From IMG/VR virus record IMGVR_UViG_3300028666_000022, positions 186,001-250,000 of that record: a stretch of DNA of 64,000 nucleotides. One strand, written 5' to 3'. Position 1 is the stretch's first letter. Every line of letters starts with the position of its first letter. The position numbers and the translations under genes were made by a program. The notes beneath the pieces were generated by a model, which saw only the letters and a list, made by a program, of their open reading frames with translations, was not told where the DNA came from and did not search any database. Positions 1 to 64,000 of the stretch are shown here, in pieces.

Positions 1-393
1 TAAAGATCGATTAACATAATTTCCAGATAAATCATTTGTATATTGAATTCCCTTAAAATTTGTATCTCCACTAATACTAAATGTTTTATTATTGACATTA
101 ATTAATGTATTTTTTATTAATGTGCCACCCAATTGAATACTTGTTCCTGATATATTTATACCATTTGTTGCATTAACTAACGATTTACTAATTAAATTAA
201 TATCTGCAACACCATTTTTATACCAATATTCTATACCACCAATATTTACGGTTAAACCAGTATATCTATATGATATTGGAACACCCAAATTTACTGCAGA
301 TGTAGATATCCAAGGCGTAGTAACATTTAAATATTTACTGTCAACTGGTTTACCAGTATTAATCGCTAAATTATCATTAAGTATTATTGACAT
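1..393 (-). CDS. Partial (runs off window) virion structural / tail-fibre-like protein
   Basis: Hand translation from ATG at 393: MSIILNDNLAINTGKPVDSKY...RYTGLTVNIGGIEYWYKNG...QLGGTL..., open to position 1. Absent from the ORF track because it is truncated. Gly/Thr/Asn-rich like its neighbours. Confidence 0.7.
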   Translation of the reverse strand, partial: MSIILNDNLAINTGKPVDSKYLNVTTPWISTSAVNLGVPISYRYTGLTVNIGGIEYWYKNGVADINLISKSLVNATNGINISGTSIQLGGTLIKNTLINVNNKTFSISGDTNFKGIQYTNDLSGNYVNRSL

Positions 394-421
394 CTCTTTA
401 TTTTATTTTCATATTTTTATT

Positions 422-2812
422 TTAGCTTACACACATTGGTACACCACATGCTGTTCCAGTTGTAGTACAACTAACATATACCATATAATTACAACCAGTC
501 CAACAACCTTGTGCTGATGTTACAGCAACAATACAATCCGTTGCAAATAAATTCCCAATACCACCAATACAACCATTATTTAAACTACTAACATACCAAC
601 AAGTTTTAACTGACGTACCATTTGGAACTGCAAACCATATATAATCACTTGGTGAACTGTTAAATATTATTGGTAGTGTACCACTAGCTGAAGCAATACA
701 TTTATTTCCTGCAGCAATATCAGAACTACCAAGTACCTGTGATGTACATTTTCCCCAATACCAAGGCAATATACCAGAAATTGATGATGAAGCAAAACTT
801 GTTGTTCCAGAAGACAATGGAGAACAATAATTACTACCACCACTTCCTTTTGGTTGAATACCAGAATTATATGTTGTATCTACTGACCATGTTTGACTTC
901 CACCAGAAACAACATAATTATTAGCTGTTTTAACTACGCTTGAACCACTACAAACATATAAACCCGCTACTTGAGAGCCAGTAAAACAATATTTATTTGC
1001 AGTTCCACTTCTAAATGGAGAAGTACTACAATATTGTGGACTAATAGATCCTCTATTAAAACATCCAGTAATATTTAAACTAGATATTGAACATCCGATT
1101 TCAAATGTACCTGAAGGAGATAATAAAATTGATGTACTTGGTGCAGTTAATGTACCAAATAATTCTGGTGCTAAAATATCTTGAAATAATTGAAATACTG
1201 TTTTTCCTGTTAATGCAGTACCAATAGTAATTCCACCAACAGTACATGTTGCTGGTGAATTTAGATTATATTTTGCATCATGAACTACAATAGTATTACC
1301 TACTTGGGATAATGCAGTACTACCACTACCCAATAATGAATTAAATCGTAAACAATTGTTTACTTTAGAATCAAATAAACCAATACCAGTTCCAATATTA
1401 ACAGCATTTGTCGTACCTGACGTAGTACCAGTGCTTGTTTGTGTTGCGCCAGAAATAAAAACAAAATTATCATCATAAGAAACACGTATAAGATCATTTG
1501 TTTTTGACATTATGGTTCTTAAATGAAGTTGTTGATTTGTTTTATTTACATAAACTGGTCCACCAATATTATATGTTGTTCCAGTAGTTAAACTACCACT
1601 AACATTTAAAACAACATTACCACCATTATTATATGCTCCTGTTGACCATGTAATACCACTATACATTGCACCAACAGCAGGAAACGCATTTAGAAATGTA
1701 CCAACAGTTTTTGTTATGTCACCATCAACCAAAATCCAACCAACTTGATTTGTTAATCCAGTATAAGTATTATATATCCATGATTTAACTGGAGTTGGTA
1801 TTGTTCTAACATAACCTCTTCTTAATGGTCCATTATAAATTGGAGAACCAATCCTAATTATACCATTAATATCTCTATAATAATAATTATAAACCGAATC
1901 ATATTCACCATTGTAAGCAGGATTAATAGTATTTGATATTATTAATTTTTGTATTCCAGTGCTTCCACTAAAATATCCAACATTTGTTGCACCAGTAACT
2001 GTTTTATTTAAAAATGTTTGTGTTGTACCAGTATATGTATTAAACTGTCCTAATGTAACACCTAGTTGTGTTTGTGTAGTTCCTCTATATTGTATAACAA
2101 TACCAGTATTACCACTAGCTAAAGTAATTAACATTGGTTTAGAAACTTGAGTTAAACCAGTTGGTGAAAATTTAGATAATTTTCCAGAAATACTTGCTAA
2201 ATAATACGTTCTCCCTGCAGTTAATGTTCCACCACTATAATCAACTACACCAGTAGTATTAATATTACCAGAAAAAGTTAAAGTAAAATTACTAATATCT
2301 TTTACAGTACTTACAATACCTAATGGTTCAACCGAAATCGCAGTTGTTGTAGAAACTTTAATAAAAATACTACCATTAAATCCAATTACATCTCCAACAA
2401 TAAAACCATGTGTCAATTGATAAAAATCTTTTGATATTTTTTCCCCCGCTGTAGAAGTACCACCACTAGTAAGAAAAACATTCCAATTGTTATTATCAGC
2501 AAGTGCAGTTAATTTTTGATTAGTAGTATATCCACTCCATACAGAATATGCTACAGATGGTTGTAAATGATATATTATATTATTTTCATATACATGAATA
2601 AGCATTCCTAATCTACGTTGTCCACTAGACAATCCATCAAAATTAATTCCATTAGTATAATCAACTGGTAACGCATCTCTTTCTACTATTGTCGAAACTT
2701 CCATGTATCCACCAACACCCAAAATTGAATGATGTGTACCATAAGTATCACCAGATGAACCTCTAACTATTGGAGAAGCTAATAATGTACCTGTATAATA
2801 TTGACCTGCCAT
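422..2812 (-). CDS. Virion structural protein (fibre/decoration-like), S/T/G-rich, Cys-rich C-terminal region
   Basis: 796 aa, beta-rich composition, THGFIVGDVIGFNG and LTAGRTYYLASISG segments typical of phage structural proteins; 18 Cys, all in the last ~310 aa. Confidence 0.6.
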   Translation of the reverse strand: MAGQYYTGTLLASPIVRGSSGDTYGTHHSILGVGGYMEVSTIVERDALPVDYTNGINFDGLSSGQRRLGMLIHVYENNIIYHLQPSVAYSVWSGYTTNQKLTALADNNNWNVFLTSGGTSTAGEKISKDFYQLTHGFIVGDVIGFNGSIFIKVSTTTAISVEPLGIVSTVKDISNFTLTFSGNINTTGVVDYSGGTLTAGRTYYLASISGKLSKFSPTGLTQVSKPMLITLASGNTGIVIQYRGTTQTQLGVTLGQFNTYTGTTQTFLNKTVTGATNVGYFSGSTGIQKLIISNTINPAYNGEYDSVYNYYYRDINGIIRIGSPIYNGPLRRGYVRTIPTPVKSWIYNTYTGLTNQVGWILVDGDITKTVGTFLNAFPAVGAMYSGITWSTGAYNNGGNVVLNVSGSLTTGTTYNIGGPVYVNKTNQQLHLRTIMSKTNDLIRVSYDDNFVFISGATQTSTGTTSGTTNAVNIGTGIGLFDSKVNNCLRFNSLLGSGSTALSQVGNTIVVHDAKYNLNSPATCTVGGITIGTALTGKTVFQLFQDILAPELFGTLTAPSTSILLSPSGTFEIGCSISSLNITGCFNRGSISPQYCSTSPFRSGTANKYCFTGSQVAGLYVCSGSSVVKTANNYVVSGGSQTWSVDTTYNSGIQPKGSGGSNYCSPLSSGTTSFASSSISGILPWYWGKCTSQVLGSSDIAAGNKCIASASGTLPIIFNSSPSDYIWFAVPNGTSVKTCWYVSSLNNGCIGGIGNLFATDCIVAVTSAQGCWTGCNYMVYVSCTTTGTACGVPMCVS

Positions 2813-2824
2813 TTCTAATTTATT

Positions 2825-3799
2825 TTAAACTACTATAATACTAAATGTTCCAGTTACTCTATTATCTGATCTTGCAACATAATATTGATTACTATATCCA
2901 TTTGTGTTTACAAACGTATTCGTATACAATGTACCAATATTTATATTTCCCCATGCATTATTTGGTAATCCATTTACAGTAAATGTTGGAGTTCCCAATA
3001 CTTTAGGATATGTATAATAAAAAAATTGATTATTTAACGTTATATTAATATTAAGTGCTTTAGTTGTTGATAATATACCAGTCGTAGCACTTAAAACTGG
3101 ATTTATTGCTGAATTACTATATAATGTAGCGTTACCAAAATAAAACTTCTTATTTTGCCAATTAATTGCTGTTGTTGAAGTAGTTGTTTCATTACAACAC
3201 GAAATTGCACATAAACTAAAACCAACTGACGTGCAAGTAATTCCTGAAGCTGGTGTTGTACAAATAAATGGATAAGTATAACTTACTGTTCCACCTGTTG
3301 TCCCAACAGAACCATTTGTTAATATTGCACAATTATATAATCCACTTCCATTAGTACTCCCACTTATATTACGAATAGGATACGTATTCCTTACTACATT
3401 CCAACATAAATTACCCACACTACAATCACCAAATTGCCTTGATGCACCACCAGTTGCAATACTTAAACTTGATGAAGGTCCAACTGCAGGAAAAAAATAA
3501 TTTTCAAGAAAGCATTGAACCGTACATCCTGTACCTGTATTTACTGCTGGAATCCCAGAACGAGTAGTAATACGATTTGTGTTAAAAACAGGAGTACTAC
3601 CAGCACCAGAACAGTGTAATTTAATTTTACCACCAATATATGTTAAAACAGTACCAGTAGTAGCACCAGTTGTAGCATCAATTTCAATTCCCTTTGATTT
3701 TAATACTCCAACAAAATTAGTCGTACCTGACATAGTTAAAGTACTACCAGTCAATTGTTTAAAACTTACATCTTCCAGATTAGGCCTAGCAAAGAACAT
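2825..3799 (-). CDS. Virion structural protein, S/T/G-rich with Cys-rich middle
   Basis: 324 aa, composition like the neighbouring gene; GTATTTATA motif upstream. Confidence 0.55.
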   Translation of the reverse strand: MFFARPNLEDVSFKQLTGSTLTMSGTTNFVGVLKSKGIEIDATTGATTGTVLTYIGGKIKLHCSGAGSTPVFNTNRITTRSGIPAVNTGTGCTVQCFLENYFFPAVGPSSSLSIATGGASRQFGDCSVGNLCWNVVRNTYPIRNISGSTNGSGLYNCAILTNGSVGTTGGTVSYTYPFICTTPASGITCTSVGFSLCAISCCNETTTSTTAINWQNKKFYFGNATLYSNSAINPVLSATTGILSTTKALNINITLNNQFFYYTYPKVLGTPTFTVNGLPNNAWGNINIGTLYTNTFVNTNGYSNQYYVARSDNRVTGTFSIIVV

Positions 3800-3870
3800 A
3801 TGTCTATATTGTATTTATATTATTTTTAATAATTTTAAATAAATTATATTATGTATTTTAATTTATTTAT

Positions 3871-3879
3871 TATAAATAC
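3871..3879 (-). promoter_or_regulatory. Candidate late promoter motif GTATTTATA
   Basis: TATAAATAC on + strand = GTATTTATA on the coding strand; recurs upstream of several structural genes. Confidence 0.5.
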
Positions 3880-3899
3880 AAAAAATTTTAATTAAAATC

Positions 3900-3935
3900 A
3901 AAAATCCTCACAAGATTTAACTTATGAGGATTTTT
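3900..3935. terminator. Intrinsic terminator hairpin downstream of helicase
   Basis: AAAAATCCTCA...TGAGGATTTTT inverted repeat with A/T runs on both sides. Confidence 0.7.
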
Positions 3936-3958
3936 AAAACAATAGTATGGCAATACTA

Positions 3959-6820
3959 TTAAAACTTATTTTTATTCATTTTCATTAATGTATTAATTAA
4001 AAACTTATCACTATCAGTCATTTCATCAACATTATTTATTCTACTCTCAACATCTTCAATACTCTCTTGCGTAATATTATGTTTTTTTAAAATATTTTCA
4101 TGTATCTCTTTATCAACATCAACATTATTATCAGATTCAATTTCAAGTAAATCATGTGCTGGTTGAACATTTTCTTCAACAATAATTGCTTCAATAATAT
4201 CATTATTTTTAGAATTATCAAACTCTTTAATATTATTTCCAAAATCCATTATATCCCCAACAGTTCTATTATCAGAACCATCTGTTGGGATAGCATCACA
4301 TATTCTAGCATGAAATTCTACGGCACTTGCTTTACTCTCTAATTTCTTAATTTCATCATCACCATATTTTTTTATACCTTTATATCTATTACTAGTATAT
4401 CTATCATCCTTAATAATAATTTCCATACTATCATTATTGAAAATACAGTCTTTAAATGTTTGTCCATCTTGAGCAAATCTAGCTTTAAGAATTCTAATAT
4501 TAGCCAAATGTGCTTCTTTTTGATCTGGTGTTTTAGCTACCGACATAAAAAAATGTGCTTTCTGTAATCTTTTAATTGATCCACCAGTATGATGTGATTC
4601 TACTAATTCTTGATCGATTGATCCGCGTCCTCCCTGTAATGCCGACCATGATGGTATATCAAAATCTGCTGCCATTGCTTCAAATGATTTTATTACGACA
4701 AGTTCAGCATCATTTTTATCATTTGTTTTTTTATGTGAATCAACACAATCAAGATAATCAAGAACTAAAATATCAAACTTAAATCCATGTTTTTTTTGAT
4801 ATCTTAAAATCCAACTACGAATATCTTTCATTGTTGTATCTTCTTGACTCATTCTTTTAATAATAAGTCTACCCTTATTTCCTAATTGTTCTATTTTTTC
4901 ATTTACTTTCTTTATGACAATATCATTATTATCATTAATTTCACTTAATTTAACATCACTCCAAATAGTATAATGTTTCCTTTTAATTTGATCTTCCGTA
5001 TCTTCAAATATTATTTGAAGTACATTATAATCTAATTCACGTGCAGTATTAGCTATTTTAGTTAAAATCGTTGTATTATGTGTTAATATATAATCATCAG
5101 TAACATATAAATGATCATCATTTTCAACATATATACATTGTGCATCTTCTTCATGTGAATAAGAAATATTCGAAATATATTTATTATTTTTATATTTTTC
5201 TCTATAAATAACACGATCTTGTTTTCTTTTTAACCTAAATGGTATTAACGTATTGTCAGAAAACGATAATGTTAAAATATACGATTTTTGTCCAATTCTT
5301 ATTTCATTATTATATTTATATTTTGGTATTTTTTCTCGTATACTACAAAATCCACCCAAAGATAAAATTAATTCTTTTACGTCTAAAGCTAATTGTTTAG
5401 AAACACTACAATATTGTATTCTTCCATTTTTTGATGCGTAACCATCAGTATCTAATAAACCATTTAATAATAAAATTCTATTTTCAATACTATTATATTT
5501 GTAATCATCAGGTATAAATTTATTATTAGATAATTTATCAAATAAATTATATTTTTTTAATTCATTTGAACATTTAAATAATCTTATAACAAATAAATCA
5601 TTTTTTTTATTTTTTAATTGTTTTATTGATATATTTTTATCATAAAATTTTTTAATATTATTAATAATTTCAATATCTCCACTAGTTATACGACTATCTC
5701 TCATATAACCATCACCTAACATAGCTCCAATTACATAAGGATGGATTAATACATTTTTCTCATTAAAATTAACTGGTTGAATTATTGGTATTCTGTAATT
5801 TAATTTATTTTCTGATTTTCCGGTCAACCTATAATTTTTCAGTAATGAATCAACGGTTAATGGTTTATATGTATAATTTGGTTTTTTTATATATTTACCC
5901 TTTATTTTAGTACTTAATGTTCGTTGATTTATTGAATTTACTGCCCAAAGATGTTCTTTATCACAAAATGTGGTTGTTTGATCATTAAATTCAATTTTAT
6001 AAATCGGCCTTTTCCCTTGTGGAAAAACACCTAAAACCTTTTGTGATTTTCCATCACTTCCAATAACTAAATCATTAACTTTAACATCACCCATTTTAAT
6101 CCATCCATTTGGTGTAAGTATTTTGGATGTAAGAGGTTGTGCTTTACCAACGCCACTAGGTGTTAAAATTAAACCAATTTCACCTTTACCAAGACCCCCA
6201 CCAGTTAATTCATCAATTACTTGAATACCAGTTGGTATTGTTTGTCTAAATTCTTTTCTTAATGCTTTTTCAATTCCTTCAGTAACATCAGTACCATAAT
6301 CTTCATCATCACCAATATGTCCAATTTTTTGAATTTTTTCTTCAATTAAAGCCAGAGTATTTTTTATTTTAATATCTCCATTTTTTGTCTTATCTAAAAT
6401 AAATTCACCTAATTTTCTATATTCTTGTTGTCTTATGAATGTATGTGTTGCTTTTTGAATTACATCGCCATCGTGTAATAATTGTTTATTTAAAACTCTT
6501 TCATTCCATAATTCAATTCTCCTAATAACTGAAAATAATGATTCTTCTTCAATTACATTATTCGGAGTTTTAAACTTATTTATGGCTTGATGTATACTTT
6601 GATTTTGAAGATTAGGTACTTTCTCAAATTCCTTAATAAATTCAAGTATAATTAGAAATAATCTTTTTAAATTAGGATCATCAAAATATTCAACAGCAAT
6701 ATCTGGTATTATTTTTTCTGCAAATTCTGGTTCTACCAACAGTTGCCACATTAATCTTTGTTGAAATTCAGGACCTAAATATGCTGTTAAAGTATTATCT
6801 TTATCAATATGCTCACTCAT
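3959..6820 (-). CDS. Replicative DnaB/T4 gp41-like helicase, interrupted by an intein
   Basis: IPTGIQVIDELTGGGLGKGE, Walker A TPSGVGK/T split by the intein, Walker B ILVLDYLD, ALQGGR, ILKARF. Confidence 0.9.
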   Translation of the reverse strand: MSEHIDKDNTLTAYLGPEFQQRLMWQLLVEPEFAEKIIPDIAVEYFDDPNLKRLFLIILEFIKEFEKVPNLQNQSIHQAINKFKTPNNVIEEESLFSVIRRIELWNERVLNKQLLHDGDVIQKATHTFIRQQEYRKLGEFILDKTKNGDIKIKNTLALIEEKIQKIGHIGDDEDYGTDVTEGIEKALRKEFRQTIPTGIQVIDELTGGGLGKGEIGLILTPSGVGKAQPLTSKILTPNGWIKMGDVKVNDLVIGSDGKSQKVLGVFPQGKRPIYKIEFNDQTTTFCDKEHLWAVNSINQRTLSTKIKGKYIKKPNYTYKPLTVDSLLKNYRLTGKSENKLNYRIPIIQPVNFNEKNVLIHPYVIGAMLGDGYMRDSRITSGDIEIINNIKKFYDKNISIKQLKNKKNDLFVIRLFKCSNELKKYNLFDKLSNNKFIPDDYKYNSIENRILLLNGLLDTDGYASKNGRIQYCSVSKQLALDVKELILSLGGFCSIREKIPKYKYNNEIRIGQKSYILTLSFSDNTLIPFRLKRKQDRVIYREKYKNNKYISNISYSHEEDAQCIYVENDDHLYVTDDYILTHNTTILTKIANTARELDYNVLQIIFEDTEDQIKRKHYTIWSDVKLSEINDNNDIVIKKVNEKIEQLGNKGRLIIKRMSQEDTTMKDIRSWILRYQKKHGFKFDILVLDYLDCVDSHKKTNDKNDAELVVIKSFEAMAADFDIPSWSALQGGRGSIDQELVESHHTGGSIKRLQKAHFFMSVAKTPDQKEAHLANIRILKARFAQDGQTFKDCIFNNDSMEIIIKDDRYTSNRYKGIKKYGDDEIKKLESKASAVEFHARICDAIPTDGSDNRTVGDIMDFGNNIKEFDNSKNNDIIEAIIVEENVQPAHDLLEIESDNNVDVDKEIHENILKKHNITQESIEDVESRINNVDEMTDSDKFLINTLMKMNKNKF
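5075..6142 (-). mobile_element. Intein (356 aa, class 3-type, Ala1) with LAGLIDADG homing endonuclease
   Basis: Begins AQPLTSKILTPNGW after GVGK and ends YILTHN/T. Block B CDKEHLW, block F AQCIYV, LAGLIDADG motifs PYVIGAMLGDG and LLNGLLDTDG. Confidence 0.9.
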
Positions 6821-6927
6821 TATTAATATATAACATATAAAAATACTAGGAATATCTGTAAAAATGTTATTATAAGATCAAAAATTTAGTTCAATCTTAT
6901 AATAACATGAATTTTAAAAAAATTGTT

Positions 6928-7263
6928 TTAACCAACAAGTTTTGTTAATAAACTACCTACTTCTATAAGTTTTGCATTTTCTATTGTCATTTCGTTAAGC
7001 AAAACATATAAATTATCTGTAATATTTTGTGGACTTTTTTCTTGAATATTATCAACTTTTACATCAACGTCTGGTTGAGTAAATTTACTAACACATCTTG
7101 AGAGGTAATTACTATTATCTCTCATTTTTAATATTTCGTTTCTAAATCTATCTAATATTTTATCAAATTCAGCTTTATCTTCAAGAATTTTATCTTGAAA
7201 AGTAGGATTCCTTGTACCATAAGTATTATTAGAATTTGATTCATTGTATGCACCAGCTATCAT
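6928..7263 (-). CDS. Hypothetical protein
   Basis: 111-aa ORF in operon orientation. Confidence 0.6.
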   Translation of the reverse strand: MIAGAYNESNSNNTYGTRNPTFQDKILEDKAEFDKILDRFRNEILKMRDNSNYLSRCVSKFTQPDVDVKVDNIQEKSPQNITDNLYVLLNEMTIENAKLIEVGSLLTKLVG

Positions 7264-7297
7264 AATATTAATTTTTAATTAATGAATCTCATTATTT

Positions 7298-7933
7298 TTA
7301 AACTCTAGTCATTCTTCTTATCATTTCTTCCCTTTTTGGAACTGAAAGTTGTCTTATTTGATCAATTGTTAATCCACAAGTATTAATCAAATCATAATCA
7401 TTCCACATATTTTTAATATCATTTTTCTTTATTCTATCAAAAATACTATCTGTTATTTCAACAACAGTATCTACTACATCAACAGAATATCTTGCAACTG
7501 GATTAAATCCATCAACATAAAATAATCTTTCAACTATTGGATTTTGATTTATATATAAACCCATTTTACATTCAACACCTCTAATAGTTTTTTCTTCAAT
7601 ATGTTGAACTCTCGTTTGTGGATTATAACGAATATCATTTCTATCTTCTTCAGGAAATGAATTTATTAAATTCTGCTGGTAATAATAAAGATCATAATAT
7701 ATATTCGGAGAATTATCAACATTAATATCTTCTCTTCCTACTTCAGCAATTACATCATACTTCTTTTTTGATAATACTTTCTGTAATTTACTTATTGCCT
7801 TTGGCAAAATATCCCTAATGTCTATGGAATACCTAGTAAAAGGATTAAATACATCAGCATCAAAAATTTTTTCACATAATAATACATTCCCCTGATATAA
7901 GGAAAACCTAAAAGCATTGTTATTATCACTCAT
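7298..7933 (-). CDS. Hypothetical protein (start revised to ATG at 7933, MSDNNN)
   Basis: The upstream extension in the ORF track is low-complexity and overlaps another small ORF; a TAnnTTTG box at 7965-7972 precedes this ATG. Confidence 0.65.
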   Translation of the reverse strand: MSDNNNAFRFSLYQGNVLLCEKIFDADVFNPFTRYSIDIRDILPKAISKLQKVLSKKKYDVIAEVGREDINVDNSPNIYYDLYYYQQNLINSFPEEDRNDIRYNPQTRVQHIEEKTIRGVECKMGLYINQNPIVERLFYVDGFNPVARYSVDVVDTVVEITDSIFDRIKKNDIKNMWNDYDLINTCGLTIDQIRQLSVPKREEMIRRMTRV

Positions 7934-7964
7934 ATTTTTAATTATTAATTTGTTTATAACACAA

Positions 7965-7972
7965 CAAATATA
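7965..7972 (-). promoter_or_regulatory. Bacteroidota-type -7 promoter box TATATTTG
   Basis: CAAATATA on + strand, intergenic, upstream of ATG 7933. Confidence 0.45.
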
Positions 7973-8001
7973 AATTATATTTTTTAATAGTAAAAGGGTT
8001 T

Positions 8002-8136
8002 TTAAAAAAATATAACAGAAATTAAAATAATTAATTGCACTAAATAAAATATTATTAAATATATGGCAAATAAAAACCATATAATTAATTTATTATTAGT
8101 TCCAATCAACTTAAACACATTGATAATTCTTTTCAT
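8002..8136 (-). CDS. Small single-pass membrane peptide (44 aa)
   Basis: Hand translation MKRIINVFKLIGTNNKLIIWFLFAIYLIIFYLVQLIILISVIFF; tightly packed behind 8148..8348. Confidence 0.4.
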   Translation of the reverse strand: MKRIINVFKLIGTNNKLIIWFLFAIYLIIFYLVQLIILISVIFF

Positions 8137-8147
8137 AAAATTATTTA

Positions 8148-8348
8148 TTAAAATAAATTAAAATAATCACTACACAATCCTCCAAATACCATTGCAAATA
8201 AATAACCAACAGGTATTGTACAAAAGAAAAACATTAAATACCAAGGATCGAAATGTAAATAATGCACCCCAATATAAGGAAATAACATTATTATAAATGT
8301 AATAATTATAATAATTAAGAAACATGAATAACCCACAATTTTTTTCAT
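8148..8348 (-). CDS. Small membrane protein (2 predicted TM segments)
   Basis: 66 aa, two hydrophobic stretches. Confidence 0.55.
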   Translation of the reverse strand: MKKIVGYSCFLIIIIITFIIMLFPYIGVHYLHFDPWYLMFFFCTIPVGYLFAMVFGGLCSDYFNLF

Positions 8349-8362
8349 AATTTTTCTTTTAA

Positions 8363-8827
8363 TTAAACATTTTCAATATTATATTCTTCAGGTATTAATA
8401 ATTCACATTTATTTGTATTATATATTCCAAACGTACTATCAATTTCTCTAAATTTATCTTCAATTTTATTTAATATTAATCCAGACAACATAAAAAGTTT
8501 AGCATTATATTCATCATAAGGAAAATCAATAATAATTTTTTTAAATTTTATTTCTTCAACAACAGGAATTAATTCATTTTTACTATATTCTAATAATTTA
8601 TATAATAAAAAATTTTTCTTAATATTATGATCAAATGAAACTAATTCTAAATTTATTTCATTATTATTCGTATTTTTTGAAATAAAAATAAAATATTTAA
8701 ATTTTTCTGAATCATATGTGCCATTAATCTTAATTTGTTCTTCTTTTTGTTTCTCATATTGTTTTCTTAAATCATCAAAACCTAAACGAAAAACAGTATT
8801 TATTTTTTCTTTTTTCATATTAATCAT
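8363..8827 (-). CDS. Hypothetical protein
   Basis: 154-aa ORF overlapping the exonuclease stop. Confidence 0.55.
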   Translation of the reverse strand: MINMKKEKINTVFRLGFDDLRKQYEKQKEEQIKINGTYDSEKFKYFIFISKNTNNNEINLELVSFDHNIKKNFLLYKLLEYSKNELIPVVEEIKFKKIIIDFPYDEYNAKLFMLSGLILNKIEDKFREIDSTFGIYNTNKCELLIPEEYNIENV

Positions 8828-9876
8828 AATTTAGTTTTACTATTTTTATAATACTCTGTTAATAACTGTTTTTCATTCATTATTACAGTATAAAACGGTT
8901 CGATATAATTAACAAATGTACTTCCATACACAGTCAAAAATTCATCTTCCACCATCATTTTATATAAATTCTTACTTCCTCTATTCTCTGGTGATAATGG
9001 CATTTCTAATTGTTCTAACTCATTTAAAGCCTGTTCATTTAAAAACGGTTCTTTTAAATTTATTAATTTATGATTTAATTTTAACCTCTCGACATTATTT
9101 AATAAATTCTCAAATGCCTTTAATGGTTTTAATTTCTTTGAAACTCTTTCCTTATTTAATTCTGCAGCTTTTTGACACACATCTTTTACACTAAAATGTT
9201 TGAACTGCATCTCTGGAAAATATTTTAATAATGTCGGTTCTTTTAACCCATCAATTCCTTTTATATTATCTGAAACATCTCCACATATTATTTTCATTGT
9301 TAATGCATTGGAATAATGATAACCAAAATTAAAAAAATAATTGGACTTTGTTACTGGCTGCTCTATATTTGAAAATATTATCGTTATATTCAAATCTAAT
9401 AATTGTGAAAAATCTCGATCATTGGTGAATATATGAATTTCTTCAGTATTATTATGATCTATGCAATATTTAGCAATTAGGTCATCAGCTTCCACCTCTA
9501 ATATTTCTAACTGTCTTACGAAGATTTCCTCAAGATAAGCTTGCGTCCTCTTGCGATTTGATAAAATACTCTTTGATTTCTCTTCTTCTCTTTTGATTTC
9601 AGCTTCAGACATTTCGATCTGGCTGTACCACTCCTTATTCTTTCTTGTAGATTTATAATCACTTGATAATCTGTGTCTTAGAACCCCACCATTTTGTCCA
9701 TCCCAACAAACAATAACTTTATTTATTTTATAATCTTTAATTAATTTACGTAATTTTGTGAGAAATCCATATAATCCAGAAATTTGCCCAAATGATTGTG
9801 TAAAAGTACTCTTACCTCCTTCAAATGAACGTTTTAGTAAATAATTACCATCAATTAATAATGTTCTATTTTTCAT
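8824..9876 (-). CDS. 5'-3' exonuclease / flap endonuclease (Pol I N-terminal or T4 RNase H-like)
   Basis: LLIDGN, VCWDG, YKSTRK, EADDLIA, TNDRDFSQL, GDVSDNIKGIDG motifs. Confidence 0.9.
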   Translation of the reverse strand: MKNRTLLIDGNYLLKRSFEGGKSTFTQSFGQISGLYGFLTKLRKLIKDYKINKVIVCWDGQNGGVLRHRLSSDYKSTRKNKEWYSQIEMSEAEIKREEEKSKSILSNRKRTQAYLEEIFVRQLEILEVEADDLIAKYCIDHNNTEEIHIFTNDRDFSQLLDLNITIIFSNIEQPVTKSNYFFNFGYHYSNALTMKIICGDVSDNIKGIDGLKEPTLLKYFPEMQFKHFSVKDVCQKAAELNKERVSKKLKPLKAFENLLNNVERLKLNHKLINLKEPFLNEQALNELEQLEMPLSPENRGSKNLYKMMVEDEFLTVYGSTFVNYIEPFYTVIMNEKQLLTEYYKNSKTKL

Positions 9877-9879
9877 TTC

Positions 9880-11496
9880 TTATTTTGTTTTAGGGAAAAA
9901 ATCATCTAACCAGCCATTTTTAGATGCAAAATCATAGAAACTTCTTTTTTTTGCTGCATAGTCTTTTCTACATGAATATTCTGTAGCATGATTTTTACAA
10001 ATAACATAATTATATTCAATTTTAGGTTTTTTTGGTAAAAATTCATCCAACCAATTAAATTTTACACAAACACGATATAATGTTTGGTTTTCTTTAGATA
10101 AAATACATCTATTCGAATATTTCAATGTTTCTTTTCTAGCATTTTCTTTATTTAAATAAAATTCTCTTGTTGTTAAATCTCTTTTTTTAATGGGGAATAA
10201 TTCATCTAATAAATTAAATTTAGTACAAAGACGATAAAGAGTATGATTCTTACTATAAAGCTCACTTCTGTTTTTAAATCCAACAACCTTATTTCTACAA
10301 TAAATTTCATCTTTATTTAATATTGGAAAAAATTCATTCAACCAATTATTTTCTAAGCAAATTCTATAGATTTTGGGGTTAGATTTATATAATTGTGTTC
10401 TATTTTCAAACTTTATTACTATATTTTTTATTTCTTCTTTATTTATTTTATTTTCAATTATTGGGAAAAATTCATCTAGCCATTTAGATTTTAAAGATTT
10501 AGAATATGCTGTTCCTTCATAATCGAAAAATGCTCTTTTATTAGTAAATTTAGATGCGACTAATTTACAACGAGATTTGGTCCAATAATTTTTTCCTTTA
10601 GATTTTTTTGTGTTCATATTAACACATACTTCATCTAAAATCCCCATTTGTTGAGCTGTTGAATAAGCACTACTGTTTTTAGCAAAAGCTGTACGTGTTT
10701 CAAATTTTTTTGCTTCTTCGAAAATTAGTTCTTTAGTCCACTTTCTTTGATTTCCACCTAAACTACCAGTTTTTGCTTTATTAATTTTTATTAATCCTTG
10801 TTTTTCTTTTTCTTCGAGAACAACACCTTCCATTTCAGATGCTAAATGAGCATTAATTATTCCAGAAATTTCTATTACTGGTTTAACACTATTTTTAATA
10901 ATATTATTTTTTTTTATAAATTCGAAAATACTACCTTCTCTCATATGATCACCATGTCTTCTTTTTATATTATTAGTTACACCAACATAAACATATTTAT
11001 CAAAAAATGTATATGAATATATCATTCTTTCTGTTTCTAAAACAACCGATTTTTTATTCATATGATCACATATTTCATTTAAAAAACCAGATTCTTTAGA
11101 AAAATTATAAATTTCTCGATTATTTTTATGAAATTCAGATTTAGTTTTCCATTTTTTAGAAAATTCTAAACATTCTAATTTAGACCATTTATCTAATTTA
11201 ATACATTCGTAAATTTCAGTAAGCCATCCATTTTGTCTAGCTACTGCACAAAGTGATAATTCTGAATGAGCCAACTCAAGTATTGAAGAATAAGTTCTAG
11301 CTATCTCCAAACATTTTGTTTTATTCCAAAATCCATTTGGTTTATGTTTTCTATTTAAATTTTTTAAAAGTTCTTTATTCCACCCTTTTCTATAAATTAA
11401 ATTATAAATGATTTTATTTTCCCTTTTTAAATCAATTAAATTCTCATAATTTTCAATTATTTTAATACAATCTTCTTTAGTATATAAACTTTTCAT
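9880..11496 (-). CDS. GIY-YIG endonuclease flanked by nine ~40-45 aa helical repeats
   Basis: IYSYTFFDKYVYVGVTNNIKRRHGDH...E...N catalytic core; repeats of the form W-T-K-x-x-C...Y...W-L-D-E-F-F-P. ATG at 11496 preferred over TTG at 11508. Confidence 0.75.
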   Translation of the reverse strand: MKSLYTKEDCIKIIENYENLIDLKRENKIIYNLIYRKGWNKELLKNLNRKHKPNGFWNKTKCLEIARTYSSILELAHSELSLCAVARQNGWLTEIYECIKLDKWSKLECLEFSKKWKTKSEFHKNNREIYNFSKESGFLNEICDHMNKKSVVLETERMIYSYTFFDKYVYVGVTNNIKRRHGDHMREGSIFEFIKKNNIIKNSVKPVIEISGIINAHLASEMEGVVLEEKEKQGLIKINKAKTGSLGGNQRKWTKELIFEEAKKFETRTAFAKNSSAYSTAQQMGILDEVCVNMNTKKSKGKNYWTKSRCKLVASKFTNKRAFFDYEGTAYSKSLKSKWLDEFFPIIENKINKEEIKNIVIKFENRTQLYKSNPKIYRICLENNWLNEFFPILNKDEIYCRNKVVGFKNRSELYSKNHTLYRLCTKFNLLDELFPIKKRDLTTREFYLNKENARKETLKYSNRCILSKENQTLYRVCVKFNWLDEFLPKKPKIEYNYVICKNHATEYSCRKDYAAKKRSFYDFASKNGWLDDFFPKTK

Positions 11497-11510
11497 TTTA
11501 AAATACAATT

Positions 11511-11541
11511 AAAAAGTGAATGGCATTTTACTACCATTCAC
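11511..11541 (-). terminator. Intrinsic terminator after recA-like gene
   Basis: GTGAATGG...CCATTCAC stem followed by a T-run on the minus strand. Confidence 0.65.
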
Positions 11542-11553
11542 ATATAAATTTAT

Positions 11554-12669
11554 TTATTCACCTTTTTTTTCTAAAAAATTACTAACATAAGATGAATCAT
11601 CATTATTAGTAATTTCAGTAATTTTCGTTTCAATATCTTCAGCATTTATATCATCACCAAAAAGATTTCTAAAATAAAGTATATTTTTCTTCTTATATAA
11701 ATCAATTTCATCAGGAAATACAAAACCATGTGGTGTTGATATTATAGTACCTTCCATTGATATACCCCCTAGTGGACCATCAACATGATTTTTCGCGATA
11801 TTAACCTTTGCCTCTATACCATAAGACACATCACGTTTTTTGGAAGTAGCTGTAACTCTTTTAGTTCCATGTGTAATTATGCCGCCAAAGTTATAAATTA
11901 ATCTTGAACCGAAGAAAAACGTCTCGCCCCCTTTGTGCTTAACTACTTTATTCATAGAGTCGTACCAGATCTTTTGAACACACACGATAGTGTTAGTATA
12001 TTGTTTATTTATTTTTCTACTATTTGGAATCGTATTATTAAGTAATGACATAAATGATTTTTCATATGCTCCAGAATTCCACATATTATTATCACTCTCA
12101 CTCTTTTCTAAAGCATTTATTGTTTTAATACAATTTAACGTACCAATTGAATCAATTCCAAAAAATAATTCATAAGGTAAATTACCTGCATTTTGTTCAT
12201 CTAAAAAGAAGTAAATACATTTAGCAAGATCTTCAATAGAAGCTTCATTTCTATCTTTATCTTGTTTTTTACCGAAATTTTCAAGTAAATATTCATTATC
12301 AATTAAAATATAATCACCTTTCCAATCGAAACCCATTAATTCTAATCTATCAACACCTAAATTATTTTCAGTATCGATAATAATTGGTAACAACCCCATT
12401 TTCTGCGCGTTAACTAAGCCACGACAAACAGCGGTCGATTTTCCGGTATTGGAGTACCCACGACACAAATTAACAAATCCCTTAGCAAAGCCGGGCAGTC
12501 CAGTTGATTTTTCAAGTGCATCATCGCATTTAATCCATTGTAATGGTTTATCTGGTATATCTTCAGCACCAACCTTTTTCTTAAAATCATTTAAAGAAAA
12601 TTCCTTTTTTGCAGTAGGTTTTCTAACTGGATTATTAACAGGAACTTCAATATTTTCTTTTTTAGCCAT
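11554..12669 (-). CDS. RecA/UvsX-like recombinase
   Basis: Walker A RGYSNTGKST, IIIDTE, FGIDSIG, KGG...F, KNHV. Confidence 0.85.
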   Translation of the reverse strand: MAKKENIEVPVNNPVRKPTAKKEFSLNDFKKKVGAEDIPDKPLQWIKCDDALEKSTGLPGFAKGFVNLCRGYSNTGKSTAVCRGLVNAQKMGLLPIIIDTENNLGVDRLELMGFDWKGDYILIDNEYLLENFGKKQDKDRNEASIEDLAKCIYFFLDEQNAGNLPYELFFGIDSIGTLNCIKTINALEKSESDNNMWNSGAYEKSFMSLLNNTIPNSRKINKQYTNTIVCVQKIWYDSMNKVVKHKGGETFFFGSRLIYNFGGIITHGTKRVTATSKKRDVSYGIEAKVNIAKNHVDGPLGGISMEGTIISTPHGFVFPDEIDLYKKKNILYFRNLFGDDINAEDIETKITEITNNDDSSYVSNFLEKKGE

Positions 12670-12733
12670 AAAATTTAATTTAAAATATTACAATTATTTA
12701 CTGTGAAATATATTATTCACATATTTAAAAAAT

Positions 12734-12766
12734 AAAAAGATAGGGACACTAAGTTCCCCATCCTTT
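12734..12766 (-). terminator. Intrinsic terminator after SSB gene
   Basis: Minus-strand AAGGAUGGGGA...UCCCUAUCUUUUU stem with G-U pairs and U tail. Confidence 0.6.
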
Positions 12767-12778
12767 AAGAGTATGAAA

Positions 12779-14005
12779 TTAAAAGGGTAAATCTTCGTAG
12801 TCGTTATCACTAGAGCCACTAGTTTCATCAATTTCTAGTGATTCATCAGCAACTTTACTTTTAGCAGTAATATCGACAGCATCTTCACTATAAGTACCAA
12901 CTTTACTAGGAGTAACATTAGTAATGTTTACACGTGCATCATTTTCGTCTAAATCAGAAGCTTGTTGAAAATCATCTTCTTCATCAGCATCAAGATTTCT
13001 TTGACGAGTATTAGCTTTTTCTTCCAAGTCAGGACGGCCCGGAAAAACCCAATGTTTATTTTTTTGATCAGTATCTTCCCAATAAGGAGAAGTACCATTA
13101 ACGATCATTTCAAGGAATTCTAAAGCAGTTGTATTAGGAGCAACTTTAGGTTTAAAAACATCTCTCCAAGTAATATCATCTTCAAGCCATTGTCTTGCAA
13201 CAATAGAATCATTATGAAGAGGTGATTTACCACGTGCAGTAATAGCTGAAATAGACTTATATGTCTTACCCTTTTCTTTACTAAAAGTAGCTACAGTATC
13301 AGCCATAGTAATATAAAGATCAGTACCATTATTAACATCAGCAAAACTAACACCGTTAATGTCAATATAATCTTCAAGAACTGGATATAACTTATCTATC
13401 GTACCCTGATTTTTGAAACTATGTTTAAATCTCCAAAATTTAACACCGTTATTTTCTCTCGATCTATCTATACCCCTTACGATATAAAATCGTTTTGCTT
13501 CCCAATTATTTGCTTCAAAGAATATAGCTTTATTTTTTTCAAAAACTACTTTCTGAGCGTCAGTTAAAATTTCTTTTTTAATGAACTTAATTGATTGATC
13601 TTGTTTAGCAAGAAGTTTCTTAGCTCTTTCACAAAGAGGACATGGAGCAGAAACTAAAATAGGATTTCCATTACCGTCTAACATCACATTACCATCCTTA
13701 TCATATTTTTTTACTTTAGGATCATTGTGAGCTGGACAATAAACAACTGTGTTAAGTTTTTTAAAACCACCTGCAGCGTTAGTTGGAACAACGTGAAAGA
13801 ATGCTTCTGTGTAAAAATTTTTAGATTTGTAAGGTAAGATTCTAAAGATTTCTTTAGTGTTTCGAGGAACAAAATACTTTGCCAGTATTTCTTCTTTTGT
13901 TTTTTTCTTATCTTTCACTTGATTTTTTTGGTAGTCAGAAAAAGATTTTCTGAATTCAGACAAATCACCACCTTGTGGGTTTGTTGTTGCATTTTGATTT
14001 TCCAT
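12779..14005 (-). CDS. Single-stranded DNA-binding protein (T4 gp32-like)
   Basis: FRILP, Zn-ligand-like H...YCP...PCPLC, GVKFWRF, acidic tail DYEDLPF; adjacent to recombinase. Start revised to ATG 14005 (MENQ). Confidence 0.8.
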   Translation of the reverse strand: MENQNATTNPQGGDLSEFRKSFSDYQKNQVKDKKKTKEEILAKYFVPRNTKEIFRILPYKSKNFYTEAFFHVVPTNAAGGFKKLNTVVYCPAHNDPKVKKYDKDGNVMLDGNGNPILVSAPCPLCERAKKLLAKQDQSIKFIKKEILTDAQKVVFEKNKAIFFEANNWEAKRFYIVRGIDRSRENNGVKFWRFKHSFKNQGTIDKLYPVLEDYIDINGVSFADVNNGTDLYITMADTVATFSKEKGKTYKSISAITARGKSPLHNDSIVARQWLEDDITWRDVFKPKVAPNTTALEFLEMIVNGTSPYWEDTDQKNKHWVFPGRPDLEEKANTRQRNLDADEEDDFQQASDLDENDARVNITNVTPSKVGTYSEDAVDITAKSKVADESLEIDETSGSSDNDYEDLPF

Positions 14006-14058
14006 TTTTTGATAATTACAAATAAAATTATTTTTTTCAATTATAAAAATTGACAATA

Positions 14059-14087
14059 CAAATATATTTCTAAGTTTTTATAAATAC
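14059..14087 (-). promoter_or_regulatory. Tandem promoter candidates upstream of SSB: TATATTTG (14059-14066) and GTATTTATA (14079-14087)
   Basis: Both motifs lie in the intergenic region on the coding strand. Confidence 0.45.
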
Positions 14088-14132
14088 TAGAGTTTTAAAA
14101 AATAAATTAAAAATATTTTTAAAACCTTATTC

Positions 14133-15566
14133 TTACATTATCCCATTTGAAGCAATTGTAAATAATAAACTTTGTTTATTTTCATAATAATTTCCATTTT
14201 TCATTCTAATTTGAAGATAATAATCTTGAGGTATTAACCACGAGGTGTCTAAATTGAATTCAAAACCAGTACTAGTTCTATTTACAGCAGTAAATGGTAT
14301 AACATCGATTTCGTATTTACTTCCAACTGTAATATAAACACGATATTCAATTTCTAAAGGTAAAAAATTATTTTGATTTGGGTATAATTCTTTAAGACTT
14401 AATCTAATTTTTTTAATAACACCAGCGATTATTTTTTCGTTTTCATTAATTCCCCAAAAATTAAAATAATAATTAGCAAAATTGATTTGATTTGAGAGGT
14501 TGAAATTATAATATCTATTTGGAGAAATTAAATAGAATTCATTTTCATGTACAACTTGTTTATTGTTAACTGTTATTGTCCATAAATCTCTAAATAAAAC
14601 TGCATCTGGATATGTTTGTGAATCAATATTTAGGGTAATTTTATATATACCTTTAGATACGTGAGTAACATTATTACCACTTACTGAAGTAACGATATTA
14701 TCTTCATGATCATAAATGTCTACTTTATTAACAATAATGTCTTGTGAAGAATTACCTATATTAGAATATAAATATAGATCATTATCTTTATCTAAAAAGA
14801 AATAATTTCTATCATCGGTAATTGTATCATCAATTATTGTTTCAATATATGGTTCATAGAAGGTATTTGTATGTTTTGCATGAAAAGCAACGGCATTAAT
14901 AAATTCAGTTTGTAAATCCTCGATATCGTCAGGAAATTTAATTCCAATTCCAAATGTATCACCATTATATATTGTTGTTCCAGTATAACCAGTTCCTAAT
15001 AATCTTTGATTTAAATAATCAGTAATATCTAATTCAATATTTTCATTACCCATATTAAATTCTTGACTTCCAATAATATTTGTTATTCCAGAAATATATG
15101 ATCCTCCTGCAACAGTCCAATCGGTACCTGCTTTTCTTTTTTCCCAATTAGCAATTTGTTCAGGAGTTAATACTGGAACTGTGTCTACATATATTGTTTG
15201 ATTATTAGAATAAGAAAAATCATAACCAGCACCCTCATCCCAATCTTCATTTATATTAAAAAAATCTAAACTAAATGCAGAAGCTCTTTCAATATTTAAA
15301 CTATATGATCTTTTACCAATGTATTGTGAAGCATTGGCAATAGTATTCGTCATGTGAAGCACATGTTTAGTTATTCTATTAGGATTAATCAAACCCGAAG
15401 ATATTTTAGTTTGAAGAGGTTCTAAATCAATATCAAAAATAAATCTACTAACTTGCTTATTAACAGATCCATAAAAAATTTCGTGGACTGGATTTAAGGA
15501 ATTATTCGTTAAATTACTACTAATTAAAGTATCATTCTTTTTTAAATATGAATGGAAAATACTCAT
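14133..15566 (-). CDS. Probable virion structural protein
   Basis: 477 aa, SRFIFDIDL, EDWDEGAGYD, DITDYLN, HTNTFYEPYIE segments with an Ig-like C-terminus; preceded by GTATTTATA. Confidence 0.55.
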   Translation of the reverse strand: MSIFHSYLKKNDTLISSNLTNNSLNPVHEIFYGSVNKQVSRFIFDIDLEPLQTKISSGLINPNRITKHVLHMTNTIANASQYIGKRSYSLNIERASAFSLDFFNINEDWDEGAGYDFSYSNNQTIYVDTVPVLTPEQIANWEKRKAGTDWTVAGGSYISGITNIIGSQEFNMGNENIELDITDYLNQRLLGTGYTGTTIYNGDTFGIGIKFPDDIEDLQTEFINAVAFHAKHTNTFYEPYIETIIDDTITDDRNYFFLDKDNDLYLYSNIGNSSQDIIVNKVDIYDHEDNIVTSVSGNNVTHVSKGIYKITLNIDSQTYPDAVLFRDLWTITVNNKQVVHENEFYLISPNRYYNFNLSNQINFANYYFNFWGINENEKIIAGVIKKIRLSLKELYPNQNNFLPLEIEYRVYITVGSKYEIDVIPFTAVNRTSTGFEFNLDTSWLIPQDYYLQIRMKNGNYYENKQSLLFTIASNGIM

Positions 15567-15577
15567 AACATTTTTTA

Positions 15578-15586
15578 TATAAATAC
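15578..15586 (-). promoter_or_regulatory. Candidate late promoter GTATTTATA
   Basis: 11 nt upstream of ATG 15566 on the coding strand. Confidence 0.55.
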
Positions 15587-15590
15587 TAAC

Positions 15591-15618
15591 AAAAAAGAGT
15601 ATAATTAAATACTCTTTT
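15591..15618. terminator. Intrinsic terminator hairpin
   Basis: AAAAGAGTAT-aattaa-ATACTCTTTT perfect inverted repeat. Confidence 0.65.
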
Positions 15619-15644
15619 AATATGATTTATTAATTGTTTTTATC

Positions 15645-17615
15645 TTATTTTACACCCCTAAATTTCTTCCAAAGATTAAATAATTCTTCCCTTTGATTAT
15701 CATCTAAATTATCAAAACCAGCTTTTCTATATTCCAAATATTTTTGTTGATCTTGAGGTAATGTTGAAGTACTAGAATCTTCTTGAATTTCATCATTTTC
15801 TACTTCATCACCAACATTTTTTGGTTCAAAACCTAATAACATATCTGTCATTTGTTTATCTTTATCGTCATCAAAACCCATTTTACTAAAATCTGGTTCA
15901 ATTGCAGGTATTGGATCTTCATTTCTATCTAATTCTCCCGGCATACCTTCTTGATTTTCTTCAGCATCCATAGCTGCATTATATTGTGCTGAATCATTAG
16001 GACTATCCTTAACTGTGTAATACTTTTTATTGGTCGAAAGATGATCGATCACAATTTCAATAGCAAACATAGGATCATTAGTATGTTCCATTTCTACCTT
16101 TAATCCCATTAATATTTGTTCAGGATCAAATTCTAATGTTGAATTATTTTCACCATCACCACCGGGAATTAATTCACCAACTTCTTCTTTTTCTTTAGCT
16201 AATTGTTGTACTTTATCTACATCTGATTCTTCTGAATCATTATTAATTTCTACTCCCGTAGGTATTTCATCATTTTCAATTTCATCTTCTTCACCTAATT
16301 TAACCTTCTTTGTTTTATTTTTCTTTTTTTCACTAGGATAATTTTTCTCAGGACTAAATTCTTTTCCAATTGTATCTGGATAATCCCCTTCATTCATTCC
16401 TGTAGATATTTTTTCTTTATAATATTTTTCACCAGAAGGATCGTTATCTTGTTTTTCAAAAATATCATATTTTTCGCCTTTAATCATGTAACTACCTTGA
16501 TAAATTCCTTTACCTTCATAAAATTGACCAACTTTATATGTTAATGATTTGTTTTGTTTTTTTGAATTATTAATATTATTTGTTTTTTCTTTTTTTAATC
16601 TTTCAACTTCATTTTGAATTGAATCAATTGTTGTTTCTTCACCTCTATTTCTTAAATTAGAAATTGCTTGACGTATAATTGCTTGCTTATCTGGTGAAAT
16701 ATCGGGAATTTGTTTATTATTTGTTCTAGGTTTAGTTCTTGTTGGGTATTGGTCGGTTTCGATTTCATTAACGTTTTGATTTTCTAATTTATTTATTTCA
16801 GCTTGAATTTCATGAACATTAGGATGATATTGTGGTCTACCCATCTTTACTATTATATTATCAATTGCTTTTAAAATTAAAGCTTTCTTTTCTGGAGATA
16901 AACTTTCTAATGGAGATTTCGTACTTAAAATGCCTTTAGGTTTTGCTGGATATTCATTTCTAATATCACTTAATTCTTCTGCAATATATTTTTCTAATTC
17001 TGGAGATTTAGTTCTTAATTCAGGATTAACTGGTTTTTCATCTGCATATCCTTTTCCTGTTTGCATTCTATCTGAACCACCACCATAAGGATAACTATCT
17101 TTTTTCATTGCATCGATCATTTGTATTGCTTCAGCTAATTCATCTGATTGTAGTTCTGGACTTTTAACATCAACAAATTTACTTACAACATCATATAATT
17201 CATTACTATTTTGAGAATTAAAATTTGTTAAATCATTTTCATTCAATTCAAAAGTTTGTGTTCCATCACCATTTTTAAATGAAAACTTTTTTAATTCAAC
17301 TGTTTTAATATTATAAGTTCCATCTTGATCAGCTTCATCATAATTTACTTTAAAAATAAATTGATAATTATTTTTATTATCGTCCACGCCATTTATTTGA
17401 ACAATGCTTTCATCATCAGTCATTTGTATAGTGGTATTATTACTTCCACCACCTTGTATAGATAGTTCACCATTTTTTAATGCTTGAAATCCAGTAGTTA
17501 ATATACCATTAACGTCAATACCAGTATTAATATCTTCATTAATTTTTACTTTATTAACTTTTTCTATCATTTCAAAAAGTCTATCTTTACTACCTCTGGT
17601 TTTATAAATTTTCAT
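15645..17615 (-). CDS. Acidic multi-module protein with DUF5661-like domain, probable head-internal protein
   Basis: FDPEQILMGLKVEMEHTNDP...EIVIDHL...YY (DUF5661-like), internal helical duplication, several I/L/V-x-E sites. Confidence 0.55.
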   Translation of the reverse strand: MKIYKTRGSKDRLFEMIEKVNKVKINEDINTGIDVNGILTTGFQALKNGELSIQGGGSNNTTIQMTDDESIVQINGVDDNKNNYQFIFKVNYDEADQDGTYNIKTVELKKFSFKNGDGTQTFELNENDLTNFNSQNSNELYDVVSKFVDVKSPELQSDELAEAIQMIDAMKKDSYPYGGGSDRMQTGKGYADEKPVNPELRTKSPELEKYIAEELSDIRNEYPAKPKGILSTKSPLESLSPEKKALILKAIDNIIVKMGRPQYHPNVHEIQAEINKLENQNVNEIETDQYPTRTKPRTNNKQIPDISPDKQAIIRQAISNLRNRGEETTIDSIQNEVERLKKEKTNNINNSKKQNKSLTYKVGQFYEGKGIYQGSYMIKGEKYDIFEKQDNDPSGEKYYKEKISTGMNEGDYPDTIGKEFSPEKNYPSEKKKNKTKKVKLGEEDEIENDEIPTGVEINNDSEESDVDKVQQLAKEKEEVGELIPGGDGENNSTLEFDPEQILMGLKVEMEHTNDPMFAIEIVIDHLSTNKKYYTVKDSPNDSAQYNAAMDAEENQEGMPGELDRNEDPIPAIEPDFSKMGFDDDKDKQMTDMLLGFEPKNVGDEVENDEIQEDSSTSTLPQDQQKYLEYRKAGFDNLDDNQREELFNLWKKFRGVK

Positions 17616-17657
17616 GTTCTAAAAATATAATCTAATTTATTGTTATTTTTTCTTATT

Positions 17658-18143
17658 TTATTCGAATATTTCTGGATATTTTTTCCCAAACTCTCTCATT
17701 ATTAAACCAGCTTTTGAATTTGCTTCGTTTTCAAATTCACTACCATCTTCACCCGAATCTGATTTTAATTTACCTTCTTTATATTGTTTAGTGTGTACTA
17801 ATTCATGTCCTAATGTTCTTAATACATCAGCTAAATTTCTATTAATTGCCACTACTCTTATTTCATTTGCTTCTGGTGTATTTTTACCAAAAGATTTCAT
17901 TTCTTGAGCTTCCTTATTATCATAAGATATTATGATTCTTGGATTATCATCACCTAATTCAAGTTTTTCTTTAACAAAATCAATAAAAATATTAATTATT
18001 TTATTCTTTTCATTAATAGGAAGTACTTCTTCGTTTAATTTCTTTACTGGTTTTTCTTCTTTTTTTTCAATAGGTAGTTTATTAACTTTTTTCATCATAT
18101 CAAAAAGTCTTTCCTTGCTACCTTTTTGGCTAAAAATTCTCAT
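17658..18143 (-). CDS. HExxH zinc-metalloprotease-like small protein, probable head-associated
   Basis: LRTLGHELVH...EFENEAN motif; N-terminus paralogous to 15645..17615. Confidence 0.6.
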   Translation of the reverse strand: MRIFSQKGSKERLFDMMKKVNKLPIEKKEEKPVKKLNEEVLPINEKNKIINIFIDFVKEKLELGDDNPRIIISYDNKEAQEMKSFGKNTPEANEIRVVAINRNLADVLRTLGHELVHTKQYKEGKLKSDSGEDGSEFENEANSKAGLIMREFGKKYPEIFE

Positions 18144-18171
18144 TAAAACATGTGAATTAAAATAAATTTAT

Positions 18172-18301
18172 AAAACATTCAATAATTATTTTTATCAGGA
18201 ATCTCGCTTCCGCTTCGAACACCATTAAAGAAATACTTAGTGTTCACCCTTGAGTCACTGTTCTTCCAGCTAAATAATCTACTCTTTGTATTGAATGTTT
18301 T
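18172..18301 (-). ncRNA. Candidate structured non-coding RNA (~130 nt rod-like fold)
   Basis: 13-bp terminal inverted repeat AAAACATTCAATA/TATTGAATGTTTT, apical GAACAC/GTGTTC stem, GC content visibly above background, no ORF. Strand assumed from flanking genes. Confidence 0.5.
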
Positions 18302-18317
18302 TATTTTCAAATATTTT

Positions 18318-19070
18318 TTAATCGTATTGACTAAAACTATTCTGTATATCTATTTTAGATGACTTCGGTAAATCATCAAAATCTGCAATATATGTACCAT
18401 CTGGTAATTCTCTTATACCTTTTTCTTTACCATTTCTTTCATTAAATGAATTGCCTTGCCAAAAATCATTTAAATTAAAATAATAAGGATATGATACATT
18501 CGTTTTATTCATTAATTTTTCACTATTTGTAGGTTCTCTAACCTCTTGAACATCTGCATTCAATGCTTCTAATTTAGAATTTAAACCCTGAACAGTAGTA
18601 TTTAAACCTTCTAATTGATCATTAATGCTTTGCATTGCTGCAATATTATGTTTAATTATATCATTCTGAATATCATCAACTTTTTGAACTGGTTGAATAG
18701 ATGCGTTAATATCTGCTCCCATTGGATTTACTGGGGCAGTAGTTGTAGGTGGAGCAATACCTGCAGTACTATCAATAGGTGGTTGTGTTGCTTCTCTATC
18801 AATTGGCTGATCATTTGATGGTGCAGGAGGTTCACTTCCTTCTGGTTTAGGTGCATCTTCTTGATCACCAGCTTCATTTGTAAAAGAAGGACTTGCTGGA
18901 ACAGGTAATCCATCACTAGTATTATATAATTCAACAGGAAGATTATCAAATTCTTCGTTATTATCTACCAGTGGACGATATTTAGGAGATTCATTGATCT
19001 TATAATCATAACGATATTTAATCTTCCTAAGTTGTTCCTCAAAAAGTTTATCTTTTTTTATATCTTTCAT
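18318..19070 (-). CDS. Hypothetical protein with Pro-rich linker and coiled coil, probable head-associated
   Basis: KINE and FTNE sites, acidic/Pro-rich middle, coiled coil, SYPYYFNLNDFW. Confidence 0.55.
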   Translation of the reverse strand: MKDIKKDKLFEEQLRKIKYRYDYKINESPKYRPLVDNNEEFDNLPVELYNTSDGLPVPASPSFTNEAGDQEDAPKPEGSEPPAPSNDQPIDREATQPPIDSTAGIAPPTTTAPVNPMGADINASIQPVQKVDDIQNDIIKHNIAAMQSINDQLEGLNTTVQGLNSKLEALNADVQEVREPTNSEKLMNKTNVSYPYYFNLNDFWQGNSFNERNGKEKGIRELPDGTYIADFDDLPKSSKIDIQNSFSQYD

Positions 19071-19082
19071 ACACTAAAAATA

Positions 19083-19235
19083 TTAACCTCTAAGCAATAA
19101 ACGACCATCTTCGGTAATAAATTGTTTTTCTAATCTTTCAACTTTAAGATTTAATTTTTTTGTTTTAACACTTTCTTCCTCACTTTGAGGAACATCATTA
19201 AAATTATCGAGTGTTTTTTCGATGTTTTTATCCAT
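19083..19235 (-). CDS. Small hypothetical protein (50 aa)
   Basis: Hand translation MDKNIEKTLDNFNDVPQSEEESVKTKKLNLKVERLEKQFITEDGRLLLRG; GTATTTATA directly upstream. Confidence 0.6.
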   Translation of the reverse strand: MDKNIEKTLDNFNDVPQSEEESVKTKKLNLKVERLEKQFITEDGRLLLRG

Positions 19236-19254
19236 GATAATTTATATTATTTTA

Positions 19255-19263
19255 TATAAATAC
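19255..19263 (-). promoter_or_regulatory. Candidate late promoter GTATTTATA
   Basis: 19 nt upstream of ATG 19235. Confidence 0.55.
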
Positions 19264-19273
19264 TATGTAATTA

Positions 19274-19909
19274 TCATTTTGTTAACAACGTAACTAAAAA
19301 TCTTTTAAGATGAGTAAAATTTGGAAGTATCTTATAATATTCAATATATTTATCACCATCTAAATCGATGATTGAAGCATTTGTTCTTTGTAATAATTTG
19401 TCTTTGATTTCATCAATATTAAATTGAAAAAATTTGTAAATATTAATGTCAACACCAAATATTTTATTTTCAGATAAGAGATATATCATCTCATTTTTAA
19501 AATTATATAATATATCTGCTTTTTCTGGTATTTTATTTAATAAGTCTTGAATGTTTTTTATTTGAGAAAATATAGGATCAACAATAATATATTCATATTT
19601 AGAAAAGAAATAAAATTGTGGTACTAAATTTATAAAATTTTCAATACCATTTACATGAGATGATTTACTTTCTTCAAAACTACATTCCCAATATAATTCA
19701 TTTGTTATTATTTTCTTTTTTAGAATATCTGCATTTTGAATAATATTATTATTTGGATTACTAGCTTTCATAAATGACCATCCTACATATAAAGTAGGTA
19801 ATCTTTTATCTAATTTATCGTATTCAATCGATTCTTTATAATAATTTATATAATCAACTTTTATGTGGTTAACTAGTTCTTTTTCATAGATAATATTAGC
19901 AAGTTTCAT
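19274..19909 (-). CDS. Hypothetical protein
   Basis: 211 aa, LPTLYVGW motif; no function recognised. Confidence 0.6.
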   Translation of the reverse strand: MKLANIIYEKELVNHIKVDYINYYKESIEYDKLDKRLPTLYVGWSFMKASNPNNNIIQNADILKKKIITNELYWECSFEESKSSHVNGIENFINLVPQFYFFSKYEYIIVDPIFSQIKNIQDLLNKIPEKADILYNFKNEMIYLLSENKIFGVDINIYKFFQFNIDEIKDKLLQRTNASIIDLDGDKYIEYYKILPNFTHLKRFLVTLLTK

Positions 19910-20152
19910 TTAAATATCATTATTTAATATATTATAAAATTTACTATTTTTATTAATTTTATTTGATTTATTTATCATTTTTTCGGTAAGTATTAAAATT
20001 TTAATTTTAAACCAACCATCAGTATCTTTATACACATAACTATAATCAGAAACTATTTCATCATTTTCTTTTTTACATTTACTTATATATTTTTTTCTTT
20101 GTTTATTTAATTCAGTTTTTGCTTTCAATTTAGTTTTGTATCTCATAAACAT
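19910..20152 (-). CDS. Small basic hypothetical protein
   Basis: 80 aa, abuts both neighbours. Confidence 0.45.
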   Translation of the reverse strand: MFMRYKTKLKAKTELNKQRKKYISKCKKENDEIVSDYSYVYKDTDGWFKIKILILTEKMINKSNKINKNSKFYNILNNDI

Positions 20153-20794
20153 TTATTTACTGTTAGCAATAAAATGTGAATAGTAGGTGCTTGTCTTTAT
20201 ATTTTTAAAATAATATTTTTCATCATCCGAAATATTATTCATATCGGTATAATACCAAGGAACATGCCTAGCACAATAAGGAATATTAGTTCTTATACTA
20301 TTAAATGATTTAAGTCTTGTACGATATAAAGAAAATGTGGTATCTGTTGCAGCATCAAAATACATATCATCTAACGGTCTTGTCCAGTATCCACCTTCTG
20401 TTTTCCTAACAAAATTACTAAATTCAATATTAGGTAAATCATCTATTCTTAAAGATAATGCACATTTTTCATATTGAGGATATTTATCTAAACCTCTTCT
20501 TAGTACATCTAAGAAATCTTTAGGAACTCCAGTTAAATCTAAATCAGAATCTGTTACTATGTATTCATCATCTATTCCCAATTTAAATAATATTCCAGCA
20601 TCCCAAATAACTGTGTGACCAAAATTATGATCTAATAAAACCGTTTCATATTTACAATTTTTATAATAATCTAATAATGGTTGATATGTACTTGCATTGT
20701 CTATAAAAATAGGATCTACCCCACAATTATGTAAATAATCTGCCATTTTCATTGGCAACAATAATCGATTATTATTTATTATTAATGCTTTCAA
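20153..20794 (-). CDS. Glycosyltransferase family 2-like (GT-A fold), TTG start
   Basis: FIDNASTY, HNFGH, YIVTDSDL (DxD), DTTFSLY, HVPWY. Confidence 0.7.
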   Translation of the reverse strand: MKALIINNNRLLLPMKMADYLHNCGVDPIFIDNASTYQPLLDYYKNCKYETVLLDHNFGHTVIWDAGILFKLGIDDEYIVTDSDLDLTGVPKDFLDVLRRGLDKYPQYEKCALSLRIDDLPNIEFSNFVRKTEGGYWTRPLDDMYFDAATDTTFSLYRTRLKSFNSIRTNIPYCARHVPWYYTDMNNISDDEKYYFKNIKTSTYYSHFIANSK

Positions 20795-20808
20795 AATATT
20801 TTAAAATT

Positions 20809-21042
20809 TTAATATATAATATCCTTATCATTAATGCCTAACCAAAGCGTTCTTTGTAATACATCAATCATTTCTGGATTTCCATTACTATAACCACCAT
20901 TACTAAAAATATGCCAACCAGTTTTTCTTAAATAATTAACCATTTCTTCATCACATAAATTTATTTCTACATGATACTTATAATTTTCCCAACCATTTGG
21001 TAAAATTTCAGTATTTGTCATTCTAGGATCAAAAAAACTCAT
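20809..21042 (-). CDS. Hypothetical protein
   Basis: 77-aa ORF in operon. Confidence 0.5.
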   Translation of the reverse strand: MSFFDPRMTNTEILPNGWENYKYHVEINLCDEEMVNYLRKTGWHIFSNGGYSNGNPEMIDVLQRTLWLGINDKDIIY

Positions 21043-21043
21043 T

Positions 21044-21469
21044 TTATTTATTTTTAATTAATAATAAACCTTCATATAATCCAATTTCGAGTGCTTCTTC
21101 ATAAGAATCATAAGTAACATCATTTTTATCAAGATTAATAAACGCATAGAATTGTTTATAATTTACATAAAGATGATATTTACATTCAGAATTTTCATTA
21201 GTAGAATCAATTGCAAATGGAACTATAACAATTTGAATATTGTGTTTTTCTCTTAACCATTTTTGTAATAAACTCTGTTCTGGTGCTGCAATATATCCTC
21301 TATATTCTACACCATAATATCCACATAAATTAGAATAAACTTTCCATAAAGAGGGACTTCTTTCTTCATTATTAACAACAGGAATTCTATATTCCATTAC
21401 AGTTTCTTCATCAAATCCAACTTCTTTAGCTAATACTGCAGTTTTGTGTTCAATTATTTGGTTTTCCAT
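21044..21469 (-). CDS. Phage hypothetical protein
   Basis: TAVLAKEVGF...APEQSLLQKWLREKHNI...YDSYEEALEIGL; start taken as MENQ. Confidence 0.6.
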   Translation of the reverse strand: MENQIIEHKTAVLAKEVGFDEETVMEYRIPVVNNEERSPSLWKVYSNLCGYYGVEYRGYIAAPEQSLLQKWLREKHNIQIVIVPFAIDSTNENSECKYHLYVNYKQFYAFINLDKNDVTYDSYEEALEIGLYEGLLLIKNK

Positions 21470-21470
21470 T

Positions 21471-22091
21471 TTAATTATCATTCATTATTATTTCTTTATA
21501 TTCTTCAAAACTAACTAGTTGTAATAATTCTTTTCTATTTTTATCAAAATCTTCCCAATTAAGATTGTAGATATTATAATCTAACATTTTATTTTCTAAA
21601 ATATTTCTCTTCGTAATAATAGTACATCCCCAATCTTCATCAACAACAAAACAACTCCAATCTTTTAACTCATGTTTAATTAAAACAACTGCTTTATATA
21701 CATCACCATTCCATTGTCCTTTTGTTTTTAAATATTCTTCATAAGATCTTGCATGATATTCTGTTGGTGGATTACAATCGTGCATTATTATAAATCCACC
21801 TTCATTAAGACATTTTATTGCGTTATAGACATCCTTATATGATTGTTCTGCAGTATGCATTCCATCCACAAATATAACATCATATTTATTATTACCTACT
21901 CTATTATAAAAGAAATTATCACTAGTAGTAATATATGTACAATTACCAATAGGATTTGGATCTACCGATTCTTTTATTAAAGAATTTATTTTATCGAAAT
22001 TTTCTTCTGGCCTCTCTACACCAATTTCAAGATAGGTTTGAAAATTATACTTTTCAAATAGTAGATTAATTATTTCTGTTCTAGTTGTCAT
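21471..22091 (-). CDS. Class I SAM-dependent methyltransferase (Methyltransf_24-like)
   Basis: YLEIGV, SVDP, YDVIFVDGMH, GGFIIMHD. Confidence 0.85.
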   Translation of the reverse strand: MTTRTEIINLLFEKYNFQTYLEIGVERPEENFDKINSLIKESVDPNPIGNCTYITTSDNFFYNRVGNNKYDVIFVDGMHTAEQSYKDVYNAIKCLNEGGFIIMHDCNPPTEYHARSYEEYLKTKGQWNGDVYKAVVLIKHELKDWSCFVVDEDWGCTIITKRNILENKMLDYNIYNLNWEDFDKNRKELLQLVSFEEYKEIIMNDN

Positions 22092-22106
22092 AAATTTTTA
22101 TTTTAA

Positions 22107-22289
22107 TTATTCTAATTCATTATTTAATACGTTTGCCATTTCATAAAATATATGATCATATATATCACCATCAATATAATCAAATAATTCAGCAAATAAC
22201 ATATTGTTTAGATTTTTATCTAATCTTACTAAATGATTAAAAATATCATTTTCAAGATCACATATTATATCTTCTGTGTTTCTAAACAT
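22107..22289 (-). CDS. Small acidic hypothetical protein
   Basis: 60 aa, translationally coupled to its neighbour. Confidence 0.45.
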   Translation of the reverse strand: MFRNTEDIICDLENDIFNHLVRLDKNLNNMLFAELFDYIDGDIYDHIFYEMANVLNNELE

Positions 22290-22489
22290 TATTTTAATTC
22301 TTCATCTAGTATATTATTCATTTCAAAATCTAAATATTCTATATTTAAATCATTCCACATGTTACATATATTAACATTCATATTATTATTTAATATATTA
22401 TGTATATTCTTAATTAATTCAACATTTAAGTTTTTAATATAATTAAAATCATAAGAAGATATTTTTTCATTTTCAAATTTATTTTTCAT
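22289..22489 (-). CDS. Small Asn-rich/acidic hypothetical protein
   Basis: 66 aa ending EMNNILDEELK, similar to the end of 22107..22289. Confidence 0.45.
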   Translation of the reverse strand: MKNKFENEKISSYDFNYIKNLNVELIKNIHNILNNNMNVNICNMWNDLNIEYLDFEMNNILDEELK

Positions 22490-22511
22490 AACCCAAAATT
22501 AAATAATATTT

Positions 22512-23222
22512 TCATTTAATTCCATGTTTATTAAAAATATTTTCAATTATTTTAATATCTTCTTGATTTAACTCAGCTTCACCATATATTGATTTATGCC
22601 AATCTTTAAGTAATTTTCCATGTTCCATCACATGTCCGAGAGCAACTACAAAATTATTTACTGGAAGTAATATTGCTGCATTATCATATTTTGCAGTATC
22701 TCTAGTTTCCCATTGCCAAGGATTTATATTCTGAACTAAATATTTTTTAAAATATGATGTTTTCCATATTGAATATTGTAATGATAGTCGATAATCAGCA
22801 TTTTGATTTATTTCAGAAATATTATAATTACCAAAATTTTTAATACAACTACTTCCACCATAGAAATCTGAAGGTGTTTTTGTTAACCACATTCTTCCAA
22901 AATTTGGAATTTCTTTAATGGTTTTAATTATTTGATCTAAAAAATCATTATTAAATTCAGTAGTAACAACACAATCATCATTACCATAAATGAAATATTC
23001 ATCATTGAAATCATTAAAAAATTTAATTAAATCATTACTAAAATTCTGTGCTCCGGTATCTTCACCTAATGATATGAATTTCCAATTACCTAAATCAAAA
23101 TCTAATGTTTTATATCCTAAAACTGTAATATCTAATTCAGAACCACCAAATTTATCTAATGAATATTTATTAGCTTCTAAAATATTACGATATTTATCAC
23201 ATGTGGGAATTATTATTTTCAT
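22512..23222 (-). CDS. Putative glycosyltransferase (GT-A-like)
   Basis: IIIPTCDKY, YFIYGNDD, SLQYSIWK, NPWQWE; glycan-cluster context. Confidence 0.55.
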   Translation of the reverse strand: MKIIIPTCDKYRNILEANKYSLDKFGGSELDITVLGYKTLDFDLGNWKFISLGEDTGAQNFSNDLIKFFNDFNDEYFIYGNDDCVVTTEFNNDFLDQIIKTIKEIPNFGRMWLTKTPSDFYGGSSCIKNFGNYNISEINQNADYRLSLQYSIWKTSYFKKYLVQNINPWQWETRDTAKYDNAAILLPVNNFVVALGHVMEHGKLLKDWHKSIYGEAELNQEDIKIIENIFNKHGIK

Positions 23223-23233
23223 AAAAAATATAA

Positions 23234-24211
23234 TTATTTCTTATCTTTAAGAATATTCATCCAATTATTCACCATATCTTTCATTAATTCTTCCACTGTT
23301 TGTTCTGGTTTCCAATTAAGAATAGTTTTAGCTTTAGTTGCATCACCTCGCAAATATGGTAATTCTTCTGAACGTAAATATATTGGATTTTGTACAACAT
23401 AATCTTTATAGTCCATATCTAAATATTTAAATACCATATCACATATTTCTCTAATTGATGTTGCTATTCCTGTTGCAATTACAAAATCATCAGGAACTTC
23501 ATGATTTACTATTTTCCACATAGCTTTAACATAATCAACACTAGAACCAAAATCCCTATATGTATCTAAATTACCTAATTCAATATTTTTTCTTAATCCC
23601 AATTTAATTTCTACCGCTTGCTTACATATTTTTTGTTCAACAAAATTTGAACCCCTTCTTACACCAGTGTGGTTAAAGAGAATTCCCACACATGCATGTA
23701 AATTATATGCTCTTCTAAAATGACGAACTAAATTAATTGAAGCAACTTTACTTATTCCATAAGGACTTGTTGGATTAAAAGGGGTGGTTTCTCTTTGATA
23801 TAAATCTTCATCTACATTTAAACCAAATGATTCTGAGCTTCCAGCAAAATAATATTTAGCATCAGGACAAATTAATTTATATCCCTCTAAAATATTTTGA
23901 TTTCCCTTAAAATTAACATCCATTACATAGGTTGGCACGTCAAAACTGACTCGTACATGGCTCATAGCCGCTAAATTAAAAATATAATCAGGATTTGAGT
24001 TTTTTAAAAATCTATTAACTGATACTGAATCAGTAACATCGCCATATTCACAATGAATTAAATTTTTAATGTGTTCTAATCTATATTGTTGATTTTCGGC
24101 AACACTATGTCTTCTGACCATTCCATATATGTTATGACCCATCGATAATAAGTAATCAGTTAGGTTACTGCCGTCCATGCCTGAAATTCCAAACAATGCA
24201 ATATTACTCAT
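23234..24211 (-). CDS. gmd: GDP-mannose 4,6-dehydratase
   Basis: GISGMDGS, NLAAMSHVRVSF, GSSESFG, ETTPFNPTSPYGISK, GILFNH, LGNLDTYRDFG. Confidence 0.92.
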   Translation of the reverse strand: MSNIALFGISGMDGSNLTDYLLSMGHNIYGMVRRHSVAENQQYRLEHIKNLIHCEYGDVTDSVSVNRFLKNSNPDYIFNLAAMSHVRVSFDVPTYVMDVNFKGNQNILEGYKLICPDAKYYFAGSSESFGLNVDEDLYQRETTPFNPTSPYGISKVASINLVRHFRRAYNLHACVGILFNHTGVRRGSNFVEQKICKQAVEIKLGLRKNIELGNLDTYRDFGSSVDYVKAMWKIVNHEVPDDFVIATGIATSIREICDMVFKYLDMDYKDYVVQNPIYLRSEELPYLRGDATKAKTILNWKPEQTVEELMKDMVNNWMNILKDKK

Positions 24212-24238
24212 GTTTATATTATTTATAATTTAATTTTA

Positions 24239-25096
24239 TTAAGATGCTATATCTAAAGTATGTTTTTTACCACATCTTTTACATTTAAAAATTTCTAATT
24301 CAAATTTTTCTAAATTACGATGAATATCATCTATTAATTTTGTTTCAATAGGTTCATCATTTAACCAATCAATATCAGATTCTAAATTTAATAATTCTGG
24401 ACAAAAACACCAATCTGGATTATTCTTAATTTCTTCTTCTAATTGATATTTTTTTCTTATTTCTTTATTTAATTTCTTTTTGTTACTCATTTTATTATTT
24501 TTAAATATATCCATATTAGTTAAATCAGGCCAATCAGTAACAACCCATTGTTTAGGTGGAGTATTAATAGCATTATCTAATCTTTCTAATCCCAATTGTG
24601 CTGCTTCCGGTGTTAAATAATAGTGATAACCAATAGTATCAATATTTTGTTCTCTCCAAGGTATATCAGGTAATCTACCATCATATGAATTTTTTTTCAA
24701 TTCTAATGCAGCTTCTTTATTATCTGTTAAAATTATTCCAGCACGTCCAATTTTCAAATGTTTTCTATATTGGAAAGACAGTGACATGAAAGTATTTGGA
24801 ATATAACTATTTCTTTTCCAAAGAACTGCAGCATCAATTACTTTTTTAGTTAAATAATAATAATCAACCCAATTTTCATCTTTCCATTCTAAATTAATAT
24901 TTAATTTATGTGCTAAAAAGGGAATTGATAAATATGTTCTTTTAGGAACTGTTATTTTGGTTGCCTTTGTATGTCTTAAACATAATTCAATACCATGTGT
25001 ACATGAATCAACAGCAATTGCATATGGAGATCCAAAAAACTCACATATTTTATCTTCAAATAATTTTACTGTTTCAAAATTTATATTATTATTCAT
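24239..25096 (-). CDS. Short DegT/DnrJ/EryC1/StrS PLP aminotransferase with an unrelated C-terminal CxC/CxxC extension
   Basis: FEDKICEFFG, AVDSCTHGI, IDAAV, SFQYRKHLKIGRAG (PLP Lys), GYHYYL; second ATG at 24490 starts the extension. Confidence 0.8.
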   Translation of the reverse strand: MNNNINFETVKLFEDKICEFFGSPYAIAVDSCTHGIELCLRHTKATKITVPKRTYLSIPFLAHKLNINLEWKDENWVDYYYLTKKVIDAAVLWKRNSYIPNTFMSLSFQYRKHLKIGRAGIILTDNKEAALELKKNSYDGRLPDIPWREQNIDTIGYHYYLTPEAAQLGLERLDNAINTPPKQWVVTDWPDLTNMDIFKNNKMSNKKKLNKEIRKKYQLEEEIKNNPDWCFCPELLNLESDIDWLNDEPIETKLIDDIHRNLEKFELEIFKCKRCGKKHTLDIAS

Positions 25097-25112
25097 TAGG
25101 TTTTTAATGATT

Positions 25113-25292
25113 TTAATTATTTAAATCTCTATCTAATTCATTACTTATTTCAAACAATTGTTGATTATCACTCACCCAAATTTCCCGATAAATTTCATCA
25201 TTCAATTTTAAAATTAAATCACAATATAACTCAATACTTATTTGTTCACAATATAATATTTGTTCCTTATTTTCAACTAAATAATGAATCAT
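25113..25292 (-). CDS. Small acidic hypothetical protein (59 aa)
   Basis: Hand translation MIHYLVENKEQILYCEQ...QLFEISNELDRDLNN; below the ORF-track cutoff. Confidence 0.4.
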   Translation of the reverse strand: MIHYLVENKEQILYCEQISIELYCDLILKLNDEIYREIWVSDNQQLFEISNELDRDLNN

Positions 25293-25294
25293 TT

Positions 25295-25492
25295 TTAATC
25301 TTTATTATTATCTTTTTTCTGAAAATCACCATCTGCATCACAATGTGACGGAGGATATCCAAGCTTTTTCAAACTATAGTGACGTAAAATTCTTTGTATT
25401 ATATTATAAATACCAGTAAAGATACCACCAATTAAAAACATAAATCCTAACCAAATCCAAAAATCACTAAAAATAAATTTTAATTCTTCCAT
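25295..25492 (-). CDS. Small membrane protein
   Basis: One TM segment followed by GYPPSHCDADGDF. Confidence 0.6.
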   Translation of the reverse strand: MEELKFIFSDFWIWLGFMFLIGGIFTGIYNIIQRILRHYSLKKLGYPPSHCDADGDFQKKDNNKD

Positions 25493-25509
25493 AATAATAT
25501 ATTTTATAA

Positions 25510-25647
25510 TTAAATTTCAACTAATATTTCATCATTTTCTAATATAATTATATTTTTAATACGATTTTCTTCGCCAGTTTCATTATTTATTTCAGGTAAT
25601 GAATTTATTTTCTTTTTTAAATTTTTAATTGAAATACTATTTTCCAT
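25510..25647 (-). CDS. Small hypothetical protein (45 aa)
   Basis: Hand translation MENSISIKNLKKKINSLPE...EILVEI; fills the operon gap. Confidence 0.4.
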   Translation of the reverse strand: MENSISIKNLKKKINSLPEINNETGEENRIKNIIILENDEILVEI

Positions 25648-25659
25648 AATTATAATTTT

Positions 25660-26085
25660 TTATAAATATTCTTTTTTAAAAAATAATCTCTTATACCAAG
25701 ATAACTTAGAAAATTTATCTAATATTTTATTGGTATTATTTTTAATTATTTCATCTATTTCTTCTTGTTTTAATTTTTCGTGTTCTTCTTTTAAATTAGA
25801 TATTAAATCAATACTTTCTTCTAAAATTAAACACATTGTCCCATTATCAATAGCAATAGGAATTCGTTTTCCTTTTAATTTATTAAGATTATTCCACGAT
25901 ACAATATCACATTTAATATCATTAACTAAATCTTTACCGTAACTTATTTTGTGAGCTAATAATATTTTTTCACGATCATAATTTTTAACTCCATCAATCA
26001 TGAGTTTTGTATGTCCACATCCCCTTGTATTCAGATAATAGTCATATAATATTATAAGTTTTTCTAATGTTTTAGTTTCTTCCAT
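25660..26085 (-). CDS. Hypothetical protein
   Basis: 141 aa, TRGCGHT...PIAIDN. Confidence 0.55.
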   Translation of the reverse strand: MEETKTLEKLIILYDYYLNTRGCGHTKLMIDGVKNYDREKILLAHKISYGKDLVNDIKCDIVSWNNLNKLKGKRIPIAIDNGTMCLILEESIDLISNLKEEHEKLKQEEIDEIIKNNTNKILDKFSKLSWYKRLFFKKEYL

Positions 26086-26097
26086 GATAATTTATCA

Positions 26098-27821
26098 TTA
26101 AATAATATTATGTTCTCTTAAAATTTTCTCAATATTATCATAATCAAAATACGCAATTCTAATTAATTTAATATTTTTATCTTTAGCAAATTTATTTTTT
26201 ATTTCATCATTAATTTGTAGTTCTTTAAATTTTTCTTCTCCACCGAAATGTTTAATAATTTTATAATGTTGTATACCGTCAAATTCAATTAGAATGTTTT
26301 GTTCTGGTAAATAAAAATCAAATGGTAAAGATTTTTTATTTCTGCAATTTTCAAATTTTTTTTGATAAATAAAATTTATATTATTTTCTTTTAAAATTTC
26401 AGAAATTTTATTTTCACCCTTTGATTCGTTACATTTAGGACAACAATTATCACGATTTATAAAATTAATGTAACTTACATACCAAATATGATTATCTTTA
26501 TTACATCTTAAATGAATTTTTGTTTGATTATTTTTATATAAAAATTTTTCTATTAATTCATAATTTTTCTTTTTGCATTTATTTAGAACATTTTTTTCTG
26601 CTTCTTCTTGTGTTATTTTTAAAACATTAACACATTTAGAACATCCATGATCTTGACTCACAAAACTACTATAAATTGTTTTCCATATATAATTATCTTT
26701 TTTACATTTTAAATAAATAGTTGTTTCATTATTCACATATATAAAATTTTCAACTAATTCATAGTTTTTTTCTTTACATTTTTTCAAAACTTTTTCTTCA
26801 GCTTCTTGTTGTGTTATTTTTATACTATTTCCACATTTAGGACAACCTTGATTTTGATTAATAAAATTATCATATTTAACATTCCACACATAATTATCTT
26901 TATTACATTTTAAATGAATTTTTGTTTGGTTATTTTCATATGAAAAGTTTTCAACTAAGGTATAGTTTTTTTCTATACATTTTTTTCTGCTTCTCCTTGT
27001 GTTATTTTTGAAACATTACCACATTTAGGACATCCACTTTTATTATGAATAAAACTATCGTATGTTGGTGTCCATTTATACTCATCAATAGTACATTTTA
27101 AATGAATTTTTGTTTTTGTACCTTTATAAATAAATTTATCAAATAAAACATATTTTTTTTCTTTACATTTTTCTAAAACTCTTTCTTCGGCTTCTTGTTG
27201 TGTTATTTTTAAATTTCCATTACATTTAGGACAACCTTGATTTTTATTTATAAATTTATTATATCTTACAAACCATTCATGTTTATCTTTATTACATTTT
27301 AAATGAATTTTTGTTTTATGGTTTTTATAAATAAAATTTTCAACTAATATATAGTTTTTTTCTTTGCACTTTATTAAAACTTTTTTCTCTGCTTCTTCTT
27401 GTGTTATTAATGGTCTATTACCACATTTAGGACATCCACTTTTACTATGAATAAAACTATCATAAATTATATTCCATATATAATTATCTTTATTACATTT
27501 TAAGTGAATTATAGTATCGTTATTAACATATATAAAATTTTTAATTAATTCATAATTTTTTTCTTTACATTTCTCTAAAACTTTTTGTTCGGCTTCTTGT
27601 TGTGTTAATCTTAAGTTTCCACTACATTTAGGGCATCCTTGATTCTTACTAAGAAAATTATTATAAGTTACATACCAATCATACTTATCTTTGTTACATT
27701 TTAAATGAATTTTTGTTTTATTATTTTTATATGAAAAATTTTCAACAAGAATATAGTTTCTTTTCTCACACTTTTTAAAAACATTTTCTTCTGCTTCTTG
27801 TTGTGTTAATTTCTTTAACAT
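26098..27821 (-). pseudogene. Frameshift-split endonuclease: seven ~67-aa Zn-ribbon repeats plus C-terminal PD-(D/E)xK/Vsr-like nuclease
   Basis: ORFs 26973..27821 (4 CPKC repeats) and 26098..26889 (3 repeats + SKGENKI...LPFDFYLP...LIEFDGIQH) join in the -1 frame at the A7 run 26980-26986. Confidence 0.75.
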
Positions 27822-27855
27822 TAAATAATTTTAAACATAAATTTATTTTTAAATT

Positions 27856-28407
27856 TTAATAACAATATCCCAATTCCTTAGCCCCTTTTAATATTAATTC
27901 TTTATCTCTTTCACCTATTTTTCTTGCTGGACTTCCACCATAAATACACCACTGTTCAGTACTTTTTTTCAATAATGAATTTGCTGCTAAAACACTGCCC
28001 TCTGCCATTTCAACATAAGGTAATACAACAGAATTAACTCCCACTAATGAAAATCTTCTCATGATTATTTTATTACCAATAAGATTTCTATATTTTAATG
28101 GTACTATTGGATTTATTAATCCTTTTGTAAAATCATCACTTATAACCACAATTTTTGACCCCGATCCAATGTTTGTGAAGTCTTCCATAATTAATTCACC
28201 TGTAGGGCCACCTAGCACAGATACTCCATTTCCAATGTGTATATATGATCCTAATTCAGCAGAAACAGAAAAATAAACATATCCATCAATCGAAACATGA
28301 TTTTCAATTTCAACTAATTCTGGTTGTGTTATTTCACACCACTGATGGATTCTAACATCTTCACCAATTTTCTTAAAAAGATTATCATATCTATCGGTTC
28401 TTACCAT
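27856..28407 (-). CDS. Hexapeptide-repeat (LbH) acyltransferase
   Basis: IGEDVRI, HIGNGVSV, NIGSGSKI, VGVNSVVLP, YGGSPARKI. Confidence 0.85.
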   Translation of the reverse strand: MVRTDRYDNLFKKIGEDVRIHQWCEITQPELVEIENHVSIDGYVYFSVSAELGSYIHIGNGVSVLGGPTGELIMEDFTNIGSGSKIVVISDDFTKGLINPIVPLKYRNLIGNKIIMRRFSLVGVNSVVLPYVEMAEGSVLAANSLLKKSTEQWCIYGGSPARKIGERDKELILKGAKELGYCY

Positions 28408-29052
28408 TTAGATTCCTCCATCGATTTTTAAATTACTTCCACAAACATAATCATTTTCAATTAAAAAAACAATGGTTTTAAATAATTCTTCAACAGTACA
28501 AAATCTTTTTAAACCTATTTTATTTTTCGCCATTTCAATAAATTTCTCATCTACTTTTTCACCCATTCCATATTCTGTATACCCCAATTGAATTGTATTA
28601 CATGTTATTCCATATTTAGCATTTTCTTTATTTGCTGTACTTATTAATCTATCTAAAAATGCTTTTGAAGCACAATATATTGAATTCTTTGGAATGTTTT
28701 GTTCAGAAAATACTGACGATATTGCAATTATTTTACCACTTTTCTTTTCAATCATTCTAGGTAAACAAGCAGCTAATATATTAATATTTCCCATGATATT
28801 AACATTTAACATATCAATAATTGATTGATAATTATCTTCATTAATATCATTTAAAAATACATCAAATTTTTTACCAGATAAATTCAAAACAATATCAACA
28901 TCGTTGACTTCAAAAAAATGTTGTACTTGTTTTAAATTAGTAACGTCAACAATTTTACTACTTATTGCAAGTACTTCATAATTTTCCTTCAATAATGGAA
29001 TTAATTTAGAACCTAAACCACCTGTTGCACCAAAAACAGCAATTGTTTTCAT
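28408..29052 (-). CDS. Short-chain dehydrogenase/reductase (FabG-like)
   Basis: GATGGLG, NVNIMG, AISS, YCASK, GITCNTIQLG, IDGG. Confidence 0.85.
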   Translation of the reverse strand: MKTIAVFGATGGLGSKLIPLLKENYEVLAISSKIVDVTNLKQVQHFFEVNDVDIVLNLSGKKFDVFLNDINEDNYQSIIDMLNVNIMGNINILAACLPRMIEKKSGKIIAISSVFSEQNIPKNSIYCASKAFLDRLISTANKENAKYGITCNTIQLGYTEYGMGEKVDEKFIEMAKNKIGLKRFCTVEELFKTIVFLIENDYVCGSNLKIDGGI

Positions 29053-29058
29053 AAAATT

Positions 29059-29871
29059 TTATATATTATTTAATATAATATTCCATGTTGGTGTAATATT
29101 CAGAAAAGAACTAACATTATTTTCAATAAATTCATCATCAATATATTTAGTATGATTAAATATTACCATTTTCTCATCAACATATAATTTATTATTATAT
29201 TTTTTGGCATTAAATTGGATATACCATGCACCACATTGGTATACATTATCAACAATTTTTATTTTTAATTTTTCATGTGTTATTTTTGAGATCATCCATT
29301 GAATCCCAGCATGATGTGAATTAATTTTTACAAATTCATCCCACTCTAAAATTATATTATCTCTTAGTTTAAGAAATGTTTTTTTATTTCCAATCAAAAT
29401 CGATCCAGTAAATTCATTAAAAATTTTTAAATATTCAAATTGTTCAGAATTAATAAAATTTAAATTTTTTGTAACGTCATATAATGTCATAGGTGGATTA
29501 GCAGAATAAACAGAAATAATTTGATCTTCTTCTGGTATTAAATTATTTAATTCAATATCTGTCATTTCTCGTTGCATTATTGTATCTGCATCAATCTGAA
29601 TTATTACGTCATCATCAGAACAATTTAAATAATCAATAAATTCACCACCTTGTGGACAAACAAAATCACATCTATTTTTTGGATAATCAGAACGATACGT
29701 ATAAATTCTTTTTCTTTCCATTAAATAATATTCACCAATATAATCATTAGGTAAAAAATCAATAAATCCAACAACAAATCTGTCTTTCCAATATTTTTTT
29801 ACTGAATCAAATAATGGTTTTGATTTTTCATAATAACTACTTGTTACTTGCGTTGTTAATATAAATTTCAT
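29059..29871 (-). CDS. Putative glycosyltransferase-like protein
   Basis: IIQIDAD (DxD), FTGSILIG; cluster context. Confidence 0.5.
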   Translation of the reverse strand: MKFILTTQVTSSYYEKSKPLFDSVKKYWKDRFVVGFIDFLPNDYIGEYYLMERKRIYTYRSDYPKNRCDFVCPQGGEFIDYLNCSDDDVIIQIDADTIMQREMTDIELNNLIPEEDQIISVYSANPPMTLYDVTKNLNFINSEQFEYLKIFNEFTGSILIGNKKTFLKLRDNIILEWDEFVKINSHHAGIQWMISKITHEKLKIKIVDNVYQCGAWYIQFNAKKYNNKLYVDEKMVIFNHTKYIDDEFIENNVSSFLNITPTWNIILNNI

Positions 29872-29922
29872 TTTTTATATATAATATTTCTAATTAACCT
29901 AATGATCATATTAATAATATTT

Positions 29923-30618
29923 TTATCTAGGCTTTGGATATTTAGTTTCTCCCACAACATCTAAAATATCTACATTATTCCAATCAAAATTATTAACATC
30001 AGCTATTTTTTTACCTAAATATTCACTATGACAATATAATCCACCAACTGGTCTATTTCTCAAATATTCATCAGCTAATAATGAAAATCTTCCAACAATT
30101 GGATTTGACATACCTGCCTCAATACATTCAAAACCAAGTGCTTTTGAAAATAAACACTTTAATGCCATATCACTAAATTGAAAAAAATGCCAAGGTCTTT
30201 CATGTGAAGAAAAAGAAAAATGTGTTTCAATCATTACAATTCCCCCAATTTTTAATAATTTAGAAATTTCTATAGCAACAATCCAAGGCATTGCAAAATG
30301 TTCAAAACACGCACTACTGAATATTATGTCAAATTTTTCATCTTCATTAAAATATGAAGAAAGTTTATGTGCATCACCAACAACATCAACATTTTTTCCT
30401 GCATAAAAATCAAATCCAACATATTCTGCATTAGAAAATTTATTTCTATTTTTAGCGTTAGTTACTTCACGACTCCCCACTTCTAATATTCTCATTCCAC
30501 TTTTATTCCCAATAGAATATAAATAATTTTGCCATTTAGAATGATTAATTGTTTCTGATAGAGGAACATCTGGTGCTAGAAATTGTCTATCATAAAATAC
30601 GTTATTTTGATTTTCCAT
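29923..30618 (-). CDS. Class I SAM-dependent methyltransferase
   Basis: ILEVGSR, YVGFD, VDVVGDAH, FDIIFSSACFEH, LLKIGG. Confidence 0.85.
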   Translation of the reverse strand: MENQNNVFYDRQFLAPDVPLSETINHSKWQNYLYSIGNKSGMRILEVGSREVTNAKNRNKFSNAEYVGFDFYAGKNVDVVGDAHKLSSYFNEDEKFDIIFSSACFEHFAMPWIVAIEISKLLKIGGIVMIETHFSFSSHERPWHFFQFSDMALKCLFSKALGFECIEAGMSNPIVGRFSLLADEYLRNRPVGGLYCHSEYLGKKIADVNNFDWNNVDILDVVGETKYPKPR

Positions 30619-30649
30619 TGTTAGTTTATTTTAAAATTTAAAATTATTT

Positions 30650-31027
30650 TTATTTGATTATATTAAGTTTTGAAGTTATGTTTTTATGTTTCTTTCTATG
30701 TTTAAGAACACGATATGTTGGTACTTCAAACTCTTTTCTTTTGAAGACTCTTTTCACCATTTTTTTACATAATTCTTTTATTTCTTTATTATTGAGTTCA
30801 TATTTTGATTTTAATATTGAATATATTTTATGATAACTAACATGTATTTCATTATTATCTAAATCATATGTTAAATACCATTCTCCTTTTCTGTAAGATT
30901 CAATTATCCCATCATTTATATTATCTTCTAAAATTATTTCTTTAAATTCTGATTGTTTAAATGATTTCAATAAAAATTTACTTGCTTCCTGAATATTTAT
31001 TTCGTTTTTCATATTATGAATAATCAT
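30650..31027 (-). CDS. Hypothetical protein
   Basis: 125 aa, overlaps the MT-A70 stop. Confidence 0.5.
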   Translation of the reverse strand: MIIHNMKNEINIQEASKFLLKSFKQSEFKEIILEDNINDGIIESYRKGEWYLTYDLDNNEIHVSYHKIYSILKSKYELNNKEIKELCKKMVKRVFKRKEFEVPTYRVLKHRKKHKNITSKLNIIK

Positions 31028-31599
31028 AATTTTATACTATTTTCCACTTCATTTCCGAAAACGTCCCAACCTTCTGTTTGTTGCCTTGCAAACAATTCAA
31101 CACGAGGTAAATCACCCATTAATTCAATTATTCTTTCTCTAAAAATATCTGGCTTCTTAGAATGTTTTTCATTTAAAGCAAATATTGTTTCTTCGTTAAA
31201 TTCTTCTTCAGCTAACTGAACAGATCTTATACCATGATTAATTACTTTAGGTTTTCCTTTAGTTGCAATTAAACAAAATTCTGATAATTGCCTTGAATAA
31301 AACCCCATTCCAAAACCAAGTTTATCATTTTTGGTTGTTTTAACCCAATTGAATCCTGACATTGTTTTTACCTTAAAACCCCAAGATTTAACAACTCTAA
31401 GTGCTTCTTCTGGTTGTGATGCCACCCACCACATAAATAAAATACAATCATCTGCAGCTATTTCACTTACTGGTAAATTACAAATTTCATCAACAGTCAT
31501 GGTTTTATATTGTGCTTCAGAACCACTTTTCATACTACCACCAGTATTTTTATTATTAAAACTCCAAGGACAATCAGCGTATATGATAGAATATTTCAT
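31024..31599 (-). CDS. MT-A70 family adenine methyltransferase
   Basis: YSIIYADCPW (DPPW variant), LFMWW, WGF, WVK, GMGFY, HSKKP, RVELFAR, GWDVFGNE. Confidence 0.88.
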   Translation of the reverse strand: MKYSIIYADCPWSFNNKNTGGSMKSGSEAQYKTMTVDEICNLPVSEIAADDCILFMWWVASQPEEALRVVKSWGFKVKTMSGFNWVKTTKNDKLGFGMGFYSRQLSEFCLIATKGKPKVINHGIRSVQLAEEEFNEETIFALNEKHSKKPDIFRERIIELMGDLPRVELFARQQTEGWDVFGNEVENSIKL

Positions 31600-31613
31600 G
31601 ATAATATTTTTAA

Positions 31614-31877
31614 TTAAGATATTTCTGATTGAATAACTTGACCCACATTATATTCATCTAATGTATATTTCAAAAAAAATGTGGAATTATCTAATGGATT
31701 AACAATTTTCCAATCTTCTAAATATCTATTCCACATTTTTTTATAATATAAATTACTTGATTTATTAATTCGATTTTTAAAATATTTTAAAAGATATTCG
31801 TGTGCTTTGATTTTATCTTCTGCCATCACAAAATATTCTTCACCATGATCGTTTGGATTAAAATGATATTGTTTCAT
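31614..31877 (-). CDS. Hypothetical protein
   Basis: 87 aa; TAATTTTG box at 31900-31907 upstream. Confidence 0.5.
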   Translation of the reverse strand: MKQYHFNPNDHGEEYFVMAEDKIKAHEYLLKYFKNRINKSSNLYYKKMWNRYLEDWKIVNPLDNSTFFLKYTLDEYNVGQVIQSEIS

Positions 31878-31933
31878 AATTTTATTATTAATGTTCTCAC
31901 AAAATTAAATAAATTATAATTAATATCCTAGTT

Positions 31934-32869
31934 TTATTTAAAATATTTTATAATTGATACTCCCCATGTCCAACCTGAACCTACTGCTGGCATAATTAGA
32001 ATATCACCATTTTTTATTTTATTTTCTCGATATAATCCATCTAATGCCATTGGTATTGAAGCACCTGCAGAATTACCATATTTAATCATATTTAAAACTA
32101 CTTTTTCGATTGGTAGTCGAAGTATTTCTGCAGTTTTAATAAGAACATTAATACTTGGTTGATGTGGAATTAGCCAAGAAATGTCTTCAACACTTAAGTT
32201 ATTTTTATTTAAAGAATCTAATATTGTATATGGTAATGTTTTTGTAGCAAATTCAAAAACTGCTTTTCCATTCATTTGAAATGTTTCACCGTGATGACAA
32301 GTAAAAATATCTTTTCCTATGCCATCACCATAAATATCAGTACTTATCCAACCACCTTCTGTTTCAGAAATAATTATACTTCCAGAACCATCGCCAAAAA
32401 ATACGCAATTCCGATCACTCCAATCAGTAATTTTAGAATATGTTTCTGAAGCAACCAACAATATATTTTTATATTGTTTTGTTTGAATTAAATTAGTTGC
32501 TAATTGCATTCCATACACAAAACCAGAACAAACTGCATTAATATCAAATGCTGGACAAGTTATATCTAATTTTGACATTAAAATACATGCTGTTGAAGGA
32601 GATATTCTTTCAGGACTTGAGGTAGCAAATATTATTAAATCGATTTGATTTTTATTTAAACCACTATCTTCAATTGCATTTAATGCTGCTCTATATGCTA
32701 AATCTGAATTACTTTCTTCTAAGACAACATGTCTTTCTTCAATACCTAATTTATTTTTAGTCCACTCAGGATTTGTATTTTTATTTATTAAATAAACTTC
32801 TTCGTTATTTAACGTTTTTAATGGAACATATGATCCAATGCCTTTTATTCCAACATTGTTTATTTTCAT
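31934..32869 (-). CDS. fabH: 3-oxoacyl-ACP synthase III (KAS III)
   Basis: GIGSYVP, GIEER, AFDINAVCSGF (Cys), FGDGSG, IPHQPS (His), YGNSAGASIP (Asn), GSGWTWG. Confidence 0.92.
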   Translation of the reverse strand: MKINNVGIKGIGSYVPLKTLNNEEVYLINKNTNPEWTKNKLGIEERHVVLEESNSDLAYRAALNAIEDSGLNKNQIDLIIFATSSPERISPSTACILMSKLDITCPAFDINAVCSGFVYGMQLATNLIQTKQYKNILLVASETYSKITDWSDRNCVFFGDGSGSIIISETEGGWISTDIYGDGIGKDIFTCHHGETFQMNGKAVFEFATKTLPYTILDSLNKNNLSVEDISWLIPHQPSINVLIKTAEILRLPIEKVVLNMIKYGNSAGASIPMALDGLYRENKIKNGDILIMPAVGSGWTWGVSIIKYFK

Positions 32870-33703
32870 TTATTTTCTGGAATTAAAATATTTTATTATT
32901 ATATTTCTATAAAATTCATTGGCAATAAATTTTTCATCTTTTGAAATAAATTCAAACTTAAAAAAATTATTAGAACATGTTGAAAATGCAATTGGAATTG
33001 GTGATTTAAGATCAACAAAATCTATTGGGTATTCATCACCAATGTTTTCTAAACCAAGAATATTTAATATTTGATTAGTCATATGAATAAAAACATATGA
33101 TGTAGGATGACTTGCATATAGAAATAATCTTTTCTTGCTTATATTTTCTTTTATATAATCATGTACTTTTATATCGGTATATTTATCTTTTTCTTTTAAA
33201 ATCTTCATTGTTTTATCATGTCTTTCATCATAATTAAAATCAATTTGATTATTATCATATTTCAATAAAATTTCATTCAATGATAAACCAGATTTTATTA
33301 AATCATCAATAATTTCGATATTTTTAGTAACACTATTATACCCATCCCTATTGCACCATTCATCAGTAACATCTCCATTAAGTGCAGGTACTAAAGGCCA
33401 TAAACTAAAATTATATACATAAGGTATTGAGATTGTTATACATGTTGATTTCAATAATGACTTCAAATAATTTGTTGAATTTTTACCATATCTATCGTCT
33501 AATGGTTGATAAATAAAAACATCTGTATCTCTTAATGAAGTATAATATTTGTCAATTAATATTTCATCATTATGAATCATTTGATAGTTACGAACAACGT
33601 CAGTAATATTATATTTATCTCTAAATTCTTGACTTTCATTAAGAAATTTAGCAATTGCTCCACCTTGGCAAGTAGCAAATATAAAAACATTTAATTTATT
33701 CAT
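32870..33703 (-). CDS. WcbI-family polysaccharide acetyltransferase-like protein
   Basis: FATCQG, DVFIYQP, LFLYASHPT match the WcbI NCQ...HP pattern. Confidence 0.7.
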   Translation of the reverse strand: MNKLNVFIFATCQGGAIAKFLNESQEFRDKYNITDVVRNYQMIHNDEILIDKYYTSLRDTDVFIYQPLDDRYGKNSTNYLKSLLKSTCITISIPYVYNFSLWPLVPALNGDVTDEWCNRDGYNSVTKNIEIIDDLIKSGLSLNEILLKYDNNQIDFNYDERHDKTMKILKEKDKYTDIKVHDYIKENISKKRLFLYASHPTSYVFIHMTNQILNILGLENIGDEYPIDFVDLKSPIPIAFSTCSNNFFKFEFISKDEKFIANEFYRNIIIKYFNSRK

Positions 33704-34124
33704 TTAAAAACACTTTATCTAGCTTCTGTCCTTGATATTTCCCCGTTTTCATTTCCAGTACTTTCGTTTTATCTTCTAATATAGTATAGGTATGTCCACC
33801 TCTTAAAGTAAAGCTACAATCACCTTCTTCAAGTATTGATTCAGCAATTATATTATCATCAATATCATAGAAAGTACATTTAACCTTTCCTCTTAAAACA
33901 ACCCATGATTCTTGAGCAATTCTATCATTATCGGTTACTTCTCTTATTATGTGTTTATGTGGCCTAAATGTTTTACCTTTATCCATTTTAAGTGCTGCAC
34001 ATTGAATAAAATTATCTGGTTCAATTATTTCAAACCTAAAATCATCCATTTTATCAAAATCATCAAATCTATATATCACATGTAATAAAAGATTAGGATC
34101 TACTTTTGAGAATATTTTTTCCAT
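33696..34124 (-). CDS. Cupin-fold protein (WbuC/sugar isomerase-like)
   Basis: FRPHKH...QESWVVLRG...GGHTY...EMKTG. Confidence 0.7.
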   Translation of the reverse strand: MEKIFSKVDPNLLLHVIYRFDDFDKMDDFRFEIIEPDNFIQCAALKMDKGKTFRPHKHIIREVTDNDRIAQESWVVLRGKVKCTFYDIDDNIIAESILEEGDCSFTLRGGHTYTILEDKTKVLEMKTGKYQGQKLDKVFLNE

Positions 34125-34132
34125 TTAATTTA

Positions 34133-35626
34133 TTATATTAAAAAATCTTTATATATTTCATTATATTTTTGAAGATTAGATGTAGTGCGTTTCACAATAA
34201 AACCATATTCTGGCGAAATATAAAATGTATCCCAAACACTGCCCCAATCTAAATAAGTATTTTTATTATCTGTTTTAAAATAATCAATAATCACATTAGT
34301 TGCCATGCTTGCACTAAATAAATAATAATTATCATTACCTAATTTATTTATGTTTTCAATTGCATTAATAATTTCTTGTTTAGCTAAATAACAATTTATT
34401 GTTGGTATACTAATGTGGGTAAAATTAAAAAATTTGCTTAATTTCTCTAAATATTGTGGTCCAATCAATACTAATTTTTTTGTTTTTAATACGTCTAATA
34501 ATTTTAGGTATTTTTCTGGACTTTGTTCATGGGTAATCCTAATAAAATCATAGTTTAAATATGATAATTGTGGATTTTTATTTTTTAGATCATTTAAAAT
34601 ATTTTTTACGTGAGGGAGTTGAGCATACCAATAATCAAAAGATTCTAAAACATAATTTTCATCATGAACATAATTTAATAATGCATTTTTTAATTCAATC
34701 GACATTTCTGGAAAATATACATGACCATCACAATTAGCGTTATTTGGAGTTTCACCAATTATTGCAATTAATTCACCATCATTATATCTTGAATATTTAA
34801 AATGTTCATTATTTTTAATTTTATTAAAATAATAATCAAAATCTTTTGTATAAAACATATTATTTATTATTTGTTTTATTTTCATATTTGGTTCAGGAAT
34901 TCTCTCACAAAGACCAACATTTGTTGTTATATTTATTTGTATTAATTTTTCTTCTGCTAATATTCTATAAAAATTTTTTGCATCATTTTTTTGAATTTCA
35001 TCTATATTTGAAACAGTTGCACGAGTTTTACTACTGTGATGAATAATCGGAGAACTATAAACTAAAGCAACATTATAACCAGCATTTACTGTTTTTGCAA
35101 AAACATAATCATCACCACCAAAAATTATTAATTCTTTTGGTATTTCTGGCATTATGTTTCTTCTTATTGTAAAATCCCAACCCTGATAATATACTGGATC
35201 TAATATCTTATATTCTAACGTGCTCTTAGTTTCAATATAATTAGGATTATTTGTTACATGTATAACAAAACCAACTTGTGTTTCTAAATTAAAAACATTA
35301 ATAGTATCATCAATAAATTTATTAGATAATTCAACATCGTTATTTAAAAAACACAAAAATTCACATAAACAAATATTTTTAAAATTATTCCAAATATGAT
35401 TAAGTGGTACATTCTCAGAATTTCTAAGTACGATAATTTTATTGCTTTCACAATAATTTAGAAAATCTTGAGTACCTTCTTCACTAGAATTTTGATCATA
35501 TAAATATATTTCAAAATTTTTATTTGTTTGATTTAATAAATCATATATACACTTCTTTGTTAATTGAAGTTGATTTAAATTTACTACAACAACTCCAATT
35601 TTATTTTTTTGAATTTCACTATTCAT
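34133..35626 (-). CDS. Two-domain glycosyltransferase (GT2 plus a second, possibly GT-D-like, domain)
   Basis: YDQNSSE, FLNNDV, FGGDD; second half KYSRYNDGE...SASMAT...LDWGSVWD. Confidence 0.75.
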   Translation of the reverse strand: MNSEIQKNKIGVVVVNLNQLQLTKKCIYDLLNQTNKNFEIYLYDQNSSEEGTQDFLNYCESNKIIVLRNSENVPLNHIWNNFKNICLCEFLCFLNNDVELSNKFIDDTINVFNLETQVGFVIHVTNNPNYIETKSTLEYKILDPVYYQGWDFTIRRNIMPEIPKELIIFGGDDYVFAKTVNAGYNVALVYSSPIIHHSSKTRATVSNIDEIQKNDAKNFYRILAEEKLIQINITTNVGLCERIPEPNMKIKQIINNMFYTKDFDYYFNKIKNNEHFKYSRYNDGELIAIIGETPNNANCDGHVYFPEMSIELKNALLNYVHDENYVLESFDYWYAQLPHVKNILNDLKNKNPQLSYLNYDFIRITHEQSPEKYLKLLDVLKTKKLVLIGPQYLEKLSKFFNFTHISIPTINCYLAKQEIINAIENINKLGNDNYYLFSASMATNVIIDYFKTDNKNTYLDWGSVWDTFYISPEYGFIVKRTTSNLQKYNEIYKDFLI

Positions 35627-36458
35627 GTTTAGCTAAATTTAAAATATAATTATATTCAAATAATTCTTTTAATTGTGTTTTATAATCAGGAACAATAATA
35701 TTAATGTTATTACGTATTGTAATTAATGAACGATCACATTTTATTGGTGTCCTGAGTGGAATAACATTTACATTTAATTTATATGTTTCAGAAACTAATT
35801 TAACTAAATCATATTTATTTATTGAATTTTCAGTAAAAACATGTTTTACTCCTTTCCAAAACATATTTTCATTAATTATGTCTTCACATATTTTTACAAA
35901 TTCTAAACAAGTAATGCCATTCCAAATATGATTAGTATACCCGTTTACTGTCTTATTTTTATTTGATTTAACAAATTCAATAAAAGACATTTTATTTTTT
36001 AATTCTTCACCAATTATTGAAGTTCGAATAACAGTTGCATTTGATGGTTCGCCCAATGCTTTTGTTTTTCCATAAACATCTATTGCATTTGTAGAATCTT
36101 CTTCTGAATATTTACCACGTAAACCATCAAAACAACAATCTGAACTAGGTTGTAGCATATTAACCTTAAATAATTCACAAATATTAGCTAATTTTCGTGG
36201 AAAAACAGAATTAATATTAATAAAATCTAAATCATCAATTCCATTTCTTTGTTTTATTATTCCAATACAATTAATTACCACATCTCCAACATTAATATCT
36301 TTATTTTTTAATACTAACATAATATCACTAGAATTTGTTAAAGATAAATCATTAAAATCTTTTCTGTTTATATCAATAACATCAAAATTTTTTAATTTAA
36401 AATATGTACTAACATATCTTCCTAACATTCCGGTACTGCCAAATACAAAAATTTTCAT
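35619..36458 (-). CDS. RmlD-like NDP-4-keto-6-deoxysugar reductase
   Basis: GSTGMLG, INCIG, SSDCCFDG, YGKTK, IRTSIIG. Confidence 0.85.
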   Translation of the reverse strand: MKIFVFGSTGMLGRYVSTYFKLKNFDVIDINRKDFNDLSLTNSSDIMLVLKNKDINVGDVVINCIGIIKQRNGIDDLDFININSVFPRKLANICELFKVNMLQPSSDCCFDGLRGKYSEEDSTNAIDVYGKTKALGEPSNATVIRTSIIGEELKNKMSFIEFVKSNKNKTVNGYTNHIWNGITCLEFVKICEDIINENMFWKGVKHVFTENSINKYDLVKLVSETYKLNVNVIPLRTPIKCDRSLITIRNNINIIVPDYKTQLKELFEYNYILNLAKHE

Positions 36459-36464
36459 AATAAA

Positions 36465-37460
36465 TCATTTTTTTAAAAAACCACCATTCATTAGTAATTT
36501 ATAAAGATAATTCTCATCTTTAATATTGTCTGCTGATGAAAATTCTATAAAATTAACTTTTTTATTTTTTTCTATATGTGAATAATCTTTATTTATTTTT
36601 ATTGAAGGTAAAATTATAAAATAATTTTCATTAAAAATATAAGATTTTTGAGATTCATGTTCTGATATTAATACTTCATGTATTTTTTCACCTTCTCTTA
36701 TACCAACTTCCTCAATAATAGTATCTTTATTACCATAATAATCAACCAATGCTTTACCCAAATCTTTAATATAAAAACTAGGCATATTCATAACAAACGT
36801 TTCTCCACCAATACTATTTTCAACTGCTTGAAATAATAATTCAATTGCTTCTGAAAGTGTTAAGAAAAATCTTGTCATTATGTTACTAGTTATAGTAATT
36901 TTATTATTCGTTTTGATTTGATCAATAAAATATGGCACAACACTACCATTAGATCCTAAAACATTTCCACCTCTTATACAAACAAAATTAGTATCAGTTG
37001 TTAAATTATTTGCTTGAATTGTTAATTTTTCACCAACTGCTTTAGTTAATCCATATAAATTATTTGGACTGACCGATTTATCTGTTGATACATCAATAAA
37101 ATATTTTATTTTATATTTAATTGCTGAATTAATTAAATTAATTGTACCATTTATATTTGTTTTAATTGCTTCTTGGGGTAAATTTTCACAAATAGGAACA
37201 TGTTTAAGTGCAGCTAAATGAAAAACATAATCAATATTGTTATTACTAAACAATCTATCTACTGCTTCAGCATCTCTAATATCACCAATAACATATTCAA
37301 TTATTTTATTATTAAATTTTCTTTGCATATTTACCTGCGCAAATTCACCTCTTGAAAAAATTATTATTTTCTTAGGATTTTTTAATAATAATTGTTTTGT
37401 TAATTCGTTTCCCCATGAACCAGAACCACCATCAATTAATATTGTTTTATTTTTAAACAT
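36465..37460 (-). CDS. UDP-GlcNAc 4,6-dehydratase (FnlA/CapE/PseB family)
   Basis: GGSGSWG, IIFSRGE, IGDIRD, HLAALKHVP, STDKS, YGLTK, RGGNVLGSNGSV, MTRFFL, GEKIHE. Confidence 0.88.
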   Translation of the reverse strand: MFKNKTILIDGGSGSWGNELTKQLLLKNPKKIIIFSRGEFAQVNMQRKFNNKIIEYVIGDIRDAEAVDRLFSNNNIDYVFHLAALKHVPICENLPQEAIKTNINGTINLINSAIKYKIKYFIDVSTDKSVSPNNLYGLTKAVGEKLTIQANNLTTDTNFVCIRGGNVLGSNGSVVPYFIDQIKTNNKITITSNIMTRFFLTLSEAIELLFQAVENSIGGETFVMNMPSFYIKDLGKALVDYYGNKDTIIEEVGIREGEKIHEVLISEHESQKSYIFNENYFIILPSIKINKDYSHIEKNKKVNFIEFSSADNIKDENYLYKLLMNGGFLKK

Positions 37461-37463
37461 AGA

Positions 37464-38234
37464 TTATATTTTAATAAAATTCGGATATTTTATTACCCAT
37501 TCTTTTAATTCTTTATGATTTACTTCTTCTAAAGAAACGAATCTTTTTTTAAAGATTTCATCATTTCTATTAAATAGATCAATACCACTTTCCAAACATT
37601 TTATAATATGTTCTTCATTATTTATTTCAACATTATTTGTTTGTATTTCAGAATATGATTCTAATTTTAATTTAATTCTATCTTTATCACCAAGAAAACT
37701 ATAATGCCAACCACCATTATTAATTATCTTAATATCTCTACCACTAAATAAACGAGTATCTTGTGGTGATTTTACGTATTTTTTCTTGATTACTACTGTA
37801 CCAAACCATTCTTGATTTTGTATGCAATTCACATAATAATAAAACAATTTTTGTTTTAATTTAAAAATATCATAATTATTATTAATTCCTTCTAATATTG
37901 CATCTGGATTAGGAATTTCATCAACATCTGAAATAATAATATAATCATTGTCATTTGCTGAACTTAAACCTTGAATAATTAGATTTCTATTATAGAACTC
38001 ATTTTCCCATGCATCACTATATGGTAATTTATCTACACTAATATAAATTATCTTATCTGAATATTTTTCAAATAAATTTTTATTCTTTTCATAATACATT
38101 TCTTTTTCATTTCCAGTAAATGTTGTTCCTGCTTCAACTAATACAAAATAATCAACCACATTATATAATGTCATCAACCTAAGTTCTAATAACTCAAGTT
38201 CATTAAAAAATATAAAACAGTCAAAAATTTTCAT
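37464..38234 (-). CDS. Glycosyltransferase family 17 (GlcNAc-transferase-like)
   Basis: IFDCFIFFNELELLELR, VDYFVLVEA, TFTG, ISDVDEIP, GGWHYSF. Confidence 0.85.
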   Translation of the reverse strand: MKIFDCFIFFNELELLELRLMTLYNVVDYFVLVEAGTTFTGNEKEMYYEKNKNLFEKYSDKIIYISVDKLPYSDAWENEFYNRNLIIQGLSSANDNDYIIISDVDEIPNPDAILEGINNNYDIFKLKQKLFYYYVNCIQNQEWFGTVVIKKKYVKSPQDTRLFSGRDIKIINNGGWHYSFLGDKDRIKLKLESYSEIQTNNVEINNEEHIIKCLESGIDLFNRNDEIFKKRFVSLEEVNHKELKEWVIKYPNFIKI

Positions 38235-38240
38235 AAAAAT

Positions 38241-39317
38241 CTATATTTTTCCTAACAAAACATTAATTATTATGTCTGAAACATTTTCAATCAAATAACC
38301 ATCGGGTACAATCCATTTATTTTTTCTTTTATTTATTATATTATATGCTTCAATAATATTTTCTGTTTTCGTACCACACAATATACTTGAACCGCATTCA
38401 ATTAATTCTTGTCTTTCAGTATATTCTCTAATTACTAATGATGGTATGCCAAAAATACATCCCTCTTCTGGTGTGGTTCCCGAATCACTTATTATACATT
38501 TAGCGTTTCTTTCTAATTTAACAAAGTCAAAGAATCCAAACGGTTCAGAAACAATAATATCTTCATTTAATTTTATGTTAAATAATTTAAGTTTATTTCT
38601 AGTTCTAGGATGTATCGAAAATACTATTTTTTCTTTACTATCTTTATCTATAATATTAATTGCATTTATGATATTTCTTAATGTTTCTTCATTATCTACA
38701 TTTTCAGAACGGTGTGCAGTAACCAAAACATATTCATTTGAATAAAGATTTAATTTTTTTAAAATATCACTATTACTAATATCAAAACTATAATTTTCTA
38801 ATACTTCAAATATTGGATTGCCTGTTTTAAACACATTATTTTTACTAAATCCAATATCTAAAAGATTTTGTTTACTATTTTCGATATAAGGAAGATTATA
38901 CGTTGATACATTATCAATTATTCTCCTATTCATTTCTTCTGGAACTCTATTATCAAAAGCTCTATTACCTGCTTCCATGTGATATACTGGAATTTTATGT
39001 TTTGCAGCAACAATAGCAAGCAATGCTGAATTAGTATCTCCAAGAATTAATATTTTGTCTGGTTTTTCTTTTATTAATATTTTTTCAAATTCAATAATAG
39101 CATTTCCTAAAAAATCTCCAAATGATTTACTCTCGTGTTCAAAATAATAATCTGGTTTTCTAATTCTTAGTTCATTGAAAAATATTTTACTTAAATTATA
39201 ATCAAAATTTTGATTAGTATAAACCAAAACATGATCAACCAGTTTGTTTAATTTTTCTACTATTACTGATAAACGTATGATTTCTGGTCGAGTACCAATT
39301 AATGTTAATATTTTCAA
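38241..39317 (-). CDS. Non-hydrolysing UDP-HexNAc 2-epimerase (FnlC/WbjD-like), TTG start
   Basis: GTRPEIIR, LGDTNS, HMEAGNRAFD, TGNP, TAHRSEN, HPR, SDSGT, RQE. Confidence 0.88.
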   Translation of the reverse strand: MKILTLIGTRPEIIRLSVIVEKLNKLVDHVLVYTNQNFDYNLSKIFFNELRIRKPDYYFEHESKSFGDFLGNAIIEFEKILIKEKPDKILILGDTNSALLAIVAAKHKIPVYHMEAGNRAFDNRVPEEMNRRIIDNVSTYNLPYIENSKQNLLDIGFSKNNVFKTGNPIFEVLENYSFDISNSDILKKLNLYSNEYVLVTAHRSENVDNEETLRNIINAINIIDKDSKEKIVFSIHPRTRNKLKLFNIKLNEDIIVSEPFGFFDFVKLERNAKCIISDSGTTPEEGCIFGIPSLVIREYTERQELIECGSSILCGTKTENIIEAYNIINKRKNKWIVPDGYLIENVSDIIINVLLGKI

Positions 39318-39339
39318 AATATTTTAAATTTTATTATAT

Positions 39340-41256
39340 TTATTTTTTATTTACTTCGTAATCAGTTTCTAATGTAGTGACTCCATAATATAATAATCTA
39401 TTTTTATTACGTAACTCATCAAGATTAGGCATTGAATAAAATGCTCTTGGATGATATTGATGTACAACTGAAATATCATCAGAAATACTTAAATTTAACC
39501 CCAATCTTTTTATTCTTAATAAGAATTCATTATCATCATATTCAATTCCCTTTGCATATCTTTCATCAAAACCACCTAATTTTTTCATGTTTTTTCTAGT
39601 CATTGCTGAACAAAAATGATAATAACATGGTCTATGTTTTGAATGATTATACCAACCAACATCATTTGTTATTCCTTGTGGCAATGTTTTTAATAAATTA
39701 GGAATTGTATTATTTTCACAATATTTATATAATTCATTTGTTAATTTTTCATCTAATGAAAATGTTGACATAGTAATATACTTAGTATCATCAATATTTT
39801 TATTAACATAACTAAGTACATCATGAACATGTAAACATTCAGGATTTTGAATTATAATTATATCCCCAACAGCAGCTCGTATTCCAACATTAAATGGTAC
39901 ACAAGGATTGACATACCATTTATCTTCTTTTTCTAATCTAATTATCTTTAAAAATGAAAATTCTTCAAGATATTCTTCTAATCTATGTTCTGGTGAACTA
40001 CAATCATCAACAACAATTAATTCAAAATTTTTAAATTCTGATTTTTCGATAGATTTAAGTGTTTCAAAAAACTGCTTCTTTCTATCGAAATAAGATGTGA
40101 TAATCGATATTTTTGGTTTTTGGTTTTTAATTAAAATACAACCATTTTTATCTGTTTTTGTTTTAATTACTTCGTTAGCAATTTTAGAAAATGTTGTTTT
40201 ATATTCATTATGATTATTTTCATTTAAAATATTATTATATTTTTGTGATGTAGCATGTCCACCATACCAATGATAACCAATAGAATTTAAATTAAATTCA
40301 TTAATACCTAATGATCTACTAAAACTATAATCAACTTTAGTCCAATCTAAACCATATAATAATGTTGTCGATAAATTATAAAACTTTAAATTAGAATATT
40401 TTGAAATTATTTTATTATATATTTGAGTAAAAGGGCTATGACCAAATTTTTTATAAATTAAATGAACACCCATCGATTGATAATCACTTTCATTATAATT
40501 ATTTACACCAAATTCAAATAATTTTTTATAATATTCATTATTAATTGATGCGCCTAAAAATCCTATAGTTAACCACCAAACCTTATAATCTGTTTTAGAT
40601 TGATATTCATGGATTATTGTATCATAACCACCATCAACAATTTTATTATAAAAATCATCTATCGGTCTAAAAAACAACACGTCCATATCACAATAAAATC
40701 CACCACCAACGAATAATTGATAATATCTAAATAAATCGCTTTCGTGTACTGGTGATATATTTTTTAATTTATCTTGTACTTCTTTGGGAAACTCAACCAT
40801 TTCTATTTTAATATTTAATTCTTTAAGTTTACTAAAATAACTACTACCAGTATACATATAATAATCTTGTTCATCTGTTCCTTTCCATGCTTTATCTTTT
40901 ACATTATTATTTGATACAAATAAAGTAATATCCCAATCTGGATTCATTTTTCTAAATGAAAATATTGTCATATATCTCATCCAAGATAAATCACAACCAC
41001 TCCAATAAAAAAATATTTTTTTTGGTATTTTTCTCGATAAAGAAAAAGTATTAACTTTTTTTATTTCAATAATTTCTTTTTGTTCTATATTTGCTGATAT
41101 AACAGGAGCTTTAGGTTTACCGTATATTCTTAATTTATCTGCTTCATCCATTTTTTTATTCTCTTTTTTATCAATAAAAATTCCTTGCTTATTTCTAAAT
41201 TCTATATTTTTTTTTATTTGATTTTTTAAATTAAACCTTTCTTTTTTTACTCCCAT
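39340..41256 (-). CDS. Fused glycosyltransferase (GT32/DXD-type plus GT2)
   Basis: IPKKIFFYW, SDLFRY, GGFYCDMD; then ISIITS, IVVDDCS, LGGFDE, YDDNEF, VHQYH. Confidence 0.85.
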   Translation of the reverse strand: MGVKKERFNLKNQIKKNIEFRNKQGIFIDKKENKKMDEADKLRIYGKPKAPVISANIEQKEIIEIKKVNTFSLSRKIPKKIFFYWSGCDLSWMRYMTIFSFRKMNPDWDITLFVSNNNVKDKAWKGTDEQDYYMYTGSSYFSKLKELNIKIEMVEFPKEVQDKLKNISPVHESDLFRYYQLFVGGGFYCDMDVLFFRPIDDFYNKIVDGGYDTIIHEYQSKTDYKVWWLTIGFLGASINNEYYKKLFEFGVNNYNESDYQSMGVHLIYKKFGHSPFTQIYNKIISKYSNLKFYNLSTTLLYGLDWTKVDYSFSRSLGINEFNLNSIGYHWYGGHATSQKYNNILNENNHNEYKTTFSKIANEVIKTKTDKNGCILIKNQKPKISIITSYFDRKKQFFETLKSIEKSEFKNFELIVVDDCSSPEHRLEEYLEEFSFLKIIRLEKEDKWYVNPCVPFNVGIRAAVGDIIIIQNPECLHVHDVLSYVNKNIDDTKYITMSTFSLDEKLTNELYKYCENNTIPNLLKTLPQGITNDVGWYNHSKHRPCYYHFCSAMTRKNMKKLGGFDERYAKGIEYDDNEFLLRIKRLGLNLSISDDISVVHQYHPRAFYSMPNLDELRNKNRLLYYGVTTLETDYEVNKK

Positions 41257-42869
41257 GTCTCATTTATAACATTTTCATATAATTCTAATATTTTTTTAGT
41301 TGAATAATTACTATGATATTTTATAACATCTTTTGGAACTTCTTGTAATTCTTTACTTAAAATATTACCCTCTTTATCTACACTATAAATAATTCCGGGT
41401 TTTCCACATAAAAATCCTTCTATTGTTGTTCGACCTTTAAATATTCCTGCAGTATAATCACATTTTTTTAAATAATCTTCAACGTTTGATTTAACTCCCA
41501 AATATTTTACGTGTTGATTATTTAAATCAAGTAATTCATTAATGTAATCATTATTATCTGCACCGATAATCCAAAGTTCTTGATTATTTTCTTTTGTTGT
41601 TTGAATCAAATCTATTATAATATTTTTTCTCAAATGATCTAATGTTCCTATAAATAGTACTACTTCTTTTTCATTTTTTATTTGTTTATACTTAGTATTA
41701 AACCTATTAGAATCAAACGGATTATCTATTTCAACAATATTTTCTTCATCAATACCAAAATTTTTAATATAATTAGTAATTGATTCTCTAATTGAAATAT
41801 ATTTTTTTATTGTTGGATTAATAATTGGTTCTTCAAATACTGGAATAACTTCACTTCTTACATGCATAACTGCAGGAGTATTTGGTATTAATTGTAATAT
41901 TAACTCACCAATAGGTTTATGATTAATATGTATTATATCAAATTCAACTTCATTTTTAATAAAATTAAATCTACCTTCTTGATCTAAAATATAATTAGGT
42001 AAATTTGCATATGAATATACTTTAACACCATTTTTTCTTGCTTTATCATATAAAGGATTACCAACAACAGATGATATAATTGTAACATCACACCCTAATT
42101 TAACTAATTCTTTTGATAACTCATAGTTTGAAACTTCTGAACCAGTATAATTTTTAAAAAATTGACAACAAATTAATACTCTTAACTTATCTTCAGAAAC
42201 ATGTCTTATTGGTAAATCATATTCTTTTACAAATTTTTGTCTATTCTCTTCCCAACTTTGATTAGTTATTCCAATAGATTTATGTAAAACTCTTATTGAG
42301 GTAATTACTCCTATGTTATTGTTACTCAGATAGTTATCTACTACGAAGGAATGATCATAATAGTGGTACTTACCATAATTTTCATTAAATTTATTCGTAA
42401 TTTTATTACAATCAACAGCCATAAATAATCCATCAATTGTTACAACTGGTTTTATTCCTTTATATTCATTTGAATATTCACTTACCCAAGTATTAATACC
42501 ATCTGAATGTTCTACCACCCCCACCATTTTACTGCGATCGCTCCAAAATACAGCACTATCACTCATAAACGTACTACCTGCAACACCTAATATAGAATAA
42601 TCACTATTATTAAAATAATTTAATAATATTTTACCCCAATTATTTGTTTTTATAATTATATCGTTATGACAAAATACCATTATAGAATTTTCAGTATTAT
42701 GTTCTTCAATAGCTTTATTATAAATTTCAGATAGTGAATATTGATTATAGTTAGTATAACATATTACTTTATGTTTTACACCAACAGTACTATCTATGTG
42801 TTTAATAAATTTTTGATTCTCATCATCAGAAAGATGCGAGGAAAATACGACAACTATATTATTCTTCAT
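41247..42869 (-). CDS. Fused glycosyltransferase (GT-A domain plus GT4-like domain)
   Basis: LSEIYN, VFCHNDI, LGVAG, IDGLFMA, YHYYD; then TGSE, NPFD, LFIG, GRTTIEG. Confidence 0.8.
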   Translation of the reverse strand: MKNNIVVVFSSHLSDDENQKFIKHIDSTVGVKHKVICYTNYNQYSLSEIYNKAIEEHNTENSIMVFCHNDIIIKTNNWGKILLNYFNNSDYSILGVAGSTFMSDSAVFWSDRSKMVGVVEHSDGINTWVSEYSNEYKGIKPVVTIDGLFMAVDCNKITNKFNENYGKYHYYDHSFVVDNYLSNNNIGVITSIRVLHKSIGITNQSWEENRQKFVKEYDLPIRHVSEDKLRVLICCQFFKNYTGSEVSNYELSKELVKLGCDVTIISSVVGNPLYDKARKNGVKVYSYANLPNYILDQEGRFNFIKNEVEFDIIHINHKPIGELILQLIPNTPAVMHVRSEVIPVFEEPIINPTIKKYISIRESITNYIKNFGIDEENIVEIDNPFDSNRFNTKYKQIKNEKEVVLFIGTLDHLRKNIIIDLIQTTKENNQELWIIGADNNDYINELLDLNNQHVKYLGVKSNVEDYLKKCDYTAGIFKGRTTIEGFLCGKPGIIYSVDKEGNILSKELQEVPKDVIKYHSNYSTKKILELYENVINETWE

Positions 42870-42891
42870 TATTAATTTAATTTACCAAAAG

Positions 42892-42922
42892 CAAATGTAA
42901 TTAAATTAATTTAATATTGCAA
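42892..42922 (-). promoter_or_regulatory. Bacteroidota-type promoter heading the glycan cluster (TTG-N20-TACATTTG)
   Basis: CAAATGTA at 42892-42899 and CAA at 42920-42922 on + strand, intergenic. Confidence 0.45.
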
Positions 42923-42925
42923 GAA

Positions 42926-43240
42926 TTAATTTTTTTTAAATGCAGTTAAAGCTGTTTCGTAATCTGCTTTTGCTTTTGATAAAGGAAATGGAATTCTAAT
43001 AACTTTTTGATTTGGGATATCAAATTCGCTAACATATTGATTATTACTTAATAAAATTAAAAAATCGTAAAATGGACTACCATAATATTTTTGTGATAAT
43101 TTATCTAATCTACTAAATTCAGTGTTCCATGTTTCATACTTATCACTTGAATTAACAGGTAAATTAACAAATGGCATCATGTCTATTGTTCCATCATTGT
43201 TTCTTAATATTGAATATCTATCGTAATCATTTTGCTGCAT
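42926..43240 (-). CDS. Baseplate wedge / LysM-like tail protein (gp53-like)
   Basis: RLDKLSQKYYG...LILLSN...DIP...IRIP pattern; located among tail genes. Confidence 0.7.
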   Translation of the reverse strand: MQQNDYDRYSILRNNDGTIDMMPFVNLPVNSSDKYETWNTEFSRLDKLSQKYYGSPFYDFLILLSNNQYVSEFDIPNQKVIRIPFPLSKAKADYETALTAFKKN

Positions 43241-43296
43241 AATGTACTTTATTTTAATATATTATATCACTTTATTTAAAGTATTATTACAATTAT

Positions 43297-46200
43297 TTAT
43301 CTAACATTAGTTAAAGCTTTTGTTAAGTTATTCTGTTCTACTGTTAAAATATTACTCATATATGCTTCTTGTTTATCTGCCTCAGTAGAAGGACGATAAT
43401 ACATACCATCTTTACTAAAAGTTGAATTAGCATATTGATTAAAAGTAACTGCATTCTGAAGTGCATCAATTGGTCCTTTTAATGATTGACCACCTAAAAC
43501 CTTCATTTGTAGGGTTATTTTGGCACTCATATATTGTACACCAAAATTTTCGGGATTAGTATCTAAAATTGCGTCACTATAATCAATAGTTAAATTTTCA
43601 ATAATAACTTTAGTATAGAATTGATCACCAATTCTTAAAACACATATTGGTTGACGGCCAAATACAGAATTTCTAGCAGTTAAATTACCTTGTGAATCAA
43701 CAGTATCAAATCTTTTAGCAGAACCTTGTCTCATACATTGATGTAAAAATGTTAATCTTCTATGAAAATCTTCTGGTGTTTGACTATGAAAAACAGGGTA
43801 AAAATAATTACCAGAGATCGATTTAAATCCTTTGAGAATACCACCATCATTTGAACCGTTTTCTAAATCTACTGTTCTTTCTTTAAAAACATTTTCACTG
43901 GCCTTATTACTGTTTTGTTTTTTACTTATATTATCAGCAGCAGCATTATCTTTTTTTAAATTTTGAACTGCTTGAGTATCTGTTGTTGTTAATGGTTGTA
44001 CTTTTTTATCAACAGCAACATTATTTCTAATTACTTTAATTTCGGCATATCTTTCAAAGATAACAGCAGGATCTTCATTTTCTAAAGCTAAATTTCTATT
44101 TTCAGCAGTAGTACTTCCAATAGAACTATATGTAATATTAATACCTAATTTATCTGGTGTATTAGCAAATATTGCTTTTATTCTTTCAGTAACAAAAATT
44201 TGAGCTACTTGTGCTCTTCTTATTCCTAAAGATTGATTATTAACATCAGTACCACTTTTAGAAGCAGCACCAGTGATTATAATATCATAATATTTTCTAT
44301 TAACTTCATTACTATAAACATTTCTTAATATATTATTTAATGGACAATCTCCATTAAGATTATATTGTGAAAAATTAGGTGGCAATAATGATAAATTTAA
44401 ATGTAAATTATTATCTGGAGCACTTCCTGTTAATCCAGTAACTATATACACACTACTATTAAAACCATTACCTTTAATTTTAGTTGATTCAAAACATCCA
44501 TCATCTATTTCATAAGCCATTGTTTTATACAAATAATCAATAACTGTTGTTAAATTATCTTTTTGTGTTGGATAATCATTCGGAAAATACATTTTAATTG
44601 ACTGAGGTGATAATACATCGGGTTCTGCCATATCAACTGGTCCAGTTATTATTTCTTGTTTTTTATTATTTCCGTCCTGTATTTTATTTGGATTAACAGT
44701 AGGTGGTGTAATTGGATTATATGATTCACCCCCAAATGCAAAAAATTCCGAAATTAATCTATGTTTATCAGTACCTTGATATAATTGATTTTTTAAATTC
44801 ATTGGATAGTCAACAATTAAAGAAAAACTAACTGTCGCACTTCTTTCACTATACATGTAACTATACATTGGTTCATTTCTACCAACCATAACAGTAGGTT
44901 CAAATTTAGCAGATTCACTTTCATTTACTTCCATATTATATGGAGGAAACCACATTAATCTACCATTAAATTGTCCTACTTCACTAATTGGAATTGTTGA
45001 ACCATATTCATCATCAATAATACCAACACCATCACTACCAATAACTCTAACAGCAAGATTTTCAATACTAAACATTAAATTTTTACTATTAACTTTACCT
45101 TCTTTATCTAAAGTAGGATGAATTCTAGGTATAACACTATTATATGTTACTGAATCAGGATTTCCACCATAAACTTGATTTCCATTAAATCTAATTGCTT
45201 TAGCAAATCTATCGTATTGATCTAACATTGAATGTTGTCTAATACCAGTTTTTCCAGCAGTTCCATTTTTTTGAGAATATGTACTATTACTAGCAGCCCA
45301 CATTGCTGAACCATTAAAACCAATTACATTTTGTCCTTTTTTAAATGCTTTTCTTGTAATATCAACAACACCACCTTCACTTGCATTTAATAAATTTCTA
45401 GTATATTCTAATAATCCAGAATATACATTAAATCTAGTTAAATCAGGAGTTAAATTATTTACTTCTTTTTGAACATTTAAACTATTACCACGTGAATCAG
45501 CAATATTTTTATTTGCATTTGAAGATATACCATCTCTACCCCAAACTATTTTATTATGAATATCATCATTTTCATCACTAGTACTAATCCAACTATTTTC
45601 TATTTGACTTATTTGAAATTCATCTTTTTTTACTGTTTCTCCAAAATTATACTTAACAAAATTATAATCTGGTGCATATTCTTGTGTTGTATTAGGATAT
45701 TGAGGATTAGTTCTATTCATAGAAATAACCATATCTCCATTAGCATCATTAATTGATCCTTGTTTTGATTGAGTACTACTATATGGATTTAAATTAAAAA
45801 AACTATAATAATTTTTAAATTTATTAAGTGGATTAGCAAATGAACCAATAATATTATTTCTTTTAGTTAATGGCATTTCAACATCAACACTAGATTGATT
45901 TAATACTGAATCATTATTAGAACTAATACCAAAATAATTTGAAGTACTAAATCCTTCTTTATATAAATTTTGATTAAGTGCTTGATATAAAAATGTTAAT
46001 TGTCCACTACCACTATTTTTTATAAAATCAGCATTAGTTGATGTTTTAGTAAATGGATAATTTTGTTCTGGATTAGCAAATACTATAGCATTTAGAAATT
46101 GTTGAAATGTAGATATACTATTAGGTTTAGTTATTTTATAATCTATATTTTTATTAAAAACGTGAGTATTTTTACTTCCATCAAATAAATTAGCTAATTT

Positions 46201-46563
46201 AATAGTTGGTAACGTTTGTTGAGAAATATGTGAAGTAGCATTATAAGCTAATTGTGTACCTAACATTGCTAATCCAATTTGAGCAAGTGGTGTATTTGGA
46301 GTACTTACTAATCTACCTATAACAGTATTATTCAAATCAAATGCTTTGAATGGCATAATTAGACTAGTAACACTATTAACTGAATTTATTATATTTTGAG
46401 ATTTAGTTTCTTCAGTTAATGGATATATTCTATTTGAATCATATAAATTCCTAGATAATAGTTTTTTTCTAAAATTATTATTTTCAATTAATAATCTTGA
46501 TGGACTTATATTAACATTATCTATTGACGTTGAAGTATTATTAATTGGTTTACTACCAGCCAT
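43297..46563 (-). CDS. Large baseplate hub / tail-initiator-like protein with embedded OmpA-like domain
   Basis: MWFPPY...VGRNEPMYSY...ERSATVSF and FGRQPICVLRIGD segments flanking ITGAAS...NNQSLGIRRA...RYAEI; downstream of tape measure. Confidence 0.6.
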   Translation of the reverse strand: MAGSKPINNTSTSIDNVNISPSRLLIENNNFRKKLLSRNLYDSNRIYPLTEETKSQNIINSVNSVTSLIMPFKAFDLNNTVIGRLVSTPNTPLAQIGLAMLGTQLAYNATSHISQQTLPTIKLANLFDGSKNTHVFNKNIDYKITKPNSISTFQQFLNAIVFANPEQNYPFTKTSTNADFIKNSGSGQLTFLYQALNQNLYKEGFSTSNYFGISSNNDSVLNQSSVDVEMPLTKRNNIIGSFANPLNKFKNYYSFFNLNPYSSTQSKQGSINDANGDMVISMNRTNPQYPNTTQEYAPDYNFVKYNFGETVKKDEFQISQIENSWISTSDENDDIHNKIVWGRDGISSNANKNIADSRGNSLNVQKEVNNLTPDLTRFNVYSGLLEYTRNLLNASEGGVVDITRKAFKKGQNVIGFNGSAMWAASNSTYSQKNGTAGKTGIRQHSMLDQYDRFAKAIRFNGNQVYGGNPDSVTYNSVIPRIHPTLDKEGKVNSKNLMFSIENLAVRVIGSDGVGIIDDEYGSTIPISEVGQFNGRLMWFPPYNMEVNESESAKFEPTVMVGRNEPMYSYMYSERSATVSFSLIVDYPMNLKNQLYQGTDKHRLISEFFAFGGESYNPITPPTVNPNKIQDGNNKKQEIITGPVDMAEPDVLSPQSIKMYFPNDYPTQKDNLTTVIDYLYKTMAYEIDDGCFESTKIKGNGFNSSVYIVTGLTGSAPDNNLHLNLSLLPPNFSQYNLNGDCPLNNILRNVYSNEVNRKYYDIIITGAASKSGTDVNNQSLGIRRAQVAQIFVTERIKAIFANTPDKLGINITYSSIGSTTAENRNLALENEDPAVIFERYAEIKVIRNNVAVDKKVQPLTTTDTQAVQNLKKDNAAADNISKKQNSNKASENVFKERTVDLENGSNDGGILKGFKSISGNYFYPVFHSQTPEDFHRRLTFLHQCMRQGSAKRFDTVDSQGNLTARNSVFGRQPICVLRIGDQFYTKVIIENLTIDYSDAILDTNPENFGVQYMSAKITLQMKVLGGQSLKGPIDALQNAVTFNQYANSTFSKDGMYYRPSTEADKQEAYMSNILTVEQNNLTKALTNVR

Positions 46564-47391
46564 TGAATTTATTTTTTATAAATACTTGCTTATTAATTTT
46601 GATTGTTGTAGTTTTACCTTGGGATATTATATACTTGGCTTAAAATACTTATATATCTATATTTCAATCTCTTAATGTTGAGGGTGATATTAAGGTTTTC
46701 TTAATAAGAATTAAAGAAAGATCTTAATTTAAGTAATTCTTCTTAAATTAAGAAGAAAAATATTTGGGTATAAATATAGTATGATTTTAAATGAAAAATA
46801 TTCAAACCAGAATTTATTCAAAATAATTATATATCTTTGTTTTTAAAACTGAATTTCAAAAAGAAATGAATATAATATCCCCTTACTGTCGAGTTTTTAT
46901 TAAATTAATTAATTTAATCACAAACATTGTAAATTCGTTTTTGCTTTGTAAAAGCGAGAAAGAGTTTTGTTTATATATTTATCTTTCGTAAGAAAAGATT
47001 CGTTTGAAAGTAAAAAACTTGTCGAAGTTACAAGAAATAATTTACATTTCAAAGTACTAACTTAAATTTTCGTCAAAAATATTTAAGTTATTTTCTAAGT
47101 ACTTAATAATCAATAAAAATATTTTTAAATTTTTTTAAAAAATATGCTAGTAATTTTCTAATTAAGAAGAAGTTTTAATAAAATATGGTTTTGAAAATCG
47201 GGAATATTAATTTTATACTTCAATAAAATCTAATTATATTTAAATATTTACTTTAAATACGATCTCATATAATTCTATTACTTAATTATTTATATACGTT
47301 CACTTAAAGTAAAGTGATTCTTTAAATAGAATATAATAAGTATTTAATTTAGAAAAGATTATAATGTTTTATTTAAAGTAAAACTTTAACG
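46564..47391. other. ~830-bp AT-rich non-coding region with multiple hairpins
   Basis: No ORF >=60 aa on either strand; several inverted repeats. Confidence 0.7.
46577..46585 (-). promoter_or_regulatory. Candidate late promoter GTATTTATA
   Basis: 13 nt upstream of ATG 46563. Confidence 0.55.
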
Positions 47392-49914
47392 TTAACCATT
47401 TCCAGTTAATCCAGCTTTACCGTCATAATTTTTATTTCTAATATATGCACCTGTTTTAGTAGCCTCATGAAATTTATAACCATCTATATTCATAGTTATA
47501 TTAGAAACAACAGCAACTTGTTTATCAGTAAATTCAACTTTTACTCCATTTTTTAATAATTTAGATATTTCAGCAAATATACTTCCTCCTTTTGTATTCA
47601 TATTAGAAATTGATTCAACTGCATTTTTTACTGCAATAAAATCTTCTTTACTACCAGACATAACAGTATTTATTTGTTTAAAAGCATCACCTACTCTAGC
47701 TATAGCATCTGCATGTCCAGCAATTGTTTTCATTGTACCAGCAAATACTAATAATCCTAAACCTCCTGTTGTAAATAATGCCATACTACCAGCTAATGTT
47801 GCAATTCCAGCACCTAAACTTAACATAGATGCACCTGCTCCTTTACCAGCAGTAACCAGTTTTGAGAGCCCATCACCCATATATCCAATACCTGCAGCAG
47901 CAACTCCAATACCTCCACCTACCATTAAAACAGCAGCACCTAAAGCAAGTAATCCTACAGCACCAGCAGTGGCAGAACCAGCAACTAAAGCAATTCCAAT
48001 AGCAGCAGCAGGAAATGTAATTGCTAATGTAGTTGCAATTGATTTTAATGTATCTGCTTGTTTATCAGTTAATTTACTCATTGAATCAGCCAATTTACTT
48101 AATCCAACAGCAGCAATAGCTATACCACCACCAACACCTGCAGCAGCAGCACCTACCCCAACACCCATACCAAGTGCTTTTAAGCCTTGTCCTTTAGCTA
48201 AAGCACCACCAGCATTCATTTTATTTACTTGACCAACATCAAATGCTCTTTGAGCACCCTGATTAAGAGGAAGACCATTTTTACCTATTGTTGGAGTAGC
48301 ACCACCAAAACCGGGTAATTTACCAACTAAAGAACCAGCAACTTTATTTAAAATCATTCCACTGGCTTTAAATGCTACACTAGCAGCCATAAATGTAGCA
48401 GCAACTTTAAGCCAAGCAGGTGCTATTTGTGGTCCAGTTAAAAATTTAATAATACCTTCAGCATAGGGTCTAACAGAAACCATTACTTTATTTATACCTT
48501 GTAATATTGGTAATAATCCAGTTTTTAGTTCAGCAATACTTGCTTTAAATGCACTCTCTAAATCCTGTGCTGCTTTTGCCCTATCTTCTAAACTTACACT
48601 TTGTTTTGCAAATGCTTCTGCTTCTGTTTTAGTTAGAGATGAAATATCTCTCATTTGACCACCAAGTTCTACTTGAAATTTACTACTTTTACTGTTAAAA
48701 ATAGCAGCTCCTTTAATAAGTTCTTTTTCACGTCCAGTTAAACCAGTTCCAGATAATTCTGAATTCATTTTATCTAGTTCTGCTCTTCTTTGTGCAATTT
48801 GTGTTAACTCACTAGCTTGCATTCCTAATGATTTAGCAACTGCAGCAAGTCTATCTCTATCAGCAGGACTAATAAATTTTTCAAAAGTTCCATCGGCCAT
48901 TTTTCTAAATGAAACAACACCTTTGGTCATATCTGAAATTTTTTCAGTGAATTTAGCTGGATCATTACGACTTAAAAATAACATTTCAAATGGATCTGTT
49001 TTTGCAAATTCACCACCCATGACTTGTAATTGTGCAGCTAAATCAATAGCACCTTCAAGACTTTTAGCAATGTCAGCAGCATTAAGTGCATCAGTCATAC
49101 TAACTTTTAATTTTTCTCCACTTGCTGCCATTTGAGCAATACCTTTTGCTCCAGATTGAAAAGTATATGTATTTAATCTTTTAAAATTATCATTAACATT
49201 TTTTAATACCTTAGTAGTATTAACACCCATTCTTTCAGTAGTATCAACAATACCTTGAACAAAATTCATTGTTGATTTAGCATCTAAACCAATTAATTCA
49301 AATTGAGATCCTAATCTTGTTGCTTGTTCAATTCCTAATCCAGTTCCTTTACCAATAGCTGCAATATCTTTAACCATTTCTGCAGATAAAACCCTAGCTC
49401 TTCCAGTTTCATCAGCAAAACCTTGCATTACTGTTTGTATGTCTTCAATATTACCACCTAAACTAGCTACAAATCCAGCAGACTGTTCAAATGAATTTCT
49501 CATTAATTCTGCTTTTGTACCTGACATTCCAAGACTAAGAATTGTTTGACGAATAATTTTGTCAGACTGCATTAAATATTGAAAACCAGATTTTAATTGA
49601 GAATTAAAGCTAGTAAGTGTAGAATTTATTGTTTTTCTTAATTTCTGTTCATCAGTTAATTTATTATTAATACCACCTTGACTTTTCTCAATATCAGATA
49701 ACAACTTTTTTTCATCTTCGGTTAATTTACTACCTTTAGATTTTAAATCATTTATTAATTTTTGATTATTTAAATTAATTTCTTCTTGTTTTGCTCTGGC
49801 CGAACCTAAATCATTAATACTTAAAGATAAATCTCTCTGTGCTTTTAAAGCATCATTTTGTTGTTGTATTAATCTTATATTGTCTGAAAAATTTTTTTTA
49901 TCATCAGCAGCCAT
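47392..49914 (-). CDS. Tail tape measure protein
   Basis: 840 aa, helical Ala/Gly-rich with hydrophobic segments, directly downstream of a frameshifted chaperone. Confidence 0.8.
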   Translation of the reverse strand: MAADDKKNFSDNIRLIQQQNDALKAQRDLSLSINDLGSARAKQEEINLNNQKLINDLKSKGSKLTEDEKKLLSDIEKSQGGINNKLTDEQKLRKTINSTLTSFNSQLKSGFQYLMQSDKIIRQTILSLGMSGTKAELMRNSFEQSAGFVASLGGNIEDIQTVMQGFADETGRARVLSAEMVKDIAAIGKGTGLGIEQATRLGSQFELIGLDAKSTMNFVQGIVDTTERMGVNTTKVLKNVNDNFKRLNTYTFQSGAKGIAQMAASGEKLKVSMTDALNAADIAKSLEGAIDLAAQLQVMGGEFAKTDPFEMLFLSRNDPAKFTEKISDMTKGVVSFRKMADGTFEKFISPADRDRLAAVAKSLGMQASELTQIAQRRAELDKMNSELSGTGLTGREKELIKGAAIFNSKSSKFQVELGGQMRDISSLTKTEAEAFAKQSVSLEDRAKAAQDLESAFKASIAELKTGLLPILQGINKVMVSVRPYAEGIIKFLTGPQIAPAWLKVAATFMAASVAFKASGMILNKVAGSLVGKLPGFGGATPTIGKNGLPLNQGAQRAFDVGQVNKMNAGGALAKGQGLKALGMGVGVGAAAAGVGGGIAIAAVGLSKLADSMSKLTDKQADTLKSIATTLAITFPAAAIGIALVAGSATAGAVGLLALGAAVLMVGGGIGVAAAGIGYMGDGLSKLVTAGKGAGASMLSLGAGIATLAGSMALFTTGGLGLLVFAGTMKTIAGHADAIARVGDAFKQINTVMSGSKEDFIAVKNAVESISNMNTKGGSIFAEISKLLKNGVKVEFTDKQVAVVSNITMNIDGYKFHEATKTGAYIRNKNYDGKAGLTGNG

Positions 49915-49929
49915 TAGAATAGTATTTTA

Positions 49930-49938
49930 TATAAATAC
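49930..49938 (-). promoter_or_regulatory. Candidate late promoter GTATTTATA
   Basis: 15 nt upstream of ATG 49914. Confidence 0.55.
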
Positions 49939-49949
49939 AAAAAATAAAA

Positions 49950-49974
49950 AAATCGAGATTTAATGTCTCGATTT
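49950..49974 (-). terminator. Hairpin overlapping the stop of the chaperone frameshift product
   Basis: AAATCGAGA-tttaatg-TCTCGATTT with a downstream T-run on the minus strand. Confidence 0.6.
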
Positions 49975-50166
49975 ACTATTCGCTTGATCTTGTAATCTTT
50001 CTATTTCATCATTTTCTTTTTGTAATAAATGAAGAAAATATCGTCTTTTATAAATAGGAATATTTTCTATATAATCTGCTTGAAATTTTGCATGTTTAGT
50101 TAAAATATAAATTTCTTCCTGAACCATACGTTTATAAGATTCTACTAGTTCGAGGGGAAAAAAAAA
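49960..50166 (-). CDS. -1 frameshift extension of the tail assembly chaperone (G/GT-like)
   Basis: Slippery T9-C4 run at 50154-50166; the -1 frame reads PLELVESYKRMVQEEIYILTKHAKFQADYIENIPIYKRRYFLHLLQKENDEIERLQDQANSKSRH*. Confidence 0.7.
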   Translation of the reverse strand, partial: FFFPLELVESYKRMVQEEIYILTKHAKFQADYIENIPIYKRRYFLHLLQKENDEIERLQDQANSKSRH

Positions 50167-51077
50167 TCCACACCTACGCTCAAAGTAGCATTAAATTTAT
50201 AACCATCTTTAGCTGTAAATTCATAATTCATATCTACATCAGGACTAACTTCTAATATTTTTTTACGAATAGTATATGCATCGAGTGCTGGCATAGCATC
50301 AACAAATTTATCAATATAAGCTCTTTCTGTTTTTTCATTAATTGCAACAATATGTGCTTTTAATTTTAATGTATTATATTGACTAACATCTTCATTATAA
50401 GCTTCTTTAATTGCTTCTGCTTTTTTAAAAATTTGATTTTCATCACCTGAACTAAGTAATCTAAATACAACTGTTTTTTTACGCATAGGTAACTCAACAA
50501 CGAAATTTCCATCTTCATTTGGAAGTTCAACTAATGTCTTATATTTTAATTTTAATAAATTAACAGTGGTTTTAAATGGAATACCACTTCTAGGATCAGT
50601 TACTTGTACAGTATAATCTGAACCATAACTTGAAGTACGAAGAAATAAAATAATTGCATTTCTATCACCAGCTAACAAATGTTCAGGATTAACTCCACTG
50701 GTTTTAATTTTTCTTTTTAATAATAAATCTAAAACACTACCATTTTCAATTAATGAAGGGGTTGTTAATAAATCTTCATCTTTAGATGTCATATATTCAA
50801 CATTTACTTCAGAAATGTGATTAGCATCGAATAAACCTTTTGATGGTAATTTAATTAATTCATAAGAAGTCATTAAATCAGGATCAGTTTCTTTTGACAT
50901 TGTTTTCTCAAAATCTTGAGGATTAAAAGGTTTGGCTCTTGGTACTGAATCAGTAATTACTTTATTATTGTTTGGTAATGAATCAATATTATCTGATGTA
51001 TTATTAGTACTTTCTTTATATTTTTTTAAAACATCAGAAATGTTTTCTTTTTTTGGTTGATTCAAATTTTCTTTCAT
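50145..51077 (-). CDS. Tail/baseplate assembly chaperone (T4 gp26-like)
   Basis: IKLPSKG, YMTSKDEDLL, GDRNAIILFLR...YG, PDVDM, ends VGVDFFFPSN; upstream of tape measure. Confidence 0.75.
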   Translation of the reverse strand: MKENLNQPKKENISDVLKKYKESTNNTSDNIDSLPNNNKVITDSVPRAKPFNPQDFEKTMSKETDPDLMTSYELIKLPSKGLFDANHISEVNVEYMTSKDEDLLTTPSLIENGSVLDLLLKRKIKTSGVNPEHLLAGDRNAIILFLRTSSYGSDYTVQVTDPRSGIPFKTTVNLLKLKYKTLVELPNEDGNFVVELPMRKKTVVFRLLSSGDENQIFKKAEAIKEAYNEDVSQYNTLKLKAHIVAINEKTERAYIDKFVDAMPALDAYTIRKKILEVSPDVDMNYEFTAKDGYKFNATLSVGVDFFFPSN

Positions 51078-51108
51078 TTTATAAAATTTTATATTTTATT
51101 ATTGTTTT

Positions 51109-51117
51109 TATAAATAC
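51109..51117 (-). promoter_or_regulatory. Candidate late promoter GTATTTATA
   Basis: 31 nt upstream of ATG 51077, in the divergent intergenic region. Confidence 0.5.
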
Positions 51118-51253
51118 AAGCATTTTAAAAAATTTATAAAATAATATAAAAATAATTCAAGATTATTTAAAATTTTACGTATTAGTAGTTAAAGTAAAAC
51201 TTTAAGTAGAATAAAAGAATTAATTTAAATAATAATTGTATTTCATTGATTAA

Positions 51254-51379
51254 ATGAAAACTAAAATGAAACAAAATAGTGTTGATTCTAAAAAAGAAGA
51301 AAAAATTTTAGAAGTAGAAAATAAAAATTCTAATAAAGATGATCTATTAGAATTGGATGGAGAAATAACAGCATTATAA
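51254..51379 (+). CDS. Small hypothetical protein (41 aa)
   Basis: Hand translation MKTKMKQNSVDSKKEEKILEVENKNSNKDDLLELDGEITAL. Confidence 0.35.
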   Translation: MKTKMKQNSVDSKKEEKILEVENKNSNKDDLLELDGEITAL

Positions 51380-51388
51380 TATTTTTAT

Positions 51389-51706
51389 ATGACTGAATCA
51401 AAAATATTAGTTATTTATATTGGTGTTGCTGGAATAAGATCTGAAGACATTTCAGATTATGTTAATAAAATTTATAAAACAATTTGTCCACCAACATTTT
51501 CTGGCTCGATTGTAGTTATTCCAATTCAAGAATTGAATACTAGAATTGAGTGTATTAATCCTAAATATATTACGAACGAAGAATTAATAAAAGAACATAC
51601 AGAATTAATGACTAATTTACAAAAAGAATTAAAATTTCAATTAGAACAACTAAAAGAAAATAATAAGATTAAACAAAATAAGAAAAAGAAGAATGAAAAT
51701 AAATAA
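51389..51706 (+). CDS. Hypothetical protein
   Basis: 105 aa, ILVIYIGV...TRIECINP. Confidence 0.6.
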   Translation: MTESKILVIYIGVAGIRSEDISDYVNKIYKTICPPTFSGSIVVIPIQELNTRIECINPKYITNEELIKEHTELMTNLQKELKFQLEQLKENNKIKQNKKKKNENK

Positions 51707-52493
51707 TATAATAAATTCATTTAAAAATAAATTTCAAACAAAACTAAATCTTAATTCTAAATTAAAAATAGGAATTGATATAAATGAAGTTCTACGAGCA
51801 CGTTGGCTACAAATGGATAAATATTACTATTCTGAATTTCAAAATGAATTATTAAGTCCAGATCAACCTTATGTTTATGACTTTTTTAAATACTATAAGT
51901 GGGAAGATACTGTTGAAAATAGTAAAGTATTACGTGAGCCGGGAGAATTACCTGAAGATATTAATCCTATTGATTATCAAGTAGATCCAATTACTGGTGA
52001 AGCTCCTGTTGATTTTCTTTTATTTAAAAAAGATGAGGAAAAAAAATTAACTGCTAAAGAAGTTTATAATAGGTTCATGTATGAAGATTTTGTATTTGAA
52101 ATATTTGGTACTGCACCTATTATGTATAAAGGAATGGATTTACATGTTAAAAATTTTTATGAAAAATATAAAAATACTGTTGAATTTATTCTCATCTCAA
52201 AAGAAAATGAATTTAGTATACCATCAACACTTATGTTTTTAAGCAGAATGATGAGTAGATTTACTAAATATAAATTTATTAAGACCGATGATGAAATATG
52301 GTCAGATGTTGATATTTTAATAACTACAGATCCTGATATTATTGATTCTAATTTACCTAAAGGAAAAAAAATAATTAAATTAGATAGGCCATATAATATG
52401 AAATGTAAAAAAACTGGTTTAATTAAAGATTTAATTCACATAAACGATTTATTTGATAATGAAGATTTTAAAAAAATAATTAAATATGAGTAA
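51693..52493 (+). CDS. HAD-superfamily 5'(3')-nucleotidase-like protein
   Basis: KIGIDINEVLR (degenerate DxD motif), DILIT, RPYN. Confidence 0.55.
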   Translation: MKINNIINSFKNKFQTKLNLNSKLKIGIDINEVLRARWLQMDKYYYSEFQNELLSPDQPYVYDFFKYYKWEDTVENSKVLREPGELPEDINPIDYQVDPITGEAPVDFLLFKKDEEKKLTAKEVYNRFMYEDFVFEIFGTAPIMYKGMDLHVKNFYEKYKNTVEFILISKENEFSIPSTLMFLSRMMSRFTKYKFIKTDDEIWSDVDILITTDPDIIDSNLPKGKKIIKLDRPYNMKCKKTGLIKDLIHINDLFDNEDFKKIIKYE

Positions 52494-52830
52494 TATTAAA
52501 TATAAATTTGAAATAAACGATACTGTTTATTATATTGAAACAACACCAAATCCACATAAAGAAATATGTGAAATGTGTTTAAGTGAAGGATTTCTTTTAA
52601 GAAAAGACAATAGTAGTATTATTTGTCCAAAATGTGAAGGTAAAAAAATGTTTTTTAATTCTGGTTCAATAAAACAAATAATTAAAGAAGATAATGTTAG
52701 AAACATAACAATTAAAATAAATGAAAAAAATATCATTGCTAAATATTATTTAAGAAACAATAATAAAAAATTTTATGAAGATGAATTATTTTTAACAGAA
52801 AATGAAGCAGAAAATAATAAATTAAAATAG
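52486..52830 (+). CDS. Small protein with CxxC-CxxC zinc finger
   Basis: CEMCLSEG...CPKCEGK. Confidence 0.55.
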   Translation: MSNIKYKFEINDTVYYIETTPNPHKEICEMCLSEGFLLRKDNSSIICPKCEGKKMFFNSGSIKQIIKEDNVRNITIKINEKNIIAKYYLRNNNKKFYEDELFLTENEAENNKLK

Positions 52831-52874
52831 TTAAAATGAATAAAAAATAATAAAATATAAAAATAATAATTAAT

Positions 52875-54020
52875 ATGAGCGAAGAATTAATGAATAACGA
52901 AGTACAAAAGGCTGATTCAGAAAAATTAGAAAAAATTAAACTTTCTTTAGATAAAATATCTAATAAAAAATCAAAATTTCTTTTCTGTGTTCCTGAATCA
53001 CAAAATCCTAATGCAAGTGTATATGAAATTTATTTTCATGCTACAGTTGTAAAAAATATGGGTTATGAAGTACTCATTTTAGTAGAAAAGGGTGATTATG
53101 TAATACCTACTTGGGTTGAACAAGAATTAACAGATTTTAAACATATTCCAATGGCCGATCCTAAATTAACTGTTGGACCAGAAGATGTGATGATTATTCC
53201 AGAAGTATATTCAAATATTATGGAACAAACAAAAAATCTTCCATGTATACGAGTTGGTTTATTACAATCTGTTGATTATATGTTAAATGGGCTAATACCG
53301 GGAACAGATTGGAAATCATTTGGAATAGATAATATTATAACAACATCACAGACAATAAAAGAATGGATTGAAACATATTATAGTAAAAATAAATTTAATA
53401 TTATTACTTATGATATTGGTATACCAGAATATTTTGAAAAATCAACAGTTCCACAAAAACCAATAATTTCAGTTGTTGGTAGAAATGCAAATGAAATATC
53501 TAAACTAGTTAAATTATTTTTTAGTAGATATCCTCAATATAGTTGGGTAACATTTGATCCAATGCTTACTAAGAGTAAACCACCTCAACAAATGAGAAGA
53601 GTTGATTTTGCTAAAAGATTGGCTGGAAATTTTGCTGCTGTTTGGGTAGATAGAATAGCTTCTCTAGGTACATTTCCATTAGAATGTATGAAATCTGGTG
53701 TAATTCCAATTTGTTTAAAACCAGATATTATGCCAGAATATTTACTTGAAAGAGGTGAAAATTCTGAAGATGTTAAAGTAGTTGATGGTGCAGGTGTTTG
53801 GACAAGTAATTATTATGATATACCTGTTTTAGTTGGTGAAGTACTAATAAAATATCTTGATGATGCAATTATGCCTGAATTGTATGCTTCAATGGATAAA
53901 ATAGTTGAAAAATATACTCAAGAAAATTCAGAAAAACAATTAGTTAATATATATCAAGGTTTAGTTGATACTAGAATTGCTTTATTTAAAGCAGCAATTG
54001 AACCAACAGAAAATAAATAA
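52875..54020 (+). CDS. Putative glycosyltransferase (GT-B/GT4-like)
   Basis: IIPE, WVDRIASLGTFPLECMKSG (Ex7E-like). Confidence 0.65.
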   Translation: MSEELMNNEVQKADSEKLEKIKLSLDKISNKKSKFLFCVPESQNPNASVYEIYFHATVVKNMGYEVLILVEKGDYVIPTWVEQELTDFKHIPMADPKLTVGPEDVMIIPEVYSNIMEQTKNLPCIRVGLLQSVDYMLNGLIPGTDWKSFGIDNIITTSQTIKEWIETYYSKNKFNIITYDIGIPEYFEKSTVPQKPIISVVGRNANEISKLVKLFFSRYPQYSWVTFDPMLTKSKPPQQMRRVDFAKRLAGNFAAVWVDRIASLGTFPLECMKSGVIPICLKPDIMPEYLLERGENSEDVKVVDGAGVWTSNYYDIPVLVGEVLIKYLDDAIMPELYASMDKIVEKYTQENSEKQLVNIYQGLVDTRIALFKAAIEPTENK

Positions 54021-54050
54021 GAATAAATATTATTAATAAAATATAAAGAA

Positions 54051-54869
54051 ATGAGTAAAGTCACAATTATAATACCAGTACATGAATATAATGATGTAGT
54101 ATCTAATTATTTAGATAGAGCTATAGAATCAATTCAAAAACAAGAGTTTATAGAAGAAAAACCTAGTGTAATTATAGTTTATCCAATTGATATTGATGTT
54201 CAAATTAAAGATAATGTTTCTAAATACGATGAAAATTTAAAAACAATATTAGTAAAGAATGAGGGTAAAACTGATTATCAATCTCAAGTTAATTTAGCTG
54301 TTGAATCAGTAGATACTGATTATTTTAGTGTTCTTGAATTTGATGATGAATATAGTACTACTTATTTTAGAAATGTAAATAAATATATTAATTCATATTC
54401 TGATATTGATATGTTTCTAACAATGATGATTGAAGTCAATGAAAAGAATGAAGGTATTAAATTAACTAATGAAACTGTTTGGGCACAACAATTTGTTGGT
54501 GAGAATGGTGAGATGGGTTATTTAAACGTAAACTCCTTGAAACAATATACAGACTTTAAATTATCTGGTGCTGTAATTAAAAAATCTGAATTTAAAAATA
54601 TTGGTGGGTTTAAATCAAATATTAAATTGACCTTTATGTATGAATTCTTACTCAGAGCATTAAATAATACTTGTAAAATATTTACTATACCAAAAATTGG
54701 CTATAAACATCTTGCGACCAGAGAAGGTAGTTTGTTTGATAATTATCTGAAGAATATGCCTGTAGATGAAAGGAAATTTTGGTTTGAAACAGCAAATAAA
54801 GAAGCTAATTTCATGAATGACAGAGTGATTGATATGACTAGATTGCAAAAAATAGTTGTTTCAGAATAA
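54051..54869 (+). CDS. Glycosyltransferase family 2
   Basis: VTIIIPVH, AIESI, LEFDD, IGGFK, YEFLLR. Confidence 0.75.
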   Translation: MSKVTIIIPVHEYNDVVSNYLDRAIESIQKQEFIEEKPSVIIVYPIDIDVQIKDNVSKYDENLKTILVKNEGKTDYQSQVNLAVESVDTDYFSVLEFDDEYSTTYFRNVNKYINSYSDIDMFLTMMIEVNEKNEGIKLTNETVWAQQFVGENGEMGYLNVNSLKQYTDFKLSGAVIKKSEFKNIGGFKSNIKLTFMYEFLLRALNNTCKIFTIPKIGYKHLATREGSLFDNYLKNMPVDERKFWFETANKEANFMNDRVIDMTRLQKIVVSE

Positions 54870-54897
54870 TAAATAATTTTATATAGAATTACTATGA

Positions 54898-55770
54898 ATG
54901 AGGAAAGTTGATCCAGAAAATGCACAATATTTTGCAGAAAGAGAAGAACGAGCTGTTTTTAATTATATAAATTCAGATTTATTAGAAGAAAAAAATAGAA
55001 TTTATAATGAGGTTCTAATTGAACCATTCAGAAAAATGATAGAGTCTATTTTAAGAAGGTATCCAATTCATATAGGTAATTATGAAATGTATGAGGTTGA
55101 AGCCAATGCTCTAACACATTTGATTGAACACATGATTAAATATAGACCGTTTATTATTGAACAAAGTAAAGATGAAATTAAATGGGTTAAATTAAATAAT
55201 AATTATAGATTTTGGTATGTTGAAGATGCTAACGAAAAATTAAATTTGTTAATTAGTGAAAATAATGGGTTTAGTTATAGAATTTTCAATTCCAGAGCTT
55301 ATAGTTATTGTCAAACAATCATCAGAAATTATTATAAAGATCATAGTAAAAAAAGTTATAATGAAAAAAAAATGATACTATCATTTGATGATTACGCAGA
55401 TGAAATTGAAGAAAGTGATGAATATGTATATGAAATTGAGAATGATGAACACAATCATTTAGATAAATTAATTAAGAATGTAATTGATAAAATAGAGGAA
55501 AAAATTAATAATGATCCTCTTATTAAAAGAAATGAATTTATTGTTGGAGATGCTATAATTAATGTTTTAAATAATTGGCATCTCCTTTTTATGGAAGATA
55601 CTCCAGACGGTAAATATAATAAAAGAATTACCAATAAATTTGCTAAAAATAAGATCTTATTATACTTAAAAGAACAAACTGGCTTATCAACAAAAGAAAT
55701 ACGATTAGCAATAAAACCCTTTAAAGACGTATATTTCATTGAAAAGATAGGTTATTGGAAAGAAGAATAA
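54898..55770 (+). CDS. Putative phage sigma factor (gp55-like late sigma)
   Basis: FRKMIESILRRY...RAYSYCQTIIRNYY resembles sigma region 2 of phage late sigmas; C-terminal HTH-like LKEQTGLSTKEIR. Confidence 0.5.
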   Translation: MRKVDPENAQYFAEREERAVFNYINSDLLEEKNRIYNEVLIEPFRKMIESILRRYPIHIGNYEMYEVEANALTHLIEHMIKYRPFIIEQSKDEIKWVKLNNNYRFWYVEDANEKLNLLISENNGFSYRIFNSRAYSYCQTIIRNYYKDHSKKSYNEKKMILSFDDYADEIEESDEYVYEIENDEHNHLDKLIKNVIDKIEEKINNDPLIKRNEFIVGDAIINVLNNWHLLFMEDTPDGKYNKRITNKFAKNKILLYLKEQTGLSTKEIRLAIKPFKDVYFIEKIGYWKEE

Positions 55771-55776
55771 AATATT

Positions 55777-56055
55777 ATGAAAGAAAGAAAAAATACGATT
55801 GATGATGTTCTTCTTAATTATATGAGAAGAAGTGGTAATACAATTAGGCAAATTGATGCTGCAATACAACTATTATATAATGGATATATTGTTGAAGTTA
55901 AAGATCATTGGGAAAATGGTAAAAATAAACGAGCAAATATTGGTTTATTTTTGAGTATTCTAAAGAGATTAGAATGTGAACATAATTTAAATGGTTTAAT
56001 TGAAGAAAATAAAATTCGAATAGATAGAAATAAATGTGAAATAGAATTGTTATAA
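55777..56055 (+). CDS. Hypothetical protein
   Basis: 92 aa. Confidence 0.55.
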   Translation: MKERKNTIDDVLLNYMRRSGNTIRQIDAAIQLLYNGYIVEVKDHWENGKNKRANIGLFLSILKRLECEHNLNGLIEENKIRIDRNKCEIELL

Positions 56056-56061
56056 ATTATT

Positions 56062-56427
56062 ATGAAAAAAGTAAAAGAAAATAAATCATCGATTGGTAAT
56101 ATATTAATTACAAAAGAATTGTTCATTGAAACAATGAATATGATTGAAAAACAAATGGAACATGATCATAAATGTAATAATGCTTTTAGTATAATTTTAC
56201 CTAACGATTATACTTCAGGTTATGATAGTCATTGGATTTTTAATCAATTACTTAAATTAATTAAATTAGCATTTAATGATGATAATAAAGATTCTTGGAT
56301 TGATTATTATATTTGGGATCTTGAATTTGGTGTAAAATATAGAGAAGGTAGTTGTACTAATGCCGATGGAAGTATTATTGATTTAAGTAATACTGAAAAT
56401 TTATATGAATTTTTAATTAAAAAATAA
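56062..56427 (+). CDS. Hypothetical protein
   Basis: 121 aa, WIDYYIWDLEFG...LYEFL. Confidence 0.6.
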   Translation: MKKVKENKSSIGNILITKELFIETMNMIEKQMEHDHKCNNAFSIILPNDYTSGYDSHWIFNQLLKLIKLAFNDDNKDSWIDYYIWDLEFGVKYREGSCTNADGSIIDLSNTENLYEFLIKK

Positions 56428-56451
56428 TTATAATAATTTATTGTAGTTAAA

Positions 56452-56460
56452 GTATTTATA
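56452..56460 (+). promoter_or_regulatory. Candidate late promoter GTATTTATA (plus strand)
   Basis: 15 nt upstream of ATG 56476; orientation flips with gene strand. Confidence 0.55.
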
Positions 56461-56475
56461 ATAAATTATATTGAA

Positions 56476-57081
56476 ATGAGAATATGTATAACGTGTAAAG
56501 AAAATAAAGAAGATTCTTGTTTTCATAAAGATAAAAGTAAACCAGATGGAATATATACTATATGTAAACAATGTTTAAAAAATAAATATCATACAGATGA
56601 ATTAAAAATTAAGAAAAGAGAATATGATAAACAATATAGAATAAAAAATAAAGAAATTTATGCTGAAAGACACAAAATATATCAAAAAAATTTATCATTA
56701 GAACAAAGAGCAAAATATAATCGTGAATATAGACATAGACATGCAGATAAATGGAAAAAATGGGACTTAGATTATAGAAATAAAAATAAATGTAAATTTG
56801 CATGGAGAGCAGTGTTACGTAATTTTTTTATACGTTTTGGAATAAAGAAAAATGGTTTAACATGTAATCTTTTAGATTATGATTTTGAAAAATTTAAACA
56901 AAGAATAGAATTTAATTTTAAAGAAGGTATGAGCTGGAATAATTATGGTGAATGGCACATTGATCATAAAAAACCAATATCTAAATTTAAAATAGATACA
57001 CCACCACACATAGTAAATGCATTATGTAATTTACAACCATTGTGGGCAAAAGATAATCTATCCAAAGGTAATAAATTTTAA
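56476..57081 (+). CDS. HNH homing endonuclease with N-terminal zinc finger
   Basis: CITC...CKQC; GMSWNNYGEWHIDHKKP...NLQPLWAKDNLSKGNK. Confidence 0.85.
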   Translation: MRICITCKENKEDSCFHKDKSKPDGIYTICKQCLKNKYHTDELKIKKREYDKQYRIKNKEIYAERHKIYQKNLSLEQRAKYNREYRHRHADKWKKWDLDYRNKNKCKFAWRAVLRNFFIRFGIKKNGLTCNLLDYDFEKFKQRIEFNFKEGMSWNNYGEWHIDHKKPISKFKIDTPPHIVNALCNLQPLWAKDNLSKGNKF

Positions 57082-57106
57082 ATAATAATATTAATAATTA
57101 AACCAA

Positions 57107-57499
57107 ATGGCAAGGCCAACTCGTAGAAAGCTTAAATTCGATGAAGAAAGTGTAAATAAATTACTTCAAGAAATTTATGACGAATCTCATAATATCAGAT
57201 CTAAAATAGCTCGTTTATTTAGTAAATGGGAAAGTAAAACTAAAGAAAATGGTGAAATTGCTGCAATAGGTGATCAAATAGTTAAACTTATTGCTGCAGA
57301 AGCAAAAAACCAAGATCAGAAGATCATGCTTTTAAAATATTTAAAAGAGGTTGTTTTTGATATTAAGTCTAATAAAGGAAAAGATGACGATAATCCAGAA
57401 AATTTAGGTGTTGTTACATCAGAAAAAAGAAATGAATTACTTAGTTTTATTGAATCTGAAGTAGAAAGAAGAGAAAAAACTAAAAATAAAGATAAATAA
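57107..57499 (+). CDS. Hypothetical helical protein
   Basis: 130 aa. Confidence 0.6.
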   Translation: MARPTRRKLKFDEESVNKLLQEIYDESHNIRSKIARLFSKWESKTKENGEIAAIGDQIVKLIAAEAKNQDQKIMLLKYLKEVVFDIKSNKGKDDDNPENLGVVTSEKRNELLSFIESEVERREKTKNKDK

Positions 57500-57507
57500 T
57501 ATCATTA

Positions 57508-58809
57508 ATGGCTCTTACTGATGACAAAAAAAATGTTTTTACTACTATAGGTGCATATACTAGCTTAATGCAAGCTAAAACTCCACCTGAAGGTAATAAT
57601 ACATTTTCATCAATAAATAATAGTAATGAAGTTGTACCTTTTTTAATAGATATTTTAAAAATAGTTGTAGGAACAACAGCACTGCAACAATTAACCGGAG
57701 AATTACTTACTAATTTTATTACTACTGTTGAACCAGATATGAAAGCTGGTGTTAAAAAACAAACAATTCAACAAAATTCAAATGAACCACTTCCGGGTTA
57801 TTTTAAAACAAATGGTATTAATGTACCAGTTAAAAATATTGATACTAACGGAAAATTAAAAACAAATCCTAATTCAGAAACAGGTAATTTATTATATGAT
57901 AATTCTAAGCCAAATTTTGATAATACTGCATATCAAGCAATACAAAATGCTGGAACAGATACTACATATAATAATTTAGTTATTAATTATAATTCATCTA
58001 CAGACAGTTTTAATTTTAAACCTAATCTTGCAACTAATTCTAATCCTACAATTGGTGATTGGACATCTTCTTTTATTGATAATACAACAATTGTAAATAA
58101 AAAAGAATTTATGACTAATGTAACAAATTCTTTTTATGGAACAGTAACAACAAATCAAAATAAATCAGTAAATGAAGTATATAATGAATTATTATTAAAA
58201 AAATTATTAGAACAATTAATTGCTGGTAATGATAGTTTTGTTATTTCACCTGAAGATTATGATGCATTATTAAGACAAGCACAAGATTTAGTTAATGGAA
58301 CTGTTAATTATAATCTTGGTTGTGGTAGTATGCCAGCTAATTTTCAGTTGAATGATATGACTACACTAATTAATAATATTTCTAATTCAGTAGATCCACA
58401 TTATGTTGGAAATCAATTAAATAATACAATAAATAATAGTGTTAGTGATCCAAGTATTAACGATGAAAATAAAGAAACAATTAAAGATAATTTTTTTCAT
58501 AGATTAATTGAAATAATTACATTAATGTTAGCAACAGCAGCAACTACTTCACCACAAATACGAACATTATTAGCTATAACAAGTGCATTTCAAAATAACG
58601 GAGTAGTTAAAATTGGAGATCCTAAAAGCGATTTAGCTAATTTTAAAATATATTTAAATTGTATTATTAAAATAGCAATGAAATTAATTAATAAATTTAT
58701 TTATGATTTAGTTGTTGTTTTTTTAATTGCATTAATTAGTCCTGTAATTAAAAAAATATTAAAAGAAAAAATAAATCAATATATTGGAATAATAAGATCA
58801 TTAACATAA
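57508..58809 (+). CDS. Probable virion structural protein
   Basis: 433 aa, Asn/Thr-rich with hydrophobic C-terminal helices; upstream of baseplate genes. Confidence 0.5.
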   Translation: MALTDDKKNVFTTIGAYTSLMQAKTPPEGNNTFSSINNSNEVVPFLIDILKIVVGTTALQQLTGELLTNFITTVEPDMKAGVKKQTIQQNSNEPLPGYFKTNGINVPVKNIDTNGKLKTNPNSETGNLLYDNSKPNFDNTAYQAIQNAGTDTTYNNLVINYNSSTDSFNFKPNLATNSNPTIGDWTSSFIDNTTIVNKKEFMTNVTNSFYGTVTTNQNKSVNEVYNELLLKKLLEQLIAGNDSFVISPEDYDALLRQAQDLVNGTVNYNLGCGSMPANFQLNDMTTLINNISNSVDPHYVGNQLNNTINNSVSDPSINDENKETIKDNFFHRLIEIITLMLATAATTSPQIRTLLAITSAFQNNGVVKIGDPKSDLANFKIYLNCIIKIAMKLINKFIYDLVVVFLIALISPVIKKILKEKINQYIGIIRSLT

Positions 58810-58815
58810 TAGATT

Positions 58816-58983
58816 ATGAATAAAGAAGATAATACTAAAGTATCGCTGAATGATATTGTTATGTATAGTTCAAATACATCAATAAGTAGTAATTTAAATT
58901 ATAAAATAAGTAGTAATGTTAATACGAGTGCTACTCATTTAGATTTTAATAAAATTACTTGGAATTATACTACTAATAAATAA
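58816..58983 (+). CDS. Small hypothetical protein (55 aa)
   Basis: Hand translation MNKEDNTKVSLNDIVMYSS...WNYTTNK; fills the gap between genes. Confidence 0.35.
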   Translation: MNKEDNTKVSLNDIVMYSSNTSISSNLNYKISSNVNTSATHLDFNKITWNYTTNK

Positions 58984-58989
58984 AATTTA

Positions 58990-59397
58990 ATGGCAGTAGA
59001 TTTTAATAATATTGATTCAATAATTGGTGGTTTTACTAAGATACTAAATCTATCTTCTGTTGGTGGACCTCCACCAGTACCAACTCCATTAATTTTAGTT
59101 GGTGTTCCAAGTAGGCCGGGATTATCACCAACTAAAATTGCATCACGTATTATTAGTAGAAAAGGAGAAGCTGGATTACCTGTTGGAGATTTACCTTCAG
59201 GTGGTGCTTCACCAGACGAAATAATGGAAAGAATTAGAATCGAAGAAATTGTTAAAGCAATTCAAGAAGATGGTATTATCACTGTTGCTATTCCTCCGGG
59301 AATTACATTAAGTGCTGCAGGAACATCACCATCTGGACCTGTAACAGTATTTGGTTCAACAATAACATTTTCAACAGGTTATGGAATAATACAATAA
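58990..59397 (+). CDS. Probable baseplate/spike-associated protein
   Basis: Pro/Gly-rich, RPGLSP, ITVAIPPGI...GPVTVFG. Confidence 0.5.
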   Translation: MAVDFNNIDSIIGGFTKILNLSSVGGPPPVPTPLILVGVPSRPGLSPTKIASRIISRKGEAGLPVGDLPSGGASPDEIMERIRIEEIVKAIQEDGIITVAIPPGITLSAAGTSPSGPVTVFGSTITFSTGYGIIQ

Positions 59398-59400
59398 ATA

Positions 59401-59619
59401 ATGGATGATTTAAACACATATTCACCTACAGAATTACTTAAGTTAATTAACGATCTTAAAGTAGAACATGATATACTAAAGGAAGAATTGGTTAATTACA
59501 CTTATGAAGTTGATGAACTTGAAGGTAAAATTAATAAAAAATTAGAATTATTATCAAATATTGAAAAAGAATATATTACATTAATAGAAGAATTAAATAA
59601 TAGAGAAAATAATATTTAA
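59401..59619 (+). CDS. Small coiled-coil protein
   Basis: 72 aa with heptad pattern. Confidence 0.55.
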   Translation: MDDLNTYSPTELLKLINDLKVEHDILKEELVNYTYEVDELEGKINKKLELLSNIEKEYITLIEELNNRENNI

Positions 59620-59622
59620 AAA

Positions 59623-60513
59623 ATGGGTTTTGATAAACCAATATTACAAACTAGTGATCCATATAAAAAGGAAGGTACTACTACACAAGTTACTAGAACA
59701 ATTTATTATGGTGAAGTCGTTTCTATTGAAGATGATACTGATGGTGGTAGAATTAAAGTTAAAATTCCTGATTTTGATAATAAAACAGCTAATGCTGATT
59801 TACCATTTTCATATCCATTAATGCCTAAATTTTTTCATGTATATCCTAAAGTTGGAGAAATGGTGAGGATTTTTATTGAAGACATTAAATATCCTCAGAG
59901 AAGTCGTTTTTGGGAAGGTAGTATTATTTCTCAACCTCAAAAAATAGAATTTGATTCAATTTATACTGCACTCTCAACAACAAATATGGCTTTAACTAAT
60001 CCAGAACCTGCAGTTAGTACATATCCTGATGCAGATGGTATATATCCAACAAAAGAAGATATCGCTATTGTTGGTAGAGTTAATACTGATGTTATTTTAA
60101 GACTTAATGAAGTTCATTTAAGAGCAGGAAAACATGAAAATGGTAATGTTTTAAAACTAAATACAACCAATCCTGCTGAAATTAGTATGGTTTATGAACC
60201 ACTTCTAACTGGAAACACATATTATAGTAATACTCTTATTTTAAGTGATAAAATAGCTTTTATTTCTCATTCTGGTAATCCTAAATTTAAAGCAGCTAGA
60301 ATAACTGCAGAAGATAGAAATAATATTTTCAAAAATGCCCATCCCACTGTTAGGGGCGATGTTTTAGTTGAAGCACTAAATATATTGAGAAATGCAATAA
60401 TTAATCATATTCATCCCTATTCTAAAATGACAGCAGATAAAGAATCAATCATTACTGATTTAGAAAAAATAGATTTTGATGGAATGTTACAAAATAATAT
60501 TGTAATTAATTAA
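59623..60513 (+). CDS. Baseplate spike protein (gp5/VgrG OB-fold N-terminus)
   Basis: GEVVSIEDDTDGGRIKVKI...PKVGEMVRIF...RFW; C-terminal NHIHPY metal-binding tip motif. Confidence 0.75.
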   Translation: MGFDKPILQTSDPYKKEGTTTQVTRTIYYGEVVSIEDDTDGGRIKVKIPDFDNKTANADLPFSYPLMPKFFHVYPKVGEMVRIFIEDIKYPQRSRFWEGSIISQPQKIEFDSIYTALSTTNMALTNPEPAVSTYPDADGIYPTKEDIAIVGRVNTDVILRLNEVHLRAGKHENGNVLKLNTTNPAEISMVYEPLLTGNTYYSNTLILSDKIAFISHSGNPKFKAARITAEDRNNIFKNAHPTVRGDVLVEALNILRNAIINHIHPYSKMTADKESIITDLEKIDFDGMLQNNIVIN

Positions 60514-60521
60514 AATATTAT

Positions 60522-60551
60522 TTTGTTTATTAAAAATATTTTATATATTTG
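60522..60551 (+). promoter_or_regulatory. Bacteroidota-type promoter TTTG-N18-TATATTTG
   Basis: Intergenic, upstream of the NUDIX gene. Confidence 0.5.
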
Positions 60552-60588
60552 CTGAAAGAAATATTTTAGTTAACCTAATTGTTATAAC

Positions 60589-61116
60589 ATGGAAAAGTCT
60601 GCAGGTCTTTTAATTATTTTAGATAATAAATATATTCTTTTAGGTCATCCTACTGGTTCAGCATGGGAAACTAAATTAACCTTTTCTAAAGGTCATTTAA
60701 AACTAAATGAAACTGCACTCGATGCAGCAATTCGTGAAACTAAAGAAGAATTTGGAATCAATATTCCTTTAGATCTTATTGACAAAACAGAACATATTGT
60801 ATATTATGAAGATAAGAAAGGTTATACATACAAAATAGTTAAATATTTTATTGTAAATATTAATCTTAATGATTGGTATAATATTATGGGTAAAAATTTA
60901 AATTCTAAGAATGAATTGATTATACCTAAAAATATGTTACAACAAAGTGAAATCGATTGGGCTGGATTTCTCAGTAAAGAAGAAGCTCAGGATAAGATTT
61001 TTTGGAGATTCAATGATGTTTTAAATCATGTTGTTGATAAAAACGTAACTTTTACTGTTCTAACTGAAGAAGAAATTGAAGCAGATAGAAGTTCGGCTTA
61101 TAGTTATTTACTATAG
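60589..61116 (+). CDS. NUDIX hydrolase
   Basis: KGHLKLNETALDAAIRETKEEFGI Nudix box. Confidence 0.85.
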   Translation: MEKSAGLLIILDNKYILLGHPTGSAWETKLTFSKGHLKLNETALDAAIRETKEEFGINIPLDLIDKTEHIVYYEDKKGYTYKIVKYFIVNINLNDWYNIMGKNLNSKNELIIPKNMLQQSEIDWAGFLSKEEAQDKIFWRFNDVLNHVVDKNVTFTVLTEEEIEADRSSAYSYLL

Positions 61117-61148
61117 ATAATCAATGGATACGAATTGGATATATTCAT

Positions 61149-62681
61149 TTATAATTTTAATTCATATATAGTATTACCACAATCATAGATTCTATAGTAA
61201 CCCTTTTCTAACATTATCTCATGTTCAGTTTTAGATGGATCAGAATTTTCATTATGATCAGAAAAATAATGCCTATTCAAATCACCCGGTTTAATATATA
61301 AATAATTTGGTTCAGTATTTTTAATAAATTTAAAACCTAATTGTTTAATTGAATCATTATTTAGTTTTCTATCTATTGAAATAGTTATTAGTTTAGGTTT
61401 ATATGTATTCTTAAAATAAGATAAGAATTTACTCGCACAACCATTAATTTTTGTGTTTAATTTATTAGTAAATCTAAGTATCTCATATTCATTATTTAAA
61501 TTATTTTTAAAACACATAACTGATACTAAATCATTATTATAAAACAAACCAATTCTAATATCACTTTCAATAACTCCAGATAAATGATTAATATATAAAA
61601 AATTATCTACTTCTATTTCATTAATTTCTTTAAGTTCACATTTATTAATATCTATTATGTTGTTAAATATGTTTAATCTACATAAAATATTTGAAACTAC
61701 AACATCGGTTTTAAATAATATTTCATCCTCGAAGAAATGTAATAATTTAATTTCTCTTTTTTCACATAATAGAGTTTTGTTTAAATGATAATCATTATTT
61801 TTATAGAGTTCACAATGCCAGTACATGCCATTAATTTCAATGGCTAATTTATATTTTGGTAAATTAATATCTAATTCTAAGCCACTTAGTAATTTTCTAT
61901 TATTTAATTCGTATTCAATGTTATTTTCTTTTAATTTGTTAATAATTATTTCAACAATGCTTGAAAAAGACTTTCTTTTATTACAATTTAAACAAATTTT
62001 ATTTCCTCGATATAGTCTTGATGTTATTAAATTGCTATCAATAACAAATTCACTTTTACATATATTACAATAAAAATGCACAACACCATTATCACGTTTA
62101 ATAAATTTTAATGTATCATCATTAATTCTGTTTAACATACGTTTTAGATTGAATTCATCTCCACTTAAAACTAATTGTTTTCTATTATCAATAACTGATT
62201 GAATTTTCATTGGACTATCAACACCATAATTATTAAATAATGTATTATTAAATTTTTCTCTAATTTCCTTAGATTGTAAAGGACTTTCAACTCCATAATT
62301 TTTAAGTGTAGTTTGCTTTTTCTTTTCTTTAACAGAATCTAATTGGTTATGGCTCTCAACACCATATTTATTCATATTACTATCTTTAATTTTTTCTTTA
62401 TGTTCTTCTGAGGAATTTAAACAATTAATTGAACAATATTTACTATGTCCCTTATTAAGAGTATCGACAAATTTTACGTTATTACCACAATTTGGACATT
62501 TAGGAACATCTTTTAAATCATTAATATAAAGATAAACTTTTTCTTTAAAAGGAATTGTTTTATCATTTGAATTTTCAATAATTGCAGTATATAACTCATT
62601 ATGATTTTTACTAAGCCAATTTTCGGTTGTTTTAAATCCAGATTTATTGTCTTTTAAAAAGAAATCTTTTACATTTTCCAT
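61149..62681 (-). CDS. Homing-endonuclease-like protein (Zn fingers, KYGV repeats, PD-(D/E)xK/Vsr-like domain)
   Basis: CPNC...YCS..C; three YGV[ED]S repeats; ELDINLPKYKLAIEINGMYWH; C-terminal GYYRIYDCG. Confidence 0.7.
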   Translation of the reverse strand: MENVKDFFLKDNKSGFKTTENWLSKNHNELYTAIIENSNDKTIPFKEKVYLYINDLKDVPKCPNCGNNVKFVDTLNKGHSKYCSINCLNSSEEHKEKIKDSNMNKYGVESHNQLDSVKEKKKQTTLKNYGVESPLQSKEIREKFNNTLFNNYGVDSPMKIQSVIDNRKQLVLSGDEFNLKRMLNRINDDTLKFIKRDNGVVHFYCNICKSEFVIDSNLITSRLYRGNKICLNCNKRKSFSSIVEIIINKLKENNIEYELNNRKLLSGLELDINLPKYKLAIEINGMYWHCELYKNNDYHLNKTLLCEKREIKLLHFFEDEILFKTDVVVSNILCRLNIFNNIIDINKCELKEINEIEVDNFLYINHLSGVIESDIRIGLFYNNDLVSVMCFKNNLNNEYEILRFTNKLNTKINGCASKFLSYFKNTYKPKLITISIDRKLNNDSIKQLGFKFIKNTEPNYLYIKPGDLNRHYFSDHNENSDPSKTEHEIMLEKGYYRIYDCGNTIYELKL

Positions 62682-62705
62682 ATTATTTAAAATTTTTATT
62701 ACAAA

Positions 62706-63338
62706 TTATTTTATGTTTAACCATGTCTTTCCAAGAATTATTGAAGATATTGTTGCTTGTGTTACATTGTATATTTTAGCTATTTTTGTTTGTGTAAAAT
62801 TTTCCACAGTAAATAACTTTCTAATATTTATTATGTCATCAGATTTTAATTTCGACATTGGGTGTTTTTCACATGTAAAAATTCCTTTTCTACTTATAGA
62901 AATTTTGTTTTTACTTTCTTCGGAGAGTTTATAATTAAATTTTGGATGTAAATTTCCTTTCTTACCATACATAGGATTTTTATCACCAGTTTTTTGATTA
63001 GAAGGAATTTTAGTATCTTTATTAAGATTTTTATTTATGTGAATTTCTTTTGGATCATTAATGTTATAACCAAAATTCTTATCAAATGAATTGTAATATA
63101 AAATATATTCCTTTTCTTTAGTTAATAAGTCATCAAGTTTACATTCTTCAACTATGAAAAATTCAAAAGCAGTTATAGTATATTTGTTCCAAGATAATTG
63201 TAGATGAGAGTTGTGATGTTTATTGTGATTTAAATACCATTTGTGATCACGCCATCTTTTACTTATATTGGTAGAACTACCAATATAAATTTTATTATTT
63301 ATTTTATTAACAATTATATAAATTCCAGTTATTATCAT
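62706..63338 (-). CDS. GIY-YIG homing endonuclease with NUMOD3-like and HTH domains
   Basis: TGIYIIVNKINNKIYIGSS...RWRDH...GYNI; KNPMYGK, LSEESKNKIS; start revised to ATG 63338. Confidence 0.88.
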   Translation of the reverse strand: MIITGIYIIVNKINNKIYIGSSTNISKRWRDHKWYLNHNKHHNSHLQLSWNKYTITAFEFFIVEECKLDDLLTKEKEYILYYNSFDKNFGYNINDPKEIHINKNLNKDTKIPSNQKTGDKNPMYGKKGNLHPKFNYKLSEESKNKISISRKGIFTCEKHPMSKLKSDDIINIRKLFTVENFTQTKIAKIYNVTQATISSIILGKTWLNIK

Positions 63339-63344
63339 ACAATA

Positions 63345-63383
63345 AAAATTTAACCACAAATACAAATATTATATCTGTGGTTA
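63345..63383 (-). terminator. Intrinsic terminator after the tail tube gene
   Basis: Minus strand TAACCACAGATA...TATTTGTGGTTA followed by AATTTTT. Confidence 0.6.
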
Positions 63384-63401
63384 CTATAATTAAAATTAAT
63401 T

Positions 63402-63893
63402 TTACAAATTAAGAATGCATCGCCAAGGTTGTATCGTTAATTGAACTGTTTGAAGTGCATCATCTTCATAACTACTTTCTCCAAAATCAATTGCAACAAT
63501 TTGACATTGTTCAAGAAACCATTTTTCAACCTCAATACCAGTAGGATCTAATGCTTTAAGAAGGATATTTTTTGCATAACCAGATTTATAACCTTGCCTC
63601 CCAGTAAGGCTTTCAGCGTGTAATCGAACCCACTCCATTAATTGTTGTGATGTTGATGGACCAATAGGATCAAGAAATGTAATTTGCATTTCATCCCAAG
63701 TATATCTACCTGCAACATAATTCTGTTCATTCATAAATTGAATTGGAACTGAATTTATTTTCATTGAGGGTCTTTTAAATTTTTGTACTTTCCATACTTC
63801 GATCCCAAGTTCGTCAGCAAATTCTGCAAAGAATCTGTTTACTCTCTTAGGTTCAAAAGTCATGGGTATACCCCTGATTAATTCACCAGCCAT
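63402..63893 (-). CDS. Tail tube protein (T4 gp19-like)
   Basis: FEPKRVNRF, RP, YVAGRYTW, ITFLDPI, LMEWVR, LDPTG, EKWFL, DFG. Confidence 0.8.
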   Translation of the reverse strand: MAGELIRGIPMTFEPKRVNRFFAEFADELGIEVWKVQKFKRPSMKINSVPIQFMNEQNYVAGRYTWDEMQITFLDPIGPSTSQQLMEWVRLHAESLTGRQGYKSGYAKNILLKALDPTGIEVEKWFLEQCQIVAIDFGESSYEDDALQTVQLTIQPWRCILNL

Positions 63894-63939
63894 AGTATTT
63901 ATATTAAAAATAAAGTTATCATTATAATCTTATGTTTAA

Positions 63940-63948
63940 CATAAATAC
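63940..63948 (-). promoter_or_regulatory. Variant late promoter GTATTTATG
   Basis: CATAAATAC on + strand upstream of the tail tube gene. Confidence 0.4.
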
Positions 63949-64000
63949 TGAATATTTTGGAAAATGTAAATAAAAAAGAATTGATTGAATATTTTCTCAC

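What the first reader, a model, noticed from the sequence alone, without database searches (positions are those of the whole stretch)
1..3799. Over-represented [S/T]-G-x-T motif in virion proteins: candidate sequon for a phage-encoded protein glycosylation system
Seen: by hand count [S/T]GxT occurs 18 times in the 796-aa protein (SGDT, SGYT, SGGT x2, TGLT x2, SGNT, TGTT x3, TGAT, SGST x2, SGIT, SGAT, SGTT x2, TGKT). It occurs 7 times in the 324-aa protein, twice in the 131-aa partial ORF, 3 times in 14133..15566, and once each in the hub-like and spike proteins. A rough composition-based expectation for the 796-aa protein is only about 3. The copies sit in unrelated contexts rather than in a tandem domain repeat, as expected for a short modification signal. 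Inference: these are O-glycosylation acceptor sites for the phage's own glycosyltransferases (20-43 kb and 53-55 kb), giving a glycan-coated virion analogous to giant-virus fibril glycosylation. The motif differs from the Bacteroidota host O-glycosylation sequon D-[S/T]-[A/I/L/M/T/V].
Basis: partly seen in the sequence, partly recalled or inferred. Interest (0 to 1): 0.85.

Follow-up and report, generated by a model that had tools for sequence, protein, structure and literature searches.

The report
Fibre-protein [S/T]GxT motif, function unproven
The tail-fibre-like proteins of an uncultured ~340-kb phage carry a short motif (hydrophobic-[Ser/Thr]-Gly-x-Thr) five to seven times more often than chance allows, but whether it is a sugar-attachment site or only a structural turn cannot be settled from sequence.

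Summary
The counts are exact: 18, 7, 2 and 3 copies. The enrichment is far beyond chance (18 vs 2.97 expected; 0 of 20,000 shuffles reach 18).

It is hydrophobic-[S/T]-G-x-T. Ser and Thr are equally enriched at position 1, only Thr is enriched at position 4, and Gly is obligatory.

Where it is enriched:
- 120 homologues of the 796-aa protein (5.7x).
- 120 homologues of the unrelated 324-aa protein (4.2x).
- Five more fibre-like genes just beyond the window.

Where it is not enriched:
- Ordinary proteins of the same phages.
- Tail fibres of T4, crAss001 and B40-8.

It is a protein-level motif, not a DNA motif, and not a domain repeat.

The glycan genes are real. All glycosyltransferases (GTs) in the window are soluble. 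One bifunctional GT is a core gene next to a gp25-like baseplate gene.

Every long relative contig whose status could be checked carries the core GT, so no GT-less control was found.

The copies sit at strand ends, turns and helix N-caps. Some lie in 16-21-residue periodic rungs.

My estimate: structural or assembly turn motif ~0.45; glycosylation sequon ~0.3. Mass spectrometry is needed to decide.

The parts
422..2812 (-). 796-aa tail-fibre-like protein with 18 [S/T]GxT copies. The N-terminal ~510 aa is conserved across the family and the C-terminal Cys-rich beta domain is variable.
   Evidence: Counts and shuffles. There are 139 metagenomic homologues, and the 120 listed are enriched 5.7x pooled. 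The AF2 model has pLDDT 82.6 and is multi-domain beta. BFVD matches to tail-fibre and tail proteins reach E 1e-13 to 1e-9. No Pfam or PHROG match.
2825..3799 (-). 324-aa fibre-like protein with 7 copies. The N-terminal ~100 aa is modelled with low confidence and holds 4 of the 7. The C-terminal part forms two Ig/FN3-like beta sandwiches.
   Evidence: Its own family of 120 homologues is enriched 4.2x with coupling odds ratio 5.1. AF2 pLDDT is 85.2. PDB fold matches are only generic beta-sandwich adhesin domains.
1..393 (-). First 131 codons of a 489-aa fibre-like gene that runs off the window start. It has 2 copies here and 9 in the full-length protein.
   Evidence: The full gene is at L001 12411..13889, with 9 copies vs 1.4 expected.
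1958..1996 (-). The two most conserved copies of the 796-aa protein: TGAT (residue 273, present in 96% of homologues) and SGST (residue 282, 85%). They lie inside the family's most conserved sequence block.
   Evidence: AF2 gives pLDDT below 50 for residues 263-280.
2744..2755 (-). SGDT at residue 20 of the 796-aa protein, present in 95% of homologues.
1574..1585 (-). TGTT at residue 410 of the 796-aa protein, present in 94% of homologues.
3719..3730 (-). SGTT at residue 24 of the 324-aa protein. Ser, Gly and Thr are nearly invariant across 120 homologues (S 115, G 119, T 119).
14133..15566 (-). 477-aa protein with 3 copies, two of them overlapping (TGYTGTT). It is not S/T/G-rich and is a marginal case.
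   Evidence: 3 vs 0.28, P = 0.002. No family match.
41247..42869 (-). 540-aa bifunctional glycosyltransferase (GT2_5 plus GT4 domains). It is a core gene of the clade and the most plausible enzyme if fibres are glycosylated.
   Evidence: Pfam. It is 52-74% identical in relatives and always lies next to the baseplate genes. Its N-domain was found in 464 IMG/VR stretches, including every long fibre-bearing contig in the listed top 80. No TM segment.
42926..43240 (-). 104-aa gp25-like baseplate wedge subunit, immediately next to the core GT.
   Evidence: PHROG 7145 and 232, E 3e-4 to 7e-4. Conserved with the GT in relatives.
20153..41256 (-). Hypervariable nucleotide-sugar and glycosyltransferase island. 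Its genes are GDP-mannose 4,6-dehydratase, DegT aminotransferase, hexapeptide acyltransferase, SDR, methyltransferases, a FabH-like enzyme, WcbI, GT2, an RmlD-like enzyme, a Polysacc_synt_2 dehydratase, GT17, UDP-GlcNAc 2-epimerase and a GT32+GT2 protein.
   Evidence: Pfam. The island is 21 kb here and 4-10 kb, with other content, between the same flanking genes in relatives. No polytopic membrane proteins.
54051..54869 (+). 272-aa GT2 glycosyltransferase, conserved at 63-71% identity in relatives together with its two unannotated neighbours (52875..54020 and 54898..55770).
50145..51077 (-). Baseplate hub protein. It anchors the tail module that includes the 840-aa and 1088-aa proteins, each with one motif copy and no enrichment.
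   Evidence: PHROG 150, E 3.6e-9. Counts.

Best explanation
The 796-aa and 324-aa proteins, with five neighbouring genes just outside the window, are tail-fibre or receptor-binding-type proteins of an uncultured ~340-kb phage. Hydrophobic-[S/T]-G-x-T is a genuine, sharply defined motif specific to the fibre proteins of this phage clade.

Most likely it is a local folding or assembly element. A beta strand ends on the hydrophobic residue. Gly takes the turn conformation. The position-1 Ser/Thr and the position-4 Thr cap the turn or the start of the next strand or helix.

The element would recur because fibre genes of this clade are built from, and exchange, short shaft and turn modules that contain it. 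The enrichment, specificity, conservation and position in predicted secondary structure are shown. The capping geometry and the absence of modification are inferred. This reading does not exclude that some copies are also glycosylated.
For: Position in the models:
- In the AF2 models nearly all copies are in coil directly after a strand.
- Several put the position-4 Thr exactly at the start of the next element: T96 before H97, T236 at E236, T499 before E500, T538 before H539 in the 796-aa protein; T93 before H94 and T188 before E189 in the 324-aa protein.

Residue preferences:
- Gly is obligatory.
- The x position favours turn formers (G, A, D, K, N).
- Position -1 is F/L/Y/V/I in about 60% of copies, and position +5 is I/V.

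Periodicity and shared modules:
- In the 695-aa and 296-aa neighbours the motif sits at the same place in successive 16-residue rungs (IIGGxNNxIx[ST]GNTx) and in homologous repeats.
- Spacings of 16, 20 and 21 residues are over-represented in this phage.
- Short shared modules carry it. FxTYTGxT...(V/I)TGATN occurs in both the 796-aa and 489-aa proteins. The 324-aa and 333-aa proteins share the same 7+20 spacing at their N-termini.

Conservation and distribution:
- The most conserved copies are embedded in the most conserved block of the family.
- Enrichment is highest in the shaft-like N-terminal part (7.5x) and lower in the C-terminal head domains (3x).
- Density is independent of the size of the sugar island.
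Against: - A generic turn preference should show up elsewhere, but the coupling between [S/T] before Gly and Thr two residues after it is absent in controls. The odds ratio is 1.1 in T4, crAss001 and B40-8 ORFs (0.86 for their S/T/G-rich ORFs) and 1.1 in ordinary proteins of the same phages. It is 5-8 in the fibre proteins.
- Asn and Asp, good turn residues, are depleted at position 1 (0.76x and 0.62x). Val, Ile and Ser are not enriched at position 4 (1.27x, 0.88x, 1.06x), so hydroxyl groups seem to be required at both ends.
- The motif occurs in domains with no detectable homology.
- Many sites turn over between homologues.
- About a third of the copies in the 796-aa protein fall in the 10% of residues that AF2 cannot place. 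These include an S/T-rich linker (residues 457-467) that looks like a classic O-glycosylated linker.
- Burial could not be measured because no coordinates were returned.
Confidence: 0.45

Rival explanations
1. The motif is an acceptor determinant for cytoplasmic O-glycosylation of folded fibre proteins. The enzymes would be soluble phage GTs, most plausibly the core 540-aa GT beside the baseplate genes and/or the conserved GT2 at 54 kb. The hypervariable island would supply and extend strain-specific sugars.
For: - The motif has sequon-like sharpness: S and T are equal at position 1, only T at position 4, Gly is obligatory, and the coupling odds ratio is 5-8.
- It is fold-independent and confined to fibre-like proteins of this clade.
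- Some sites are conserved while others turn over, yet copy number stays about 5-6x above expectation in all 120 homologues.
- Copies lie in loops and in low-confidence or S/T-rich linkers.
- A large sugar cluster is present with only soluble proteins.
- A core GT is embedded in the tail module next to a gp25-like gene.
- The island is hypervariable, as expected for a surface glycan under diversifying selection.
- From my own knowledge, precedents exist for short-motif cytoplasmic glycosylation of beta-rich adhesins (HMW1C; AIDA-I/TibC heptosyltransferases). EOGT has an aromatic-[T/S]-G acceptor context.
Against: - There is no direct evidence of modification.
- The GTs match no characterised protein glycosyltransferase.
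- Motif density does not track island size.
- No GT-less relative was found for comparison.
- The only established phage virion glycosylation, in mycobacteriophages, is reported at the C-termini of capsid and tail-tube subunits, with no sequon mentioned (as summarised in PMC12619734).
- Periodic rungs and strand-end positions are explained more simply by structure.
- The GTs could instead serve DNA modification or host-envelope modification.
Confidence: 0.3
2. The motif serves another sequence-specific function. It could be a docking site for a fibre-assembly chaperone or for fibre-to-fibre or baseplate attachment, a different post-translational modification, or a repeated low-affinity contact site for a host surface polymer.
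For: - The most conserved copies lie in N-terminal segments that AF2 cannot place as monomers, as expected for inter-subunit or attachment regions.
- N-terminal modules with the same motif spacing are shared by otherwise different fibre proteins.
- The motif is clade-specific.
Against: - No candidate chaperone or modifying enzyme other than the GTs was identified near the fibre genes.
- Copies are also scattered through globular domains.
Confidence: 0.12
3. The enrichment is an artefact of S/T/G-rich composition, post-hoc motif picking, or a DNA-level signal.
For: - The proteins are 32-36% S+T+G.
- Other S/T/G arrangements are mildly enriched, for example [ST].GT at 2.0x and [ST]GT at 1.65x.
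Against: - Global and local shuffles never reach the observed count.
- The motif is the top pattern of about 48,000 tested.
- It replicates in independent proteins and in a second family.
- S/T/G-rich fibres of T4, crAss001 and B40-8, and the S/T/G-rich ORFs of locus L107, show none.
- There are 47 distinct 12-mers among 51 copies, and both Ser codon families are used at background frequencies.
Confidence: 0.02

Closest known systems
Mycobacteriophage virion glycosylation (Freeman et al. 2023, as summarised in PMC12619734)
   Same: Phage-encoded glycosyltransferases are proposed or shown to decorate virion proteins made in the cytoplasm.
   Different: There the glycans are reported at the C-termini of capsid and tail-tube subunits, with no sequon mentioned. 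Here the candidates are fibre proteins with an internal four-residue motif, and nothing has been shown biochemically. The GT families are unrelated as far as tested (no match in GenBank phages).
Cytoplasmic hyperglycosylation of bacterial adhesins: HMW1C N-glycosyltransferase on N-x-S/T, and AIDA-I/TibA heptosylation by Aah/TibC (from my own knowledge)
   Same: Soluble GTs modify many copies of a short motif, or a strand-loop-strand element, in long beta-rich adhesive proteins before export or assembly. AIDA-type rungs contain S-G-G turns.
   Different: No GT41 or heptosyltransferase homologue was found in the window. The motif is different. Modification is untested.
Bacteroidota general O-glycosylation sequon D-[S/T]-[A/I/L/M/T/V]
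   Same: It is a three-to-four-residue Ser/Thr-centred motif in surface proteins of the presumed host phylum.
   Different: That system works in the periplasm on exported proteins. Here position -1 is hydrophobic rather than Asp, and position +1 is invariably Gly. The motif is not that sequon.
Sequence signatures of fibrous viral and bacterial proteins: adenovirus triple beta-spiral shaft repeat, YadA-like head repeats, beta-solenoid rungs (from my own knowledge)
   Same: These are short Gly-containing turn motifs flanked by hydrophobic strand residues. They recur many times with little other sequence similarity. The 695-aa neighbour combines NSVAMxGG YadA-like repeats with 16-residue rungs that carry the motif.
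   Different: In the 796-aa protein the copies are irregularly spaced, lie in five non-homologous domains, and require hydroxyl residues at both ends.
Giant-virus virion glycosylation: chlorovirus Vp54 atypical sequons and mimivirus fibril glycans (from my own knowledge)
   Same: A large virus-encoded nucleotide-sugar and GT cluster without membrane components. The cluster content varies between related viruses.
   Different: Those are eukaryotic viruses with experimentally determined glycans. Here the acceptor is unknown and the virus is a tailed phage.
'Moraphages', large aquatic phages with predicted Bacteroidota hosts and four core GT orthogroups (PMC12619734)
   Same: They are uncultured jumbo phages with several core glycosyltransferases of unknown target. 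The fold matches here point to phages of Bacteroidota (crAss-like and Tenacibaculum phages).
   Different: Their genomes are 200-307 kb, against 300-365 kb for the long contigs here. Membership was not tested.

Membership tests
Phage tail fibre / receptor-binding protein | Fold similarity to known tail-fibre or tail proteins | tested here: met
   BFVD Foldseek gave 55 matches at E <= 1e-3. The best reach 1e-13 to 1e-9 and include proteins named tail fibre, tail protein and minor tail protein from crAss-like and Tenacibaculum phages. ESM Atlas neighbours carry Mtd_N, Phage_tail_C, BppL_N and Phage_fiber_rpt (leads only).
Phage tail fibre / receptor-binding protein | Modular build: conserved N-terminal part with exchangeable C-terminal domains | tested here: met
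   Many homologues align only to the N-terminal ~510 aa of the 796-aa protein (query coverage about 60-70%). The C-terminal parts fall into 4 BLAST clusters.
Phage tail fibre / receptor-binding protein | Match to a curated tail-fibre family model | tested here: not met
   No Pfam or PHROG family for the 796-, 324-, 131- or 477-aa proteins.
Phage tail fibre / receptor-binding protein | Presence in purified virions | not testable with these tools
   The phage is uncultured, and no relative exists in GenBank phages.
Protein-glycosylation sequon system | A short acceptor motif over-represented in the target proteins and not in other proteins | tested here: met
   Enrichment of 4-7.5x with coupling odds ratio 5-8 in fibre proteins, against 1.1 elsewhere.
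Protein-glycosylation sequon system | A glycosyltransferase that acts on protein | tested here: inconclusive
   Eight GT domains are present and all are soluble. None resembles a characterised protein GT. One is core and embedded in the tail module.
Protein-glycosylation sequon system | Motif and enzyme co-occur, and the motif is lost where the enzyme is absent | tested here: inconclusive
   Every long fibre-bearing contig in the listed top 80 of 464 matches has the core GT domain, and three long contigs could not be assessed. No contrast exists. Motif density is unchanged when the sugar island shrinks from 21 kb to 4-10 kb.
Protein-glycosylation sequon system | Acceptor residues solvent-exposed | tested here: inconclusive
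   Copies lie in coil, turn or low-pLDDT segments. No coordinates were returned, so accessibility was not computed.
Protein-glycosylation sequon system | Sugar found on the motif by mass spectrometry | not testable with these tools
   This needs glycoproteomics.
Bacteroidota general O-glycosylation (D-[S/T]-[A/I/L/M/T/V]) | Asp before the acceptor and an aliphatic residue or Thr after it | tested here: not met
   Position -1 is F/L/Y/V/I and position +1 is always Gly.
Tandem structural repeat (beta-solenoid or shaft repeat) | Regular period and homologous repeat units | tested here: inconclusive
   Met locally in the 695/296-aa neighbours, which have 16-residue rungs and homologous repeats, and spacings of 16/20/21 are over-represented. 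Not met in the 796-aa protein, where spacing is irregular and hhalign probability between domains is below 1%.

The most novel reading that the evidence does not exclude
A clade of uncultured ~300-365-kb phages glycosylates its own tail fibres in the host cytoplasm at a dedicated sequon, hydrophobic-[S/T]-G-x-T. A core bifunctional glycosyltransferase encoded beside the baseplate genes would do this. A hypervariable island of soluble sugar-nucleotide enzymes and GTs would give each phage strain its own glycan coat. This would be the first sequon-directed protein glycosylation system described in a bacteriophage.
Probability: 0.3. Interest if true: 0.85.

Novelty: new variant of a known kind. 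Interest (0 to 1): 0.55.

Why it matters
If the motif is a sequon, phage fibre glycosylation could be read from sequence. That would open questions about immune or defence shielding, host-range control and strain-specific glycan coats in huge phages, and it would provide a compact tag-plus-enzyme pair for glyco-engineering. If the motif is structural, it is a new signature for recognising fibre proteins in a large group of uncultured phages whose fibres escape Pfam and PHROG. In either case the hypothesis is now precise enough to test with one co-expression experiment: a defined motif, defined conserved copies, and two conserved candidate GTs.

Tried and rejected
- **Chance or composition:** rejected by global and local shuffles, an all-pattern scan and independent replication.
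- **DNA-level motif:** rejected.
- **Cryptic domain repeats in the 796-aa protein:** rejected by hhalign.
- **Generic grammar of beta-rich fibres:** rejected by T4 gp34-37 (8 vs 4.7), crAss001 and B40-8 tail proteins (12 vs 9.7), and coupling odds ratios of about 1.
- **Comparison with GT-less relatives:**
  - The first pattern scans missed divergent GT orthologues.
  - A more diverse alignment then found the GT N-domain in every long fibre-bearing contig in the listed top 80 of 464, so no GT-less relative was available.
- **The search for related loci with the full 82-sequence alignment:** failed because no stretch was conserved enough. A 104-column core alignment worked.
- **Structure and family searches:**
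  - PDB fold searches of both models gave only generic Ig/FN3-like sandwiches.
  - PDB and NCBIfam sequence searches of the GTs were uninformative.
  - tblastn of the fibre proteins and the core GT against GenBank phages found no relatives.
- **Literature:**
  - A search for an SGXT/TGXT motif found nothing relevant.
  - The Freeman 2023 paper was not held.
- **Solvent accessibility of the motif:** could not be computed because the structure tool returns no coordinates.

Full report
**What the window is**

The window is part of IMG/VR contig IMGVR_UViG_3300028666_000022 (339,898 bp), with about 25% G+C. It is an uncultured huge phage.
- It encodes a DnaB-like helicase carrying an intein, a UvsX-like recombinase and an exonuclease.
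- It has a baseplate hub and a gp25-like wedge subunit.
- It has no relatives among GenBank phages for the proteins of interest.

**The observation**

- The 796-aa protein (422..2812, minus strand) has 18 copies of [S/T]GxT against 2.97 expected. None of 20,000 shuffles reaches 18.
- The 324-aa protein has 7 against 1.37 (P = 3e-4).
- Shuffling within 10-40-residue windows barely raises the expectation (3.2-3.9). SG.T is the most extreme of about 48,000 gapped three-residue patterns.
- The locus fetched around the gene (L001) shows that the window cuts a cluster of seven S/T/G-rich genes. Together they hold 52 copies against about 9 expected.
- All other window ORFs hold 8 against 6.1.

**The motif is sharper than described**

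Pooled over 120 homologues of the 796-aa protein:

| Pattern | Enrichment |
|---|---|
| SG.T | 6.1x |
| TG.T | 5.5x |
| NG.T | 0.76x |
| DG.T | 0.62x |
| AG.T | 1.3x |
| [ST]G.S | 1.06x |
| [ST]G.V | 1.27x |
| [ST]G.I | 0.88x |
| [ST]A.T | 1.7x |
| reversed motif | 1.4x |
| motif with a hydrophobic residue in front | 11x (60% of copies) |

Coupling around Gly. A Ser or Thr before Gly and a Thr two residues after it are strongly coupled:

| Protein set | Odds ratio |
|---|---|
| 796-aa family | 8.2 |
| Unrelated 324-aa family | 5.1 |
| All S/T/G-rich ORFs of the related phage loci | 6.4 |
| Ordinary ORFs of the same loci | 1.1 |
| T4, crAss001 and B40-8 | 1.1 |

- T4 long-fibre proteins hold 8 copies against 4.7 expected.
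- crAss001 and B40-8 tail proteins hold 12 against 9.7.
- The motif is encoded by 47 different 12-mers among 51 copies, with background codon usage, so it acts at protein level.
- hhalign finds no homology among the five domains of the 796-aa protein.

**What the proteins are**

No Pfam or PHROG model matches them.
- The AF2 model of the 796-aa protein (pLDDT 82.6) is a chain of beta domains joined by low-confidence linkers.
- It matches predicted structures of phage tail-fibre and tail proteins at E 1e-13 to 1e-9, notably from crAss-like and Tenacibaculum phages.
- The family keeps the N-terminal ~510 residues and swaps C-terminal domains.
- The 324-aa protein (pLDDT 85.2) has a poorly placed N-terminal 100 residues and two Ig/FN3-like sandwiches.
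- Lying beside a helicase gene is no objection. T4's fibre genes 34-38 also lie just downstream of replication genes such as rnh, 59 and 32.
- I take these to be fibre or receptor-binding proteins, at about 85% (my estimate).

**Where the copies sit**

- Almost all are in coil directly after a strand.
- Several place the last Thr at the first position of the next strand or as a helix N-cap.
- About a third of the copies in the 796-aa protein overlap the 10% of residues with pLDDT below 50. These include the two most conserved copies (TGAT at 273, SGST at 282) and an S/T-rich linker (457-467).
- Conservation is mixed. Residues 20, 273, 282 and 410 carry the motif in 85-96% of homologues. Other sites carry it in 13-50%, and homologues have copies where the reference has none.
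- Gly and the position-4 Thr are the most conserved positions.
- In the neighbouring 695-aa and 296-aa proteins the motif recurs at the same place in 16-residue rungs. Spacings of 16, 20 and 21 are over-represented. Short modules carrying the motif are shared between otherwise unrelated fibre genes.
- Enrichment is 7.5x in the N-terminal part and 3x in the C-terminal head domains.

**The glycan genes**

Pfam confirms the following:
- GDP-mannose 4,6-dehydratase, a DegT aminotransferase, a hexapeptide acyltransferase and an SDR.
- Methyltransferases, a FabH-like enzyme and WcbI.
- An RmlD-like reductase, a Polysacc_synt_2 dehydratase and UDP-GlcNAc 2-epimerase.
- GT2, GT17, GT32+GT2 and GT2_5+GT4 proteins, and a further GT2 at 54 kb.

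None of the real genes has multiple membrane segments. There is no flippase, polymerase or initiating transferase.

Comparison with relatives gives two results.
- The 540-aa GT2_5+GT4 enzyme is a core gene. It is 52-74% identical and always sits next to the gp25-like gene and the 1088-aa, 840-aa and hub proteins.
- Its N-domain occurs in 464 IMG/VR stretches, including every long fibre-bearing contig in the listed top 80. Three long contigs could not be assessed.
- The region between that GT and the next conserved gene is hypervariable. It is 21 kb here and 4-10 kb, with different content, in relatives.
- Fibre motif density is the same, 4.6-11x, in all of them.

**Weighing the readings**

Composition, chance and DNA-level explanations are excluded.

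The structural reading is favoured by:
- The strand-end, turn and N-cap positions.
- Obligatory Gly, turn-forming residues at x, and hydrophobic residues at -1 and +5.
- The periodic rungs and shared modules.
- The shaft-over-head bias.

The sequon reading is favoured by:
- Hydroxyl groups being required at both ends, while Asn/Asp and Val/Ile are not accepted.
- The absence of any such coupling in other phages' fibres.
- Occurrence in non-homologous domains, and site turnover with a maintained copy number.
- Presence in flexible S/T-rich linkers.
- Soluble GTs, one of them core and embedded in the tail module.

Neither reading can be excluded without chemistry. I put the structural or assembly motif at about 0.45, the sequon at about 0.3, another recognition role at about 0.12, and artefact at about 0.02.

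A link to the core GTs remains possible.

**Comparison with what is known**

- Phage virion glycosylation is established only for mycobacteriophages, at the C-termini of capsid and tail-tube subunits (as summarised in PMC12619734).
- Short-motif cytoplasmic glycosylation of beta-rich adhesins is known in bacteria (from my own knowledge).
- The motif is not the Bacteroidota periplasmic sequon.
- No paper in the library describes an SGXT/TGXT motif.

Noticed in passing
window 19910..41246: A glycan gene island flanked by conserved genes is hypervariable between related phages, much like an O-antigen or capsule locus. It is 21 kb here and 4-10 kb, with different gene content, in loci L085, L087, L090, L091, L097 and L103.
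   Followed up: partly
window 41247..43240: A bifunctional GT2_5+GT4 glycosyltransferase is a core gene sitting directly beside a gp25-like baseplate wedge gene. Its N-domain has 464 relatives in IMG/VR but none in GenBank phages. In L103 and L106 only the N-terminal (GT2_5) half aligned.
   Followed up: partly
window 3959..6820: A DnaB-like replicative helicase is interrupted by an intein (Hint plus LAGLIDADG_3 domains at residues ~230-510).
   Followed up: no
window 24239..27821: The DegT-like aminotransferase ORF is short (285 aa against a 360-position profile, matched in two stretches). It is followed by two CapR/DUF4379/DUF723 zinc-ribbon proteins (26098..26889 and 26973..27821). This may be a mobile insertion inside the sugar island.
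   Followed up: no
window 27856..33703: The island encodes a hexapeptide acyltransferase, an SDR, methyltransferases, a FabH-like ketoacyl synthase III and WcbI. Together these suggest acylated or methylated deoxy-amino sugars. An MT-A70 adenine methyltransferase (31024..31599) sits among them.
   Followed up: no
L001 17651..20680 (beyond the window start): Two fibre-like genes (695 and 296 aa) combine YadA-like NSVAMxGG repeats, many Cys residues and 16-residue IIGGxNNxIx[ST]GNT rungs. The 296-aa protein aligns to three places in the 695-aa protein.
   Followed up: partly
window 47392..49914: The conserved 840-aa protein between the hub and the 1088-aa protein has three to four hydrophobic TM-like segments at residues ~587-730. 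This would fit a tape-measure or ejection protein.
   Followed up: no
window 9880..11508, 56476..57081, 61149..62681: Several nuclease genes that may be mobile are present: a GIY-YIG domain protein, an endonuclease VII-like protein and an HNH-type homing endonuclease.
   Followed up: no
protein P0055 / IMGVR_UViG_3300029288_000055: A 362,763-bp contig of this phage clade is deposited at NCBI inside a 'Candidatus Paceibacterota bacterium' MAG. It is probably a phage contig binned with a bacterial genome.
   Followed up: no
L107 2553..8272: A more distant phage shares the 1088-aa baseplate protein. Its S/T/G-rich ORFs (27-34% S+T+G) show no motif enrichment (6 vs 4.6 expected). Whether that phage has the core GT is unknown because the contig ends there.
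   Followed up: partly
window 1..64000: ARAGORN finds no tRNA genes in the window.
   Followed up: yes

What the first reader, a model, noticed from the sequence alone, without database searches (positions are those of the whole stretch)
422..3799. Sharply delimited Cys-rich zones in virion proteins, complementary to the motif-rich zone
Seen: the 796-aa protein has no Cys in its first ~485 aa, where 15 of its 18 [S/T]GxT motifs lie, and 18 Cys in the last ~310 aa. The 324-aa protein has 11 Cys confined to about aa 60-200. The Cys residues are isolated, not CxxC, and sit in S/T-rich beta-strand contexts (ATCTV, TGCFN, KYCFT, KTCWY). Inference: they may be a second class of modification acceptor (S-glycosylation, or S-acylation given FabH and the acyltransferases), an inter-subunit disulfide lattice, or a metal-binding surface. 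This much unpaired Cys is unusual for cytoplasmically assembled virion proteins.
Basis: partly seen in the sequence, partly recalled or inferred. Interest (0 to 1): 0.65.

Follow-up and report, generated by a model that had tools for sequence, protein, structure and literature searches.

The report
Cysteine-rich tips on phage tail fibres
Two genes of an uncultured 340-kb T4-like phage encode tail-fibre-type proteins whose outer "tip" domains carry unusually many cysteines; these cysteines are poorly conserved and were lost completely in several related phages, so they are probably an optional reactive-thiol or cross-linking coat, not a fixed structural or catalytic feature.

Summary
The counts are correct. 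The 796-aa protein has 18 Cys, all at aa 487-794. The 324-aa protein has 11 Cys, all at aa 63-202. Both clusterings are non-random.

The zone edges follow domain edges. The Cys-rich part is a conserved fibre-tip module: a neck with a short helix, an Ig/PKD-like beta-sandwich and a second beta-sandwich. It forms the C-terminus of the 796-aa protein, the whole 324-aa protein (a distant homologue) and a 333-aa paralogue. The Cys-free N-terminus is a separate anchor-plus-shaft module.

The Cys are not ordinary conserved disulfides:
- Only 1 of 18 positions is near-invariant.
- Cys counts are odd as often as even.
- Pairwise coupling is weak.
- 32 of 120 homologues of the 324-aa protein have 0-1 Cys (30 have none), through at least three independent changes.
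- Cys columns otherwise hold mostly S/T/N.

The genome has no thiol oxidoreductase, DGR or SunS-like glycosyltransferase. GC content does not explain the pattern.

My best reading is a lineage-variable, mostly surface thiol coat that becomes partly disulfide cross-linked after cell lysis. This mechanism is inferred, not shown. Metal binding, S-linked modification and tolerated drift remain open. Interest is moderate: a new variant of a known kind.

The parts
422..2812 (-). Gene for the 796-aa fibre-type protein (P0001).
   Evidence: ORF. It has 63 homologues over the C-terminal part and no Pfam or PHROG family.
2084..2812 (-). P0001 aa 1-243: conserved N-terminal anchor module, with no Cys.
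   Evidence: It is 42% identical over aa 8-243 to the N-terminus of a 1117-aa neighbour of the P0002 homologue in a related 371-kb contig. That protein has a different, Cys-poor C-terminus. Weak ESM Atlas leads point to phage collar, BppL and fibre clusters.
1358..2083 (-). P0001 aa 244-485: S/T/G/N-rich shaft, rich in [ST]GxT motifs, with no Cys.
   Evidence: 15 motifs in aa 1-485 against 1.9 expected. The fold was not determined.
1160..1351 (-). P0001 aa 488-551: neck with a short helix (aa 539-547), the predicted trimer interface. It holds C523, and C487 lies at its edge.
   Evidence: Secondary structure. The homotrimer prediction scored ipSAE 0.58 against a best control of 0.00. Three runs agreed in at least 86% of contacts, partner pLDDT was 87 or more, and the interface residues were 11-74 of the construct.
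770..1150 (-). P0001 aa 555-681: Ig/FN3-like beta-sandwich holding 6 Cys (574, 584, 595, 609, 621, 663).
   Evidence: AF2 pLDDT above 90. VIA-align Z 7.9, rmsd 3.0-3.3 over 86-94 residues, to Ig-like domains.
425..769 (-). P0001 aa 682-796: C-terminal beta-sandwich holding 10 Cys, including the only near-invariant one (C770, next to invariant W771).
   Evidence: The whole tip module matches predicted phage tail, tail-fibre and minor-tail proteins in BFVD at E down to 5e-13, TM 0.56-0.64.
2825..3799 (-). Gene for the 324-aa protein (P0002), a stand-alone distant homologue of the tip module.
   Evidence: More than 120 homologues. hhalign of A1 against A2 gave probability 89.5%, E 2e-6 over 215 columns. 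It lies 12 bp upstream of P0001.
3194..3613 (-). P0002 aa 63-202: the Cys zone (11 Cys).
3152..3487 (-). P0002 aa 105-216: PKD/Ig-like beta-sandwich, which holds most of the Cys zone.
   Evidence: AF2 pLDDT above 90. VIA-align Z 9.4, rmsd 2.8 over 95 residues, to a PKD domain.
2828..3151 (-). P0002 aa 217-324: C-terminal beta-sandwich, Cys-free in this protein.
   Evidence: ESM Atlas shape matches are to viral (Uroviricota) clusters, TM 0.62-0.68.
1..393 (-). First 131 aa of the next gene, a 489-aa tail-fibre-type protein that runs off the window.
   Evidence: PHROG tail fibre protein at 9e-24, and virion structural protein families. It has 4 Cys, all at aa 399 or later.
3898..3937 (-). Terminator-like hairpin between dnaB and the 324-aa gene, so the fibre genes start a transcription unit of their own.
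   Evidence: 17-pair stem followed by a T-run, then an AT-rich spacer. This is a consensus match only.

Best explanation
SHOWN.
- The window lies in a complete 339,898-bp, 25%-GC phage genome with direct terminal repeats. It encodes a T4 Gp23-type capsid protein and a T4-type baseplate hub.
- The two ORFs open a run of S/T/G/N-rich fibre or adhesin genes.
- The Cys-rich zones coincide with one conserved, portable tip module: a neck with a helix, an Ig/PKD-like sandwich and a second sandwich.
- The Cys-free 485 aa of the large protein is a different module (anchor plus shaft).
- Within the tip module Cys is a labile character. Positions turn over as fast as ordinary residues, and counts range from 0 to about 22.
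- Cys alternates mainly with S/T/N and sits at strand ends and loops.
- The Cys-free state (0-1 Cys) arose or reverted at least 3 times in relatives.

INFERRED.
- Most of these Cys are solvent-exposed thiols on the three splayed-out tip arms of a trimeric fibre.
- Their density, 4-6 times the proteome level, is kept up by selection on thiol content and not on particular sites.
- The virion assembles in the reducing cytoplasm and the phage encodes no oxidase. So the thiols would stay free until lysis.
- After lysis they would oxidise into a few local disulfides (candidates C760-C770, C574-C621 and the co-occurring C774/C782). They would also form opportunistic links with the other Cys-rich fibre proteins of the same virion. 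This would harden or bundle the exposed fibres.
- Lineages without Cys do without this.

I hold the domain and identity part at about 0.85 and the cross-linking mechanism at about 0.4.
For: Genome and context. Neighbouring genes hit PHROG tail fibre (9e-24), baseplate protein and YadA-head repeats.

Module definition:
- AF2 models with pLDDT 86.
- Ig/PKD-like fold matches.
- BFVD matches to tail, tail-fibre and minor-tail proteins at E down to 5e-13.
- The two families are homologous by hhalign.
- A paralogue lies at genome 183899-184900.
- The N-terminal module is shared with a protein that has a different C-terminus.
- A Cys-free homologue sits between the prohead protease and portal genes of another phage.

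Lability of Cys.

The Cys-free state needs at least 3 changes on a tree built with Cys masked.

Alternates at Cys columns are 42-54% S/T/N against a 32-34% background, and are depleted in F/L/W/Y.

Half of the Cys are at strand ends or in loops.

The predicted trimer has its interface only at aa 488-551: ipSAE 0.58 against a best control of 0.00, contact agreement of at least 86%, partner pLDDT of at least 87. The tool's calibration counts are 20/30 against 1/23, and hold only roughly here.

The enrichment is specific to fibre-like ORFs:
- Fibre-like ORFs have 2.7% Cys against 1.3% for the rest.
- The capsid protein has 0.5%.
- The T4-type baseplate hub ORF (310 aa) has none, and neither do twelve further ORFs of 250 aa or more, mostly unannotated (477, 656 and 840 aa among them).

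Other fibre-like ORFs of this genome carry poly-Cys runs.

Precedent for Cys-rich regions that disulfide-link tail parts in a myophage: cyanophage Pam3, PMC9942802.
Against: - No coordinates were available, so no Cys-Cys distance or solvent accessibility was measured.
- The habitat and its redox state are unknown. One low-Cys relative comes from sea water above a cold seep.
- Coordination of Cys level among the fibre proteins of one genome is only a trend: rho 0.52, p 0.23, n = 7, with one clear exception.
- C774 and C782 flank a single predicted strand, so their perfect co-occurrence may be a clade signature and not a bond.
- 16 of the 18 Cys lie outside the predicted inter-chain interface.
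- No virion proteomics exists for this uncultured clade.
Confidence: 0.5

Rival explanations
1. Tolerated drift. The tip module evolves fast at polar surface positions, and Cys is simply allowed where virions rarely meet oxidants. Lineages in oxic settings purge it. The Cys have no function of their own.
For: Cys are no better conserved than average residues. Cys-free homologues keep the fold-defining W/G/P columns. In one clade counts fall stepwise, 8, 6, 5, 4, then 0.
Against: Density is 4-6 times the proteome level and is confined to fibre-like ORFs. The baseplate hub and several other large ORFs have none. The count distribution is bimodal: 32 homologues with 0-1 Cys against 4-17 in almost all the rest. 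GC and AT bias do not track it: a Cys-free relative has 26% GC and a Cys-rich one 33%.
Confidence: 0.2
2. Metal- or mineral-binding thiolate surface. The exposed Cys chelate Zn, Fe or Cu, or attach to metal-sulfide particles or metal-rich host surfaces.
For: Other fibre-like ORFs of the same genome carry metallothionein-like Cys runs and a (CS)x16 tail. Many Cys sit at polar surface-type positions.
Against: Neither protein has a CxxC or CxC motif, nor any conserved Cys geometry. Cys-free homologues exist. The poly-Cys tail is a recent 18-bp tandem-repeat expansion that is absent from homologues.
Confidence: 0.12
3. S-linked modification acceptors. The Cys are glycosylated, or acylated, by the phage's own sugar and acyl enzymes, in parallel with O-glycosylation of S/T.
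For: A 20-kb nucleotide-sugar and glycosyltransferase cluster lies in the same window. Cys columns alternate with S/T/N, the other glycan acceptor residues.
Against: S/T/N are also the commonest residues in these proteins, so the enrichment is modest: 42-54% against 32-34%. No glycosyltransferase matches an S-glycosyltransferase family; all are generic polysaccharide GT2/GT4 hits below the curated cut-offs. FabH, a FabG-like reductase and a hexapeptide acyltransferase sit among sugar dehydratase, aminotransferase and epimerase genes, which fits synthesis of an N-acyl amino sugar (inference). To my knowledge S-glycosylation is known only from small glycocin peptides.
Confidence: 0.1
4. Ordinary structural disulfides: fixed intradomain pairs that stabilise two extracellular beta-sandwich domains.
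For: Ig-like domains often carry a disulfide. Three column pairs co-occur fairly well: 774/782 with Jaccard 1.0, 760/770 with 0.84 and 574/621 with 0.69.
Against: Only 1 of 18 positions in the large protein and 0 of 11 in the small one are conserved at 90% or more. Parity is half odd. The mean Jaccard of the best pairing is 0.46-0.54 against 0.34-0.44 for shuffled columns. Cys-free members exist at 44% identity over the whole module.
Confidence: 0.06
5. Targeted hypermutation by a diversity-generating retroelement. AAY codons in a variable region would mutate to TGY and other codons, giving Cys/Asn/Ser/Thr alternation.
For: The Cys, N, S, T alternation resembles the outcome of adenine mutagenesis.
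Against: The genome has no reverse transcriptase. No template-like repeat of the region exists anywhere in the genome. The variable positions span about 300 aa across two domains.
Confidence: 0.01

Closest known systems
Modular phage tail fibres and receptor-binding proteins (conserved N-terminal anchor, exchangeable C-terminal tip), including predicted tail, tail-fibre and minor-tail proteins of crAss-like and Tenacibaculum phages
   Same: There is a conserved N-terminal module with swapped C-termini. The stalk is predicted to be a trimer. The tip module matches such proteins structurally in BFVD at E down to 5e-13. Neighbouring genes hit tail-fibre PHROGs.
   Different: There is no sequence family membership in Pfam, PHROG or PDB. 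Cys density of 5.8-7.9% in the tip is unusual for phage structural proteins of this genome.
Ig-like domains displayed on phage virions (for example T4 Hoc; from my own knowledge of Fraser et al. 2006)
   Same: The Ig/FN3/PKD-like sandwich is predicted with high confidence and sits on an exposed virion appendage.
   Different: No Pfam Ig-type family is hit. The domain is paired with a second sandwich and a trimerising neck. The known phage Ig-like domains are not noted for being Cys-rich (my knowledge).
Cyanophage Pam3: tail fibres linked covalently to Cys-rich regions of the baseplate wedge by disulfides (PMC9942802)
   Same: It is a myophage whose tail apparatus uses Cys-rich regions and post-assembly disulfides. 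Reduction detaches the fibres.
   Different: In Pam3 the Cys are defined docking sites: fibre Cys28 bonds to wedge Cys. Here the fibre's N-terminal anchor has no Cys at all, and the Cys lie in the distal tip at non-conserved positions.
Inter-subunit disulfides that form after release in Qbeta and PP7 capsids, and Cys-rich self-assembling spore-coat proteins such as CotY/ExsY (my own knowledge)
   Same: These are structures assembled in the cytoplasm that gain stability from disulfides once exposed to oxidant, without a dedicated oxidase.
   Different: Those use fixed Cys positions in a lattice. No lattice or fixed positions are shown here.
Glycocin S-glycosylation (SunS, GccA, ThuS; my own knowledge)
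   Same: Cys in exposed loops, with glycosyltransferases of family GT2 encoded nearby.
   Different: No SunS-type enzyme was detected. The substrates here would be large folded fibre domains, not small peptides.

Membership tests
Phage tail fibre / receptor-binding protein | The gene lies in a virion tail or fibre gene context. | tested here: met
   The next gene hits PHROG tail fibre at 9e-24. A 171-aa neighbour hits baseplate and proximal tail-fibre PHROGs. Further neighbours carry YadA-head repeats. A terminator-like hairpin separates the fibre genes from dnaB.
Phage tail fibre / receptor-binding protein | Modular build: a conserved N-terminal anchor and an exchangeable C-terminal tip. | tested here: met
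   (shared aa 8-243 with a different C-terminus). (the same tip sits on proteins of 446-1121 aa).
Phage tail fibre / receptor-binding protein | Homotrimeric assembly. | tested here: inconclusive
   The prediction passes: ipSAE 0.58 against a best control of 0.00, contact agreement of at least 86%, partner pLDDT of at least 87. The tool's counts are 20/30 solved pairs against 1/23 single chains, and hold only roughly for three copies and my own alignment. This is a model, not a measurement.
Phage tail fibre / receptor-binding protein | Presence in the virion and binding to a host receptor. | not testable with these tools
   The clade is uncultured, and no cultured relative is in the phage collection.
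Ig-like / PKD / FN3 beta-sandwich domains | Fold match to solved domains. | tested here: met
   Z 9.4 (rmsd 2.8, 95 aligned) for P0002 and Z 7.9 (rmsd 3.0-3.3, 86-94 aligned) for P0001. Z near 8 is a common arrangement, so this shows fold class only.
Ig-like / PKD / FN3 beta-sandwich domains | Sequence membership in a curated family. | tested here: not met
   No Pfam hit and no PDB sequence or profile hit.
Disulfide-stabilised extracellular domain | Cys are the best-conserved residues. | tested here: not met
   1 of 18 and 0 of 11 positions are conserved at 90% or more. 13 of 18 are shared at 66% identity.
Disulfide-stabilised extracellular domain | Even Cys number and co-varying pairs. | tested here: not met
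   Parity is 19:19 and 43:43. Only 774/782, 760/770 and 574/621 co-occur well.
Disulfide-stabilised extracellular domain | S-gamma atoms within bonding distance. | not testable with these tools
   Model coordinates are not returned.
Metal-binding Cys cluster (zinc ribbon or metallothionein type) | Conserved CxxC or CxC motifs. | tested here: not met
   No CxxC is present, and the gaps between Cys are 1-51 residues with no fixed pattern. The positions are not conserved. Such runs do occur in other ORFs of the genome.
Glycocin-type S-glycosylation system | A SunS-family S-glycosyltransferase. | tested here: not met
   NCBIfam gives only generic polysaccharide GT2/GT4 hits below cut-off for the three large glycosyltransferases.
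Diversity-generating retroelement target | A reverse transcriptase and a template repeat. | tested here: not met
   No RVT_1 match and no near-identical repeat of the region.
Virus-encoded cytoplasmic disulfide pathway (Erv1/ALR type, as in large eukaryotic DNA viruses) | A sulfhydryl oxidase or thioredoxin-fold partner encoded by the virus. | tested here: not met
   No thioredoxin, glutaredoxin or DsbA match, with controls that rang. No Erv1 match either, but its control rang nowhere, so that one search is inconclusive.
Pam3-type fibre-baseplate disulfide docking | Cys in the fibre's N-terminal attachment domain. | tested here: not met
   There is no Cys in aa 1-486 of the large protein.

The most novel reading that the evidence does not exclude
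The fibre tips of this phage clade carry a switchable coat of reactive thiols. The coat is kept at high density by selection on composition and was discarded wholesale in some lineages. It would do chemistry at the cell surface or in the environment: covalent thiol-disulfide capture of a host surface protein, redox-triggered bundling or release of fibres, or anchoring to metal sulfides. That would be an adsorption or stability mechanism not described for tailed phages.
Probability: 0.15. Interest if true: 0.8.

Novelty: new variant of a known kind. Interest (0 to 1): 0.5.

Why it matters
Phage structural proteins are usually poor in Cys. Here a whole set of exposed fibre proteins is enriched 4-6 fold, while the capsid and baseplate-hub proteins of the same genome have few or none. 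Related phages switch between many Cys and none.

If the thiols are functional, this gives a natural, phylogenetically replicated experiment. Cys-rich and Cys-free versions of one fold could show how virions use redox chemistry outside the cell. It also offers a portable tip module for testing covalent or redox-gated adsorption.

If they are not functional, the pattern is a useful marker of the redox conditions under which these uncultured jumbo phages live.

Tried and rejected
- Pfam, PHROG and PDB sequence or profile searches of both proteins gave nothing.
- tblastn against cultured and deposited phages found only a 100-aa N-terminal match and one weak match in a 642-kb uncultured phage.
- The search for related loci in viral contigs gave nothing.
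- The DGR idea was rejected: no reverse transcriptase and no template repeat.
- A phage-encoded thiol oxidoreductase was not found (the Erv1 search is inconclusive because its control did not ring).
- AT-bias as the driver of Cys codons was rejected. The amino-acid proxy correlates weakly and in the wrong direction, and GC of Cys-free against Cys-rich relatives overlaps.
- I tried to infer host oxygen use from ribonucleotide reductase class. This genome has neither NrdD nor a class I small subunit.
- Coordination of Cys level among the fibre proteins of one genome is a trend only.
One relative could be traced to cold-seep sea water through a paper.
- The large representative-protein search was not used.
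- Cys-Cys distances could not be measured because the structure tools return no coordinates.
- The literature search found no description of Cys-rich fibre tips in jumbo phages.


Full report
**Where the window lies.** The window is bases 186001-250000 of a 339,898-bp virus record with direct terminal repeats, rated complete. GC is 25%. The genome encodes a T4 Gp23-type major capsid protein. It also has a T4-type baseplate hub, a UvsX/RecA-like protein and a DnaB helicase interrupted by an intein-sized insert. It is therefore an uncultured T4-like jumbo myophage. No cultured relative turned up in the phage collection.

**The observation.**
- The 796-aa ORF (P0001, window 422-2812, minus strand) has 18 Cys, all between aa 487 and 794. 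It has 18 [ST]GxT motifs, 15 of them before aa 485.
- The 324-aa ORF (P0002, window 2825-3799, minus strand) has 11 Cys, all between aa 63 and 202.
- The clustering is far beyond chance. For P0001 the probability is 4e-8, and 0 of 200,000 permutations gave a span as short. For P0002 the permutation p is 0.001.
- Cys density in the zones is 5.8% and 7.9%, against 1.3% for the genome's ORFs.

Two details need trimming.
- The Cys are not all isolated. There is a CC doublet, two CxxxC, and five Cys in the last 27 residues.
- The complementarity with the motif zone is weak. The 15:3 split gives p = 0.04, and in P0002 four of the seven motifs lie inside the Cys zone.

The motif enrichment in the N-terminal part is itself real: 15 observed against 1.9 expected on shuffling.

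**What the zones are.** Neither protein belongs to a Pfam or PHROG family. Both have many metagenomic homologues, mostly on contigs of up to 370 kb: 63 for the C-terminal 317 aa of P0001 and more than 120 for P0002.

AlphaFold2 with these alignments gives confident models (mean pLDDT 86, above 90 over the folded parts).
- In P0001 the layout is a neck with a short helix (aa 539-547), an Ig/FN3-like sandwich (aa 555-681; Z 7.9, rmsd 3.0-3.3, 86-94 aligned) and a second sandwich (aa 682-796).
- P0002 has the same layout, with a PKD/Ig-like sandwich at aa 105-216 (Z 9.4, rmsd 2.8, 95 aligned).
- Profile-profile comparison shows the two families are distantly homologous across helix, sandwich 1 and sandwich 2 (probability 89.5%, E 2e-6, 215 columns).
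- A 333-aa paralogue with 14 Cys lies just outside the window.

Against predicted viral structures the module matches proteins named tail protein, minor tail protein C-terminal domain and tail fibre protein. Several come from crAss-like and Tenacibaculum phages (E down to 5e-13, TM 0.56-0.64).

The N-terminal 243 aa of P0001 recur at 42% identity on a 1117-aa protein of a related 371-kb contig. That protein has a different, almost Cys-free C-terminus. This is the classical fibre pattern of a conserved anchor and an exchangeable tip.

Context agrees.
- The next gene hits PHROG tail fibre protein at 9e-24.
- A 171-aa neighbour hits baseplate and proximal-fibre PHROGs.
- Two further neighbours carry YadA-head repeats.
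- A Cys-free homologue of the tip sits between the prohead protease and portal genes of another phage.
- A terminator-like hairpin separates dnaB from the 324-aa gene.

So 'sharply delimited' means domain-delimited. The Cys-free part and the Cys-rich part are different modules.

**How the Cys behave in the family.**
- In the P0001 tip alignment (39 sequences) only C770, next to an invariant Trp, is near-invariant. Seven positions are Cys in 50-90% of sequences and ten in fewer than half.
- In the P0002 alignment (118 sequences) no Cys position exceeds 60%.
- Against its closest homologue (66% identity) P0001 shares 13 of 18 Cys columns. So Cys are no better conserved than the average residue.
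- Thirty-nine alignment columns hold Cys in at least four of 38 sequences.
- The number of Cys per module is odd as often as even: 19:19 and 43:43.
- The best possible one-to-one pairing of Cys columns gives a mean Jaccard index of 0.46-0.54, against 0.34-0.44 for shuffled columns. Only 774/782 (1.0), 760/770 (0.84) and 574/621 (0.69) stand out.
- C774 and C782 flank a single predicted strand, so even that pair may be a clade signature.

Homologues with no Cys at all exist for both families.
- One is a 446-aa protein 44% identical over the whole tip.
- The Cys count distribution for P0002 homologues is bimodal. Thirty of 120 have none and two have one; almost all the rest have 4-17.
- On a tree built with Cys masked, this Cys-free state (0-1 Cys) needs at least three changes. 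In one clade the counts fall stepwise, 8, 6, 5, 4, then 0.

Where homologues lack the Cys they mostly have S, T or N: 42-54% against a 32-34% background. Bulky hydrophobics and Gly are depleted. Half of the Cys sit at strand ends or in loops. A minority of positions (523, 705, 770, 774) alternate with V/I/L and look buried.

**What does not explain it.**
- There is no reverse transcriptase and no template-like repeat, so no diversity-generating retroelement.
- There is no phage thioredoxin, glutaredoxin or DsbA. No Erv1 match was found either, though the control for that search did not ring.
- Composition bias fails. A Cys-free relative has 26% GC, a Cys-rich one 33% and another Cys-free one 38%. 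An amino-acid proxy for AT-richness correlates weakly and in the wrong direction.
- The three large glycosyltransferases of the window's sugar cluster give only generic polysaccharide GT2/GT4 hits, not an S-glycosyltransferase.
- FabH, a FabG-like reductase and a hexapeptide acyltransferase lie among sugar dehydratase, aminotransferase and epimerase genes. That fits synthesis of an N-acylated amino sugar better than protein S-acylation. This last point is my inference.

**Oligomer.** A three-copy prediction of the tip construct passes the tool's mark.
- The score is ipSAE 0.58 against a best control of 0.00.
- The three runs agree in at least 86% of contacts, and partner pLDDT is at least 87.
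- The tool's calibration counts are 20 of 30 solved pairs against 1 of 23 single chains. They hold only roughly here, because I used three copies and my own alignment.
- The confident interface is confined to aa 488-551, the neck and helix. It includes C523, and C487 lies at its edge.
- The two sandwiches, which carry the other 16 Cys, do not touch each other.

If this is right, the fibre ends in three splayed arms, and those 16 Cys cannot form inter-chain bonds within one trimer. They would be intradomain, free, or available to other molecules.

**The wider genome.** The pattern is not limited to the two ORFs.
- Fibre-like ORFs (S+T+G+N at 36% or more) average 2.7% Cys against 1.3% for the rest.
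- The capsid protein has 3 Cys in 557 aa.
- The 310-aa T4-type baseplate hub ORF has none. Neither do twelve further ORFs of 250 aa or more, most of them unannotated, including ones of 477, 656 and 840 aa.
- A second cluster, outside the window, holds far more extreme cases. A 263-aa ORF has a 26-residue run that is mostly Cys. A 409-aa ORF has 38 Cys. A 657-aa ORF has 52 Cys and ends in (CS)x16, encoded by an 18-bp tandem repeat. Its Cys-rich homologues lack that tail.
- In seven related loci the Cys level of the P0002 homologue and of the other fibre-like ORFs goes the same way only as a trend (rho 0.52, p 0.23), with one clear exception.

**Mechanism.**
Shown: the zones are a portable fibre-tip module, and the Cys in it are enriched, labile, mostly at polar positions and repeatedly lost as a set.

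Inferred: the enrichment is kept up by selection on thiol content and not on specific sites.
- The virion assembles in a reducing cytoplasm without a viral oxidase, so the thiols are free at assembly.
- After lysis some would close into local disulfides. Others would link the several Cys-rich fibre proteins of the virion, stiffening or bundling the distal fibres.
- Lineages that lost all Cys do without this.
- A precedent for disulfide-linked tail parts through Cys-rich regions exists in cyanophage Pam3, where reduction detaches the fibres (PMC9942802). There the sites are fixed and lie in the fibre's N-terminus and the wedge, which is not the case here.

I put about 0.85 on the identity and domain part and about 0.4 on cross-linking as the function. 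Rivals are tolerated drift (0.2), a metal-binding thiolate surface (0.12), S-linked modification (0.1), fixed structural disulfides as the whole story (0.06) and a DGR (0.01).

**Limits.**
- No model coordinates, so no distances or accessibilities.
- No habitat metadata. One low-Cys relative was traced to sea water above a South China Sea cold seep.
- No virion proteomics.
- The large representative search and read laying were not used.

**Verdict.** I class this as a new variant of a known kind: a tail-fibre tip module with an unusual, evolutionarily switchable Cys load. Interest is moderate.

Noticed in passing
G000:C1:127225-133479 (outside the window; L014:2225-8479): A second cluster of fibre-like ORFs is far richer in Cys. 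A 263-aa ORF has a 26-residue run that is mostly Cys. A 409-aa ORF has 38 Cys and ends in a Cys run. A 657-aa ORF has 52 Cys and ends in (CS)x16, encoded by an 18-bp tandem repeat (5.6 copies, 98% identity). Homologues of the 657-aa ORF are Cys-rich (3.8-6.7%) but lack the tail. None has a Pfam or PHROG hit.
   Followed up: partly
G000:C1:178133-181150 (L006:2133-5150): Two YadA-head-repeat proteins (695 aa with 35 Cys, 296 aa with 13 Cys) have Cys scattered at varying positions of the repeat unit.
   Followed up: partly
window 22500-42900: A large nucleotide-sugar and glycan cluster. It holds a GDP-mannose-dehydratase-like enzyme, a DegT aminotransferase, a CapD/PseB-like dehydratase, an RmlD-like enzyme, a WecB-like epimerase, FabH, a FabG-like reductase, a hexapeptide acyltransferase, two GT2 proteins and a GT2/GT4 fusion. 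This suggests the phage makes an N-acylated amino sugar. The target (virion, host surface or DNA) is unknown.
   Followed up: partly
window 422-2812, aa 1-485 of the 796-aa protein: [ST]GxT is truly over-represented in the shaft part: 15 observed against 1.9 expected on shuffling. It is also over-represented in the 324-aa protein, 7 against 1.3.
   Followed up: partly
window 3959-6820: The DnaB-type helicase is 953 aa and carries an insert of intein/homing-endonuclease size. Related phages have 543-664-aa versions.
   Followed up: no
G000:C1:182238-183194 (L006:6238-7194) and window 61149-62681: Homing endonucleases. A GIY-YIG/NUMOD gene sits in the middle of the fibre gene run, and a 510-aa HNH-type gene lies in the window.
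   Followed up: no
window 26973-27821: A 282-aa protein with 16 Cys is explained by CapR-homology and treble-clef/zinc-ribbon domains. This is a conventional Cys-rich protein, for contrast.
   Followed up: yes
window 3805-3898: The AT-rich spacer upstream of the 324-aa gene shares 50-80-bp similarity (72-86% identity) with several other intergenic sites of the genome. It may be a shared promoter element.
   Followed up: no
L008:15204-16430: A relative's fibre region carries an IS605 OrfB / Cas12f-like TnpB gene.
   Followed up: no
window 17658-18143: A 161-aa ORF has weak, below-cut-off hits to metallopeptidase toxin/effector families (Tox-MPTase3, Peptidase_M91).
   Followed up: no

What the first reader, a model, noticed from the sequence alone, without database searches (positions are those of the whole stretch)
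9880..11496. GIY-YIG nuclease embedded in an array of nine ~42-aa helical repeats
Seen: 3 repeats precede and 6 follow the GIY-YIG core. Each has a conserved scaffold (W-T/S/N-K-x-x-C ... F/Y-x-N/T-R-x-x-L/F ... Y ... W-L-D-E-F-F-P) and variable positions in the putative second and third helices (e.g. RTAF/KRAF/RTQL/RSEL/RCIL/RKDY and SSAY/GTAY/PKIY/HTLY/QTLY/RSFY). Inference: a modular, possibly code-like DNA-recognition array conceptually similar to TALE or zinc-finger arrays. Its position between the recA and exonuclease genes suggests a free-standing homing endonuclease whose target lies in a neighbouring gene.
Basis: partly seen in the sequence, partly recalled or inferred. Interest (0 to 1): 0.6.

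Follow-up and report, generated by a model that had tools for sequence, protein, structure and literature searches.

The report
Homing nuclease flanked by nine helical modules
A soil jumbo phage carries a selfish GIY-YIG homing-nuclease gene wedged exactly between its recombinase and exonuclease genes. The nuclease core is flanked by nine copies of an uncharacterised ~43-residue helical module that probably targets DNA, but nothing shows a TALE-like code.

Summary
The ORF at window 9880-11496 (-), 538 aa, has a GIY-YIG core with all catalytic motif residues. Three ~43-aa repeats precede the core and six follow it, and each is significant in a leave-one-out test.

The homing-endonuclease reading is well supported:
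- 59 of 80 related phage loci have the recA stop and exo start abutting or at most 140 bp apart, with no such gene.
- 10 carry a full gene of this family at that junction, with 3 to 5 repeats.
- 8 carry only decayed remnants.
- In one lineage the gene is 99-100% identical between genomes whose recA is only 79-93% identical.
- Same-site genes have at least 4 separate origins.

The repeat is modular. Family members have 3-12 copies in any split around the nuclease. It is also fused to an HNH nuclease and occurs beside NUMOD1/HTH modules. It folds as independent small helical units, and the protein is basic (pI 9.5). It has no Pfam, PDB or literature match, so DNA binding is inferred, not shown.

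The TALE-like "code" is not supported. Repeats are only 14-46% identical, about 8 columns vary strongly, and no solenoid is predicted. This is a new variant of a known kind.

The parts
9880..11496 (-). Homing endonuclease gene (538 aa from the ATG at 11496, stop at 9880-9882; an alternative TTG start lies at 11508)
   Evidence: ORF list and translation P0001. PHROG 20046 (unknown function) E 2.8e-41. 63 family members at E <= 2.4e-17.
9877..11553 (-). Whole inserted segment between the recA stop codon and the exo start codon
   Evidence: In 9 of 13 HEG-less relatives examined the recA stop and exo ATG abut or overlap (TAAATG or ATGA); the others have spacers of 8, 11 and 64 bp, and one apparent 26-bp overlap. 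In the window they are about 1.68 kb apart.
10756..11034 (-). GIY-YIG catalytic core, residues ~155-247 (Y160, Y170, G172, R180, H181/H184, E223, N239)
   Evidence: Pfam. Six-frame Pfam 25.2 bits. Profile match to I-TevI 1mk0 E 3.9e-6. Foldseek 1ln0 prob 0.92. Conserved columns. Residues.
11356..11484 (-). Repeat 1 (res 5-47), the most degenerate
   Evidence: Leave-one-out 13.1 bits against a shuffle maximum of 7.4.
11200..11331 (-). Repeat 2 (res 56-99)
   Evidence: 25.6 bits.
11059..11193 (-). Repeat 3 (res 102-146), ends in the family-typical ...ICDHM
   Evidence: 33.1 bits.
10615..10743 (-). Repeat 4 (res 252-294), directly after the core's KTGSLGG motif
   Evidence: 35.9 bits.
10456..10590 (-). 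Repeat 5 (res 303-347), first of the WLDEFFP-type units
   Evidence: 34.6 bits.
10318..10452 (-). Repeat 6 (res 349-393)
   Evidence: 59.2 bits. 43-44% identical to repeats 7 and 8.
10186..10314 (-). Repeat 7 (res 395-437)
   Evidence: 42.6 bits.
10027..10158 (-). Repeat 8 (res 447-490)
   Evidence: 45.8 bits.
9886..10017 (-). Repeat 9 (res 494-537), C-terminal ...WLDDFFPKTK end shared with many family members
   Evidence: 29.8 bits. Family sequences.
11516..11541 (-). Terminator-like hairpin plus T-run between the recA stop and the HEG start
   Evidence: Consensus scan and sequence. Function not shown.
11554..12669 (-). Upstream neighbour: UvsX/RecA-like recombinase
   Evidence: PHROG 97 UvsX-like E 5.2e-8. 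Pfam RecA weak, E 0.0055. 80 related loci at 64-82% identity.
8824..9876 (-). Downstream neighbour: 5'-3' exonuclease (RNase H/FEN-like). Its first ~40 nt are the candidate target region.
   Evidence: Pfam 5_3_exonuc_N E 1.3e-25. The 5' end is conserved at DNA level in HEG-less loci, and HEG-associated synonymous differences occur at codons 4 and 13. The target role is inferred.

Best explanation
This is a free-standing (not intron- or intein-borne) GIY-YIG homing endonuclease gene. It has inserted exactly at the junction where the UvsX/RecA-like gene and the 5'-3' exonuclease gene abut or lie within 140 bp of each other in HEG-less relatives. The host is a ~340-kb, 25% GC jumbo phage from rhizosphere metagenomes.

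Likely mechanism, inferred from the biology of the T4 Seg/Mob and I-TevI enzymes: during co-infection with a relative that lacks the gene, the enzyme cuts the HEG-less allele near the junction. The best candidate is the highly conserved first ~40 bp of exo. Recombinational repair from the HEG-bearing genome then copies the gene and nearby flanking markers across.

The I-TevI-like catalytic core sits in the middle of the protein. The nine ~43-aa units (three helices plus a short C-terminal turn, three before and six after the core) are independently folded, basic modules joined by short linkers. They most likely act as nuclease-associated modular DNA-binding domains. In that role they would replace the NUMOD/HTH/zinc-finger modules of orthodox GIY-YIG enzymes and together read a long target on both sides of the cut.

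Shown: the repeats, the catalytic motifs, the insertion polymorphism, the remnants, the modular reuse of the repeat with other nucleases, and the independent folding.

Inferred: DNA binding by the repeats, the location of the target, and current activity of this copy.
For: 1. Nuclease. All GIY-YIG motif residues are conserved. The family profile matches I-TevI at E 3.9e-6 and the fold matches.

2. Mobility. The 80 related loci divide as follows:
- 59 have recA and exo less than 140 bp apart with no HEG. In 9 of 13 examined in detail the stop and start codons abut or overlap.
- 10 have a full family member in the same gap, with 1+2, 2+1, 2+3 or 5+0 repeats.
- 8 have only remnants: truncated or frameshifted genes, or single-repeat ORFs of 42-84 aa.
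- P0016 (4+3 repeats) also sits between a recA-sized gene and exo.

3. Horizontal movement. Between L025 and L034 the HEG is 99-100% identical. RecA is 79-93% identical. Exo falls from 97-99% near the HEG to 93-95% further away.

4. Repeated invasion. In a tree of the catalytic core, same-site HEGs need at least 4 origins.

5. Repeats as nuclease-associated modules.
- 456 units occur in 65 proteins, 3-12 per protein, in any N/C split.
- The same array follows an HNH_3 nuclease in P0065.
- It coexists with HTH_7/NUMOD1/I-HmuI-NUMOD modules in P0064.

6. Physical properties.
- pI is 9.5 and net charge +38. Columns 12-18, 21-26, 29 and 32-34 are basic or polar with almost no acidic residues.
- The hypervariable columns (6, 8, 18, 21, 25, 29, 30, 32) alternate with the conserved, mostly hydrophobic columns along the three helices; surface exposure was not measured.
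- AF2 gives pLDDT 88.9 but pTM 0.38, with four short helices per unit.

7. Candidate target.
- The exo 5' end is strongly conserved at DNA level in HEG-less loci.
- Codon 13 is CTT in 40 of 48 HEG-less sequences. It is TTA or TTG in 11 of 12 HEG+/remnant sequences (Fisher 2e-6). Codon 4 is AGA in most HEG-less sequences against CGT in half of the HEG+ ones.
- The codon-13 contrast holds in 6 of 9 nearest-neighbour pairs.

8. The element is fixed and identical in four further metagenome runs. In two of them (X2, X6) contigs bridge both junctions.
Against: - No experiment or solved structure links the repeat to DNA.
- The repeat has no Pfam, PDB-sequence or literature match. Its best structural matches are at noise level (Z <= 3.5).
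- The window's own copy has no close relative (best 26-38% identity), so recent mobility of this particular copy is not shown.
- Neither candidate start has a recognisable ribosome-binding site, and a terminator-like hairpin lies just upstream, so expression may be low.
- No RNA data exist.
- The codon associations could partly reflect shared ancestry. The window's own nearest HEG-less neighbour already has TTA at codon 13.
- Different repeat numbers at one site are hard to reconcile with a single shared long target.
Confidence: 0.7

Rival explanations
1. The gene is a homing endonuclease, but the repeats are not sequence-reading modules. They bind DNA non-specifically, or bind a protein (for example the recombinase filament, SSB or replisome) or RNA. 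Specificity would come from the catalytic core and linkers.
For: - No known DNA-binding fold was recovered.
- Repeat number varies from 3 to 9 among genes at the same site.
- The consensus unit is close to charge-neutral, with conserved acidic positions 5, 9, 10, 19, 38 and 39.
- Small three-helix units such as FF and Slx4-CCD domains, which are protein binders, appear among the weak structural matches.
Against: - The array is reused with a different nuclease class (HNH) and sits where NUMOD/HTH modules sit in orthodox enzymes.
- Hypervariable positions alternate with the conserved mostly hydrophobic columns of the helices, as expected for specificity residues.
- The protein as a whole is strongly basic.
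- GIY-YIG cores alone have very little sequence specificity (established knowledge of I-TevI).
Confidence: 0.17
2. The gene is no longer, or never was, a selfish homing element. It is a phage nuclease used for host-DNA degradation, exclusion of competing phages or anti-defence, retained by selection at this position.
For: - The copy is intact, with all catalytic residues.
- It is identical in five metagenome runs.
- The genome carries seven GIY-YIG ORFs.
- Homing endonucleases are known to mediate exclusion between related phages (established knowledge; a related theme appears in PMC10448857 and PMC13096335, listed and seen only as abstracts).
Against: - Most relatives lack any gene at this junction, and several carry decaying remnants. 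That fits the invasion-decay-loss cycle of a selfish gene, not a conserved function.
- Same-site genes have several origins.
Confidence: 0.08
3. The array is a true programmable code like TALE repeats, with each unit reading a fixed number of bases through one or two residues.
For: - The units are tandem, of regular size and with a conserved scaffold.
- A limited set of columns is hypervariable.
- Copy number changes easily.
Against: - Units are 14-46% identical rather than near-identical.
- At least eight columns are hypervariable, across all three helices.
- No solenoid packing is predicted.
- Linkers vary in length, with periods of 44 to 53 residues.
Confidence: 0.05

Closest known systems
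I-TevI and the orthodox GIY-YIG homing endonucleases (I-BmoI, T4 SegA-G)
   Same: - The catalytic core has the same motifs and fold.
- It is phage-borne.
- It is modular, with a nuclease tethered to small DNA-binding units.
- Like the Seg enzymes it is free-standing, lies between conserved genes, and is sporadically distributed.
   Different: - The core is internal, not N-terminal.
- There are no NUMOD1/NUMOD3/zinc-finger/HTH matches. Instead there are nine copies of one uncharacterised ~43-aa unit on both sides.
- The same genome also has an orthodox GIY-YIG + NUMOD3 + HTH gene at window 62706-63365 for contrast.
NUMOD modules (nuclease-associated modular DNA-binding domains; PF07453, PF07460, PF22083)
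   Same: - Small helical units strung on linkers.
- Shared between GIY-YIG and HNH nucleases.
- Variable number and order; the repeat here behaves the same way and co-occurs with NUMOD1 in P0064.
   Different: - No sequence similarity was detected to any NUMOD model.
- Copy numbers are much higher (up to 12).
- Units are homotypic rather than mixed.
PHROG 20046 and GenBank 'GIY-YIG nuclease domain-containing protein' / 'hypothetical protein' of Rhizobium phage RHph_TM3_3_9, Vibrio phages Va3, VH7D, phi-ST2 and Lak phages
   Same: Same family: E 2.8e-41 to the PHROG and 23-33% identity by tblastn. Architecture is the same, with several copies per genome.
   Different: Those entries carry no functional or domain description. 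The window's copy has more repeats than the isolate-phage copies matched and has no close relative.
TALE and C2H2 zinc-finger arrays
   Same: Tandem small units with a conserved scaffold, variable surface positions and easy copy-number change.
   Different: - Unlike TALE: units are highly diverged, many columns vary, and no superhelix is predicted.
- Unlike zinc fingers: there is no four-ligand metal site. The family consensus keeps Cys7, Cys41 and His43, but five of the nine units here (repeats 5-9) have replaced the last two with F and P.

Membership tests
GIY-YIG nuclease superfamily (PF01541) | GIY and YIG motifs, catalytic Arg, His, Glu and C-terminal Asn in an alpha/beta core | tested here: met
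   Y160, Y170-V-G172, R180, H181/H184, E223 and N239 are present. The core has two strands of 7 residues, a third of 4, and three helices. The family profile matches I-TevI at E 3.9e-6. Foldseek 1ln0 gives prob 0.92, TM 0.67. Pfam is 20.3 bits on the protein (below 22.6) and 25.2 bits in the six-frame search.
Free-standing homing endonuclease gene | Sporadic presence or absence at one conserved syntenic position among related genomes | tested here: met
   59 loci have recA and exo less than 140 bp apart with no HEG; 10 are occupied, 8 hold remnants, 1 is unclear and 2 are uninformative.
Free-standing homing endonuclease gene | Signs of horizontal spread and of the invasion-decay-loss cycle | tested here: met
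   In L025/L034 the HEG is 99-100% identical against recA at 79-93%. Truncated or frameshifted remnants occur in L063, L014, L039, L076 and L060. Same-site HEGs have at least 4 origins. This is not shown for the window's own copy, which has no close relative.
Free-standing homing endonuclease gene | Site-specific cleavage of the HEG-less allele and gene conversion | not testable with these tools
   The only evidence is indirect: HEG-associated synonymous variants in exo codons 4 and 13.
Orthodox I-TevI-like architecture | N-terminal GIY-YIG domain followed by C-terminal NUMOD/zinc-finger/HTH modules | tested here: not met
   The core lies at residues ~155-247 of 538, with three repeats before it. 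No NUMOD or HTH family hit was found.
TALE-like code arrays | Near-identical repeats differing at two residues, packed as a continuous superhelix | tested here: not met
   Pairwise identity is 14-46%. Eight or more columns have entropy above 3.3 bits. pTM is 0.38 with locally confident units.
Helix-turn-helix DNA-binding domains | Tri-helical fold with a recognition helix, and similarity to a known HTH family | tested here: inconclusive
   The model has three helices of 8, 7 and 9 residues plus a short fourth. Best structural Z is 3.5, with DNA-binding and unrelated three-helix domains mixed. No Foldseek, Pfam or PDB-sequence match was found.
PHROG 20046 | Significant match to the family profile | tested here: met
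   E 2.8e-41, 143 bits, three stretches. The PHROG has no assigned function.

The most novel reading that the evidence does not exclude
The ~43-aa unit is a previously undescribed class of nuclease-associated DNA-recognition module. Each unit would read a few base pairs semi-independently through the hypervariable positions of helices 2 and 3. Arrays on both sides of an internal GIY-YIG (or next to an HNH) nuclease would then be naturally shuffled to retarget homing endonucleases. That would make it a zinc-finger-like, potentially re-programmable targeting system that evolved in phages.
Probability: 0.25. Interest if true: 0.8.

Novelty: new variant of a known kind. Interest (0 to 1): 0.5.

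Why it matters
Free-standing GIY-YIG homing endonucleases are well known, so the gene's biology is ordinary. What is not described in any library or paper I could reach is the targeting part. It is a homotypic array of up to 12 small helical units placed on both sides of the nuclease, reused with HNH nucleases, and changing in number between genes that occupy the same genomic site.

If the units bind DNA sequence-specifically, they would be a new natural modular DNA-recognition scaffold joined to a monomeric nickase/nuclease. That is of interest for genome-editing reagents (compare I-TevI-TALE fusions, PMC4065259, listed and seen only as an abstract). It would also bear on how homing endonucleases acquire new targets.

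The recA|exo junction, with 59 empty, 10 occupied and 8 decayed sites plus a second sporadic nuclease-like gene next door, is also a clean natural data set for the homing cycle in uncultured jumbo phages.

Tried and rejected
- Self-BLAST of the protein found no internal repeats because only the full-length hit is reported. I replaced it with HMM and leave-one-out tests.
- Megablast of 6 kb against GenBank phages found no match.
- NCBIfam gave nothing useful.
- Pfam on the whole protein, and on 144 single repeat units at E <= 1, showed no recurrent family.
- PDB sequence profile of the repeat returned only chance-level hits.
- Foldseek PDB on the whole model found only I-TevI for the core. On the single repeat it found nothing.
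- VIA-align against 48,161 chains gave best Z 3.5 with nothing standing out.
- BFVD returned uncharacterised viral proteins and generic GIY-YIG endonucleases.
- ESM Atlas returned unnamed clusters, mostly phage.
- Literature: three searches, including motif strings, plus a term search within the 2006 GIY-YIG phylogenomic survey (PMC1564403), found no description of this repeat.
- PF26058 is listed in precomputed hits for two relatives. It is absent from the local Pfam copy, so I could not see what it covers. It may describe part of this family.
- The reads tool showed identical contigs in four other rhizosphere runs and no HEG-skipping joint. Contigs cannot show absence of a minority allele. 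No RNA run holds the region.
- Not run: the large representative-protein search (costly; the family was already identified, and no claim here rests on absence of relatives).
- Not run: a protein-DNA complex prediction (the complex tool takes no DNA chain).
- Rejected: the repeat as chance or low complexity, a TALE-like solenoid, and zinc-finger membership (no four-ligand site).
Full report
**Setting.** The window is bases 186001-250000 of a 339,898-bp IMG/VR virus record with direct terminal repeats, estimated complete. GC content is about 25%. Near-identical contigs occur in 11 rhizosphere metagenome runs from 11 studies. Around the finding all genes lie on the minus strand. Their order is:
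- a 425-aa protein at 12779-14056;
- a UvsX/RecA-like recombinase at 11554-12669 (PHROG 97, E 5.2e-8; Pfam RecA weak);
- the gene in question at 9880-11496;
- a 5'-3' exonuclease at 8824-9876 (Pfam E 1.3e-25).

**The observation.** The ORF encodes 538 aa from the ATG at 11496. Nine units of about 43 residues are present, three before and six after a central domain. Each unit was scored against an HMM built from the other eight. The units reach 13-59 bits, while about 500 shuffles of the same unit never exceed 14.3 bits. Repeat 1 is the weakest but still beats its own shuffles (13.1 against 7.4).

The central domain is a GIY-YIG nuclease. Y160, Y170, G172, R180, E223 and N239 are invariant or nearly so in an alignment of 63 family members. 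The family profile matches the I-TevI catalytic domain at E 3.9e-6. The AF2 model superposes on 1ln0 with TM 0.67.

**A homing endonuclease gene.** I fetched 80 viral-contig loci whose recombinase is 64-82% identical to the window's and mapped the four neighbouring genes on them. Gene order is conserved. The loci divide as follows:
- In 59 loci the recombinase and exonuclease genes are less than 140 bp apart with no HEG. Of 13 examined in detail, nine have the stop and start codons abutting or overlapping as TAAATG or ATGA. Three have spacers of 8, 11 and 64 bp, and one shows an apparent 26-bp overlap.
- Ten loci carry a full-length member of the same protein family in that gap. These are shorter (249-366 aa) and have 1+2, 2+1, 2+3 or 5+0 repeats around the core.
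- Eight loci carry only remnants: a gene truncated inside the GIY-YIG domain (L063), a frameshifted copy (L014/L015), single-repeat ORFs (L076, L060) and a 42-aa relic (L039-L041).
- One locus (L006) is unclear and two (L046, L075) are uninformative.

A further relative, P0016 (4+3 repeats), also lies between a recombinase-sized gene and the exonuclease on a 66-kb contig.

Between L025 and L034 the inserted gene is 99-100% identical. The recombinase gene is only 79-93% identical. Identity in the exonuclease gene declines from 97-99% next to the insert to 93-95% further away. That is the pattern expected from recent transfer with co-conversion of flanks.

In a tree of the catalytic cores, the genes that share this site are not one clade. 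Well-supported branches force at least four origins. The window's copy groups (99/98 support) with P0006, P0013, P0014, P0016 and P0036. Of these, P0013 and P0006 lie in quite different gene neighbourhoods.

Presence/absence, decay, transfer and repeated invasion together are the signature of a free-standing homing endonuclease gene. In the window the inserted segment is 9877-11553.

**Where it may cut.** This part is inference. The recombinase C-termini are variable. The first ~60 nt of the exonuclease gene are strongly conserved at DNA level in HEG-less loci. Two synonymous codon states differ between HEG-less and HEG-bearing or remnant alleles:
- Leu codon 13 is CTT in 40 of 48 distinct HEG-less sequences. 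It is TTA or TTG in 11 of 12 HEG-associated ones (p = 2e-6).
- Arg codon 4 is AGA in 44-45 of 48 HEG-less sequences, against CGT in 6 of 12 HEG-associated ones.

Each HEG-associated lineage was paired with its nearest HEG-less neighbour, judged on distal exonuclease sequence. The codon-13 contrast holds in 6 of 9 independent pairs and is never reversed. This fits target-site variants that travel with the gene, but shared ancestry is not fully excluded. The window's nearest empty neighbour already has TTA.

**What the repeats are.** Iterated HMM searches find 456 units in the 65 proteins recovered by the word search. There are 3 to 12 units per protein, split in every way around the core (1+3 up to 11+1).

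The same array also appears in other contexts:
- Ten units follow an HNH_3 endonuclease domain in P0065.
- In P0064 three units precede a GIY-YIG core that is followed by HTH_7, NUMOD1 and I-HmuI-NUMOD-like modules.

A unit shared between two nuclease classes, and occupying the place of NUMOD modules, is by that logic most likely a nuclease-associated DNA-binding module.

Physical properties agree with this. The protein has pI 9.5 and net charge +38, and the family median pI is 9.45. Columns 12-18, 21-26, 29 and 32-34 are basic or polar with almost no acidic residues. The conserved columns are mostly hydrophobic (W2, C7, A11, Y14, F20, A27, Y28, A31, W36, L37), and the most variable columns (6, 8, 18, 21, 25, 29, 30, 32) alternate with them along the three helices.

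AF2 on the whole protein gives mean pLDDT 88.9 but pTM 0.38, with confidence dips at the linkers. Each unit forms helices of about 8, 7, 9 and 4 residues. A single unit modelled with 144 aligned units gives the same picture. The units therefore look like independently folded beads on a string.

**Limits.** Nothing ties the unit to a known DNA-binding fold:
- No recurrent Pfam family.
- No PDB sequence relative.
- No Foldseek match.
- Best exhaustive structural Z is 3.5, with DNA-binding (TnsD C-terminus, NtrC4, Myb R2) and non-DNA-binding (FF, Sda) three-helix domains mixed.

PHROG 20046, the family's own profile, has no function. Cultured-phage relatives are annotated as hypothetical or merely as GIY-YIG-domain proteins. 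I found no paper describing the repeat. One precomputed Pfam accession on two relatives (PF26058) could not be inspected.

**The TALE/zinc-finger analogy.** The modular part holds; the code part does not.
- The nine units are only 14-46% identical. Only repeats 6-8 look like a relatively recent triplication, at 43-46%.
- Many columns vary.
- No solenoid is predicted.
- Spacing is irregular.
- Genes at the same site carry between three and nine units.
- The family consensus keeps Cys7, Cys41 and His43. Repeats 5-9 here have replaced the last two by Phe and Pro (WLDEFFP), so a zinc site is not a general feature.

**Expression.** A terminator-like hairpin with a T-run lies at 11541-11516, between the recombinase stop and the HEG start. 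Neither candidate start has a clear ribosome-binding site. No RNA run holds the region. Contigs from four other runs are identical to the window over the parts they cover. In two of them (X2, X6) they bridge both junctions of the insert, and no contig skips it.

**Verdict.** This is a real and statistically solid repeat array in an intact GIY-YIG homing endonuclease of unorthodox architecture, inserted at a well-documented polymorphic site. The selfish-gene biology is ordinary. The repeated module is an uncharacterised, probably DNA-targeting unit: a new variant of a known kind. Its sequence specificity and any code remain to be shown.

Noticed in passing
window 62706-63365 (-): A second, orthodox GIY-YIG homing-endonuclease-like gene (219 aa). 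It has an N-terminal GIY-YIG domain (E 1.3e-10), NUMOD3 (E 1.6e-6) and a C-terminal HTH. It is a useful contrast to the repeat-bearing gene in the same genome.
   Followed up: partly
whole genome G000 (positions 18785, 124431, 182904, 196801, 249087, 296556, 298478/298892): Eight GIY-YIG matches fall in seven ORFs of the 340-kb genome, all over the Pfam cut-off. One 478-aa ORF has two GIY-YIG domains. Only the gene studied here carries the 43-aa repeats.
   Followed up: partly
L007:4111-4629, L013:288-800, L026:5454-5957, L029:4109-4636, L043:3794-4369, L078:1639-2166: In some relatives a second sporadic gene (~170 aa) sits between the 425-aa protein gene and recA. It is Cys-rich at the N-terminus with an HHWNY motif, and matches PHROG endonuclease / endonuclease VII-like families at E 1e-5. 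It is absent from the window and from most loci, so it is probably another free-standing nuclease gene one junction upstream.
   Followed up: partly
window 12779-14056 (-): The conserved 425-aa protein upstream of recA has no Pfam or PHROG match. It has a Cys/His cluster and a long acidic C-terminal tail ending in DLPF. This resembles single-stranded-DNA-binding proteins (gp32 / SSB tail, from memory, not tested).
   Followed up: no
window 8824-9876 (-), first 40 nt (9837-9876): Synonymous codon states at exo codons 4 (AGA vs CGT) and 13 (CTT vs TTA/TTG) track absence or presence of the inserted gene across related loci.
   Followed up: yes
window 12735-12766 (-) and 11516-11541 (-): There are two terminator-like hairpins with T-runs, one after the 425-aa gene and one after recA. 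The count does not exceed shuffled expectation (2 found vs 1.3 expected).
   Followed up: no
L082 (contig carrying P0013): A close relative of the window's catalytic core lies next to HSP70, ankyrin-repeat, phage-lysozyme and class-I tRNA-synthetase genes. That context looks more like a giant virus or very large phage than the recA-exo module.
   Followed up: no
window ~50000-52000: GC skew changes sign (about -0.2/-0.3 before 50 kb, +0.2/+0.3 from 52-58 kb) where gene orientation flips from minus to plus strand.
   Followed up: no
family repeat consensus (A3), columns 7, 41, 43: Most family repeats keep Cys7 ... Cys41-x-His43 (WLDEICSHM). A minority, including repeats 5-9 here and the C-terminal unit of many proteins, end in WLDEFFP instead. 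Whether the Cys/His form binds metal is unknown.
   Followed up: no
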